The notes under the pieces are model-generated. The model saw nothing but the letters and a program-made list of their open reading frames with translations, was not told where the DNA came from and made no database searches. Shown here in pieces: positions 1 to 64,000 of a stretch of 64,000 bases of DNA (positions are counted from its first letter, which is position 1; each line of letters starts with the position of its first letter). The position numbers were made by a program, and so were the translations under genes. Origin of the DNA: Macrostomum lignano (taxonomy: Eukaryota). Where the stretch lies: positions 744,001 to 808,000 of the forward strand of contig NIVC01000110.1 of the NCBI GenBank assembly GCA_002269645.1. Direction: 5' to 3'.

Positions 1-357
1 AATTTGAACCGAGAGAGACCGAGGACACCGCAGGACGCACCCCCGGCAGACGATGAGCGAAGAGACGATCCGGCAGGCGAGCCCTGAGGTGCCCCGGCCG
101 AGAATTTGAGACCGAGAGAGACCGAGGACACCGCAGGACGCACCCCCGGCAGACGAAGCGATGAGGCCGACAGACGAAGCGATGAGGCCGACAGACGAAG
201 CGATGAGGCCGACAGACGAAGCGATGAGGCCGACAAACGAAGCGATGAGGCCGACAGACGGGATGACGAGATGACTGGTGGAGGGTTACGACTATGACGA
301 TGGCATGGCCTTTGCCAGCCTTACTGAATTGACTTAATTATTTTTCATTGGGCGCCA

Positions 358-677
358 TGTAGAAAAAATACTAAACTAAAGACTAGAGAGTTACTTGGAG
401 TTAAATTGAATCTAAGATAAGCCAGTAAGTGGGCGCAGGGCCCAAACAAGTATATTTATACCAGACATTAACTTAGGGGGTTTAAATTGCAGATAATAAA
501 GAGAGGGGGTGGAGTGCGCGACTGAGGAAAGAGGCGAGAACGGAGAGCCAATCAGAACGCAGCAAGGGAGAGAGAGAGATAAGAATAACAAGATTGAGCT
601 GGACAGAGAAGAGAGAAAACAGAGTAAACAGAGACAAGTGAAGGTGAACTAAAGAAATGACTAGGAAAGTCGCGACA
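358..677 (-). repeat. TRIM LTR copy (variant at 358-400)
   Basis: TG...CA termini, PBS and PPT adjacent, TATAAATA on - strand near 453-460; ~45 bp at the PBS-proximal end differ from the other two copies. Confidence 0.8.
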
Positions 678-1652
678 CTCCCCCAAAAAAATGGAACATT
701 TTTTGAATTTTCGAGTACCATTACCAATTGAAATTAATGAGTTAGAATTAGGTCGAATTAAATTGAAAAACACATTCACAATAAATGGTGTATAAAACGA
801 TTTGAAAAATACATAATGACTAAGAATTTGAATACAAAAACAGTAGAGCGAATGCAAAATATTTAGACCGAATTTTAAACTTAGATTTTTATTGAGTAGT
901 TTTTGAACCAATGAGAAGACTGAAAAGACTGAATATATCCGCCCTCCCCCTAAAAATTAATTTAATTTTTTAAATTGTGACTACATGGTGAAAGAAAAAA
1001 TTGAATGACGAATTAACGAGGCGATCTGGCAGGCGATGAGCGAAGAGACGATCCGGCAGGCGATGAGCGAAGAGACGATCCGGCAGGCGATGAGCAAAGA
1101 GACGATCCGGCAGGCGATGAGCAAAGAGACGATCCGGCAGGCGAGCCCCGAGGCGCCCCGGCCGAGAATTTGAACCGAGAGAGACCGAGGACACCGCAGG
1201 ACGCACCCCCGGCAGACGACGAGCGAAGAGACGATCCGGAAGGCGAGCGAAGAGATGATCCGGCAGGCGAGCGAAGAGACGATCCGGCAGGCGAGCCCCG
1301 CGGCGCCCCGGCAGAGAATCTGAACCGAGAGAGACCGAGGACACCGCAGGACGCACCCCCGGCAGACGATGAGCGAAGAGACGATCCGGCAGGCGAGCCC
1401 TGAGGTGCCCCGGCCGAGAATTTGAGACCGAGAGAGACCGAGGACACCGCAGGACGCACCCCCGGCAGACGAAGCGATGAGGCCGACAGACGAAGCGATG
1501 AGGCCGACAGACGAAGCGATGAGGCCGACAAACGAAGCGATGAGGCCGACAGACGAAGCGATGAGAAGACTGGTGGAGGGCTACGACTATGACGATGGCA
1601 TGGCCTTTGCCAGCCTTACTGAATTGACTTAATTATTTTACATTGGGCGCCA

Positions 1653-1973
1653 TGTAGAGAAAACTAACGATTGAATTATGAGATATTTAATTGGAGTTAA
1701 ATTGAATCTAAGATAAGCCAGTAAGTGGGCGCAGGGCCCAAACAAGTATATTTATACCAGACATTAACTTAGGGGGTTTAAATTGCAGATAATAAAGAGA
1801 GGGGGTGGAGTGCGCGACTGAGGAAAGAGGCGAGAACGGAGAGCCAATCAGAACGCAGCAAGGGAGAGAGAGAGATAAGAATAACAAGATTGAGCTGGAC
1901 AGAGAAGAGAGAAAACAGAGTAAACAGAGACAAGTGAAGGTGAACTAAAGAAATGACTAGGAAAGTCGCGACA
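1653..1973 (-). repeat. TRIM LTR copy
   Basis: 321 bp, shared between two internal domains, PBS and PPT adjacent. Confidence 0.8.
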
Positions 1974-2950
1974 CTCCCCCCAAAAAAATGGAACATTTTT
2001 TGAATTTTCGAGTACCATTACCAATTGAAATTAATGAGTTAGAATTAGGTCGAATTAAATTGAAAAACACATTCACAATAAATGGTGTATAAAACGATTT
2101 GAAAAATACATAATGACTAAGAATTTGAATACAAAAACAGTAGAGCGAATGCAAAATATTTAGACCGAATTTTAAACTTAGATTTTTATTGAGTAGTTTT
2201 TGAACCAATGAGAAGACTGAAAAGACTGAATATATCCGCCCTCCCCCCTAAAAATTAATTTAATTTTTTAAATTGTGACTACATGGTGAAAGAAAAAATT
2301 GAATGACGAATTAACGAGGCGATCTGGCAGACGATGAGCGAAGAGACGATCTGGCAGGCGATGAGCGAAGAGACGATCCGGCAGGCGATGAGCAAAGAGA
2401 CGATCCGGCAGGCGATGAGCAAAGAGACGATCCGGCAGGCGAGCCCCGAGGCGCCCCGGCCGAGAATTTGAACCGAGAGAGACCGAGGACACCGCAGGAC
2501 GCACCCCCGGCAGACGACGAGCGAAGAGACGATCCGGAAGGCGAGCGAAGAGATGATCCGGCAGGCGAGCGAAGAGACGATCCGGCAGGCGAGCCCCGCG
2601 GCGCCCCGGCAGAGAATCTGAACCGAGAGAGACCGAGGACACCGCAGGACGCACCCCCGGCAGACGATGAGCGAAGAGACGATCCGGCAGGCGAGCCCTG
2701 AGGTGCCCCGGCCGAGAATTTGAGACCGAGAGAGACCGAGGACACCGCAGGACGCACCCCCGGCAGACGAAGCGATGAGGCCGACAGACGAAGCGATGAG
2801 GCCGACAGACGAAGCGATGAGGCCGACAAACGAAGCGATGAGGCCGACAGACGAAGCGATGAGAAGACTGGTGGAGGGCTACGACTATGACGATGGCATG
2901 GCCTTTGCCAGCCTTACTGAATTGACTTAATTATTTTACATTGGGCGCCA

Positions 2951-3271
2951 TGTAGAGAAAACTAACGATTGAATTATGAGATATTTAATTGGAGTTAAAT
3001 TGAATCTAAGATAAGCCAGTAAGTGGGCGCAGGGCCCAAACAAGTATATTTATACCAGACATTAACTTAGGGGGTTTAAATTGCAGATAATAAAGAGAGG
3101 GGGTGGAGTGCGCGACTGAGGAAAGAGGCGAGAACGGAGAGCCAATCAGAACGCAGCAAGGGAGAGAGAGAGATAAGAATAACAAGATTGAGCTGGACAG
3201 AGAAGAGAGAAAACAGAGTAAACAGAGACAAGTGAAGGTGAACTAAAGAAATGACTAGGAAAGTCGCGACA
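2951..3271 (-). repeat. TRIM 5' LTR (array terminus)
   Basis: 321 bp, appears identical to 1653-1973; homology stops at ...GTCGCGACA 3271. Confidence 0.8.
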
Positions 3272-3930
3272 AGGGGAGAGGGTGTGAGGGTGTGAGAGTG
3301 TGAGGGAGAGAGGGTGTTAGGGGAGAGGGTGTTAAAGGAAGAGGGTGTGAAGGGGAGAGAGGGAGGAAAGGAAAGGAGAGGAAAGGATCAGAGGGGGAGA
3401 GGGTGTGAGATGGAGAGGTTGTGAGGGGGAGAGGGTGTGAGGGTGTGAGTTGGAGAGGGTGTGAGCAGGAGAGGGTATGAGGGAGAGAGGGTGTGAGGGG
3501 GAGAGGGTGTTAGGGGAGAGGGTGTGAGGGTGTGAGAGTGTGAGGGGGAGAGAGTGTTAGGGGAGAGGGTGTGAGGGTGTGAGAGTGTGAGGGGGAGAGG
3601 GTGTTAGGGGAGAGGATGTAAAGGGAAGAGAGGATGTGAGGGAGAGAGGGTGTTAAAGGAAGAGGGTGTGAAGGGAGAGAGGGTATGCGGGAGAGAGGGT
3701 GTTAGGGGAGAGGGTGTGAAGGGGAGAGGGTGTGAGGGAGAGAGGGTGTGATGGTGATGGGGAGAGGGTGTGAGGGAGAGAGGGTGTGATGGTGATGGGG
3801 AGAGGGTGTGAGGGAGAGAGGGTGTGATGGTGATGGGGAGAGGGTATGCGGGAGAGAGGGTGTTAGGGGAGAGGGTGTGAAGGGGAGAGGGTGTGAGGGA
3901 GAGAGGGTGTGATGGTGATGGAGAGAGGGT
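3272..3930. repeat. Degenerate G/A-rich simple repeat (GGAGAGGGTGTGA-like)
   Basis: Visible imperfect tandem repetition. Confidence 0.9.
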
Positions 3931-4032
3931 GTGAGGAAAGTATCAGAGGTCAGGCAGAGTGGGAGGGATTGAAGGCCACAGAGCCCATACAACATCAGCT
4001 GGTGAACCAGTCGCCCCCCAATCTCCACCCAG

Positions 4033-4314
4033 ATGCCGTCGGGCCCTTTCGCCGGCCGCTCGGTGACCAACGAAGACTTCGCCTCGGCCAGCAGCTCGGT
4101 GCCGCAGCAGCCCCGGCAGGCACCGGTGCGGCACCGCGGCGAGCTGACCGGCACAGCTTCGCTAGGCGGTCACGCGGCCGGAGCGGATGCGAGCGGCGGA
4201 TGGGCAACATCTACGAGTCAGGACGCCTTCACGGCCAAGCAGAGAGAAGGGCCGCCGCCAAGGCGCAGGCAGCAGCAGCAGCCGCAGGAGCCGCAGGAGC
4301 AGTTTCTGCAGTAG
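4033..4314 (+). CDS. Probable terminal coding exon of a + strand gene (low-complexity, Q/P-rich C-terminus)
   Basis: Acceptor CCCCCAATCTCCACCCAG at 4032, resembling other acceptors in the window; GC-rich island with GC3-biased codons in the frame MPSGPFAGRSVTNEDF...QEQFLQ*. Upstream exons would lie outside the window; frame not certain. Confidence 0.45.
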   Translation: MPSGPFAGRSVTNEDFASASSSVPQQPRQAPVRHRGELTGTASLGGHAAGADASGGWATSTSQDAFTAKQREGPPPRRRQQQQPQEPQEQFLQ

Positions 4315-4892
4315 CGAATCTACGTACTTTTAGGCTGAGGTTTTGGATAAGCAAAATTGCCTTCCACTGACAATTCTCCATCTGCAGCGGCGCCCTTAAA
4401 ATTATTAATCACCTTTGAATTTTAAGCTTTTGAAAATGAGGTTTTTATAGAATGAATATCAAATGTGCTGGCGCCTCTGGTGCTGGCGCCATTCCTAAGA
4501 ATCCTGTGACCATGCCTCTAGTTGTGTCTTGCACTGCGGGGACCCATCTCAGTCTCTATATTCGACAGCGTGTATAATTTAATAATTTACACGAGACAAC
4601 AAAATTAAATGTCCCATTTTAATCCCCATTTTTGTTTGGTCAGCCGCTGGCTTGTTGAAGGATTGTCAGTAGTAAAAGCAATGTTTATCTTTGCAGGACT
4701 AGATTGGGTGATGTCTAACTAGGAACTAGGCTCTTTTGCAACGATTTTATTTTGTTTGTTTGCTTGCATGTTGATTTCCTTTAATAATCGGTACACCGCT
4801 CACTACCAATCAGTGATGCCCGAAATGATAAATTTTAATTTTAATGCACAGTACGAGTATAGGCTCGAACTATCGATTCGATTCGAAAGCGA

Positions 4893-5600
4893 TTCCTGGA
4901 AAATCAGAAAGGCAAGTCCTGGAATGATCAGAAAGGCGATTCCTGGAAATATCAGAAAGGCAATTCCTGGAAATATCAAAAAGGCGATTCCTGGAAATAT
5001 CAGAAAGGCGATTCCTAGAAATATCAGAAAGGCGATTCCTGGAAATATCAGAAAGGCGATTCCTGGAAATATCAGAAAGGCGATTCCTGGAAATATCAGA
5101 AAGGCGATTCCTGGAAATATCAGAAAGGCAATTCCTGGAAATATCAGAAAGGCGATTCCTGGAAATATCAGAAAGGCGATTCCTGGAAATATCAGAAAGG
5201 CAATTCCTGGAAATATCAGAAAGGCGATTCCTGGAAATATCAGAAAGGCGATTCCTGGAAATATCAGAAAGGCGATTCCTGGAAATATCAGAAAGGAAAT
5301 TCCTGGAAATATCAGAAAGGCGATTCCTGGAAATATCAGAAAGGCAATTCCTGGAAATATCAGAAAGGAAATTCCTGGAAATATCAAAAAGGCAATTCCT
5401 GGAAATATCAGAAAGGAAATTCCTGGAAATATCAAAAAGGCAATTCCTGGAAATATCAGAAAGGCAATTCCTGGAAATATCAGAAAGGTGATTGCTGGAA
5501 ATATCAGAAAGGCAATTCCTAGAAATATCAGAAAGGCGATTCCTAGAAATATCAGAAAGGCAATTCCTAGAAATATCAGAAAGGTGATTGCTGGAAATAT
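4893..5600. repeat. 24-bp minisatellite (ATCAGAAAGGCGATTCCTGGAAAT)
   Basis: ~29 tandem units; explains ORFs 4756-5649, 4803-5606, 4870-5604. Confidence 0.95.
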
Positions 5601-6436
5601 CCACAATGTTAAATTATGTTATTTATTTCACTTAACGTACCTACAGTAACCACTTATGGATAAAATATTGCAAGTACAAGTAAGTATATTCAAAATTGCA
5701 ATGCAACATTGAAAATGATCAAGTTTATAAAGAATTACTAAATACACTTTGCCGTCTACGCAAGCGAATTCGTATGATTTTTCCTAATCTCCCCCGAACT
5801 CTCCAACGAGCCTGCAATGAAAATTGTGCCTTATTAAAATTGATTTCGATACATATCGGCTTCGATACACAATTTTCCAGGGTATTGTGGCCCTTGATTT
5901 GAGCAACTTCTCACAATTAGAAAATAACAAACCAAATGTAAAAACACAATAAACAGATTTACCAGTAAAAACTAAAAAACGCATTGAACAGCTTACTGAA
6001 AGTAGCGATGGATGCGCATTTATTTCCTGATTGGGCAGAATTTGCAGCAGAATCGGGGATTGGAAATGATTCAGAAGCGTTTAGAAAACGAAAAAATACT
6101 AAATTGAAAGAATTAATTTCTATATGAGAAAAATCTGTCACTACCGTCAACACATCTCAGCTGAATAGTTACACGATGTACTTTTGAATATTGAGGCGGT
6201 AGTGGCAGATTAATTAATTAAGTGTAAGTAAATTATAATATGAAAAGTACACGCAGTGCTCGATGTTGATAAAGACGCCAAATTAAGAAACTGGGCCTAA
6301 TAGAAATAATAATAAAGTTGATATAATTAGTTTTGTATAACAAAACTATAACAAGTAAATATAAGAAAAAACAATGAAAATATTGAGATTTATAATAGAA
6401 AAACAAAAACACATTTAATTTTAGTGCACTGGGGCC

Positions 6437-7600
6437 ATTGTCACTCCCTACCCGAATTCGGGCACTCTCAATTGTCACTCCCTACTCGAAGTCGGGCACT
6501 CTCAATTGTCACTCCCTACTTGAATTCGGGCACTCTCAATTGTCACTCCCTACTCGAAGTCGGGCACTCTCAATTGTCACTCCCTACTCGAATTCGGGCA
6601 CTCTCAATTGTCACTCCCTACCCGAATTCGGGCACTCTCAATTGTCACTCCCTACTTGAATTCGTGCACTCTCAATTGTCACTCCCTACTTGAAGTCGGG
6701 CACTCTCAATTGTCACTCCCTACTTGAATTCGGGCACTCTCAATTGTCACTCCCTACTCGAAGTCGGGCACTCTCAATTGTCACTCCCTACTCAAATTCG
6801 GGCACTCTCAATTGTCACTCCCTACTCGAATTCGGGCACTCTCAATTGTCACTCCCTACTTGAATTCGGGCACTCTCAATTGTCACTCCCTACTCGAAGT
6901 CGGGCACTCTCAATTGCACTCCCTACTCGAATTCGGGCACTCTCAATTGTCACTCCCTACTCGAATTCGGGCACTCTCAACTGTCACTCCCTACTCGAAT
7001 TCGGGCACTCTCAATTGTCACTCCCGACCCGAATTCGGGCACTCTCAATTGTCACTCCCTACTTGAAGTCGGGCACTCTCAATTGTCACTCCCTACTTGA
7101 AGTCGGGCACTCTCAATTGTCACTCCCTACTTGAATTCGGGAACTCTCAATTGTCACTCCCTACTCGAAGTCGGGCACTCTCAATTGTCACTCCCTACTT
7201 GAAGTCGGGCACTCTCAATTGTCACTCCCTACTTGAATTCGGGCACTCTCAATTGTCACTCCCTACTCGAAGTCGGGCACTCTCAATTGTCACTCCCTAC
7301 CCGAATTCGGGCACTCTCAATTGTCACTCCCTACTCGAATTCGGGCACTCTCAACTGTCACTCCCTACTCGAATTCGGGCACTCTCAACTGTCACTCCCT
7401 ACTCGAATTCGGGCACTCTCAATTGTCACTCCCGACCCGAATTCGGGCACTCTCAATTGTCACTCCCTACTTGAATTCGTGCACTCTCAATTGTCACTCC
7501 CTACTCGAATTCGGGCACTCTCAATTGTCACTCCCTACTTGAATTCGGGCACTCTTAATTGTCACTCCCTACTCGAATTCGGGCACTCTCAACTGTCACT
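6437..7600. repeat. 34-bp minisatellite (CAATTGTCACTCCCTACTCGAATTCGGGCACTCT)
   Basis: ~34 tandem units just 3' of the TMPPE-like stop codon. Confidence 0.95.
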
Positions 7601-7650
7601 CTCTGGAACTAAGTAATCGCTCCCCCAAGCTGCATCACTCCTCAGGCAGG

Positions 7651-10600
7651 TCAGACCAGCCTAACAAGCGCAATCTCCTGCTGAGTTAGAGTTCTCAAAG
7701 GTGGCCCGTAGTACATGGCACCGGAGGTGACAAAGATCTGATAGCGGCCCACCCTGTAATACCCGTAGTTGAAGGGGAACACCAGCTTAGCTAGAATGGT
7801 CAGCGGGAAGAACTGCCCAGCGTGGGTGTGGCCGCACAGAATCAAATCCACGTTGGCACCGGACGAGATGGCGTCCTTAGCAACGCTGGGCTGGTGTGCC
7901 AGCAGCACCACCGCGTCAGAGGGTCTGCAAGCAGACAGGGCGGCACTCAGGTTGTAGTGCAGCTCCGCCGAGTCCGTGGCCACGTCCGCGAACTGGTCAT
8001 TGACGCCCGCCAGACAGAGGCCGCCTATGCGTCTGCGATGGGGAAGAGCGGTTGCCATGGTTTCCAGTCAGCCATATCAAGTCTTTCATTCAGCCTCAAC
8101 TAGTCTTTAACCCAGCCTCTTACTAGCCTCATCAGGTAACCTACTCAGTCTCCAGGCACCTTATCAAATATTCAATAAATACTCACCCAGTGTCTGACGC
8201 AGCCCTGCCTTACCCAGCCTCATCTAGTCACCCAGCCTCATCCAGTCACCCAACCTCATCAAGTCACTCCCTATCGCAAGTCAGTCTGCGATGGGGAAGA
8301 GCGGTTCCCATGGTTTCCAGTCAGCCATATCAAGTCTTTCATTCAGCCTCAACTAGTCTTTAACCCAGCCTCTTACTAGCCTCATCAGGTAACCTACTCA
8401 GTCTCCAGGCACCTTATCAAATATTCAATAAATACTCACCCAGTGTCTGACGCAGCCCTGCCTTACCCAGCCTCATCTAGTCACCCAGCCTCATCCAGTC
8501 ACCCAACCTCATCAAGTCACCCAACCTCATCAAGTCACCCAGCCTCATCTAAGTCACCCAGCCTCATCTAAGTCACCAAGCCTCATCTGAGTCACCCAGC
8601 CTCATCCAAGTCACCAAGCCTCATCCAAGTCATCAAGCCTCATCCAAGTCACCAAGCCTCATCTAAGTCATCAAGCCTCATCTGAGTCACCCAGCCTCAT
8701 TTAAGTCACCCAGCCTCATCTAAGTCACCCAGCCTCATCAAGTCACCCAGCCTCATCAAGTCACCCAGCCTCATCTAAGTCACCCAGCCTCATTTAAGTC
8801 ACCCAGCCTCATCTAAGTCACCCAGCCTCATCTAAGTCACCCTGCCTCATCAAAGTCACCCAGCCTCATCCAAGTCACCAAGCCTCATCTAAGTCATCAA
8901 GCCTCATCTGAGTCACCCAGCCTCATTTAAGTCACCCAGCCTCATCTAAGTCACCCAGCCTCATCCAAGTCACCAAGCCTCATCTAAGTCATCAAGCCTC
9001 ATCTGAGTCACCCAGCCTCATTTAAGTCACCAAGCCTCATCTAAGTCACCCAGCCTCATCCAAGTCACCCAGCCTCATTTAAGTCACCCAGCCTCATCTA
9101 AGTCACCCAGCCTCATCCAAGTCACCCAGCCTCATCTAAGTCACCCAGCCTCATCCAAGTCACCAAGCCTCATCCAAGTCACCAAGCCTCATCTAAGTCA
9201 CCCAGCCTCATCTAAGTCATCAAGCCTCATCTGAGTCACCCAGCCTCATTTAAGTCACCCAGCCTCATCTCGTCCCGCAGCCTCATCCAGTCCTGCAGCC
9301 TCACCTAGCCTGATTGGCCAGAGGCTGGAAGCCGGCAGCAGCAACAGCCCGAATCCAAGCCTGGGGTCGCATAGTCAGGTATTCGTGATTGCCAGTCACG
9401 TACACCTTGGCCAGCTTAGCCTGAACATTGGCTAGCGGAGCCGCAGCGCTGAGAAACTGAGTGCCAGGCGTGTCAGCCAGATCGCCAACCAGAGCCACCA
9501 CATCCGGCTTCAAACCGTTTAGCTGGGTGACCAGCCCGGCCACATCAGGTACACCCACAGTCGGGCCGATGTGCAGGTCGGACACCAGAGCCACTTGAAG
9601 GCCGCGCATCGATGAAGGCAGCCGAGGCAGCTCGATGTCGATCCGACGAACTGGAATGCCGCGACCCGCAGACAGGGCGGAGCTGCTCACGCCGGACAGT
9701 CCAGCAGTTGTCATGGCAACCGAAACAGCCAATGGCAGAGCTGCGCAAAAAAATCCTTTATTGAGCATCGGACCGAGCTGCGTGCCGATCAAGAATCGAT
9801 AGCACATTGACAAGCAGTGCGCGAGCAGAGCGTAAAATGTAAACTGCAGGCACTGGCCGCCGCAGATGTAGCAGGCCAGCACTAGCGGATTCACCTGCGG
9901 TTGGGGGCGGCGTGAATGCGTGACGTCACTGGGATAAAGTGCGCCTCACTTGACTGAATGATGTGAGTCAGATGAGTGAATTATGTGAATCAGATGAGAG
10001 AATGATGTGAGTCAGATGAGTGAATGATGTGAATCAGATGAGAGAATGATGTGAGTCAGATGAGTGAATGATGTGAGTCAGATGAGTGAATAATGTGAAT
10101 AAGATGAGAGAATGATGTGAGTCAGATGAGTGAATGATGTGAATCAGATGACTGAATGATGTGAGTCAGATGAGTGAATGATGTGAATCAGATGAGTGAA
10201 TGATGTGAATCAGATGAGTGAATGATGTGAGTCAGATGAGTGAATGATGTGAATCAGATGAGTGAATGATGTGAGTCAGATGAGTGAATAATGTGAATAA
10301 GATGAGTGAATGGTGTGAATCATATGAGTGAAAGGTGTGAATCAGATGACTGAATGGTGTGAATCAGGTGACTAAATGGTGTGAATCAGATGACTGAATG
10401 ATGTGAATCAGATGAGTGAATGATGTGAATCAGGTGACTGAATGGTGTGAATCAGATGACTGAATGGTGTGAATCAGGTGACTAAATGGTGTGAATCAGA
10501 TGACTGAATGATGTGAATCAGATGAGTGAATGATGTGAATCAGGTGACTGAATGGTGTGAATCAGATGACTGAATAATGTGAATAAGATGAGTGAATGGT

Positions 10601-11725
10601 GTGAATCATATGAGTGAAAGGTGTGAATCAGATGACTGAATGGTGTGAATCAGGTGACTAAATGGTGTGAATCAGATGACTGAATGACGTGAATCAGATG
10701 AGTGAATGATGTGAATCAGGTGACTGAATGGTGTGAATCAGATGACTGAATGGTGTGAATCAGGTGACTAAATGATGTGAATCAGATGACTGAATGGTGT
10801 GAATCAGGTGACTGAATGGTGTGAATCAGGTGACTGAATGGTGTGAATCAGATGACTGAATGATGTGAATCAGATGAGTGAATGGTGTGAATCAGATGAG
10901 TGAATGATGTGAGTCAGATGAGTGAATGATTTGAATCAGGTGAATGATGTGAATCAGGTGACTGAATGGCGTGAATCAGGTGACTAAATGGTGTAAATCA
11001 GGTGACTAAATGGTGTGAATCAGAAGACTGAATGGTGTGAATCAGGTGACTGAATGGTGTAAATCAGGTGACTAAATGACGTGAATCAGGTGAATGAATG
11101 GCGTGAATCAGGTGACTAAATGGTGTAAATCAGGTGACTAAATGGTGTGAATCAGAAGACTGAATGGTGTGAATCAGGTGACTGAATGGTGTAAATCAGG
11201 TGACTAAATGACGTGAATCAGGTGAATGAATAATGTAAATCAGATGACTGAATGATGTACATCAGGTGACTGAAATGCGTGAATCAGGTTACTAAATAAG
11301 GTGAATCAGGTGACTGAATGGCGTGAATCAGGTGACCGAATGGCGTGAATCATATGACTCAAAGCCAGCCCAACCTGAGCTCCGCCCGACAGCAGTAGAC
11401 CCGCAGGCAGGGCCAGCACAGTCCCCAGATACACAGGCGTCATCAAGATGCCAACGATTCGCTCCCAAATGTCGCGTCCCGGATGCACCCAGCGCCACAG
11501 CAGCCAGATTGCCAGCAGTTCACCCAGCTCAGACACGAACAGCACATTAGCCCTGGCAGACAGAGCCCGCCAAGGATATTGCGAGCCAAACAACAGCCAA
11601 GCGGCCACATTGTAGACGGCCAATATGGCCAGGAACACAACCGAATATCGAGTGGTTGACGGGCTCCTGATGCCGCCGATGGGCAGTTGACATGCGGCCT
11701 CCGAAGGCCGCCAAGGTAATTTCAT
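7651..11725 (-). CDS. TMPPE: Transmembrane protein with metallophosphoesterase domain (TMPPE/YkuE-like), 3 exons, ~440 aa
   Basis: Exons 11725-11375, 9894-9305, 8032-7651 (1323 nt, phases 0 and 2 consistent, GT-AG). Hydrophobic N-terminal helices, then calcineurin-like motifs SDLHIG, VGDLAD, GNHE, AHQP, GHTHAGQ. Confidence 0.9.
8031..8520. repeat. 253-bp tandem duplication of the 3' end of TMPPE intron 2, including its acceptor
   Basis: 8031-8268 repeated at 8284-8520 with one visible mismatch (GGTTGCC/GGTTCCC). Confidence 0.9.
8500..9290. repeat. 19-bp intronic minisatellite (AAGTCACCCAGCCTCATCT)
   Basis: Tandem units filling TMPPE intron 2. Confidence 0.95.
9950..11350. repeat. 22-bp intronic minisatellite (TGAATGATGTGAATCAGATGAG)
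   Basis: Tandem units filling TMPPE intron 1. Confidence 0.95.
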
Positions 11726-11964
11726 ACCACCGCGGAATGCAGAAGGGGGGTTGGCGTGGGATGAAGCCTGGAGTGTGCTGCCTAGGCACTACTGGCTACT
11801 GATGAGTAGCATGCAATGAAATTTACTGCTGGGAAATAAAAAAACATAAAAATGATATGGATTTCTAAAAAGCAGAGCACGGTTATCTTTTATTTGTTGC
11901 AATTTTCAATCACCGGATACAAAAATTAGAAATTACACCGACTACTTTTATAAATTGGGGAAAT

Positions 11965-12650
11965 TAGTGAGATGGGGAGATTAGGGAGATGACGAGTTTA
12001 GGGAGATGGGGAGATTAAGGAGATGGGGAGTTTAGGGAGATAGGGATTTTAGGGAGATGGGGAGTTTAGGGAGATGGGGAGTTTAGGGAGATGGGGAGTT
12101 TAGGGAGATGGGGAGATTAGGGAAATGGGGAGATTAGGGAGATGGGGAGTTTAGGGAGATGGGGAGTTTAGGGAGATGGGGAGATGAGGAAAATGGGGAG
12201 ATTAGGAAAATGGGGAGATTATGGAGATGGTGAGATTAGGGAGATGGGGAGATTAGGGAGATGGGGAGTTTAGGGAGATGGGGAGTTTAGGAAGATGGGG
12301 AGATGAGGAAAATGGGGAGATTAGGAAAATGGGGAGATTATGGAGATGGTGAGATTAGGGAGATGGGGAGATTAGGGAGATGGGGAGATTAGGAAAATGG
12401 GGAGATTAGGGAGATGGCAAGTTTAGGGAGATAGGGATTTTAGGGAGATGGGGAGATTAGGGGGATGGGGAGATTAGGAAAATGGGGAGATTAGGGAGAT
12501 GGTGAGATTAGGGAGATGGGGAGATTAGGGAGATGAGGAAAATGGGGAGATTAGGAAAATGGGGAGATTAGGGAGATGGTGAGATTAGGGAGATGGGGAG
12601 ATTAGGAAGATAAGTGATATGGGAGGATTGGGGAGATTTGGGGAGATTGG
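11965..12650. repeat. 17-bp G-rich minisatellite (GGGAGATGGGGAGATTA)
   Basis: ~40 units between the sulfotransferase stop and the TMPPE start. Confidence 0.95.
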
Positions 12651-12708
12651 AGAAAAATAAAGGAGAGAAGGTGCAGAAGGGATCAGTCAAAGTCAGGTGG
12701 GGAACTGG

Positions 12709-15099
12709 TCAAGAAGGTCCCTCATCAGCCGCAGCCGGACTCTTTTCTCCCGTCTCCCCCAGCCGCAGGCCGCAGCCAGCTCGCAGCGGCTCCAGCAGCT
12801 CCGCATCGAACCGGGCCGCCTCATCAGCCGACATCAGACTCCGCCAGCCGCCAGCCCGGCCAGCCCGATAAAATCCCATTCTGGGATCGTGAGCGCCGTA
12901 GCGCCGGTACCAGGAGTAGCTGGTTGTTGGCCTCAGGCGCATCCGATGAAAGTTGCAGAAGTCCACGATCTGCGCAGGGTGTGGGGTGGGTAGTCTCTGA
13001 GTCACTGCTCACCTTCACTCAGTCATTCCTCACCTCCACTCAGTCATTCCTCACCTCCACTCAGTCATTCCTCACCTCCACTCAGTCATTCCTCACCTCC
13101 ACTCAGTCATTCCTCACCTCCACTCAGTCATTCCTCACCTTCACTCAGTCATTCCTCACCTCCACTTAGTCATTCCTCACCTCCACTCAGTCATTCCTCA
13201 CCTCCACTCAGTCATTCCTCACCTCCACTCAGTCATTCCTCACCTCCACTTAGTCATTCCTCACCTCCACTCAGTCATTCCTCACCTCCACTCAGTCATT
13301 CCTCACCTCCACTTAGTCATTCCTCACCTTCACGCAGGCCTCTCGCAGGTTGTGTGACAATTTTAAGAAACTAAGAAGCCCAATTATCACAAATTCACAT
13401 AAACTACCCGCTCACTCACTTCATTCACCCGCCGCTGACTGGGCTCAGTGACTCCCAGAAACCGAGCAATTCTGATCACACAGCCTGCTGTATCCGCCAT
13501 CAACTCCTCATACGTGAGAAACATCACCCGATCAGGCCTGTCGCAGCTGACACGCCAGAACGCCTCCACGTGGTCAAGCCAAGGACCATAGGGCAGCGGT
13601 CGGTCTCCGCTACTATCCAAGAATCGATCAATGAAATCCCCTGACCAATCTCCCGTGTAGCCAATCAGTGGGCTGAGCATGCGAAGGAAATGATAATAGG
13701 AGATTGACGTGTCTTTCGGACAACGGGCCAGGTAGATTACCTGCGGATCGGGTTTGTTTGCGAGCTGCTTGACTGCTAATGGGAAGCTGCTCTCTAAGTC
13801 ATGTATTCTCTCAGAGTGTGCAACCTTATCTCTTTGATTCTCTTCTCTCGTCTCAACTCTGCATCTCTCTTCCTAACCCAACCTCTCAACCCTGCATCTC
13901 CTTTCTTTAATCCAACTTCTCAACCCTGCATCTCCTTTCTTTAATCCAACTTCTCAACCCTGCATCTCCTTTCTTTAATCCAACTTCTCAACCCTGCATC
14001 TCCTTTCTTTAACCCAACTTCTCAACCCTGCATCTCTCTTCCTAACCCAACCTCTCAACCCAGTATCTCCTTTCTTTAATCCAACTTCTCAACCCTGCAT
14101 CTCCTTTCTTTAATCCAACTTCTCAACCCTGCATCTCCTTTCTTTAATCCAACTTCTCAACCCTGCATCTCCCTTCCTAAACTAACCTCTCAACCCTGCA
14201 TCTCCCTTCCTAAACTAACCTCTCAACCCTGCATCTCCCTTTCTTAACCAACCCAACCTCTCAACCCTGCATCTCCCTTTCTTAACCAACCCTTATCTCA
14301 ACCCTGCATCTTATTTCCCTAACCATAGCCTTACCATAACCCTGCAGCAGATCTCAAACACTAGTCATAGTCCTACCTACATCCAGTAACCCCCTAGGTC
14401 TATCTTTCTTTTCAAGGATTTCCAATTATTCTATCAAAGAAAGTTTCATAAACTTTTTAAAGCCATTAAACTCACTTTAGCACCTGAACCCTTGCTTAAC
14501 TTTTCGTCCACCACAGATCTAGGCAGCAAGCCCCAGGGCAGATGCGATTTAATAAATCGCCTAGAAGTGTTCATAGGCCAACGCTTGATAGTGGCGAGTC
14601 CCGGGTAAGGATATTCCAAATATGGAAACCGGTCCTCAATGCTGACAGTCTCAGCCAGTTTCGAATCAAAGTCGGTGGCCAACATAAACACGAGCTCCTG
14701 GAGCCAAGTGGTGCCAGCTTTGGGAAACGATACGACAAAGATGTCACCAGAACGAACTGGCATTGAAGCCACGCCGTCAAGAGCTCGATAAACATCGGTT
14801 GGTAACCAACAAAAATAGCTGCTCTCTGCATCTGACTTGGCTTTTGATTGATCAACCTCAGCTTTAACGAACTGTACAGACTCGAATTTTTTATCACGAA
14901 CCAGCTTGGACTTCCATTGCTGATGACCTCGCCAACAGGTGAAACCCACTGCACCTAAGGTGGCCGCTGCCGCACTAGCTGCTATTAGTGCAGCTGCACT
15001 TTTACTGCCAGCTCCGGATTCATTGGTTTGTCTGGACTGGGACAGAACTGTGCGACCAGTTGATAACAGACGGTGCTGGGTATGGCGTAAGACTTGCAG
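12709..15099 (-). CDS. Cytosolic-type (PAPS-dependent) sulfotransferase with N-terminal extension; 5' end incomplete
   Basis: Exons 15099-14476, 13740-13420, 12969-12709 (all phase 0, GT-AG). 5'-PSB motif SFPKAGTTW, catalytic His (IKSHLP), 3'-PB motif IYLARCPKDTSISYY, C-terminal FYRAGRAGGW. Frame stays open upstream to an acceptor at 15100; initiating exon not located. Confidence 0.88.
13005..13330. repeat. 21-bp intronic minisatellite (CACTCAGTCATTCCTCACCTC)
   Basis: ~15 units in a sulfotransferase intron. Confidence 0.95.
13855..14320. repeat. 34-bp pyrimidine-rich intronic minisatellite
   Basis: CAACCCTGCATCTCCTTTCTTTAATCCAACTTCT units. Confidence 0.9.
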
Positions 15100-15114
15100 C
15101 TGAAGAACAAATAG

Positions 15115-16450
15115 ATTAGATCTGGAGATTTAATGAGATCAGGTAGATTTGATTTACAGATTCAATGAGATCAAGTAGATATTATATCTGCAGATTCAAT
15201 GAGATCAGGTATAGATTAGATCTGAAGATTCAATGAGATCAGGTATAGATTAGATCTGCAGATTCAATGAGATTAAGTAAAGATTAGATCTACTAATTCA
15301 GTGAGATCAGGTATAGATTAGTTCTGCAGATTCAATGAGATCAGGTATAGATTAGTTCTGCAGATTCAATGAGATCAGGTATAGATTAGTTCTGCAGATT
15401 CAATGAGATCAGGTATAGATTAGATCTGCAGATTCAATGAGATCAGGTATAGATTAGATCTGCAGATTTAATGAGATCAGGTATAGATTAGTTCTGCAGA
15501 TTTAATGAGATCAGGTATAGATTAGTTCTGCAGATTCAATGAGATCAGGTATAGATTAGATCTGCAGATTCAATGAGATTAAGTAAAGATTAGATCTACT
15601 AATTCAGTGAGATCAGGTATAGATTAGATCTGCAGATTCAATGAGATCAAGTAAAGATTAGATCTACTAATTCAGTGAGATCAGGTATAGATTAGATCTG
15701 CAGATTCAATGAGATCAGGTATAGATTAGATCTGCAGATTCAATGAGATTAAGTAAAGATTAGATCTACTAATTCAGTGAGATCAGGTATAGATTAGATC
15801 TGCAGATTCAATGAGATCAAGTAAAGATTAGATCTACTAATTCAGTGAGATCAGGTATAGATTAGTTCTGCAGATTCAATGAGATCAGGTATAGATTAGA
15901 TCTGCAGATTCAATGAGATCAGGTATAGATTAGATCTGCAGATTCAATGAGATCAGATATAGATTAGATCTGTAGATTCAATGAGATCAAGTAAAGATTA
16001 GATCTACTAATTCAGTGAGATCAGGTATAGATTAGTTCTGCAGATTCAATGAGATCAGGTATAGATTAGATCTGCAGATTCAATGAGATCAGGTATAGAT
16101 TAGATCTGCAGATTCAATGAGATCAGGTATAGATTAGATCTGCAGATTCAATGAGATCAGGTATAGATTAGATCTGCAGATTCAATGAGATCAGGTATAG
16201 ATTAGTTCTGCAGATTCAATGAGATCAGGTATAGATTAGTTCTGCAGATTCAATGAGATCAGGTATAGATTAGATCTGCAGATTTAATGAGATCAAGTAT
16301 AGATTAGATCTACAGATTCAATGAGATCAGGTATAGATTAGATTTGCAGATTCAATAAGATCAGGTATAGATTAGATTTGCAGATTGAATGAGATGAGAT
16401 CAAGTATAGATTAGATTTACAGATTCAATGAGATCAAGTAGATTAGATCT
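15115..16450. repeat. 34-bp minisatellite (CAGATTCAATGAGATCAGGTATAGATTAGATCTG)
   Basis: ~39 units upstream of the first identified sulfotransferase exon. Confidence 0.95.
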
Positions 16451-16516
16451 ACAAAATGATTTAGAATATTTAGTTTAAAAAACACTGATATTTAATTAAA
16501 TAACTGCTCTTATAAT

Positions 16517-17226
16517 TGTAGTAGGGGGTTTAGTTTCAAGCAGTTTTGCTAAGGCGTTTGCCATTCGTCGGGATGAATTATTTTAGTAGCATGAATTCGA
16601 GAATAAGCAGTTTTGCTTTTACGCTACTATTAGTAGTTCACCTTCGGGAAAATATCTGAAGCTATGGGAATTCGAGTCTTAGCGGGTTTCTCTATTAGTA
16701 AAAGGCTGTTTGGCCTCGGGAAAAGCATCCTGTTCAGGACCGTCCATTGGACAACATTTGTAAGAGATCTAAGTCTCAAATAAGCCAGACTAAGGGAGTC
16801 TCCCCTTTATAAAATAAAAGAATATATATAAGAAAGTATAAAAGGTAAGATCGGGGTAAAATAGGGAGGCTAAGAGGAGTCTACCGCTTAGTCAAAACGG
16901 AGTCTACCGAGAATAGGAATTAGTACAGTCAGTTAGATAGAAGTAAGGGAAAGGAACCAGGAGTCTACCGGTTCTAATAACATAGTAATAATAGTGCTTA
17001 AATCTTTGCATATTTGGTTCAATAATATCATTTTCTTTTGTTTGTTTATTCCAATAATCTTCCATGAAGTCGACTCTTGTCTCACTTATTTTAATCTAAA
17101 ACTATTATTATAAGGGACATTAGTCTGGTGGCAGCAACCTACCAAATTAGAGTACATAATAACAGAAGTAATAATAGAAAACCAGAATAAACCAGTAGCC
17201 TAAACCGCAGGTACCACGCGTGTCCA
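16517..17226 (+). repeat. 5' LTR of gypsy element
   Basis: 710 bp, near-identical to 24488-25197. Confidence 0.97.
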
Positions 17227-17228
17227 AT

Positions 17229-17247
17229 TGGTGGCAGCGGTGGGATT
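17229..17247 (+). promoter_or_regulatory. Primer-binding site, tRNA-Leu type
   Basis: TGGTGGCAGCGGTGGGATT is complementary to the metazoan tRNA-Leu(AAG/UAG) 3' end ...AATCCCACCGCTGCCACCA (recalled tRNA sequence). Confidence 0.85.
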
Positions 17248-17649
17248 AGTAAACCCGAGAAACGCAAAAAAGTTAAGACTGGTGCAAACTAGCAAAAAAA
17301 TTAGTAAAATATATAACCTGCAAAATAAAACGTTTCGGAGAGTCAGAATCAAGTACGAAGGTAATTAATCTAAAATTACTAAAACTAATACGATAATCCT
17401 AATCTTAGGATTAACGGATTAAGATCGAATTAACGCTTCTAGTAGCTAATAGTGTCAAAATTAATAGCAAGGTCATAATTGACCCAGTTAAAAGTGAAGA
17501 GATCACGCAGTCTAGCAGTTCTGTTCACAAAAAATTAGAAATAACCAATTAAACTAGCTAGGTAGATCAGTGACTCAGGAGTCTCCCAGTTTCACTGAAT
17601 TCAATTAATAGTAAAGTATCAGAAGCGATAATTCGTAATCAGGAATCTA

Positions 17650-18660
17650 ATGGACGCTAATGACGTAGTAGAAGCTTTGGCTGAAGGCATTAGAGACAGG
17701 CTAGACATTAGAAAGCACATTAGGATCCAAAAGTACACGCCTAATCAAGATATAGACGTATGGATTCAGGCTTTTGAGCAAAGGTGTATCGCAGATGAGA
17801 TACCTGCAGCCGATTGGAAAAATGAACTACTATCTAATCTAGATGTCCAATCAGCATTTGCTATTGTGACAAGGCTGAATTTAGATCCTAATCTACCGTA
17901 TGCTGAATTCAAGGATAGGCTCATCGAACGATTCACGCATGCGGGTAGTGCCCAAGAAGCTAGGGAAGAATTCCGCAGCAGATATCAATCTAAGACAGAG
18001 AGCTCTGACGACTATGCGGAGGAGCTGACAGAGTTAGCCTATAGGGCATTTCCCCACCTAACTAATGACCAAAGACAGGAAGAAGTGGTGGAACAATTTA
18101 TTAGAGGTGTTAGGATAACCCCAGAGGCTAGGGAAAAGCTACTGCTAGCACAGGCGAACACACTCCAAGAGACACGTCGAGTCTTGCGACGTATCGAAAT
18201 GGCGTATACCATGTCTCGCCGAGGGAGAGATCCAGCTCAGTGCAAGGCAACTGGAGGAGATGAGGCTGAGAGTAGCTTGAGGGAGTTAGTCCGCAAGCAA
18301 GGTGAGACACTAGAAAGCCAGCAGAGGGTGCTCCAGGAGTTGCTTCGACACCAGCAGAGTGCTGAGCAGAAGGCTAGGCAGAAGCCGTACCAAGGCCAGC
18401 AACAGGGCCAAGGTCAGAAGCAGCCAGTAAAGTGCTTCAAGTGTGGGAAAAGTGGTCACATAGCTAAGCATTGCCAGCAGCAGCAGAATCAGCCGCAGTT
18501 TCCGCAGCAGCAGTTTCCACAACCACCACAGTTTATTCCGTACCAGCCGCAGTACCCGCCGCCGCAGTTCCCGCAGCAGCAGTTCCCGCAGCAGTACCAG
18601 AATAAGAATCAGGGAAACGGAGTAGCCGGAAGCGTAGGAGGCAACGCTTTCCAGAAGTAG
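17650..18660 (+). CDS. gag: Gypsy Gag (336 aa)
   Basis: Retrotransposon capsid-like region (RYQSKTESSDDYAEEL), CCHC knuckle CFKCGKSGHIAKHC, Q/P-rich tail. Confidence 0.93.
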   Translation: MDANDVVEALAEGIRDRLDIRKHIRIQKYTPNQDIDVWIQAFEQRCIADEIPAADWKNELLSNLDVQSAFAIVTRLNLDPNLPYAEFKDRLIERFTHAGSAQEAREEFRSRYQSKTESSDDYAEELTELAYRAFPHLTNDQRQEEVVEQFIRGVRITPEAREKLLLAQANTLQETRRVLRRIEMAYTMSRRGRDPAQCKATGGDEAESSLRELVRKQGETLESQQRVLQELLRHQQSAEQKARQKPYQGQQQGQGQKQPVKCFKCGKSGHIAKHCQQQQNQPQFPQQQFPQPPQFIPYQPQYPPPQFPQQQFPQQYQNKNQGNGVAGSVGGNAFQK

Positions 18661-21600
18661 ACAGCCAGCAGTCTGTAGCCTCGCAACCTGTAAATAGCAG
18701 CGATAGTTTTTCTGTAAATAGTGAATTGAATTCTTTGTATAACAGTATGCATGCGCAACCATTTAATCAATCATTTAATCAACCAAATATTTATTCTCAG
18801 CACTTTTCACACGCACCACAGCAACAACCTTGTTCTAGTAAGCAGCAAATTAAACCACAAAATTTAAGCAAACCAACTAAGAAGCGAAATTACGATCCGT
18901 ATATTACTGGCAGCATTCTAAATAAGGAGGTAGTTTATCTATTAGACACTGGCAGCAATAGGAACATTCTAGGACGTGAAACCTGGAAACACTTGTTCAC
19001 TGGCAAGAATAGTCACTTAATTAAGCAGTGGAACAATAGAATCGTGTCATTCACGGAAGAGCCGATTCCAATTAAAGGTTCCGTAGTTATTAAGGCGACA
19101 TTCGGTGATTTTGAAGAAGAAATAGAGTTTCTTTTATGTGACGCAGAGGTAGACAATGTAATAGGCGTGACGTTTGTCCAACAATATTGTAATGCTATTG
19201 ACTTCGAAGCAGGAATGCTAACTATGAAGCAGGGAACTAGAATTCCACTTCGTTCAACCAGAGCTAAGCCTCAGGTTAAGAGAATCTATGTTGCAGAAAA
19301 GACGACAGTTCCAGCTAATAGTTCAGGATTAGTCAAGGTTAGATTAGCCACAGGTAGTGAATCCAATTTCGGAGTGCCGTCAGTTGTTGAGCCACTCAGA
19401 TCAGGATTGAAGACTAGAGCAGAGAAGGTAACTGTAGTACCAAGCTTAGTAACTCTAAGGCAAGGAGAAGCGTATCTAGAAGTGATTAACACCAGCTCAC
19501 AGGAAGCTAGAGTGCCAGCAGCAGCACTAGTAGGAATGGCTAAGCCACTTTTAGCTAGTGAATTAAACTATCTTAAAGAACAACCAGAGAAAGAGCAGTT
19601 ATGCCAGAATAAGAACACGCAGTTTTGCGAAAACATCAGACAGGTTCAAGACAAGTCAGAAGACTGGATTAGTGAGATTAACATAGGAACTGAACTGACT
19701 CAGGAGCAGAGACAGAAGGTGATCGAAGTCGTCCAGGAGCATTCAGCAGCTTTCTCGCAGCACGAGTTAGACTTAGGCAGAACGCATTTAGTCACACATG
19801 AGATTATCTTGAAGGACAACAACCCAGTTCAGATACCAGCTAGAAAGATTCCACCTCATTGGATCAAGGAGGTAGATGAGCAGTTAGATCTCATGTTGGC
19901 TAGAGGCATCATTAGGCCTAGTTACTCGCAGTACTCGACTCCATTAGTCATAGTACCTAAGAAAGATGGTTCGCTGAGATTAGTTAACGACTATCGAGCA
20001 CTAAACAACAAATCGGAGTACTTTCCGTATCCAATAACTAATATTAATGAAACATTCTCATGTCTCCATGGGCCAGTCAATTTTCTACGTTAGATCTATT
20101 TTCGGGATATTATCAGATAGCTCTTAGGGAAGAAGATAAGTGCAAGACTAGTTTTCCAACTTTACATCGAGGCTCGTTTGAGTACGAAGTTTTGCCAATG
20201 GGATTGCAAGGAGCTCCAGGAACTTTCCAAAGGTGCATGAACTTAGTTCTTAAGGACATTGCACAGAAGTTCGCCATAGCTTACTTAGACGATGTAATAG
20301 TTTATAGTACAGACTTTGAATCTCACTTAGAACACCTGAAAGAAGTGCTCAAAAGACTAATCCAAGCTAATATGAAACTAAAGGCGAAGAAATGTCACCT
20401 TTTCAAATCGGAACTGCAATATCTAGGACACGTCATAGGCAAATCAGGAATTAAAAGAGATGCGTCAAAGTTAGAAACGATTAGGAACTGGCCAAAACCT
20501 AAATCGTGACAGAGCTTCGAAGTTTTCTCGGACTCTGTAACTATTATCGAAAGTTTGTTAGAGATTTCGCAGAGGTAGCAGCACCACTCTGTGAGCTAAC
20601 GAAGAAGAACATCAAGTGTATCCAGGACAAATGGACCAGGATTCATGATGAATGCTTCGAGCTGTTGAAGGAACGGATGTGTTCCGAAGAAGTGCTTGCT
20701 TACCCAGAGTTTAATACGGACCCCCAAGTTTATTTTGTGTTAGACACTGATGCATCAGATGTCAGAATTGGGGCGGTCTTAAATCAAGTACAGAGCGACG
20801 GAGTTGAGAGACCGATCGCGTATTATAGTCGAAAAATGAGGCAGTCAGAAAGTAGATATCCGATTACGAGGAAGGAGCTTCTAGCGATTGTTGACTCGCT
20901 GAAGTACTTCAGGTTTTACCTCGTAGGGAAACGTTTTAAGGTGCGCACTGATCACAATGCCCTAACCTGGTTGCTTCGCCAGACCGAACAGACAGGCATT
21001 TTAGGTCGTTGGATCGAGAGACTTAGTGAATTTGATTTTGAGATTGAGCATAGAAGTGGCCCTAAGCATGTGAATGCTGATGCTCTATCCAGGATCCCGG
21101 ATCCTCAACAGGATGAGTCATCCCCATATGCCAGGTCGCTTAGCTGTAGGGCAACTGTGAACACAGACCCAGCATCAGCTGTTACTGTGAGCTCAGGCAA
21201 TTCCGCGCAAGCCGAAACCTGTAGTCTGCACAGTGGAGTTACGTCATGCTGTTCGCCGCAGAATATGGCGCCGAACCGACACAATACTCCGAGTTTTAGT
21301 AGCAGGTTGCTAAGCAAAAGGCAAGAACAGGAGCCTAAGGAAAGGCACCCGCTTGTTTGCAATGCACTGCTGAGTGATTACCTTCGTAGCCCTGTGCGTC
21401 GCGAAAAATTGGTCGCAGCTCAGCTAGCCGACCCCGCACTAAGCTATGTCAGGAATCTGATTGAATCTGACTTGCCGAAACCGAACTTTCAAGAAAGACT
21501 AGAATTGTCTCACGAGATTAGAAATCTGCTAGGCTATTATGAACTCTTCAGGATAGAAGACGGTGTTCTCCGAATAGACTTAAATTTAGGGCGGACCGAA

Positions 21601-23054
21601 TCTAAAGTGGTGTTGCCCAAGTCTTTGGATGGTGAAGTTTTTCACGAATTCCACGATTCACCGTTAGCAGGTCATTAGGAAGAGACAAAACTTATCAGCG
21701 AATTAAAGAAAGATTTTGGAGAGTAGGATTAGCTACAGCAGTCGAAAAGTACGTCGCCAAGTGCAAATCCTGTTTAGAAAGTAAATCAAGAAAGCGATGC
21801 AAGGCACCAGTGCAGAATTTTCCTATTGTCGAGCCATTCTCACGCCTTCACATTGATTTGATAGGTCCGATCAGTCAGACTAGCAAATCTGGTAACAAAT
21901 ATGTCTTGTCAGTTATTGACAGCACTAGCAAATTTCCGTTTGCGTTTGCAATTAAAAATCAGAAGGCTAAGACAGTAATTAAAATTCTGCAGGAGCGAGT
22001 TTTCGCCGACTTTGGAATACCTCAGTGGATTCACACGGATCAGGGAACACAGTTTACAGGGAGAGCATTTAGGAAATTTCTAGACCTCTATGGGATTAGG
22101 CACACTAGGACAACAAGCTATCATCCACAAAGCAATGGGCTAGTAGAGAATTTAAACAAACAAATTAAGTCAATTCTTACCTGTTTGCTCGAGAAAGAAC
22201 ATGCGAACTGGGATGTTCTATTGCCCGGTTGTGTAACCGCATTGCGCACCAGTACGCATACAGCCACAGGTTTCAGCCCGCATTATCTTGTGTTTGGAAG
22301 AGAGGCCCGGATGCCGAGTGACAATGTGTTCCAGCAGCCAAAGGCGTTCGCCGATCTGCCTGCTTACGTTCAAGAGCACTTAACTCACCTGCAAGAGGGG
22401 CAAGAACTCGCCAAACAGCGGCTCAAATTAATACAACGTAAGCGTGAGCAGCACTATTCTAACAAACCTAAACAACCAGACTTACCTATAGGGAGCTTAG
22501 TTTTCATTAACAACCCAGTCATCACACAGACAGAAGCCAACAAGTTCCACAGGAAGAGAAGAGCAGTCTACGAGGTCATAGAACAGTTATCAGAAGTAGT
22601 TTACAGGATTAGATTATTAAACAAAAGTACTAAGGCTAGAAAAGAGGAATTAGTCATGCATAGGGATAATTTACTACCCGTACCAACAGCCGATTACGTT
22701 AGTGAGGAAGAAAAGCCAGAAAGCAGTTGTGCCAGGCGACCGAAACTTCGAGGAAATGTACCGCTTAATCCGATGTACGAAGCAGCCGACAGTGAGAGTG
22801 AACATGAAGATGAAGTGCAGTTTGTGCCAGTGCAAATTCAAAATAATGTTCCAGTGCCAGTGCAGGTTATGCCAGTGCAGGATATACCAGTGCAAGATAT
22901 GCCAGTACAAAATAACGAACAGCCAGTAGTCGAAAATAGACCAGTTAGAAATAGACGGGAGCCGAGTAGATTAGCGATAGACCCAGGCCAGAAGAGCTAC
23001 GTACAGAGAGTAAAGGAGTTGTTTAACCCCTATCTACTCTTCCAGCTCGAATAG
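18606..23054 (+). CDS. pol: Gypsy Pol (protease-RT-RNase H-integrase), interrupted by three single-base deletions
   Basis: LLDTGS protease, YLDD RT, DTDASD RNase H, H-H-C-C zinc finger and IDLIGP...TDQGTQF...E integrase. Frame shifts near 20070, 20505 and 21675 join ORFs 18726-20093, 20060-20509, 20506-21678, 21810-23054. Confidence 0.93.
18612..18685 (+). promoter_or_regulatory. -1 programmed ribosomal frameshift signal (G GGA AAC + hairpin/pseudoknot)
   Basis: Slippery heptamer 18612-18618 in gag phase; pol frame (-1) is open from 18606; stem GGAAGCGT 18628-18635 / ACGCTTTCC 18644-18652. Confidence 0.8.
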
Positions 23055-23058
23055 CATT

Positions 23059-23885
23059 ATGGCTGATGCCCCGGAGCGCATTTATCCTATTAAAAAGATT
23101 TATTCCGGAAAAAGGAGACATGATTCAGACGAAAATGAACCCCGAGAGTGCGCTCAGTAAGGGTGATAGAAACGGCTGACGAGCCCGAGAAACCCCATCC
23201 ACGGGAAGAACCGATTACGAAGGAAGAAGAAGGCGAAGGTAGATTAATAATAGATCTGGGAGGCGCAGATCTGGAAGCCGAGACAAGGAAGCAGGAAGAA
23301 GAGAGAAGAGAAGAGCACGATGAGTTTTTACGAATGTTGCTAGACGTTAGTCTGCCCGATATTGAAGAGGCCTTGAGCCCTGCCAATGAGGCACCAGTGG
23401 CAGAGGAACCACCAAGCAATGATGTCCAAGAGCATAAGCCGGCTCCGGTGGCGGATGAGCCTCCCTTGGATGTCGCCGGACTATTTCGAGACGACGTACC
23501 ACCGCCGAGCAACCAAGACGCAGCGACCGAACCTTCCGGCGCCAGTCCAAGGAAGTTCCGGAAGTGCACCAAGGCCCTGAAAAGGTGGTTGCTGCAAACC
23601 GGCAACACGGGCCGGTACGATCCGACAGTGCCAGCGGCCTGCACACGATTTCTCGCTAAGGCTACGGCGGCGCAGCGCATCCAGAGCTTAGAGGTGGCCT
23701 GCACCTATGCGTTGCAGCATGCAGAGGAACGGGCGAAAGGACCAATATCACCGTACCAGGTGAGTGAACATCTACGCGACCTGGCAGAATTATTTGACCC
23801 GGAAGGCAAGAAAACGCCAGCAACCGGCCTGCTTTACCAGTGTGCGCAGAGGGCGCCAACCTGCCGACCCCTAGGGAATCTTTGA
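23059..23885 (+). CDS. Accessory ORF3 of the gypsy element (acidic/Pro-rich, unknown function, not Env-like)
   Basis: 245-codon open frame 23148-23885 inside the LTRs, just after the pol stop. ATG at 23059 joins it if two more single-base deletions (~23110, ~23147) are assumed. Confidence 0.65.
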
Positions 23886-24487
23886 GTTGAAAATTTAATA
23901 ACCCAGGGATTAACGCTTCCATTGCTGCTAATTTTTTTTGTTGTTATTATTACACAACCACACAGCTTTAACTTTTCTTTTTCTATGTTGTCTGCATTTT
24001 ACACAGTGCCATAGTGCCATTTTTTTCTTTTCTTTTTCTCAAATTATTGCACCGCTTCTGGCCTTATATATATCTTTACATATCGATAATATTCAGGAAG
24101 AAACCTATATGGTCATTGCCTATTTCATTAATCCCATTATGCTCAATTATTACTGTTCAATGCTCACATACTATTGCTCAACTAATATTGTATGGCTTAA
24201 TTATTGTCGTTTACTTTCATTAATCATGTACTCGTACTGTTTATTACTTTTGCTGATAGTATGCTATTATTATTACCTATACCGTATATTACTAATTAAT
24301 CATACTATGTTCCATACTATGCTATGCTACCACTACTCAGTTATTATTATTGCTTAATCATGCTCATTATATTGCTTATATTTAGTCCATGCATGCCACT
24401 ATTAATACTGTCTGAATTACTTGAAATAAACCCGACAATAACTAAATATGCAAAGGGGTTTGCACATTTTTTTTAGTGGGGGGTAAG

Positions 24488-25197
24488 TGTAGTAGGGGGT
24501 TTAGTTTCAAGCAGTTTTGCTAAGGCGTTTGCCATTCGTCGGGATGAATTATTTTAGTAGCATGAATTCGAGAATAAGCAGTTTTGCTTTTACGCTACTA
24601 TTAGTAGTTCACCTTCGGGAAAATATCTGAAGCTATGGGAATTCGAGTCTTAGTGGGTTTCTCTATTAGTAAAAGGCTGTTTGGCCTCGGGAAAAGCATC
24701 CTGTTCAGGACCGTCCATTGGACAACATTTGTAAGAGATCTAAGTCTCAAATAAGCCAGACTAAGGGAGTCTCCCCTTTATAAAATAAAAGAATATATAT
24801 AAGAAAGTATAAAAGGTAAGATCGGGGTAAAATAGGGAGGCTAAGAGGAGTCTACCGCTTAGTCAAAACGGAGTCTACCGAGAATAGGAATTAGTACAGT
24901 CAGTTAGATAGAAGTAAGGGAAAGGAACCAGGAGTCTACCGGTTCTAATAACATAGTAATAATAGTGCTTAAATCTTTGCATATTTGGTTCAATAATATC
25001 ATTTTCTTTTGTTTGTTTATTCCAATAATCTTCCATGAAGTCGACTCTTGTCTCACTTATTTTAATCTAAAACTATTATTATAAGGGACATTAGTCTGGT
25101 GGCAGCAACCTACCAAATTAGAGTACATAATAACAGAAGTAATAATAGAAAACCAGAATAAACCAGTAGCCTAAACCGCAGGTACCACGCGTGTCCA
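24488..25197 (+). repeat. 3' LTR of gypsy element
   Basis: 710 bp, preceded by PPT, followed by TSD. Confidence 0.97.
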
Positions 25198-25554
25198 TAA
25201 TCATAACTATACCATAGTAGGACCCCTATTAAGGTATAACACTATTTATTTTACATTTGGAAGATTTCAAAATAATTTTTTTTAAAATCAATAATGACTT
25301 CAAATGTATAATTGGTTAGAGAAAAAAATATTTATTTTAGGTTTAAGAAAGTACCTTCCTAAGTTTATAAATTTTTAGACTGTTTTGATATTAATATATA
25401 AATAGAATTTAATTTACTAATAACAATGTATTTAAATATCTAGCTAGGCCTAGGTTTATATTAACAGAAAGGCTAAAAAGAGAGGGTATAGTTCTAGTTT
25501 ACTGCATTAAACTTTTTTGCCCTCTATTCAAGGGTAGGGGGGTTGGAATATAAC

Positions 25555-26034
25555 CCTGGATGGAATTCTTGCAGAAAAATCACAACGTGTTATGCAATTG
25601 CACGAAAAAAATGCAATTTTGCATCAAAAAATCTGGAAAAAATGTGTCGCAGAATTTTAGACAAAATTGCTAATTCTTAATATGCAAAAGTGCGCTTGAG
25701 ATATTGGATTTTGCAAAAGATAATCCTACTAGCTAAGATCACGAAGAAAAAAAGAATACAAAGTAAAAACTAAATAAGGCACAAAAGTAAAAATTTAAAA
25801 ACTATAAAAAGTAGAAACTCGTAACATTCTCTAACATACATATTTGGACAAAAATTCAAATCACTACATTTTATTAGAATGCATTTTTCGTTATTGTCTT
25901 ATTCTTTTTTAGATGAACATTTCGCAACGTGCTAAGTACCAAAATAAAAAATGCGACCAATAAAAATATTTTGCGCGCCATAAAAAAATTGCATAATTCT
26001 GTTTGACTTAAGAAATACAAGAATTCCATCCTGG
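25555..26034. mobile_element. 480-bp MITE with 17-bp TIRs and 8-bp TSD (hAT-like)
   Basis: TIR CC(T/A)GGATGGAATTCTTG at both ends; TSD AATATAAC at 25547-25554 and 26035-26042. Confidence 0.8.
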
Positions 26035-26665
26035 AATATAACGAAGTAAACTAGAACTATGCCAAAGAGAGTTCTAAATAAAATTATAATACATTAAGGC
26101 CTTAGGCTTAGGGGCCTAGTTAATAATAATATAATAGGGCCTAGCCCTAGGCTTATTCCAAATCATTTTTGCTAGAATTTTAGTTTTTATAACCATAAGA
26201 CTTGACTTGCGAGTTGCGACTATGTTATTATAAGTGCTAAAAATAGGCCTAGTAAAATTAAATTTTTAAAACAAAATAATGCAACTTAGAAACTCAAGCA
26301 AAAAGCAAAGCAAGCAAGTTATAAAAAGATGAATAGGCCTATGTTTAAAGCTCAACCTAAAGATGAAACTAAATGGACATGTAATTTTAGTTATTTAGTA
26401 TTCAAACTGGCAACTATCCATCTTCTGGGGGTGGGGGCGGGCTGAGAAGAAAAAAAATATAAATTTGAAAATTAAAAATTAAATTTATATTGGGGTTTTT
26501 CGGGTTTCTTCGAAACCGGTCGGCGTTGCGTTCGCCCGAATAAATCCGGAGATCGCGCTGATGAATCCAACGGAATTTCTTTCTCCTGTTTTACTCCGGC
26601 TGCCAGGGTCCTCAAATTCCGGGGGGAGGGTAGTTGCGATCGTAGCTGAGCGGTCGTTTAGCGGC

Positions 26666-27367
26666 CAAGGACGACTTAAGTAGAAGGACGGGAAACCTCG
26701 TTTCTTAGAAAATTTTTGAAGGCACTTTTTTCCGAAAAAATACAATGCGGAGATAGGAAATTTTCATTTTTTCAGCACAAAAATTGCTATTACTTTTGAT
26801 AGGAGGCAGATTCAGTGTTCATCTTTTGATGTGTTGTGCTTTTTTTATTGCTCTATCGATATTTATAAGGCTTTTCGTTCAGAAAATTAGCTTTCTATGT
26901 TAATTTTTTATTCTACGTATATTTCCTGTACCTGAAAATCACAATAATGCATGACACAGCTCCAATATTTGGTTTTATGAATCTATTTTATCATCTCTGT
27001 TACGAATATTTGCTACACAGTCAGTTAAGAATGACAAAATAGACTCATGAAACCAAAGAGCCGAGCCGTGGCATTCTAATGTATTTCAAGCCCAAGACGC
27101 GTGAAAATATACGTAAAATAAAAAATTAACATAGAAATCTAATTTTCTGAACGGAAAGCTTTATAAATATCGATAGAGCAATAAAAAAGGCACAACATAT
27201 CACTGGATCATGAACACTGGATCTGCCTCCTATCAAAAGTAATAGCAATTTTTGTGCTGAAGAAATGAAGATTTCCTATCTCCGCAGTGTATTTTTTCGG
27301 GAAAAAGTGCCTTAAAAATTTTCTAAGAAACGAGGTTTCCCGTCCTTCTACTTAAGTGTCGTCCTTG
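26666..27367. mobile_element. 702-bp foldback MITE, ~265-bp TIRs, CAAGG termini, 8-bp TSD (P-element-like)
   Basis: 26666-~26930 is an imperfect inverted copy of ~27103-27367; TSD TTAGCGGC at 26658-26665 and 27368-27375. Confidence 0.88.
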
Positions 27368-28406
27368 TTAGCGGCGCGGTCGTTCAAATGGTAGACACCG
27401 AAGATGCTGACACGTAAATTAGAGCGTCTATTTGTCGCGCTGATTACTTTTAGTAATCACAGAACAGAATGGAGTGCTAATCTGAGACAGTTATTTTTTG
27501 TCTTGCTCGATCTTCACTTTCTTTTAGCACCTCCTTTCCCCCCAAACTCCGCGTCTTTAATTTCTTAATACAGGTGACAGGGAATTTAAAGCATCTAGAT
27601 TTGTTTAACGCCTGTGCAAGATAAGAGAATTTCTTATTTTTGTTTTACACTCAATTAAAAAAATAATTTAATTGCTCTGCGCTTTGATTATAATTATCAA
27701 TTTATTTGTTATACAGTGACGACGTCAAATTTAACTTAATTTCTGAGTTCGGTGGATTAAGCTCGACCTAGAAACTCGTTTCCCTTATCGTTCTTACATG
27801 TATGTACAGTATTTAAAGTTCTGCTGTACTAACCATTTCTCCTTATTATTATAGGGTTTTTAAGCAGGCAGTTCCTGTTGCGTCACAGGTTTCCCATGAA
27901 TTACTGCAGCCAGCCAGATCGTAAGTCGTCCTTGATTATAACATGTACACAAGATGTGATACTAATTTTTTGTAATGCTATTTTAGTAATGATGCGCATG
28001 TACATATATACATGTACATATACGAGCCTGAGATCCAGGAGGAATTTACTTAAAAGAAAATGTAATGAGTTATTAAACAAATGTTATATATCCTTGAAAC
28101 AGGTGCCATATACATGTTAAAGTACCATGCAGGTATGTTAAATTAAGTACCAGTATAATTAGAGAATACTTTCTAACTTGTTTACTTTAACTCATTGATA
28201 CGAGCATTGCAATAAAACCATCCGACATGCATTACTGTCTGATTTTTATTTTTTAGACATTTTTTAAAGTTTGGACAATAAACGGTGAAACCAAAATTAT
28301 GCATATTAAAGTTAAAATCATTACGCTTTTGTACATTCGCACAGTGCGTATTGAGTCAGGAAACTAGTAAAAGCACGTGATGTACATGTACATCTGTAAG
28401 TACAGT

Positions 28407-31400
28407 TCACGCCGCGTCAAACAAAAAGCGCAGTCCGTCGGGGAACCTGGCTTTGAGGTTGAAGATGAGTGCATCAGTTTGACGATTGGCAACCACTGAA
28501 TAACCACCAATAAAGCCGTGCTGCTGCTGATGTTGCTGTTGCTGCTGTTGATGTTGCTGCTGCTGCTGCTGATGTTGCTGTTGCTCTTGCTGCTGTTGCT
28601 GCTGCTGCTGCCGATGCTGCTGCTGCTGCTGCGCTGCTTTATCAGGAAATCCTTTCCCCAGTCCAGCATTTACTTCAGTATAATCTTGCCGGCTTTCAGT
28701 TTCCCTGAGTTCTGCTTGGTCGATTGGTTCGGCTTGAAGTTGCTGCAGTCTCTGCAACGACTCGCTCTCGCGGCTGCGCTCCAGCTGAACCAGCGGCATC
28801 GAGGGCTGCCGGATATCGTAAACCTGACCGTTCAGCAAGAGCTGGCAGCCTCTCATCAGTGGCACCTCGCCGTTGAGGCACAGGGTGCCGCGGTTCAGCG
28901 TCAGCCGAGCCTTCTCGAACGTGGCCGTGTCCAGCTGCCGGTCCACCCAGCCCGCCCACTGCCTGCCCGACTCGCTCGGCCGCGGCATCAGCGGCCAGCC
29001 GACAATCCTCGGCGGCGGAAACCCGGCCGTCATTCTAGTTGGCCGGCCTGATTCGGCCACAAAATAGGCGACGCCCCGGTCGACCAGGACCGTCTCGACG
29101 GAGCTCCTGCCGGCCTCGCTGGCTGTCAGCCGCATTCGGCCGCGCAGGATGTGCAAACAGCGGCCGCCCGACTCCAGCAGGCAGATGCAGTCGGTAATCA
29201 GGTCCGACTCTCCCAGATCTGTCGATGAGTCAGTCACGCTGACGCCGACCAAACCTTCTGATGAACCCGTCTGGCTGATCTGCTGCTGCTCTTCGGCACT
29301 GAAGTCGCTGTCCTGACTGCCGTTGACTTTGGACTCGTCTGCGATTGGTGGATGCCAATGGTGGATTCAGCCAGTTTGTTGAGGGGCTTTGAGCTTTGTA
29401 CATGACATCGGCACCGCAACCCCCTAATCATCAGTCAGGCAGACACTTCTGCGCCTTGAGACTCGGCCTTCTAACGCAAAAGTCTGGCCACCCCCTGATA
29501 TGTACTTTAATTGCACCCCAGCCTCCCGCGCAGCTCACCGCTCCATCCGGACAGCCACTCCAGCTGCATCTCCTGCTGTCCCAGGCAGATCCGGCCGCCC
29601 TTCAGCACCGGCGTCAAGTCGTCCAGGTACAGCAGGCCGTCCTTGTACAGCAGGTCGCGGCCTTCAATCCAGTGCGCGCTGCCAGTGTCGCCGCTGCCAC
29701 CGCTGGGCCACTGCGTCAGGAAGACCACAGCGTCACGGACCAGCAGCTGGTCGGCGGTGGAATCCGCGTCACCGAGCGGCGCCTTGCGACCTCGCAGCCA
29801 GGCCACCCCGGCCACCGCGCGCAGACTGCAGGAGCCGGGGCCGAGGCTGAACCTGCCAGACTGAGTGCGCAGCAGGGTTCAATGTTTCAATTTCAAATGG
29901 AAATTCACTTGAAAATCGTATTGTACTACTACTGGTGGACTGGTGGACAGTAGTGTAGTATGCTAGAAGAAATATAATTTCAACTTCGAGATTTTTTGTA
30001 ATTCTCAAAGCTCTATTTCGACACTATGAACCTTAGCCAGTTCCTCCATTCTCCCCAAATTTTCTCATCTCTCCCCAAGCCCGACAATGTCATCAACCTC
30101 ACCAACCCCCTCAACTTCCCCAACCCCCTCAACTTCCCCAACTCCCTCAACCTCTCCAACTTCCCCAACTCCCTCAACCTCCCCAACTCCCTCAACCTCC
30201 CCAACTCCCTCAACCTCCCCAACTCCCTCAACCTCCCCAACTCCCTCAACCTCCTCAACTCCCTCAACCTCCCCAACTCCCTCAACCTCCCCAACTCCCT
30301 CAACCTCCTTAACTCCCTCAACCTCCCCAACTCCCTCAAGCTCCCAAACTCCCTCAACCTCCCCAACTCCCTCAACCTCCCCAACTCCCTCAACCTCCCC
30401 AACTCCCTCAACCTCCCCAACTCCCTCAACCTCCTTAACTCCCTCAACCTCCCCAACTCCCTCAACCTCCCCAACTCCCTCAACCTCCCCAACTCCCTCA
30501 ACCTCCTCAACTCCCTCAACCTCCCCAACTCCCTCAACCTCCCCAACTCCCTCAACCTCCTTAACTCTCTCAACCTCCCCAACTCCCTCAAGCTCCCCAA
30601 CTCCCTCAACCTCCCCAACTCCCTCAACCTCCCCAACTCCCTCAACCTCCCCAACTCCCTCAACCTCCCCAACTCCCTCAACCTCCCCAACTCCCTCAAC
30701 CTCCCCAACTCCCTGAACCTCCCCAACTCCCTCAAGCTCCCCAACTCCCTCAACCTCCCCAACTCCCTCAACCTCCCCAACTCCCTCAACCTCCTCAACT
30801 TCCCCAACTCCCACGCACCTGCAGAAAGAGCCGGCAGGGCACCTGTCTCCTAGTAGAGGAGGGCAGGCTGGCCAGCAGCCGCTCCTGCTGGTCCAGAGGC
30901 ACGGGCTTGAAATCAGCGGACATGGCTAGCTGGGCCTCTGTGAGCAGCGCCGAGCCGCCTATGAACACGGTGCCACCCTGTGTGTACAGCCACACGTTGT
31001 TCAGCAGGAGAGGCCGGTCGCCACCAGTCGCGGAAGAGCCGCTAGCAGCTTCTGCAACATTCCTTGCCGCTTCTGCTTCTTCACCGTTGTGCCGCCTGAC
31101 TGTTGAAGGCTTTTTACGCTGCCGCTTCAGCATGGACGAACCGCTGATTCTTGGAATTGACTGGGTTCGGTTTGGACAAGGGCGTGCAAGATGAGCTCTG
31201 TCTGACGCAACTCTCTCAGTTTATTTGAAATTTAATCCCAGCTAGAGCTGGCTCCTGCCCGTGTTTTTCTCACCTGTTGAAACCCGGAGCCGCTGCACGC
31301 GGTCTGCACTCGGTACCAGCTGCCGACAAAGTGCAGCAAGCCCGACAGCACCACTATTGTGTCGTTGTGCAGCAGGCACCGGCCTCCGAGGAGCAGCAAA

Positions 31401-31541
31401 GTTCGCAATGGGGCGAGGGAGTCACCGCCAGACTGACTGTTGGTAGCCACGTCCAGGTTCAGAGAGCCCTGTGCGGTGCGAGCAGTGGTCTCTGTGAATA
31501 TTAGACAGACAGAAGACAGACAGACAGATAGACAGACAGAC

Positions 31542-31580
<39 letters not shown>

Positions 31581-31616
31581 AGACAGACAGACAGACAGAT
31601 AGACAGACAGACAGAC

Positions 31617-31659
<43 letters not shown>

Positions 31660-31881
31660 AGACAGACAGACAGATAGACAGACAGACAGAAGACAGACAG
31701 ACAGACACTAAGACACTAAGACACTAAGACAGAAGGACAGACAGACAGAAAGACAGACAGACAGACAGACAGACAAACACACAGACGGACAGACACACAG
31801 ACAGACAAACAGACAAACAGACAGACAGGCAGACAGACAGACAGAAGACAGACAGACAGACAGATAGACAGACAGACAGAC

Positions 31882-31920
<39 letters not shown>

Positions 31921-31948
31921 AGACAGACAGACAGATAGACAGACAGAC

Positions 31949-32013
<65 letters not shown>

Positions 32014-32041
32014 CTAAGACACTAAGACACTAAGACAGAAG

Positions 32042-32081
<40 letters not shown>

Positions 32082-32196
32082 CTAAGACACTAAGACACTA
32101 AGACAGAAGGACAGACAGACAGAAAGACAGACAGACAGAAAGACAAACACACAGACGGACAGACACACAGACAGACAGACAGACAGACAGACAGGC

Positions 32197-32237
<41 letters not shown>

Positions 32238-32398
32238 CTAAGACACTAAGACACTAAGACACTAAGACAGAAGGACAGACAGACAGAAAGACAGACAGAC
32301 AGACAAACACACAGACGGACAGACACACAGACAGACAGACAGACAGACAGACACACAGACAGACAGACACACAGACAGACAGACAGACAGACAGACAC

Positions 32399-32444
<46 letters not shown>

Positions 32445-34810
32445 GGACGGACAGACAGACAGACACAGACAGACAGACACAGACAGACAGACACAGACAG
32501 ACACAGACAGACAGACAGACACAGACACAGACACAGACAGACAGACAGACAGACACAGACAGACAGACAGCAGCCCAACCGTTGACTGCCGCTGAGCCGA
32601 GGACTTCAGTAAGGCGGACGCCGCAGCTGACGCGGCCTCGGCGCTGGGCAGGTCCTTGTTGCTGGCGGGGCGAATCCGGTCCAAGTTGGACAGCTGGCGG
32701 GCCAGAAGGTCCAGACGAAACTGCCGGCCGCCCAGGTGCAGCAGCGGCCGCTGCAGAATGGACTGCTGGCTGCCCAGCTGCAGGAGGCTGCGCTCGGCGT
32801 CGTAGAACAGACAAGCACCGTCCAGATCGTCGGCTACGCAGGCGAACAGGTCACTGCGCTGCGCCATGGCGCCGCTGATGGTGGGCGCCGCCGGTAACGA
32901 CTGGCTGCTCTGACCGGCTGGCGATGTTGAGGTGTTCTGCGGCGCCATCCACAGGTGGGAATTCTCGCTGTAGAATGCGGTGCCTTGTGGGAATGGGTTT
33001 GGGCGAGCAGTCAGGCGCGTTCCACTGACTCTTGAGCAGGTGCACCGATTCACACAGGGTGTGCAGCAGCCCACGAACACTGCTTTGTACCCCAACCCCT
33101 TGTGACCCGTTGTGAAAATCAATAATTTTGCTTCTGGGCGCCAAAACTAGTGCCCTAGTGCCTGCTGACAGACATACCAATGACCCGTCATACACACACA
33201 GATCACGGACATGCCAATGACCCGTCATACGCACACAGATCACGGACATACCAATGACCCGTCAGACACACACAGATCACGGACATACCAATGACCCGTC
33301 ATACGCACACAGATCACGGACATACCAATGACCCGTCATACGCACACAGATAACGGACATACCAATGACCTGTCAGACACACAGATCAGGGACATGCCAA
33401 TGACCCGTCAGACACACAGATCACGGACATAGCAATGACCCGTCAGACACACAGATCACGGACATGCCAATGACCCGTCAGACACACACAGATCACGGAC
33501 ATACCAATGACCCGTCAGACACACACAGATCACGGACATACCAATGACCCGTCATACGCACACAGATCACGGACATACCAATGACCCGTCAGACACACAC
33601 AGATCACGGACATACCAATGACCCGTCATACGCACACAGATCACGGACATACCAATGACCCGTCAGACACACACAGATCACGGACATACCAATGACCCGT
33701 CAGACACACACAGATCACGGACATACCAATGACCCGTCATACGCACACAGATAACGGACATACCAATGACCCGTCATACGCACACAGATAACGGACATAC
33801 CAATGACCCGTCATACGCACACAGATAACGGACATACCAATGACCTGTCAGACACACAGATCAGGGACATGCCAATGACCCGTCAGACACACAGATCACG
33901 GACATAGCAATGACCCGTCAGACACACAGATCACGGACATGCCAATGACCCGTCATACGCACACAGATCACGGACATACCAATGACCCGTCATACACACA
34001 CAGATCACGGACATTTATCAATGACCCGTCAGACACACAGATCACGGACATACCAATGACCCGTCAGACACACAGATCACGGACATACCAATGACCCGTC
34101 ATACGCACACAGATCACGGACATACCAATGACCCGTCAGCAGACACATACAGATCACGGACATACCAAAGACCCGTCATACGCACACAAATCACGGACAT
34201 ACCAATGACCCGTCATACGCACACACACACACCAATGACCCGTCATACACACATCCCCATGACCCGTCAGACACACAGAGCTCACGGACATACGGCTCGT
34301 AATTGTACCAATGACCAATGACCAATTTCCATCGTAGGCTGAACACTGAACAGAAATTTTCACGCCACACTCTAAACTTTCTACTCATGAGTAGACGAAC
34401 TCTACCCGACTCGGCTCACCTCCGCTGACAAGCAGGATGTCACCGCGCAGGAAAATTCTGCCGCTAATCAACTGCAGAGAAGCCGCCACACCGCCATGAG
34501 CAACGTTGCGCGCGGAGCGAATCTGATGCCGGCATTCGCCAATCTGAGCCAGCAGCACCGGCCGGTACGGCTCCTCGGCGGACTCAATCTCAAGCTCGGC
34601 GTTATCCAGACCTCGGCCGGCCACTCCGGAGCAGGAGGCCTCCACCAGAGAGTGCGCCAGAGTGGCCAGAAGGGTCTGCGGCGGGCAGTCGCAGCGCACC
34701 CGGATCTCGCTGGTCTCGCCACCATTCCGCTTGCCCTTCACAGCGGACACGAAGCCGGTCTGGCTGTGTCGGCAGTTGAACTTCCCCGTGTCTCCGCCTG
34801 CGGCTTCCAT
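28407..34810 (-). CDS. Uncharacterised ~861-aa protein with dispersed beta-hairpin-like repeats and a C-terminal polyQ, 6 exons
   Basis: Exons 34810-34420, 32983-32580, 31468-31274, 31160-30819, 29860-29539, 29338-28407 (2586 nt; phases 1,0,0,0,1 consistent; GT-AG). GC-rich exons between minisatellite introns. Exon 4 boundaries less sure (alternative donor at 30843). No family recognised. Confidence 0.72.
30100..30810. repeat. 18-bp intronic minisatellite (CTCCCCAACTCCCTCAAC)
   Basis: Tandem units; explains ORFs at 30013-30853. Confidence 0.95.
31500..32570. repeat. (GACA)n microsatellite with variants
   Basis: Fills an intron of the repeat-protein gene. Confidence 0.95.
33165..34270. repeat. 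~35-37-bp intronic minisatellite (CACGGACATACCAATGACCCGTCATACGCACACAGAT)
   Basis: ~30 units. Confidence 0.95.
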
Positions 34811-35124
34811 GAAGATTCGGGTTCGACTATGGTTGAATAACTGATTGATTGATGCTTTAAACCCGACTGCTTATTCTGGTGTCTGCACTGATTCCCCACT
34901 GCAGGGGTAGCTTGGAGTGCGGCCGGACCGGTTGCGGCCATAGACAGTCTGGCTGGCTTCGGATTGTTGGATTTAGCATGGCAGAGCAAAATAGATGAGT
35001 CAGTCTGGTTTTGCATGCACTTTTCATGATGAAGAAAATGATGATGGTCAGAAACTTTTCAACCCAATTTTATGCCTGGGACAACTTCACATGTTGAAGA
35101 AACTTGGAGCTCACAAAAAACCTG

Positions 35125-35660
35125 CCTGTCTAACAGGTAAACCTGCCTGTCTAACAGGTGTAAACCTGCCTGTCTAACAGGTGTGAACCTGCCTGTCTAA
35201 CAGGTGTAAACCTGCCTGTCTAACAGGTGTGAACCTGCCTGTCTAACAGGTGTAAACCTGCCTGTCTAACAGGTGTGAACCTGCCTGTCTAACAGGTGTA
35301 AACCTGCCTGTCTAACAGGTGTGAACCTGCCTGTCTAACAGGTGTGAACCTGCCTGTCTAACAGGTGTGAACCTGCCTGTCTAACAGGTGTGAACCTGCC
35401 TGTCTAACAGGTGTAAACCTGCCTGTCTAACAGGTGTGAACCTGCCTGTCTAACAGGTGTGAACCTGCCTGTCTAACAGGTGTAAACCTGCCTGTCTAAC
35501 AGGTGTGAACCTGCCTGTCTAACAGGTGTAAACCTGCCTGTCTAACAGGTGTGAACCTGTCTGTCTAACAGGTGTAAACCTGTCTGTCTAACAGGTGTAA
35601 ACCTGCCTGTCTAACAGGTGTGAACCTGCCTGTCTAACAGGTGTGAACCTGCCTGTACGT
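35125..35660. repeat. 23-bp minisatellite (AACCTGCCTGTCTAACAGGTGT[G/A])
   Basis: ~23 near-perfect units. Confidence 0.95.
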
Positions 35661-36799
35661 CTAACAGGAAACAGACGAGATTATAATGTCTAACAGGGAT
35701 GCGTATTTAAATGTCTAACGTAGGACTATGAAGTCTAACAGATAAAAAACACCATATCTAACAAGATATATAATATCTTCATGCGAATATAATTTTCGAC
35801 TAAAAACGCTTTTATGTCTACTCACATTAGTAAAACTAAATAGTAAAATTAAGTAAAATTAAATAAAATAGTAAATTAAAATTGAAGCACAGCAGCATTT
35901 ATTGAACCCCTCAAACTTTTGTGTTGAGCAGTCGAACTCGAACAGTCTGACCAACCACATGAGCACTAAATTTATTTGACAACTTGTTTAAACAAAATTT
36001 TGTCAGCAAATAAATAATTCAATAAATAAATTTAGTAACGCAATTAAAAAAATAAAATCTAAAATTCAGTCGGGTATTTAATTAAAACAAAAATTTCCCA
36101 AAACAAAAAAGCAATATTCATTGGTTAGAAATTTGTTAGCTGGTCAGAAAAACACATCGAATGTTGGCGGTGTGACGTCAGCTGAAAAAAAGGGTTTAAA
36201 ATAATAGTGCTAAAAACCGGAGCACACTTAAACAAAAAATAATAATTTGTTGAAATGGAAAGCCGCTTGCAGTTGTCCTCATTCATTCTTCTTACTAAAA
36301 TTGAATTCGAAACAAAACAAACAGGAAAATGCGCACTGTACTACTAACTGACATGCGAGGGGGAAAGATAAGTAGTATAGTCAGCACCTGTCAATCGGAA
36401 TTACAGAAGTTAGTAACTAATGTGGGGAAAAATCAAGGATTAAATGAGATCGAAAGAGCTCATCTCAAATTGAAATTACACGTCAGTTGTGTAGGTTTTT
36501 AAAAACAATTAATTCAATAATGAATCTTGTTTGTAGGCATTTGTATTTGTAGGTAAACATGATATTTAAATATATATATATACTATATAAGTGATTTGTT
36601 TAACAAGCCGCAACACAAACACACAGGCACACACTGGACTGAAAGCTTCCAAAACAACTGGCAAAAGAGAAGAGGGGGGCCCAGCAATGAACTGCGACAG
36701 CTGCTTGTTCTCCATTGATTTTATCGACTTAGATTTGCCAAGTATTAAATCCCAGGATTTGAAATTGAGGATGAAGAAAATCCAGAATAGAAATTAGTG

Positions 36800-37500
36800 A
36801 TAAATAAATCCTAAGATCATAAATTGAGGATAAATGGATCCCAAGATTACAAATTGGGGATAAATAAATCCCAAGATGATTTGGGATAAATTAAACCCAA
36901 GAATATTGGGTAAAAATAAATCTCAAGATTATAAATTAGGGGATAAATAAATCCAAAGATTTGAAATTGGGGATAAATAAATCCCAAGATTATAAATTAG
37001 GGGATAAATAAATCCAAAGATTTGAAATTGGGGATAAATAAATCCCAAGATTATAAATTAGGGGATAAATAAATCCCAAGACTATAAAATGGGGATAAAT
37101 AAATCCGCACACAATAAATTGGGGATAAATAAATCCTCAGACTATAAATTGGGGATAAATAAATCCCCATCCTATAAATTGGGGATAAATAAATCCGCAC
37201 ACAATAAATTGGGGATAAATAAATCCTCAGACTATAAATTGGGGATAAATAAATCCCCATCCTATAAATTGGGGATAAATAAATCCCCACACTATAAATT
37301 GGGGATAAATAAATCCCAAGACTATAAAATGGGGATAAATAAATCCCCACACTATAAATTGGGGATAAATAAATCCCAAGACTATAAAATGGGGATAAAT
37401 AAATCCCCACACTATAAAATGGGGATAAATAAATCCCCAGACTATAAACTGGGGACAAATAAATTCCAAGACTATAAAGACTATAAATTGGGGAAAAATA
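36800..37500. repeat. 30-bp minisatellite (AAATTGGGGATAAATAAATCCCCACACTAT)
   Basis: Tandem units just 3' of the convertase stop. Confidence 0.93.
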
Positions 37501-37534
37501 GATCCCATGATTTGCCAGGAGAATCAGCAGCCAA

Positions 37535-49885
<12,351 letters not shown>

Positions 49886-51590
49886 GAGATTTTGTTCTGC
49901 AAATTATGTTTGCCTCTTGCTGTCTGAAAAATTAAATAAGTTTATGCTTTAAAATTTGGATAGGCCAAGATAGATTATTAAATATTCTAAATAAATTTAA
50001 CAAGTCTAACTGCACAAAGTCAAAGTAGAAAACAAAAATCTATAACTATCTAAACAAATCAATACATATAGTGCATATATTAATCAAATTTAGATATATA
50101 TATAAGGCGTTGTGAAGCACTAAAAAATATCATAAGCAAGTGGCCCAGCCCAGTTAGAGTAGAAAGCTGAGCTAAGCTACAACTGATTTAAAGTAGGGGA
50201 GCCTATTCCATAAGGTTTTAGAACATCAGTGTATGTGGATTTTCCATTGAAAAATCTTGATTAAATATAAAAAGCTCAAAAGTATAAAATAGCTATATAG
50301 AGTTTAGAAGATTCAGGCCAAATAATACCCAACCTAAATTAAAAGCCACTTGACTAATCGATACAAAGCCAAAGCCAAAGGGAACTTGACATAAGCGGTA
50401 TGTATAATAAGCCTAATGCTATACTATGAATACTTTTCGAAGCAATGCAATGGGTTTCATTTTAATAATCTTAGATTAACCGACATTCATTGGTAATCAA
50501 TCGATATGTCGATATAAAATCTACTCTATAGACTGATAAGCGGACGTAACGGAAGTTATGTATCACGCATATCCCGGTGACTGCGTGCTACTTATGAAAA
50601 ATATCAATAGATCTTACTGTTAAAAATATCAGCAACGCAAGTGGACGATAACTGTATTAAAGATGTTTATTTCTTTAAAATGAAAAATAAATTAGGATTT
50701 GTTCTCTAAAAAAAGCAGTAACGCACTAAAAAGTTTAAAAAATGGTTTGTTCGTTAAAATGTTACAAACTTCCGGTTTAAATAATTTATAAACTTTTTCG
50801 AATCAAAATTTAGCAGTGACAGATCCAGGAATATTCCCAGGAGATCAGCCGACCATCTTGACCCACAGAGTGTTCCTCAAGTTCAAGCTCCGAGCCTGAG
50901 ATATTCGATCTATGGAATGCAATTACACAAGGACAAAATATTTCGTTTAGTTTTTCTATAATTCTCTAGAATTTTTCAATTTCTTCCGAATTTCCTAAAG
51001 TTCCCAAATCTCTCGTAGTGGTCCACAGACTTGTTGAACCCCTAATAAAATTGGGGAAATATATTAAACAGTCAAAGATAGGAAAATTTGGGATTTTGAA
51101 GTAGCCTTCGGTTAAAACAAAAGTTACCTGCGGGACGTGAATGGTAGAGCGACGCCGACTGCTCTTCAAAGCCGACACTGCAGCCGGCGCCGCCGCCAAC
51201 TATGCGGAAATTTACTTACAGTATCATGCCGGTCAATAAATTTAGTTTCGATCACATATTTTATTTTTTCTTTAAAAAACCTTGAATTATTTGTACTCTG
51301 CGCTTCTACCATCTATGCATACATCAACTGTTCAGAAATGGGCTCACACATATTGTAGGTGAGTTGTTTGTCGAGCAGATATTTCTTGGGGTGGGCGCCC
51401 CTGTCTCTTAGACTAGTGGATGCATGCCACGTCTTGTGTGAATGCTAACATAAGTGGAGCTTCTGTCCTTCATCGTCACGGTTACTTTAAACTGCAAGTT
51501 AGATGCTTCAATTACAAATGCTTGTATATTACCAGCAAGAGACACATGTATTACTTGAAGTTTCTGATGTACAGAATGATCGATTGTTAT

Positions 51591-54500
51591 TGACATACGC
51601 TCGTGCAATAGTCTATGGCCGTTGCGCCTCCCTCATCCCTCCCTAATATAAAAGTGTCCTAGCTTCATAATCTTGTTACAAGCCCCGCTAGCATTAATGT
51701 GGTCCTAAAGCCAAATAAACAAGCAAAGCAAGATACGAGCTTCGTTATTCATCAAGCACTAGAGTTGCCATCAGAGCATCACAATGGCGTCGCAAGCACT
51801 TGGACACATCGAACTTTCAGAACCTGAGCGCGCCCTGACGTGGCTAACAGCATTCCGTGCGCTCGCTAGAGCCAAGAAATGGAAAGATGAAGGCACCAAC
51901 AGAGAAATTGCAGATAACTTTCTGGCACTATGCGGATTGCCAGCACTTGAAAAGATAACATTTCTGGTGGCCCCAAAGAAGATTGACGAATTGGAGTTTT
52001 CTGCAATCGAGGCCGCCATTCAAAGTTACCTTCAACCAAAGTCGCGCATAACCATTGCCGAGCGAACTCGCTTCTACACCACCCGACGAGTCTCTTCCGG
52101 ATTACCTCTCGCGCCTAAGAAAGGGCGCCCAACATTGCAAATTCGATTCGCTGAAAGAGACAGAAAGCCCAGAAGAGGTCATGATTCAATTGGCGTTAGT
52201 CGCTGGCATGCACTGTCCCACAACACAGCAAAAAGTTCTAGAAGCTATGCAGATCAAGGAGCTGTCGGTCGAGGAAATCGTAGATTTTGTTGCTCAGATC
52301 AAGCAAGTGAAAGAGTTCGTGTCCAAACAAGCCTCCACACCGTTCACGACCTCCCCACCAAAGGAAACTGTTCCGGAGATTCACCATGGCTCTTTGGCTA
52401 CAAAGAACAACTTTACCACTCGCAAGATTGGACCACGCACGGGACAGTGTGATTACTGCGGTCAAGACCATGTTGCTGGAAAGTGCCCAGCGTTTGGAAA
52501 AACCTGCAGCAAATGCTCAAAACCAAACCACTTTGCATCGGTATGTCGATCCTCCCGACCACGCCAGCTCCACAACGTCGAGGAGCTCTCAAACGCAGAC
52601 CAGATACCACGTCCCTTCTTCACCTGGGGACGCGGACAGGATTCACGCTATCGACTCGACACTGGAAAACATAGTCATCAATGGTGCTCAAATCCCAATG
52701 CAAGTAGACACCGGTGCTGCGGTGAGCGTCATTTCAAGCACTCTCTGGGAGTCACTCCGCCGCCCGGCCCTCCAGAAGTGTCATCGCCGTCTTCAAGCCT
52801 ACGATGGCCACACGCTTAAAGTCCTCGGCAAGTTATCAACCGCCATTGAGCTTCGCGGCAAGTTTCACCCTGCTGAACTGATCGTTGTACAGGCCTCTAA
52901 GACATTCGGTCTGTTAGGCCGTGACTTATTGGACTCAGCGCAAGTCCACAGCACATGCTCCACTAGCACCGGTACGAGCTAACAGCGTGGATGCCCTACC
53001 CGTGATTAAAGGCATCAAGGCCAAAATGGAAACCATCGCTGGTGCCACTCCGAGGTTTTGCCGTGCGCGTCCCGTGCCTGTCGCCCTGGAATCCTCCATC
53101 AACGCTGAATTGGACAGGCTACAGCAGTTGGGCGTGATAGAACCAGTTGACGGCCCGGTGAGCAATGCTTCTCCTGTCGTCTGGGTCAAAAAGAAAGATG
53201 GAACCCTAAGGACGTGCGCTGACTACAGCGTTCACGTCAACGCAAATATCAAGTCAGAGGACTATCCCATCCCTAGCGTGGAGCACCTATTTTCCAAACT
53301 AAAAAACGCAAAGAAGTTCGCCAAAGTAGACCTGAGGTCGGCCTATTGGCAGATCGAATTGGACGAGGCTGCTCAGGATCTCTCAATAATTAACACATCC
53401 AAAGGATTATTTCGCGTGAAAAGACTTCAGATGGGGATGAAGAATGCATCTTTTATTTTTCAACGCGCGATGGAAAGTACTCTGTCGGACTTAAAGGGCG
53501 TTCTCATCTACCAAGACGACGTATTAGTTTTCGCCGAAAACAGTGATTCACTACAGAAAAGACTTCGTGCTGTGAAGACTAGGCTGGCAGAAAAGCATGT
53601 CACCATCAACGAAAGCAAATGCATCGAGGCGACTGATGAAATATCATTTCTGGGATTTAAAACTTCTGCTGCTGACATCCAACCCGATGATCGACTGGTT
53701 GAGAAAATCCGAAGTATCACACAACCCAAAGACAAGAAGGAGCTGGAACGATTCGTTGGTCTAATAAACTTCTTTGGAAGGCTAGTACCCAACTTCTCTG
53801 GAAAGATCCAGCCGCTAAATCGACTGCGCAGAGCGGACGTCAACTTTCAGTGGACAGCTGAGGGTGACCGAGCCTTCAGACAACTCAAGACGGAGATTGC
53901 CTCTCAACCCATAGTCCAGCCATACTCATTAGAAAAGGAACTCACTCTTACCACAGATGCCTCCAAGGGAGCGCTTGCAGGAGTTGTCACGCAAGATGGC
54001 CATCCTGTGATCTATTCTATATTTCTCGATGTCTTTCTACTGCCGAACAAAACTATTTAAACATAGAGCGAGAAGCCCTTGCCGTTTTTTGGGCAGTCAG
54101 CCGGCTGAAGCACTATTTACTGGGCCGCCACTTTACAATACAGACGGATCATAAGCCTCTCGAACAGCTCTTCGGCCAGTCTTGCGGGGTGCCGCTGAAC
54201 ACCTCCGCTCGCATTAGCAGATGGGCACTCGCGATGATGCACCTTGACTACACCATACGCTATATACCGGGAGAGAAGATTCCACATGCCGATGCGCTTT
54301 CTCGCCTACGCTTCACTGACTCATCTAACGATTCGGCGGAAGTCTGCGAAGCCATTGATTGCGTTGCCTTCGAGCCGTCTGTCATTCCCAGGAACCGGGT
54401 TGCCGCAGAGCTAGAGTTGGATGAGCTCATAAAAAAGTGATGCACCGAATTCACTCGGGAAACTGGGCTGGCTGTTCTCAGGCTGAGAAACCATTCCAGG

Positions 54501-55896
54501 CCGTATCGCAATGCCTAACTATTCAATGGCTTACTGTTCAAGGGTCGCCAGGTCTACATTTCGCCAGGACTGCGGAAAGAAGCTTTTCGTGCAGCGCATG
54601 ACACTCACTCTGGGTCTCTGGCGACACTCAACTTCATGAGCTTGTCCTGCTGGTGGCCTGGAATGCGCGCTGACATCGAGAGATTTGTCAGCCAGTGGGA
54701 TGTATGCAACAGGCTGCGGCCCAGATTGGGGAAGACCAGAGACACCTGGCCATCGACTGAATACCCGTTTCAAAAGCTTCACGTTGACTGGGTGTACGTA
54801 AAGAATGTTGGAAACATCCTGATGGCAGTCGACTCTCACTCTGGTTGGATCGAGGCATTTCCCTGTAAAGATCGATCCACAGATCAGATCATTAAATGCC
54901 TCAGAACTGTTTTCACACGCTTTGGCGTGCCTGAACTTTTAGTTTCGGACAAAGCTCCGGAGTTCGTCAGCGATTCACTGAGGAGCTGGCTGCACCAAAA
55001 TGGCATAAAGAAGATGGAATCCCCAACTTATTATCCCCAGGCCAATGGATCGGCTGAGCGATCAGTCCAGACAGTCAAACGAGCTCTGCGGGCCTGGAAC
55101 GAACGAACCACCCACACTGAATTTGTTCCCTATCTACAGCGATTGCTGTTTCATCACCGAAACTCATCCACGTGTAGGGGCAAGACGCCAGCTGAGATTG
55201 TTTTCGGACGCCAACTACGCGCTCCTGTAGTCTCCACGTTCAACCAAGGCGAGCGCGTTCTGTATCAGCCAACTTCGGACGTTCCACCCTCCACTGTCGA
55301 ATACGTGATGAACCGAGGCCGCAACACGGCCTTCGTGTTGGACGGGAGCGAACTGCGTTTGGCAAGCGACAACCAACTTGCTCCACTGCCACACGACGAT
55401 GAAGAATCAATGGCAGGAGATCCCGCAGACACGGAGGCAGGGAACGCCAGCGACAATTCGACCCAAGGCGCGCAAGAACAAGAAGCAGGTAGAATTCGCC
55501 GTAGCACCCGGATGCGTCGCCAACCAGATCGCTACTTCTCATGACTGCTAAAAAACCGCATTAGCTACACATTACGAGTAACCAAAATGAAATCGGACAC
55601 GCTGAATTTGAATTAGTTATCTGTTGAGTTCCTAACATAAAGTTTACATTGTTCGGAGAAATAGTTCAACTCTTTCCTTCTGGAGGGAGACATGACATAC
55701 GCTCGTGCAATAGTCTATGGCCGCTGCGCCCAAATGCCGCCTCCCTCATCCCTTCCTAATATAAAAGTGTCCTAGCTTCATAATCTTGTTACAAGCCCCG
55801 CTATCATTAATGTGGTCCTAAAGCCAAATAAACAAGCAAAGCAAGATACGAGCTTCGTTATTCATCAAGCACTAGAGTTGCCATCAGAGCATCACA
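51591..55896 (+). mobile_element. Ty3/gypsy LTR retrotransposon, Mag-like (4306 bp), decayed
   Basis: Short LTRs 51591-51783 (193 bp) and 55693-55896 (204 bp) differing by ~3 substitutions and an 11-bp indel. 5-bp TSD GTTAT; PBS-like TGGCGTCG overlapping the gag ATG; PPT GGAGGGAGA. Short LTRs, double CCHC knuckle and 5-bp TSD fit the Mag clade. Confidence 0.93.
51784..55544 (+). pseudogene. Frameshifted gag-pol of the Mag-like element
   Basis: Gag (RITIAERTRFY; CDYCGQDH...CSKCSKPNHFASVC), protease QVDTGAAVS, RT YQDD, RNase H TTDAS, integrase HVDW...VSDKAPEF...ERSVQ. Frame breaks near 52085, 52620, 52975, 54020, 54435 and further downstream. Confidence 0.9.
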
Positions 55897-56285
55897 GTTA
55901 TTATGAATTTGGCATTGCAGTTAGATAGTAAAGTGATGAGCCCTTCCTTCCACTTGAAGACTGGTCTCTCAAACATAGAACAGCAAGAAAGCCGAGCAGA
56001 AGAAAAAGCACACTAAATAGAAAAATGAGAAAGCTTTTCCGACTCATCTCTCTCCTAGTGAATCACGTGGCCGCTCAGAAGGGCTCTTTATTATCTGGAC
56101 GGCATAAACAACTGAAAAAAGTTATCCAAGTGTACGGTAAAAACCTTGCTCGCTCGCTTTTTCAGTTGCTTCAACCTACAGAGACGCTTCACTGTCTGGA
56201 GAAGCAAAAAAGCAGAAAAACCAATTATTTCTAAAAAACACAACAAGTCGGGATTCTTGCTCGACAAGGCAGCAGCAGGCAATTC

Positions 56286-59200
56286 ATGACGGACCCACCT
56301 GAGCCGCAGAAGTTCGAGTCAGTGCTCGAGTCGGTGCTCGAGTTGCGAGACTGCGGCCTCCTCACTGAGTGGCTCAGCCGTGGCGGCAGTCCTGACGAGC
56401 AGGACTCTGACGGCAGGTCCTTCCTGCACGTCGCCAGCTTTCTAGGAAATGCAGAGGCCGCGCGGCTGCTCGTGGAGGCCTCAGCGAACGTCGATCTGGC
56501 CGCAGCTGACGGCTCTACGCCGCTGCACGAGGCCGTCCTCGGTGGCAGCGAGCGACTGACGCGGCTGCTGCTACGAGCCGGAGCGAGTCCAGCCGCCCGG
56601 ACGGTGAGCGGCGCACTGCCGATGCACCTGGCCGCGACCATTGAGTCCGGTGACGACATCGCGCGGCTGCTGGCCGGACCGACCTGCGCCGCCACCGACA
56701 GCCGTCAGCAGCCGCCACCGGTCTTGGGAGCCGCCGGCCCGCTGCCGACTCCGCTGTTTCTGTGCGTCCTGCTCGGCCGGGCTGGCGCTGTGGACGCCCT
56801 GACTGCCGCCGGGGCGGACCCGAACTGCTGCGCCTCGAAGCTCGAGCTTGAGGCCCTTTGGAAGCTTCCTAAATCCAGTTCATTGCTGTTTTGTCTGATC
56901 ATAGCACTGATCTCAGGGCAGTGGAGCCTTCGGGATGGCGGGCCGGCGATGAGCGCCGCAGCAAGGCTGGGCAATGCCGAAATCGTTCGAATATTGCTGA
57001 GTGCCGCTGCAGATCCCGACAGGCGGAACCCAAACTGCTCTCTTGGTTCAACCCCACTGCATGCGGCTACACAATCTAGGCACTGCATTGATGTCATAAG
57101 ACAACTCATTAGCGCAGGTGTGAATGTCGATATTACGGCTGAAGACGGCTTCACTCCTGTTTTCCATGCCGCGGCAAGTGGCTATGCGCCTGAAGCAGTC
57201 GCAGTTCTCCTCAGAGCCGGAGCCAATGTTGATTCATCATTAAATACTGGAGGACGGCCTCTTCATTTCGCAGTCTGGAATGGTTATCAGGAGGTCGCGA
57301 AGCTGCTGATCAGTGCCAGGGCGAATGTCGACGCTCGAAACTCCGATGGCGACACGCCGCTGCACCATGCAATTTATAAAAGAAGAGCAGAGCTAGTTGC
57401 CATGCTGCTCAGAGCTGGAGCCAGGGTCGACCTGCTGAACAACCGAGGCCAAACTCCCCTGGCCCTGGCTGTTGATAAAACATCCCCGGAGATCGTCAGC
57501 GAGCTGATACGAGCTGGAGCTTCAGCCGATATGAGCAGCAATAACAACAAGGATTTGGTCAAGGAGGCCCTCGAGTGTCGGCAGCTGTCCATGGCTCACA
57601 TGCTGATTGACGCCTCTGCCAAAATAGATGAAAAAAAGAGCTCAGAGTGGTTTAAGCTTGCCTTAATGGCTGGTTTCACAGAGGCGTTGCAGCTTCTGAT
57701 CGATGCTGGTGTCAGGCTGGATCAGACAGAGCCGATGGGCCTCATGCTGTCCTTCTTTACTTCTTTTCAAGAAAATGCCTCAGTCAGAAAGTTGCTGGCT
57801 GCCGGAGCGGACATCCCAGCAGATTTGACCAGCTTCTTTTTCGCAATCTCAGCCCCCGATCCGTCCAACCCAGCCGCAGCGCCGACCGTCCGGTCAGCGG
57901 AGGAGCAGCGCCAGTTCAGCTCGCGGCTGTCCGAAGCCATGCGAGCCGCCGGGTTCAAGCAGGCCAACGCGGCAGTTCAGAGCGGCGCTGCGGCCGCGCT
58001 GCAGGACATCCTGAGAGACCTGATGGACGACAAGGACACCTTCGTGTTCGGCAGCTTCGCAGACGGATGGGGCAGCAGCCTGGAGATTCTGAACGGGGAG
58101 ATCAGCCGGGACTCCGACATTGACGTCACCTTCATGGAGTCCGGTAGACTTCTGTGCCTGGACTGCGGCTCTGCCGGCTGGACTGCCTGCAGTGGCTGCG
58201 GCAGAGATGCGATCCGAGTGCAGTGCGAGAACGGACACGCCTACTATGAGCATGGCTGTGAGTAGCTCAATGCCTCTTGAGCATGTAATCATATAAACCA
58301 GTGGCTTTCTAAGTGAATGGACCCTCTGGCTTAGCAGATAGTTGCTGAGAGCTCTGGCTTGGTTCGTGCACTTCGACCCGGCTCTACGGGTCGTGAATTG
58401 AAACAGGCAGTGGAGCCTACAGGAGGGAGTTCGACTCAGGTGATGCAGCAGTGTAACACGGGCCCCACACTGGCAGGATTGTCTGCGTGAAGTCTGGGAT
58501 TTCTCACAGACTGCTGTCGCTAGGCTGGGTGGCCTGGGGGCAAACACTTCCCAAACACTTCACAAATGTGTGCGGATTAGTTAAGTTTGCCTTTCCCTGC
58601 TTTCTGCTTTCCAGCTGGACTAAGGAGCTATTATCCCGGAATCTAATGTGTGTGGATAGAAACAGATAGAAATTGGAGGAAAATTTGGTGGCGCGGCGCC
58701 CTACCAAGTCCTGATGCAGCAGGAAAATTTTTGCTGGAATCAAAATAACTTAAGTTCGAAAAAATCATTTAGTCAGCATTTTTGTCGACACATCCATCTA
58801 CACATTTACAGCCACGGGACCAAACATGGCAAGGAATCAACCATTTGAGTTCACAACGATTTTTTCTGGTACCCACGTGAATATCGATTTAATATCTGCC
58901 GTGACCTGCTGCCGCTACCCCCGCATCGAGCTGCTGCAGCTCGGCTACTCAAACCGCAGAGGCCAGCCGTCCCAGATGCCTCAGCGCATTCTGAACCAGC
59001 TCGAACAGGAGGCTCTCAGCCACTCTCCAAAGGAAGACTCCGAACAGGAGGCTCTCAGCCACTCTCCAAAATGTCACGCGGTCGCTGCGTCGCCTCCACA
59101 CAAACCGCCTGGCAGCTGCATGCGGGTGAGCACAACCCTGCTGGAGAGAGCCGTCATGCACAGCCTCACTACCGTGCAGGGCCAGTTCTTCATCCTCGTC

Positions 59201-61003
59201 AAGTTCCTCATCAAGAAGGTGATCAGCATCGAGATGAAGGTGAGCGGTCTGAAGACGTACATGGCCAAGAACCTGCTGTTCTACATGCTCGACGAGACGC
59301 CGGAAGAAGAATGGAAGCCAGACAACTTGCTGCAACTCGTGCGGCAGTCGCTGCAGCTGCTGGTTGCCATGATGGAGAGCTCAGACTCCGATACAGTGTG
59401 CATGAAGCACTTCTTCCTACGAGATGCCGACGTGTACTTCAAGAAGGGTCAGCAGCCGAAGAAGGACATTGTGGATGCGGTCAATGGGGTGATTGACGAG
59501 CTTCCTCGCTGGCTGCATCAATTCCAAGGCCAGCTGAGAGAAAATGCGAGCAACTCTGTGCGGTTCCAGCCTTTCCAGCTTCTGGACGAATTTTGTACGT
59601 CACGTGACGTGCAGCGGTACTCAGGCTACAGCTCAATCTGCGGCTTGGTGAGGCATTGCCTGCTTAAACTCGGCTCGGACCGGCGGGGTCAGTCGGAGTC
59701 CGAGCACCTGTCGGAGCTGCTGCAGCTGATCGGTGAGCTGCCAGACTGCGCCAGATCAGCCAGAGAGAGCCTCAGGTTGATGGCGCATCTCAAATTTCAC
59801 GCACCGCTGGATGCGGCCGGTGCTGCAGCAGGACTGACGGGCCAGGAGAGCAGCGGCATCGAGTGTCCGGAGAGTCCTGGCGGAGGCAGCGAGCTGCTGT
59901 CGGTGGACGAGGCGAAGGAGCTCGTGTGGCGGCACCTACATGAGACCGACTCTGCCAACGTTTTTCATTTTTTTTTTCAAGATAAAGTGGATTTTGGATT
60001 TCTGCCAGCTGCTTCAAAGAAATATTTACACAATTTAAAATTGCTTCTACTGGACTTTTTCCGGCTGTATGATTCGCTGACTGGTCGGGAGTCAGCTTTA
60101 GTTGAGAGACAAAATATCATAAGAAATTCTCCAGCAACCGTCTCTGAAGTTTGCCAGAGATCTGACGCTTTTAATTGGGCTGAAATGATTGACGACGGGA
60201 CTTTTTTCAATCTATTCAAATTCAATCTGGATGTGATTCATCAGGCGAATCCTGAGTTATTTCAGAATTTCATTTCATTAGTAAGAATTTTTCATTTTAT
60301 TTTTATTGTCCATTTCATTGACTTTCACTTGCCGATGCATCTCGATTTCAATTTTTACTTTCAGCTGCTGGCAAACCCGAAATTTCGGGATCGATCTTCG
60401 GATCTGTATATTGAATCGTTTCGCCGTTTTTATCGACAGCTGCCACCCGAAGACATCCGCTACCTTCGTGCTGCAGTTGGTTCTCCTGAGGAGCTGATGC
60501 AGGAAATGCTGCAGTTGTCTTTTGACACCCCATCCAGACAACCATTTCAGTTACTTTTTTCAAATGAAGCTTGCAGATCGGTAAGTGCTCATTATCTATA
60601 AATCGATGCATGCTTGATGTTATGACAAATAGGAAAATCAAAAGAAATAATTTTATGAATTTTTTTCAGTGTCTTAATCAGGTAAAAAATCAGCCACCAC
60701 GTTTGGTTCAGCAAATTTTTTAACAAATATTTCAGTTTTATGAAACCTCATTTGCTTCAGCTGGTTGCGCAAAGCATGATTCGAGCCCTGGACAAAGCCC
60801 TGGCTGAAGCTGAGAGTCTGCAAGCTGGGGCTGAGCCTGGCGAGATGCAGCAGAGCAACTGCCTGCTCGACGAGGGAGCGGAAAGAGAAAGGAGGCTGCA
60901 GAACTTTTTAAAACTCGAGCAGCACTGGATGCAGCTGATGATGGGAAGCTCAGACTCCGATACAGTAGGCATCCATGGGCTACAGGAGAAGCCCCTGGAT
61001 TGA
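56286..61003 (+). CDS. Ankyrin-repeat + Mab-21/cGAS-like nucleotidyltransferase (cGLR-like), ~1300 aa
   Basis: Exons 56286-58257, 58812-60280, 60365-60580, 60761-61003 (phases consistent; the 84-nt in-frame intron 60281-60364 is inferred from GTAAGA...TTTCAG). ~10 clear ankyrin repeats (TPLH motifs), NTase signature FGSFADGWG...DSDIDV, third Asp in NIDLISA, Mab-21 C-lobe (LKTYMAKNLLFYM...WKPDNLL...CMKHFF). Confidence 0.85.
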
Positions 61004-61827
61004 GTTTCATTTTTCTCTTCAGCCTGTCAGCTCAGCGGCAAGATGCTTTTCTGCCTTATCGGTAAGCAGACTGTAACCTGTGTTTGACCACTGCAGTATG
61101 CGGAATTGTTGTCACTTTTGGAGCAGAGGTGGTTGACTGATTGCGGGTGAGAGGCATCCCCTTGCTGATACTCTCATACCTGCATCTCACACTACGTTTC
61201 ATTGAACTTTTACTGATTCTCATAGAGATTTCACTCTGAATCTTCCTAATGCACAATTGGGAAATCTACTGTTTGAATGTACTTTCTGCTGTCTCTCCCC
61301 AGTCCCCACACAATGGGACGAAAGATTTACTATCGCTACCCTCGCAGTATGCCATTTTATATACATTCGCATGTGTGTGTGTCAAAAAACGTTTAAATGG
61401 TTATTTGTGAAAAAAAATCTGACAGTTTTGCGTGAAACACCTGCTCTGAAGTCTGACTTTTTTTTATCCAATTTTATATACATACTGAATGAATTAGGTG
61501 TTGTAAATTTAATATTATTGTTATATCAGTATTTTCGGACATTATTTAAAATTTTCTAACACGAACATTAATTGTTTCATTGGTTTGTCAGCAACTTAAC
61601 ACCAACAAGAGACAAATTTTGTAGCCTAGTAAACCTCTATTTAACCTCGTGGATAAATGTAAACTATTGATACAAAATGCAATGTTTGCTGTGCATTACG
61701 AGTAAATTTTTTTCAAGCACTCATCAGTTCTAAGAAAAAATGGAACCTTCGATTGCGAAGGCATCAGTCACATGGGCCAATCGTACAAGCCAGTCTCACC
61801 GCAATCAGAGTGAGACGTGGCAGCCAT

Positions 61828-61950
61828 GACTCTTGGTGGGCGCCCCTGACTCTTGGTGGGCGCCCCTGACTCTTGGTGGGCGCCCCTGTCTCTTGGTGGG
61901 CGCCCCTGTCTCTTGGTGGGCGCCCCTGTCTCTTAGTGGGCGCCCCTGTC
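61828..61950. repeat. 20-bp tandem repeat (GACTCTTGGTGGGCGCCCCT) x6
   Basis: Identical or near-identical units with no spacers. Confidence 0.9.
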
Positions 61951-62149
61951 GAAAAAGGTCAAAATAACTAGATGAGAACACCTCATCAAGTTCACTCTTC
62001 CAAGGATCTAAGGCCTACAGACACCCATCAAACGTCTTGGAAGCGGGGGTCGACAGACAATAAGTAGAACTGCATTTTCGCCATCTGATTTTCACTTTTC
62101 CGCCTTTCCCGTCTCTTTCCCAACTCCCGGCCATTTTTCCACCGTTGTC

Positions 62150-63100
62150 TTATTTAACTTCTTATTAAACTTCAAGTATTTGAGGTCCGGCTCATGGCGA
62201 GATTCGGTTGTAAAAGTTTATTCGCATTAACCAGTGCTAACTAAATTAATTTGAATCAATAGTCTAAATTTACCGAGTTAAGTATAGGGATCAAAACCTT
62301 ATCCATCAGCCGTTATTATCTGAGCAAAAAGAATTTGTGCTCAATCAGACTCTCTATCTGGAATGGTTTTCACTCTTGTTAATCAATCACTTGTATCAGT
62401 TCTTCATCACCAGCCGCTGCGGCTATTGGGGAGTCTGGTAGGACACGAAGGTAGCTTCAAATTCTCAAATCGCTCCAAGTAGGATTGTCTAGAAGCAACT
62501 ATTTTTCATATCGCAAGCATTGCATGTCCAAAGGGGCTGGTGTTGCTGGTGGAGCCACCCGTTTAAATGGCGGGTGATTTGCGGGCTTAGGCATTGGGTA
62601 GCCTCTCCAGCCGTCCATGTTGCTGCCCTCCTTGGCAAGATAAGCTGCGGGCTCGTTACCTAGGATATTGCTGTGACCGGGTGTCCAGGTGATTCTGATC
62701 CCTGTTAAGGACTGACAGAGATTAAAACTGCGGCAGCATTGAGATATGCGCTATACATGTAGTTTCAGTGGAAATTTTAACCGTGGTTGAGGCCTTGATA
62801 ACGGCTTGACTACGAGCTATCAGTGTAAAATGCATATTGAAATTTCTGGGCACACAGCTGCTCAATGGCGAAAAACCGAGGTGTTCTCGTGGAGCTGCAG
62901 TCTTTCCTGAAAGAGCGTCTTGCCCTCGTGAAAGATGGCGATGCCCGCTCCACCGCGAGCCGTCAGCGGAGCAGCGAATGCACTGGCTACGCCAGTTCAC
63001 AACATCTAGTGGGCCGTGCTGTCTCGACCAAGGATGGCGGTCTGGAAGCCCCGCTTGATGTTGAGAGTGGAGAGACGGCTATCCACATCGCCCGCTGGAT
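62150..63100 (-). mobile_element. Decayed non-LTR retrotransposon fragment carrying RNase H (R1/LOA/I-group-like)
   Basis: Frameshifted - strand translation gives [21 protein letters not shown] (~62970-62860), SQAVIKA (~62800) and IRITWTPGHSNILGNE..LAKEG (62700-62625), the RNase H motif series; many stops downstream. Confidence 0.72.
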
Positions 63101-64000
63101 GTGGACGTTGAAAAGGTCACGACGGATATGCGGGATTTGACTTTTCATCGAGGCCAGAGGGTTCAGTGACTAATTTTTATCGTTTCATCTCCAAAACGTC
63201 GGGAGGCGGATTTTATAGCCTCCGCCCTCATAAATAAATGGAGCGGAGGTAAATTAAGGATAATGTTCAGCCCCTCGATCCGGGTTGATGGTTACGCACC
63301 TGTGTTGGCGTTACAGATGCTGCGCCAGGCGCTCGCGTGCGGTCTGCTGTCTTCTGTAGCTTGTCTTCCGTCTTCTGCCTTTTGTATTTTGTCTTCTGTC
63401 TGTTGTATTTTGTCTTTTGTCTTGTGTCTCGTGTCTGAGATCAATTACCTCTGGATAGGGGTTAGGGAATGAATGAGTCAATACTGCTCATCGATTTCCG
63501 TCTAGCGAGAGAGTCAGTGACAATAAAGTACAGATCCAATCTAGCAATGGAGAAGCACAGGAAATTTAAATATTTGTATCGATTTTTCCTACTCAAAAGT
63601 AACTTCTTAAATCAGGTTAGTCCGGTACAATCCAATCAATCCATCAATCAATAATCAATATTACAATCGCTAATTATCAATAATAATCGACATTAATTGG
63701 GGAGAAAAATGGTGAATGAGTTCAAGGATGAGCCTAAAGACGAGATTAGGATGATAATAAGGATGTAAACTTGTGGTCTTGAGCAAAGCTTGACTCCCTA
63801 TATAAGACGCAATTGAAAGCCATAAAAGCGAGGTCTGCATCCAAGGCACCGTTACAAGCTGAGGCCTTACTCATGTAGGTAGGGAAAAGTGCAATTTAAA
63901 CATTGTACGTGGGACGTCAATGTACGAATGCAGTCTCATGACGATCGCATGAACAGAAGCGCACGTTGCCATGGTTCTGATGATGAGTTAGTCACAGGCT

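What the first reader, a model, noticed from the sequence alone, without database searches (positions are those of the whole stretch)
1..3271. Tandem-array TRIM-like retroelement with complete cis signals but no gag/pol
What looks like a 1.3-kb satellite resolves on the - strand into LTR(320)-PBS(tRNA-Lys-like TGGCGCCCAA)-~975 bp internal-PPT-LTR units that share LTRs. The array stops exactly at an LTR TG. Tandem-array TRIMs are established in plants and some animals; a flatworm-type example would be notable. It probably lies antisense in an intron of the + strand gene whose last exon is at 4033. Its PBS differs from those of both gypsy elements in the window, so the helper element is elsewhere (inference).
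Basis: partly seen in the sequence, partly recalled or inferred. Interest (0 to 1): 0.72.

Follow-up and report, generated by a model that had tools for sequence, protein, structure and literature searches.

The report
Tandem non-coding LTR retroelement, Macrostomum lignano
The 1.3-kb repeat at the start of the window is a small, protein-less LTR retrotransposon of the flatworm Macrostomum lignano, copied head to tail so that neighbouring units share an LTR; this kind of element is already known in plants, bivalves and tapeworms, so it is a well-formed but ordinary example.

Summary
Window 1-3271 is a head-to-tail array with a period of 1298 bp. On the - strand it reads LTR (320-321 bp, TG...CA), then a PBS (TGGCGCCCAA), then a ~975-bp non-coding internal domain, then a PPT (GGGGGGAG), then the next LTR. 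Three LTRs are visible, and the array ends exactly at the TG of the outermost one (3271). The window comes from Macrostomum lignano: part of it is 99.3% identical to contig NIVC01000561.1.

The main new evidence is a separate copy on another M. lignano contig (L003, in an intron of a Mab-21-like gene). It has the same 5' end (TGTCGCGAC), an LTR 87% identical to the window's, and the same CTCTACA|TGGCGCCCAA junction. A 5-nt word, AGTGG, lies next to both of its ends. The LTR is therefore a discrete, dispersed unit and not just a phase of a satellite.

The internal domain has no gag/pol, no Pfam domain, no ribozyme and no 5S or tRNA module. Neither gypsy element in the window shares the termini or the PBS.

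The best reading is a non-autonomous, TRIM-class LTR retrotransposon expanded by unequal LTR-LTR recombination. Tandem TRIMs are already reported in taeniid cestodes, so this is a new member of a known kind. The claim that it sits in an intron of a + strand gene is unsupported. I could not see the left end of the array, a target-site duplication (TSD) for the array, the host tRNA-Lys or a helper element.

The parts
2951..3271 (-). LTR3, the outermost (5'-most) LTR, 321 bp, TGTCGCGAC...TTTTCTCTACA. It carries an inverted CCAAT box (ATTGG, 3146-3142), TATAAATATA (3054-3045) and a block conserved in the dispersed copy, GTTTGGGCCCTGCGCCCA (3041-3024).
   Evidence: It is 100% identical to LTR2, and the array ends at its TG (3271).
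2938..2950 (-). Primer-binding site. TGGCGCCCAA (2950-2941) is complementary to the 3' end of tRNA-Lys(CTT), also called Lys1,2. The match extends to TGGCGCCCAATGT (13 bp) if one G.U pair is allowed.
   Evidence: The reference PBS for Lys1,2, TGGCGCCCAACGTGGGGC, is printed in PMC1084362.
2867..2937 (-). Unique leader between the PBS and the first minisatellite.
2311..2866 (-). GC-rich block of nested minisatellites (periods 21, 24, 27, 51/102 and 150 bp) that makes up most of the internal domain. It is open in all three - strand frames but has no protein-family match.
   Evidence: Its translation turns up inside the M. lignano gene model A0A1I8I777.
1982..2310 (-). AT-rich 3' part of the internal domain.
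   Evidence: A six-frame protein search found no relative.
1974..1981 (-). Polypurine tract GGGGGGAG, abutting the TG of LTR2.
1653..1973 (-). LTR2, shared by units A and B, 321 bp.
1643..1652 (-). PBS of unit B.
685..1642 (-). Internal domain B. It differs from internal domain A at 4 positions in 977.
678..684 (-). Polypurine tract GGGGGAG, abutting LTR1.
358..677 (-). LTR1, 320 bp. It is identical to LTR2/3 except for its last ~45 nt (the presumed U5 end), which follow the variant seen in the dispersed L003 copy.
348..357 (-). PBS of unit C.
1..347 (-). Internal domain C, cut by the window edge. It is the most diverged unit, with one extra 21-bp repeat and 6 substitutions.
3272..3936 (.). 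Flanking (GAGGGTGT)n minisatellite. It is not part of the element; it marks where the array stops.

Best explanation
[quoted passage not shown] It is TRIM-class by the <4 kb definition; a two-LTR monomer would be about 1.62 kb. It sits here as a tandem array in which successive units share an LTR: LTR-int-LTR-int-LTR-int...

Shown:
- The element has defined TG...CA LTR ends.
- A tRNA-Lys(CTT)-type PBS directly follows each LTR, and a G-rich polypurine tract directly precedes each LTR.
- It has no coding capacity.
- At least one other, diverged copy with the same termini and PBS lies elsewhere in the genome.

Inferred:
- The LTR promoter (CCAAT box, TATA box and a conserved block about 30 nt downstream) starts an RNA that runs through PBS, internal domain and PPT into the next LTR.
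- That RNA is packaged and reverse-transcribed in trans by the Gag-Pol of an autonomous Ty3/gypsy or BEL/Pao element that also primes with tRNA-Lys, and is then integrated by its integrase.
- After one such insertion, or two adjacent ones, unequal homologous recombination between LTRs on sister chromatids or homologues produced the LTR(n)-Int(n-1) array.
- The two 5'-most units (LTRs 100% identical, internal domains 99.6%) are the latest duplication. The third unit carries a different U5-PBS-leader variant, which points to recombination or gene conversion with another family member.
For: Array and boundaries: the period is 1298 bp and the array ends exactly at the LTR's TG. Three different sequences lie upstream of the same TGTCGCGAC start: the PPT inside the array, the minisatellite at 3272, and unrelated intron DNA in L003.

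PBS: CA|TGGCGCCCAA follows every LTR. The 10-mer is found only there in 64 kb, against 0.08 expected, and it equals the first 10 nt of the published tRNA-Lys1,2 PBS.

Dispersed copy: L003 12263-12616 (NIVC01001984.1) lies in the last intron of BOX15_Mlig010774g2. Its LTR is 87% identical to the window's. The CCAAT box, the TATA box and GTTTGGGCCCTGCGCCCA are conserved. The same LTR-PBS junction is followed by a 36-nt LTR 3' tail, and AGTGG lies next to both ends, with a chance of about 0.4%.

No coding capacity or embedded RNA module.

Precedent: the LTRx-I(x-1) pattern, and unequal crossing-over as its cause, are documented for TRIMs in plants, bivalves and taeniid cestodes.
Against: - No intact two-LTR monomer with a clean TSD was seen.
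- The left end of the array is outside the window, so the array's TSD cannot be checked.
- In L003 the second AGTGG is separated from the LTR end by an extra CA, so that TSD is not clean, and that copy is a deletion derivative.
- The PBS match is 10 nt (13 with one G.U pair). It was compared with the tRNA-Lys sequence of other animals, not with M. lignano tRNAs; none lie in the 133 kb I held.
- The PPT is short, 7-8 nt.
- No autonomous partner with matching termini or PBS was found.
- No transcription data were available.
- Only LTR3 and LTR2 carry a poly(A)-type ATTAAA, so the R/U5 borders are not established.
Confidence: 0.8

Rival explanations
1. A local remnant instead of a mobile family. 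An autonomous LTR retrotransposon at this locus lost its coding region, minisatellites grew in its place, and the remnant was then tandemly duplicated. The 'TRIM' with this internal domain would never have transposed as such, and only its LTR would be shared with dispersed copies of the parent family.
For: The only dispersed copy seen (L003) shares the LTR and PBS but none of the internal domain. The internal domain is mostly minisatellite, which this genome produces in abundance. The only trace of the internal domain elsewhere is one gene model (P0018). It is nearly identical to units A/B over about 85 aa and could be the same or a duplicated locus.
Against: Leader, PBS, PPT and LTR ends are all intact and adjoin each other correctly in three successive units. 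P0018 has 203 N-terminal residues and an annexin part that match nothing in the window, which suggests a second locus carrying the internal domain. Non-autonomous elements with unrelated internal domains under shared LTRs are the normal origin of TRIMs and LARDs.
Confidence: 0.13
2. An ordinary 1.3-kb satellite or segmental tandem duplication in which the PBS-, PPT- and TG/CA-like motifs are coincidental.
For: Only about 2.5 units are visible. The genome is rich in tandem repeats. The PBS match is only 10-13 nt and the PPT only 7-8 nt.
Against: The array ends exactly at the PPT|TG junction. A diverged copy in another contig starts at the same nucleotide and keeps the CA|PBS junction, but lies in unrelated flanks. 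The 10-mer is 0.08-fold expected by chance in the whole window.
Confidence: 0.04
3. An assembly artefact: a single two-LTR element, or a shorter array, inflated by mis-assembly of long reads.
For: LTR3 and LTR2 are 100% identical, internal domains A and B are 99.6% identical, and the array lies at the edge of the window.
Against: Unit C differs from A/B by a distinct U5 variant, an extra 21-bp repeat and several substitutions, which argues against a simple collapse or duplication. Even if the copy number were wrong, the nature of the element would not change.
Confidence: 0.03

Closest known systems
ta-TRIM of taeniid cestodes (Koziol et al. 2015, PMC4558846)
   Same: A flatworm host. A non-coding LTR element with TG..CA LTRs, a PBS directly after the 5' LTR and a PPT before the 3' LTR. 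Solo or partial LTR derivatives occur in introns and near genes. A few tandem copies are attributed to unequal crossing-over.
   Different: ta-TRIMs are much smaller (TRIMs are typically about 0.5-1 kb), have an 8-nt tRNA-Leu PBS, and have a candidate helper (lennie) and shown transcription. The element here has 320-bp LTRs, a 975-bp internal domain made mostly of minisatellites and a tRNA-Lys-type PBS. It shows no sequence relationship that I could test, has no known helper, and comes from a free-living macrostomorph.
Tandemly arranged TRIMs of plants and bivalves (Gao et al. 2016, PMC4717578; Wukong, PMC4528315; biv-TRIM, PMC6934838)
   Same: The TDRx_I(x-1) architecture with shared terminal repeats, differences between neighbouring terminal repeats explained by inter-element unequal recombination, and co-occurrence with dispersed partial copies.
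   Different: Those elements are under 1 kb. biv-TRIM lacks a recognisable PBS, whereas this element has a clear one.
LARDs and other non-autonomous LTR derivatives (Wicker et al. 2007 classification, as cited in PMC4558846)
   Same: LTRs, PBS and PPT are kept, the coding region is replaced by unrelated non-coding sequence, and mobilisation in trans is presumed.
   Different: LARDs are defined as >4 kb; this element is 1.6 kb.
Retrozymes and Cassandra
   Same: Small non-autonomous LTR elements that often occur in tandem.
   Different: Retrozymes carry hammerhead ribozymes and Cassandra carries a 5S rRNA module in the LTR. No Rfam family matches here, even at E<=5.

Membership tests
TRIM / non-autonomous LTR retrotransposon | Two or more direct terminal repeats with TG...CA ends | tested here: met
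   Three LTRs of 320-321 bp, TGTCGCGAC...TCTACA. The same ends occur in the L003 copy.
TRIM / non-autonomous LTR retrotransposon | PBS complementary to a host tRNA 3' end directly downstream of the 5' LTR | tested here: inconclusive
   TGGCGCCCAA abuts the CA in all four copies and equals the first 10 nt of the published Lys1,2 PBS. No M. lignano tRNA gene lay in the sequence available for comparison.
TRIM / non-autonomous LTR retrotransposon | Polypurine tract directly upstream of the 3' LTR | tested here: met
   GGGGGGAG|TG at 1981-1974 and GGGGGAG|TG at 684-678. The tract is short but similar in style to the PPTs of the two gypsy elements in the window.
TRIM / non-autonomous LTR retrotransposon | No gag/pol or other coding capacity | tested here: met
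   No Pfam hit in the internal ORFs. No homologues for the six-frame translations apart from one gene model that overlaps a copy.
TRIM / non-autonomous LTR retrotransposon | Small size (classical: <1 kb with 100-250-bp repeats; Wicker/Koziol: <4 kb) | tested here: inconclusive
   The monomer would be 321+977+321 = 1619 bp. That meets the <4 kb definition but not the classical one.
TRIM / non-autonomous LTR retrotransposon | Dispersed insertions flanked by 4-6-bp target-site duplications | tested here: inconclusive
   One dispersed copy was found in 133 kb (L003). AGTGG abuts its 5' end and recurs 2 nt beyond its 3' end (chance about 0.4%). The array's own TSD cannot be seen because its left end is outside the window.
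TRIM / non-autonomous LTR retrotransposon | An autonomous partner with the same LTR termini, PBS and TSD length | not testable with these tools
   Neither gypsy element in the window matches (termini TGTAGTAG.../TGACATAC...; PBSs TGGTGGCAGCGGTGGGATT and TGGCGTCGCAAGCAC). No DNA search of the M. lignano genome was available.
Tandemly arranged TRIM (LTRx-Int(x-1)) | Units share LTRs and the array begins and ends with a complete LTR | tested here: inconclusive
   LTRs are shared, and the right end is a complete LTR ending at its TG. The left end lies beyond window position 1.
Retrozyme | Hammerhead ribozyme in the repeats | tested here: not met
   No Rfam match in 1-4400 at E<=5, and none in the window at gathering score.
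Cassandra / small-RNA-derived LTR elements | 5S rRNA or tRNA-like module in the LTR | tested here: not met
Satellite DNA | Long homogeneous head-to-tail arrays as the main genomic form | not testable with these tools
   Only 2.5 units are visible here, and one non-array copy exists. Genome-wide array sizes are unknown.

The most novel reading that the evidence does not exclude
The family could be a retroelement caught in transition to a satellite. Its internal domain is itself built of nested minisatellites whose periods (21, 24, 27, 51/102, 150 bp) are all multiples of three. Its arrays might grow not only by crossing-over but also by read-through transcripts that are reverse-transcribed as multimers. 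Its LTR promoters might drive chimeric transcripts into host genes: the M. lignano 'annexin' gene model A0A1I8I777 begins with about 220 residues translated from the element's sense strand.
Probability: 0.12. Interest if true: 0.5.

Novelty: new member of a known kind. Interest (0 to 1): 0.3.

Why it matters
It adds a well-defined non-autonomous LTR family to the repeat catalogue of M. lignano, a regeneration and transgenesis model in which LTR elements make up about 21% of the genome and tandem repeats about 15% (PMC5730564). The published annotation filtered out unclassified LTRharvest candidates, so a non-coding element like this one may have been dropped or scored as tandem repeat.

It also extends TRIM-type elements and their tandem form from parasitic cestodes to a free-living, early-branching flatworm lineage. 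Its LTR carries what looks like a compact promoter, conserved between copies that are 87% identical, which may be useful or relevant for gene regulation. Conceptually, nothing here goes beyond what is known for TRIMs.

Tried and rejected
- A six-frame protein search of the LTR plus the AT-rich internal part, used as a proxy for a DNA search of public assemblies, found nothing.
- Exact-protein look-ups of element ORFs, gypsy gag ORFs and the ankyrin ORF, meant to pull more M. lignano contigs, found nothing on record.
- A scan of JGI metagenome contigs for a conserved 27-mer of the LTR gave 0 hits.
- Rfam was searched for hammerhead, 5S, tRNA or any other RNA family: no ribozyme, 5S or tRNA match. 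The only hit at E<=5 was a chance match (Afu_254, E=1.2) at 4250-4310, outside the array.
- tRNA scans of the window and three loci for a host tRNA-Lys found none.
- An empty-site search for the L003 insertion in paralogous loci failed. The flank 36 nt away belongs to another repeat family, and no empty site was available.
- The two gypsy elements in the window were considered as helpers and rejected, because their termini and PBSs differ.
- The 4033-4314 ORF as the last exon of a host gene has no supporting homologue or domain.
Full report
**Source organism.** The Mab-21-like ORF at 58826-60601 is 94% identical to BOX15_Mlig002049g3 of Macrostomum lignano, and all other hits are M. lignano proteins. 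Window 58874-63482 aligns at 99.3% to contig NIVC01000561.1 of assembly GCA_002269645.1. The window is therefore M. lignano, a free-living macrostomorph flatworm. Its genome is reported to be about 21% LTR retrotransposons and about 15% simple and tandem repeats (PMC5730564). The window fits that description. It carries more than 20 distinct minisatellite and microsatellite arrays and two Ty3/gypsy elements.

**The observation.** BLAST of one unit against the window gives a period of 1298 bp. Unit 1652-2949 matches 385-1651 at 99.4%, and its first 322 nt match 2950-3271 at 100%. Nothing similar occurs in 3272-64000. An nhmmer profile of the LTRs also finds only the three copies.

On the - strand the array reads:
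- LTR3, 3271->2951 (321 bp)
- PBS, 2950->2941
- internal domain A, down to 1982
- PPT GGGGGGAG, 1981->1974
- LTR2, 1973->1653
- PBS, 1652->1643
- internal domain B
- PPT GGGGGAG, 684->678
- LTR1, 677->358 (320 bp)
- PBS, 357->348
- internal domain C, 347->1, cut by the window edge

Each LTR begins TGTCGCGAC and ends (C)TCTACA, so the termini are TGT...ACA. The CA is followed with no spacer by TGGCGCCCAA. That 10-mer occurs only at these three sites in 64 kb on both strands, against 0.08 expected. It equals the first ten bases of the PBS for tRNA-Lys1,2 as printed in PMC1084362, TGGCGCCCAACGTGGGGC. The next three bases (TGT against CGT) would extend the RNA duplex to 13 bp with one G.U pair; this last point is inference. 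The array stops at 3271, which is exactly the T of the outermost LTR's TG. What follows is an unrelated (GAGGGTGT)n minisatellite, 3272-3936.

**Is the LTR a real, discrete unit?** The array end alone cannot answer this, because the LTR start was defined from it. To get more M. lignano DNA I fetched about 69 kb around three Mab-21-like paralogues.

One of these loci, L003 (NIVC01001984.1), contains a copy on its - strand at 12616->12263. It reads: unrelated DNA ...CCTATAGTGG | TGTCGCGACTTTCC... then a 317-bp LTR 87% identical to the window LTRs ...TTTTCTCTACA | TGGCGCCCAA | a 36-nt tail | CA | AGTGGTTACAG... The tail aligns to the last 32 nt of window LTR1 with 29 identities and four gap positions. 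This copy is thus a 5' LTR plus PBS plus the extreme 3' end of a 3' LTR, that is, an internally deleted element. It lies in the last intron (11950-13178) of BOX15_Mlig010774g2, antisense to the gene.

Three different upstream contexts now converge on the same first nucleotide of the LTR: the PPT inside the array, the minisatellite at 3272, and intron DNA in L003. The CA|PBS junction is also conserved in a copy that has diverged by 13%. AGTGG abuts the 5' end and recurs two bases after the 3' end. The chance of such a recurrence within offsets 0-3 is about 0.4%. This looks like a 5-bp target-site duplication, but the extra CA makes it unclean. No empty site could be recovered, because the flank 36 nt away belongs to another repeat family. 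Finding one extra copy in about 130 kb of sequence outside the array suggests hundreds to thousands of copies genome-wide, but that estimate is very rough.

**Anatomy of the LTR.** The alignment of window and L003 LTRs shows a well-conserved 5' two-thirds. It includes an inverted CCAAT box (CTGATTGGCTC, ATTGG at 3146-3142), TATAAATATA (3054-3045) and, ending 30 nt downstream of the start of the TATA box, an invariant GTTTGGGCCCTGCGCCCA (3041-3024). The last 45-70 nt are variable. This is the pattern expected for U3 with a promoter, a start site, and then R/U5; that function is inferred, not shown. LTR2 and LTR3 have an ATTAAA at about 2987, but LTR1 and the L003 LTR do not, so I do not assign a poly(A) site.

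**Internal domain.** On the - strand, in order:
- a 71-nt unique leader
- about 555 bp of nested GC-rich minisatellites, with periods of 21, 24, 27, 51/102 and 150 bp
- about 330 bp of AT-rich sequence
- the PPT

All three - strand frames are open across the minisatellites, simply because the units lack stop codons. There is no Pfam match. A six-frame search of the LTR plus the AT-rich part found nothing. A search with the minisatellite ORFs found a single protein, the UniProt model A0A1I8I777 'Annexin' of M. lignano (P0018). Its residues 204-426 are a translation of the element's sense strand from just after the leader to the end of the GC-rich block. Its first 203 residues and its annexin part match nothing in the window. 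It most likely marks another locus that carries the internal domain upstream of an annexin gene, but a mis-modelled or duplicated version of this same locus cannot be excluded, and no DNA was retrievable. Rfam finds no hammerhead, 5S, tRNA or other family, with sensitive settings on 1-4400 and at gathering scores on the whole window.

**History of the array.** LTR3 and LTR2 are identical. Internal domains A and B differ at 4 of 977 positions. Unit C differs more: it has one extra 21-bp repeat and six substitutions in 357 nt, and the last ~45 nt of LTR1 follow the L003-type variant. The divergent patch runs across U5, PBS and leader. This points to two steps. First, unequal recombination or gene conversion involved two different family members, which is the mechanism proposed for plant and bivalve tandem TRIMs with unlike terminal repeats. 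A very recent unequal LTR-LTR exchange then duplicated the 5'-most unit.

**Helper element.**
- Gypsy-1 (16513-25197) has 714-bp LTRs that are 99.7% identical, the TSD TAAT and the PBS TGGTGGCAGCGGTGGGATT. From memory, that PBS is the complement of a tRNA-Leu 3' end.
- Gypsy-2 (51591-55896) has LTRs of ~193 and ~204 bp, the TSD GTTAT and the PBS TGGCGTCGCAAGCAC.
- Both have LTR termini and PBSs unlike the array's.

**Claims that did not hold.** The ORF at 4033-4314 runs from ATG to a stop. It has no Pfam match and no homologue among M. lignano or other proteins. There is therefore no evidence that it is the last exon of a gene whose intron holds the array. [quoted passage not shown] Bivalve TRIMs form arrays up to TDR58_I57 (PMC6934838). 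I found no paper in the held library on non-autonomous LTR elements of Macrostomum.

**Verdict.** This is a tandemly arranged, non-coding LTR retrotransposon of M. lignano with intact cis signals, a tRNA-Lys-type PBS and at least one dispersed relative. It is a new member of a known kind. By size it sits between classical TRIMs and LARDs, and it is unusual mainly in having an internal domain built of minisatellites. Still open are the left end and TSD of the array, the host tRNA, the helper, the copy number and transcription.

Noticed in passing
window 16513-25197: A young Ty3/gypsy element on the + strand. Its 714-bp LTRs are 99.7% identical, and it has the 4-bp TSD TAAT, the PPT AGTGGGGGGTAAG and the 19-nt PBS TGGTGGCAGCGGTGGGATT (tRNA-Leu type, from memory). 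Separate ORFs carry gag with a zinc knuckle, RNase H and integrase. The 455-aa ORF 18726-20093, where protease and RT should lie, gave no Pfam match, so the pol region may be broken.
   Followed up: partly
window 51591-55896: A short (4.3 kb) gypsy-type element with LTRs of ~193 and ~204 bp that are 93.6% identical (the 3' LTR has an 11-nt insertion). It has the 5-bp TSD GTTAT, the PBS-like TGGCGTCGCAAGCAC one base after the LTR, and RT and integrase ORFs in separate frames. It is probably degenerate.
   Followed up: partly
window 4885-48954: At least 20 different minisatellite or microsatellite arrays lie in 45 kb. Periods are 4, 14, 17, 18, 19, 21, 22, 23, 24, 30, 34 and 37 bp, up to 126 copies each, and most have unrelated units. 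This extreme density of tandem repeats between the genes produces many spurious long ORFs.
   Followed up: no
window 56286-60601 versus L001 (NIVC01000561.1): The ankyrin-repeat and Mab-21-like ORFs are annotated as one fused 1020-aa protein in GenBank (BOX15_Mlig002049g3), and L001 holds three tandem paralogous copies. The window matches L001 at 99.3% downstream of 58874 but only 84-94% upstream. The window is therefore a different haplotype, duplicate or assembly of a tandemly duplicated gene cluster.
   Followed up: partly
P0018 (UniProt A0A1I8I777, M. lignano 'Annexin'): This gene model has about 220 residues translated from the sense strand of the element's minisatellite domain, fused upstream of a normal annexin. 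It is either an annotation artefact or an LTR-driven chimeric transcript like those reported for ta-TRIM solo LTRs.
   Followed up: partly
L003 12653-13178 and L001 173-402, 5820-5865, 6584-6670: Another dispersed repeat family, starting TTAGA(A/C)GCAGG..., lies 36 nt from the LTR copy in L003 and recurs at least three times in L001 at 87-93% identity. It was not identified.
   Followed up: no
window 1018-1565 and 2316-2863: All minisatellite periods inside the element's internal domain (21, 24, 27, 51/102, 150 bp) are multiples of three, unlike most arrays elsewhere in the window. This may hint that the block derives from a repetitive coding sequence. No protein relative was found.
   Followed up: partly
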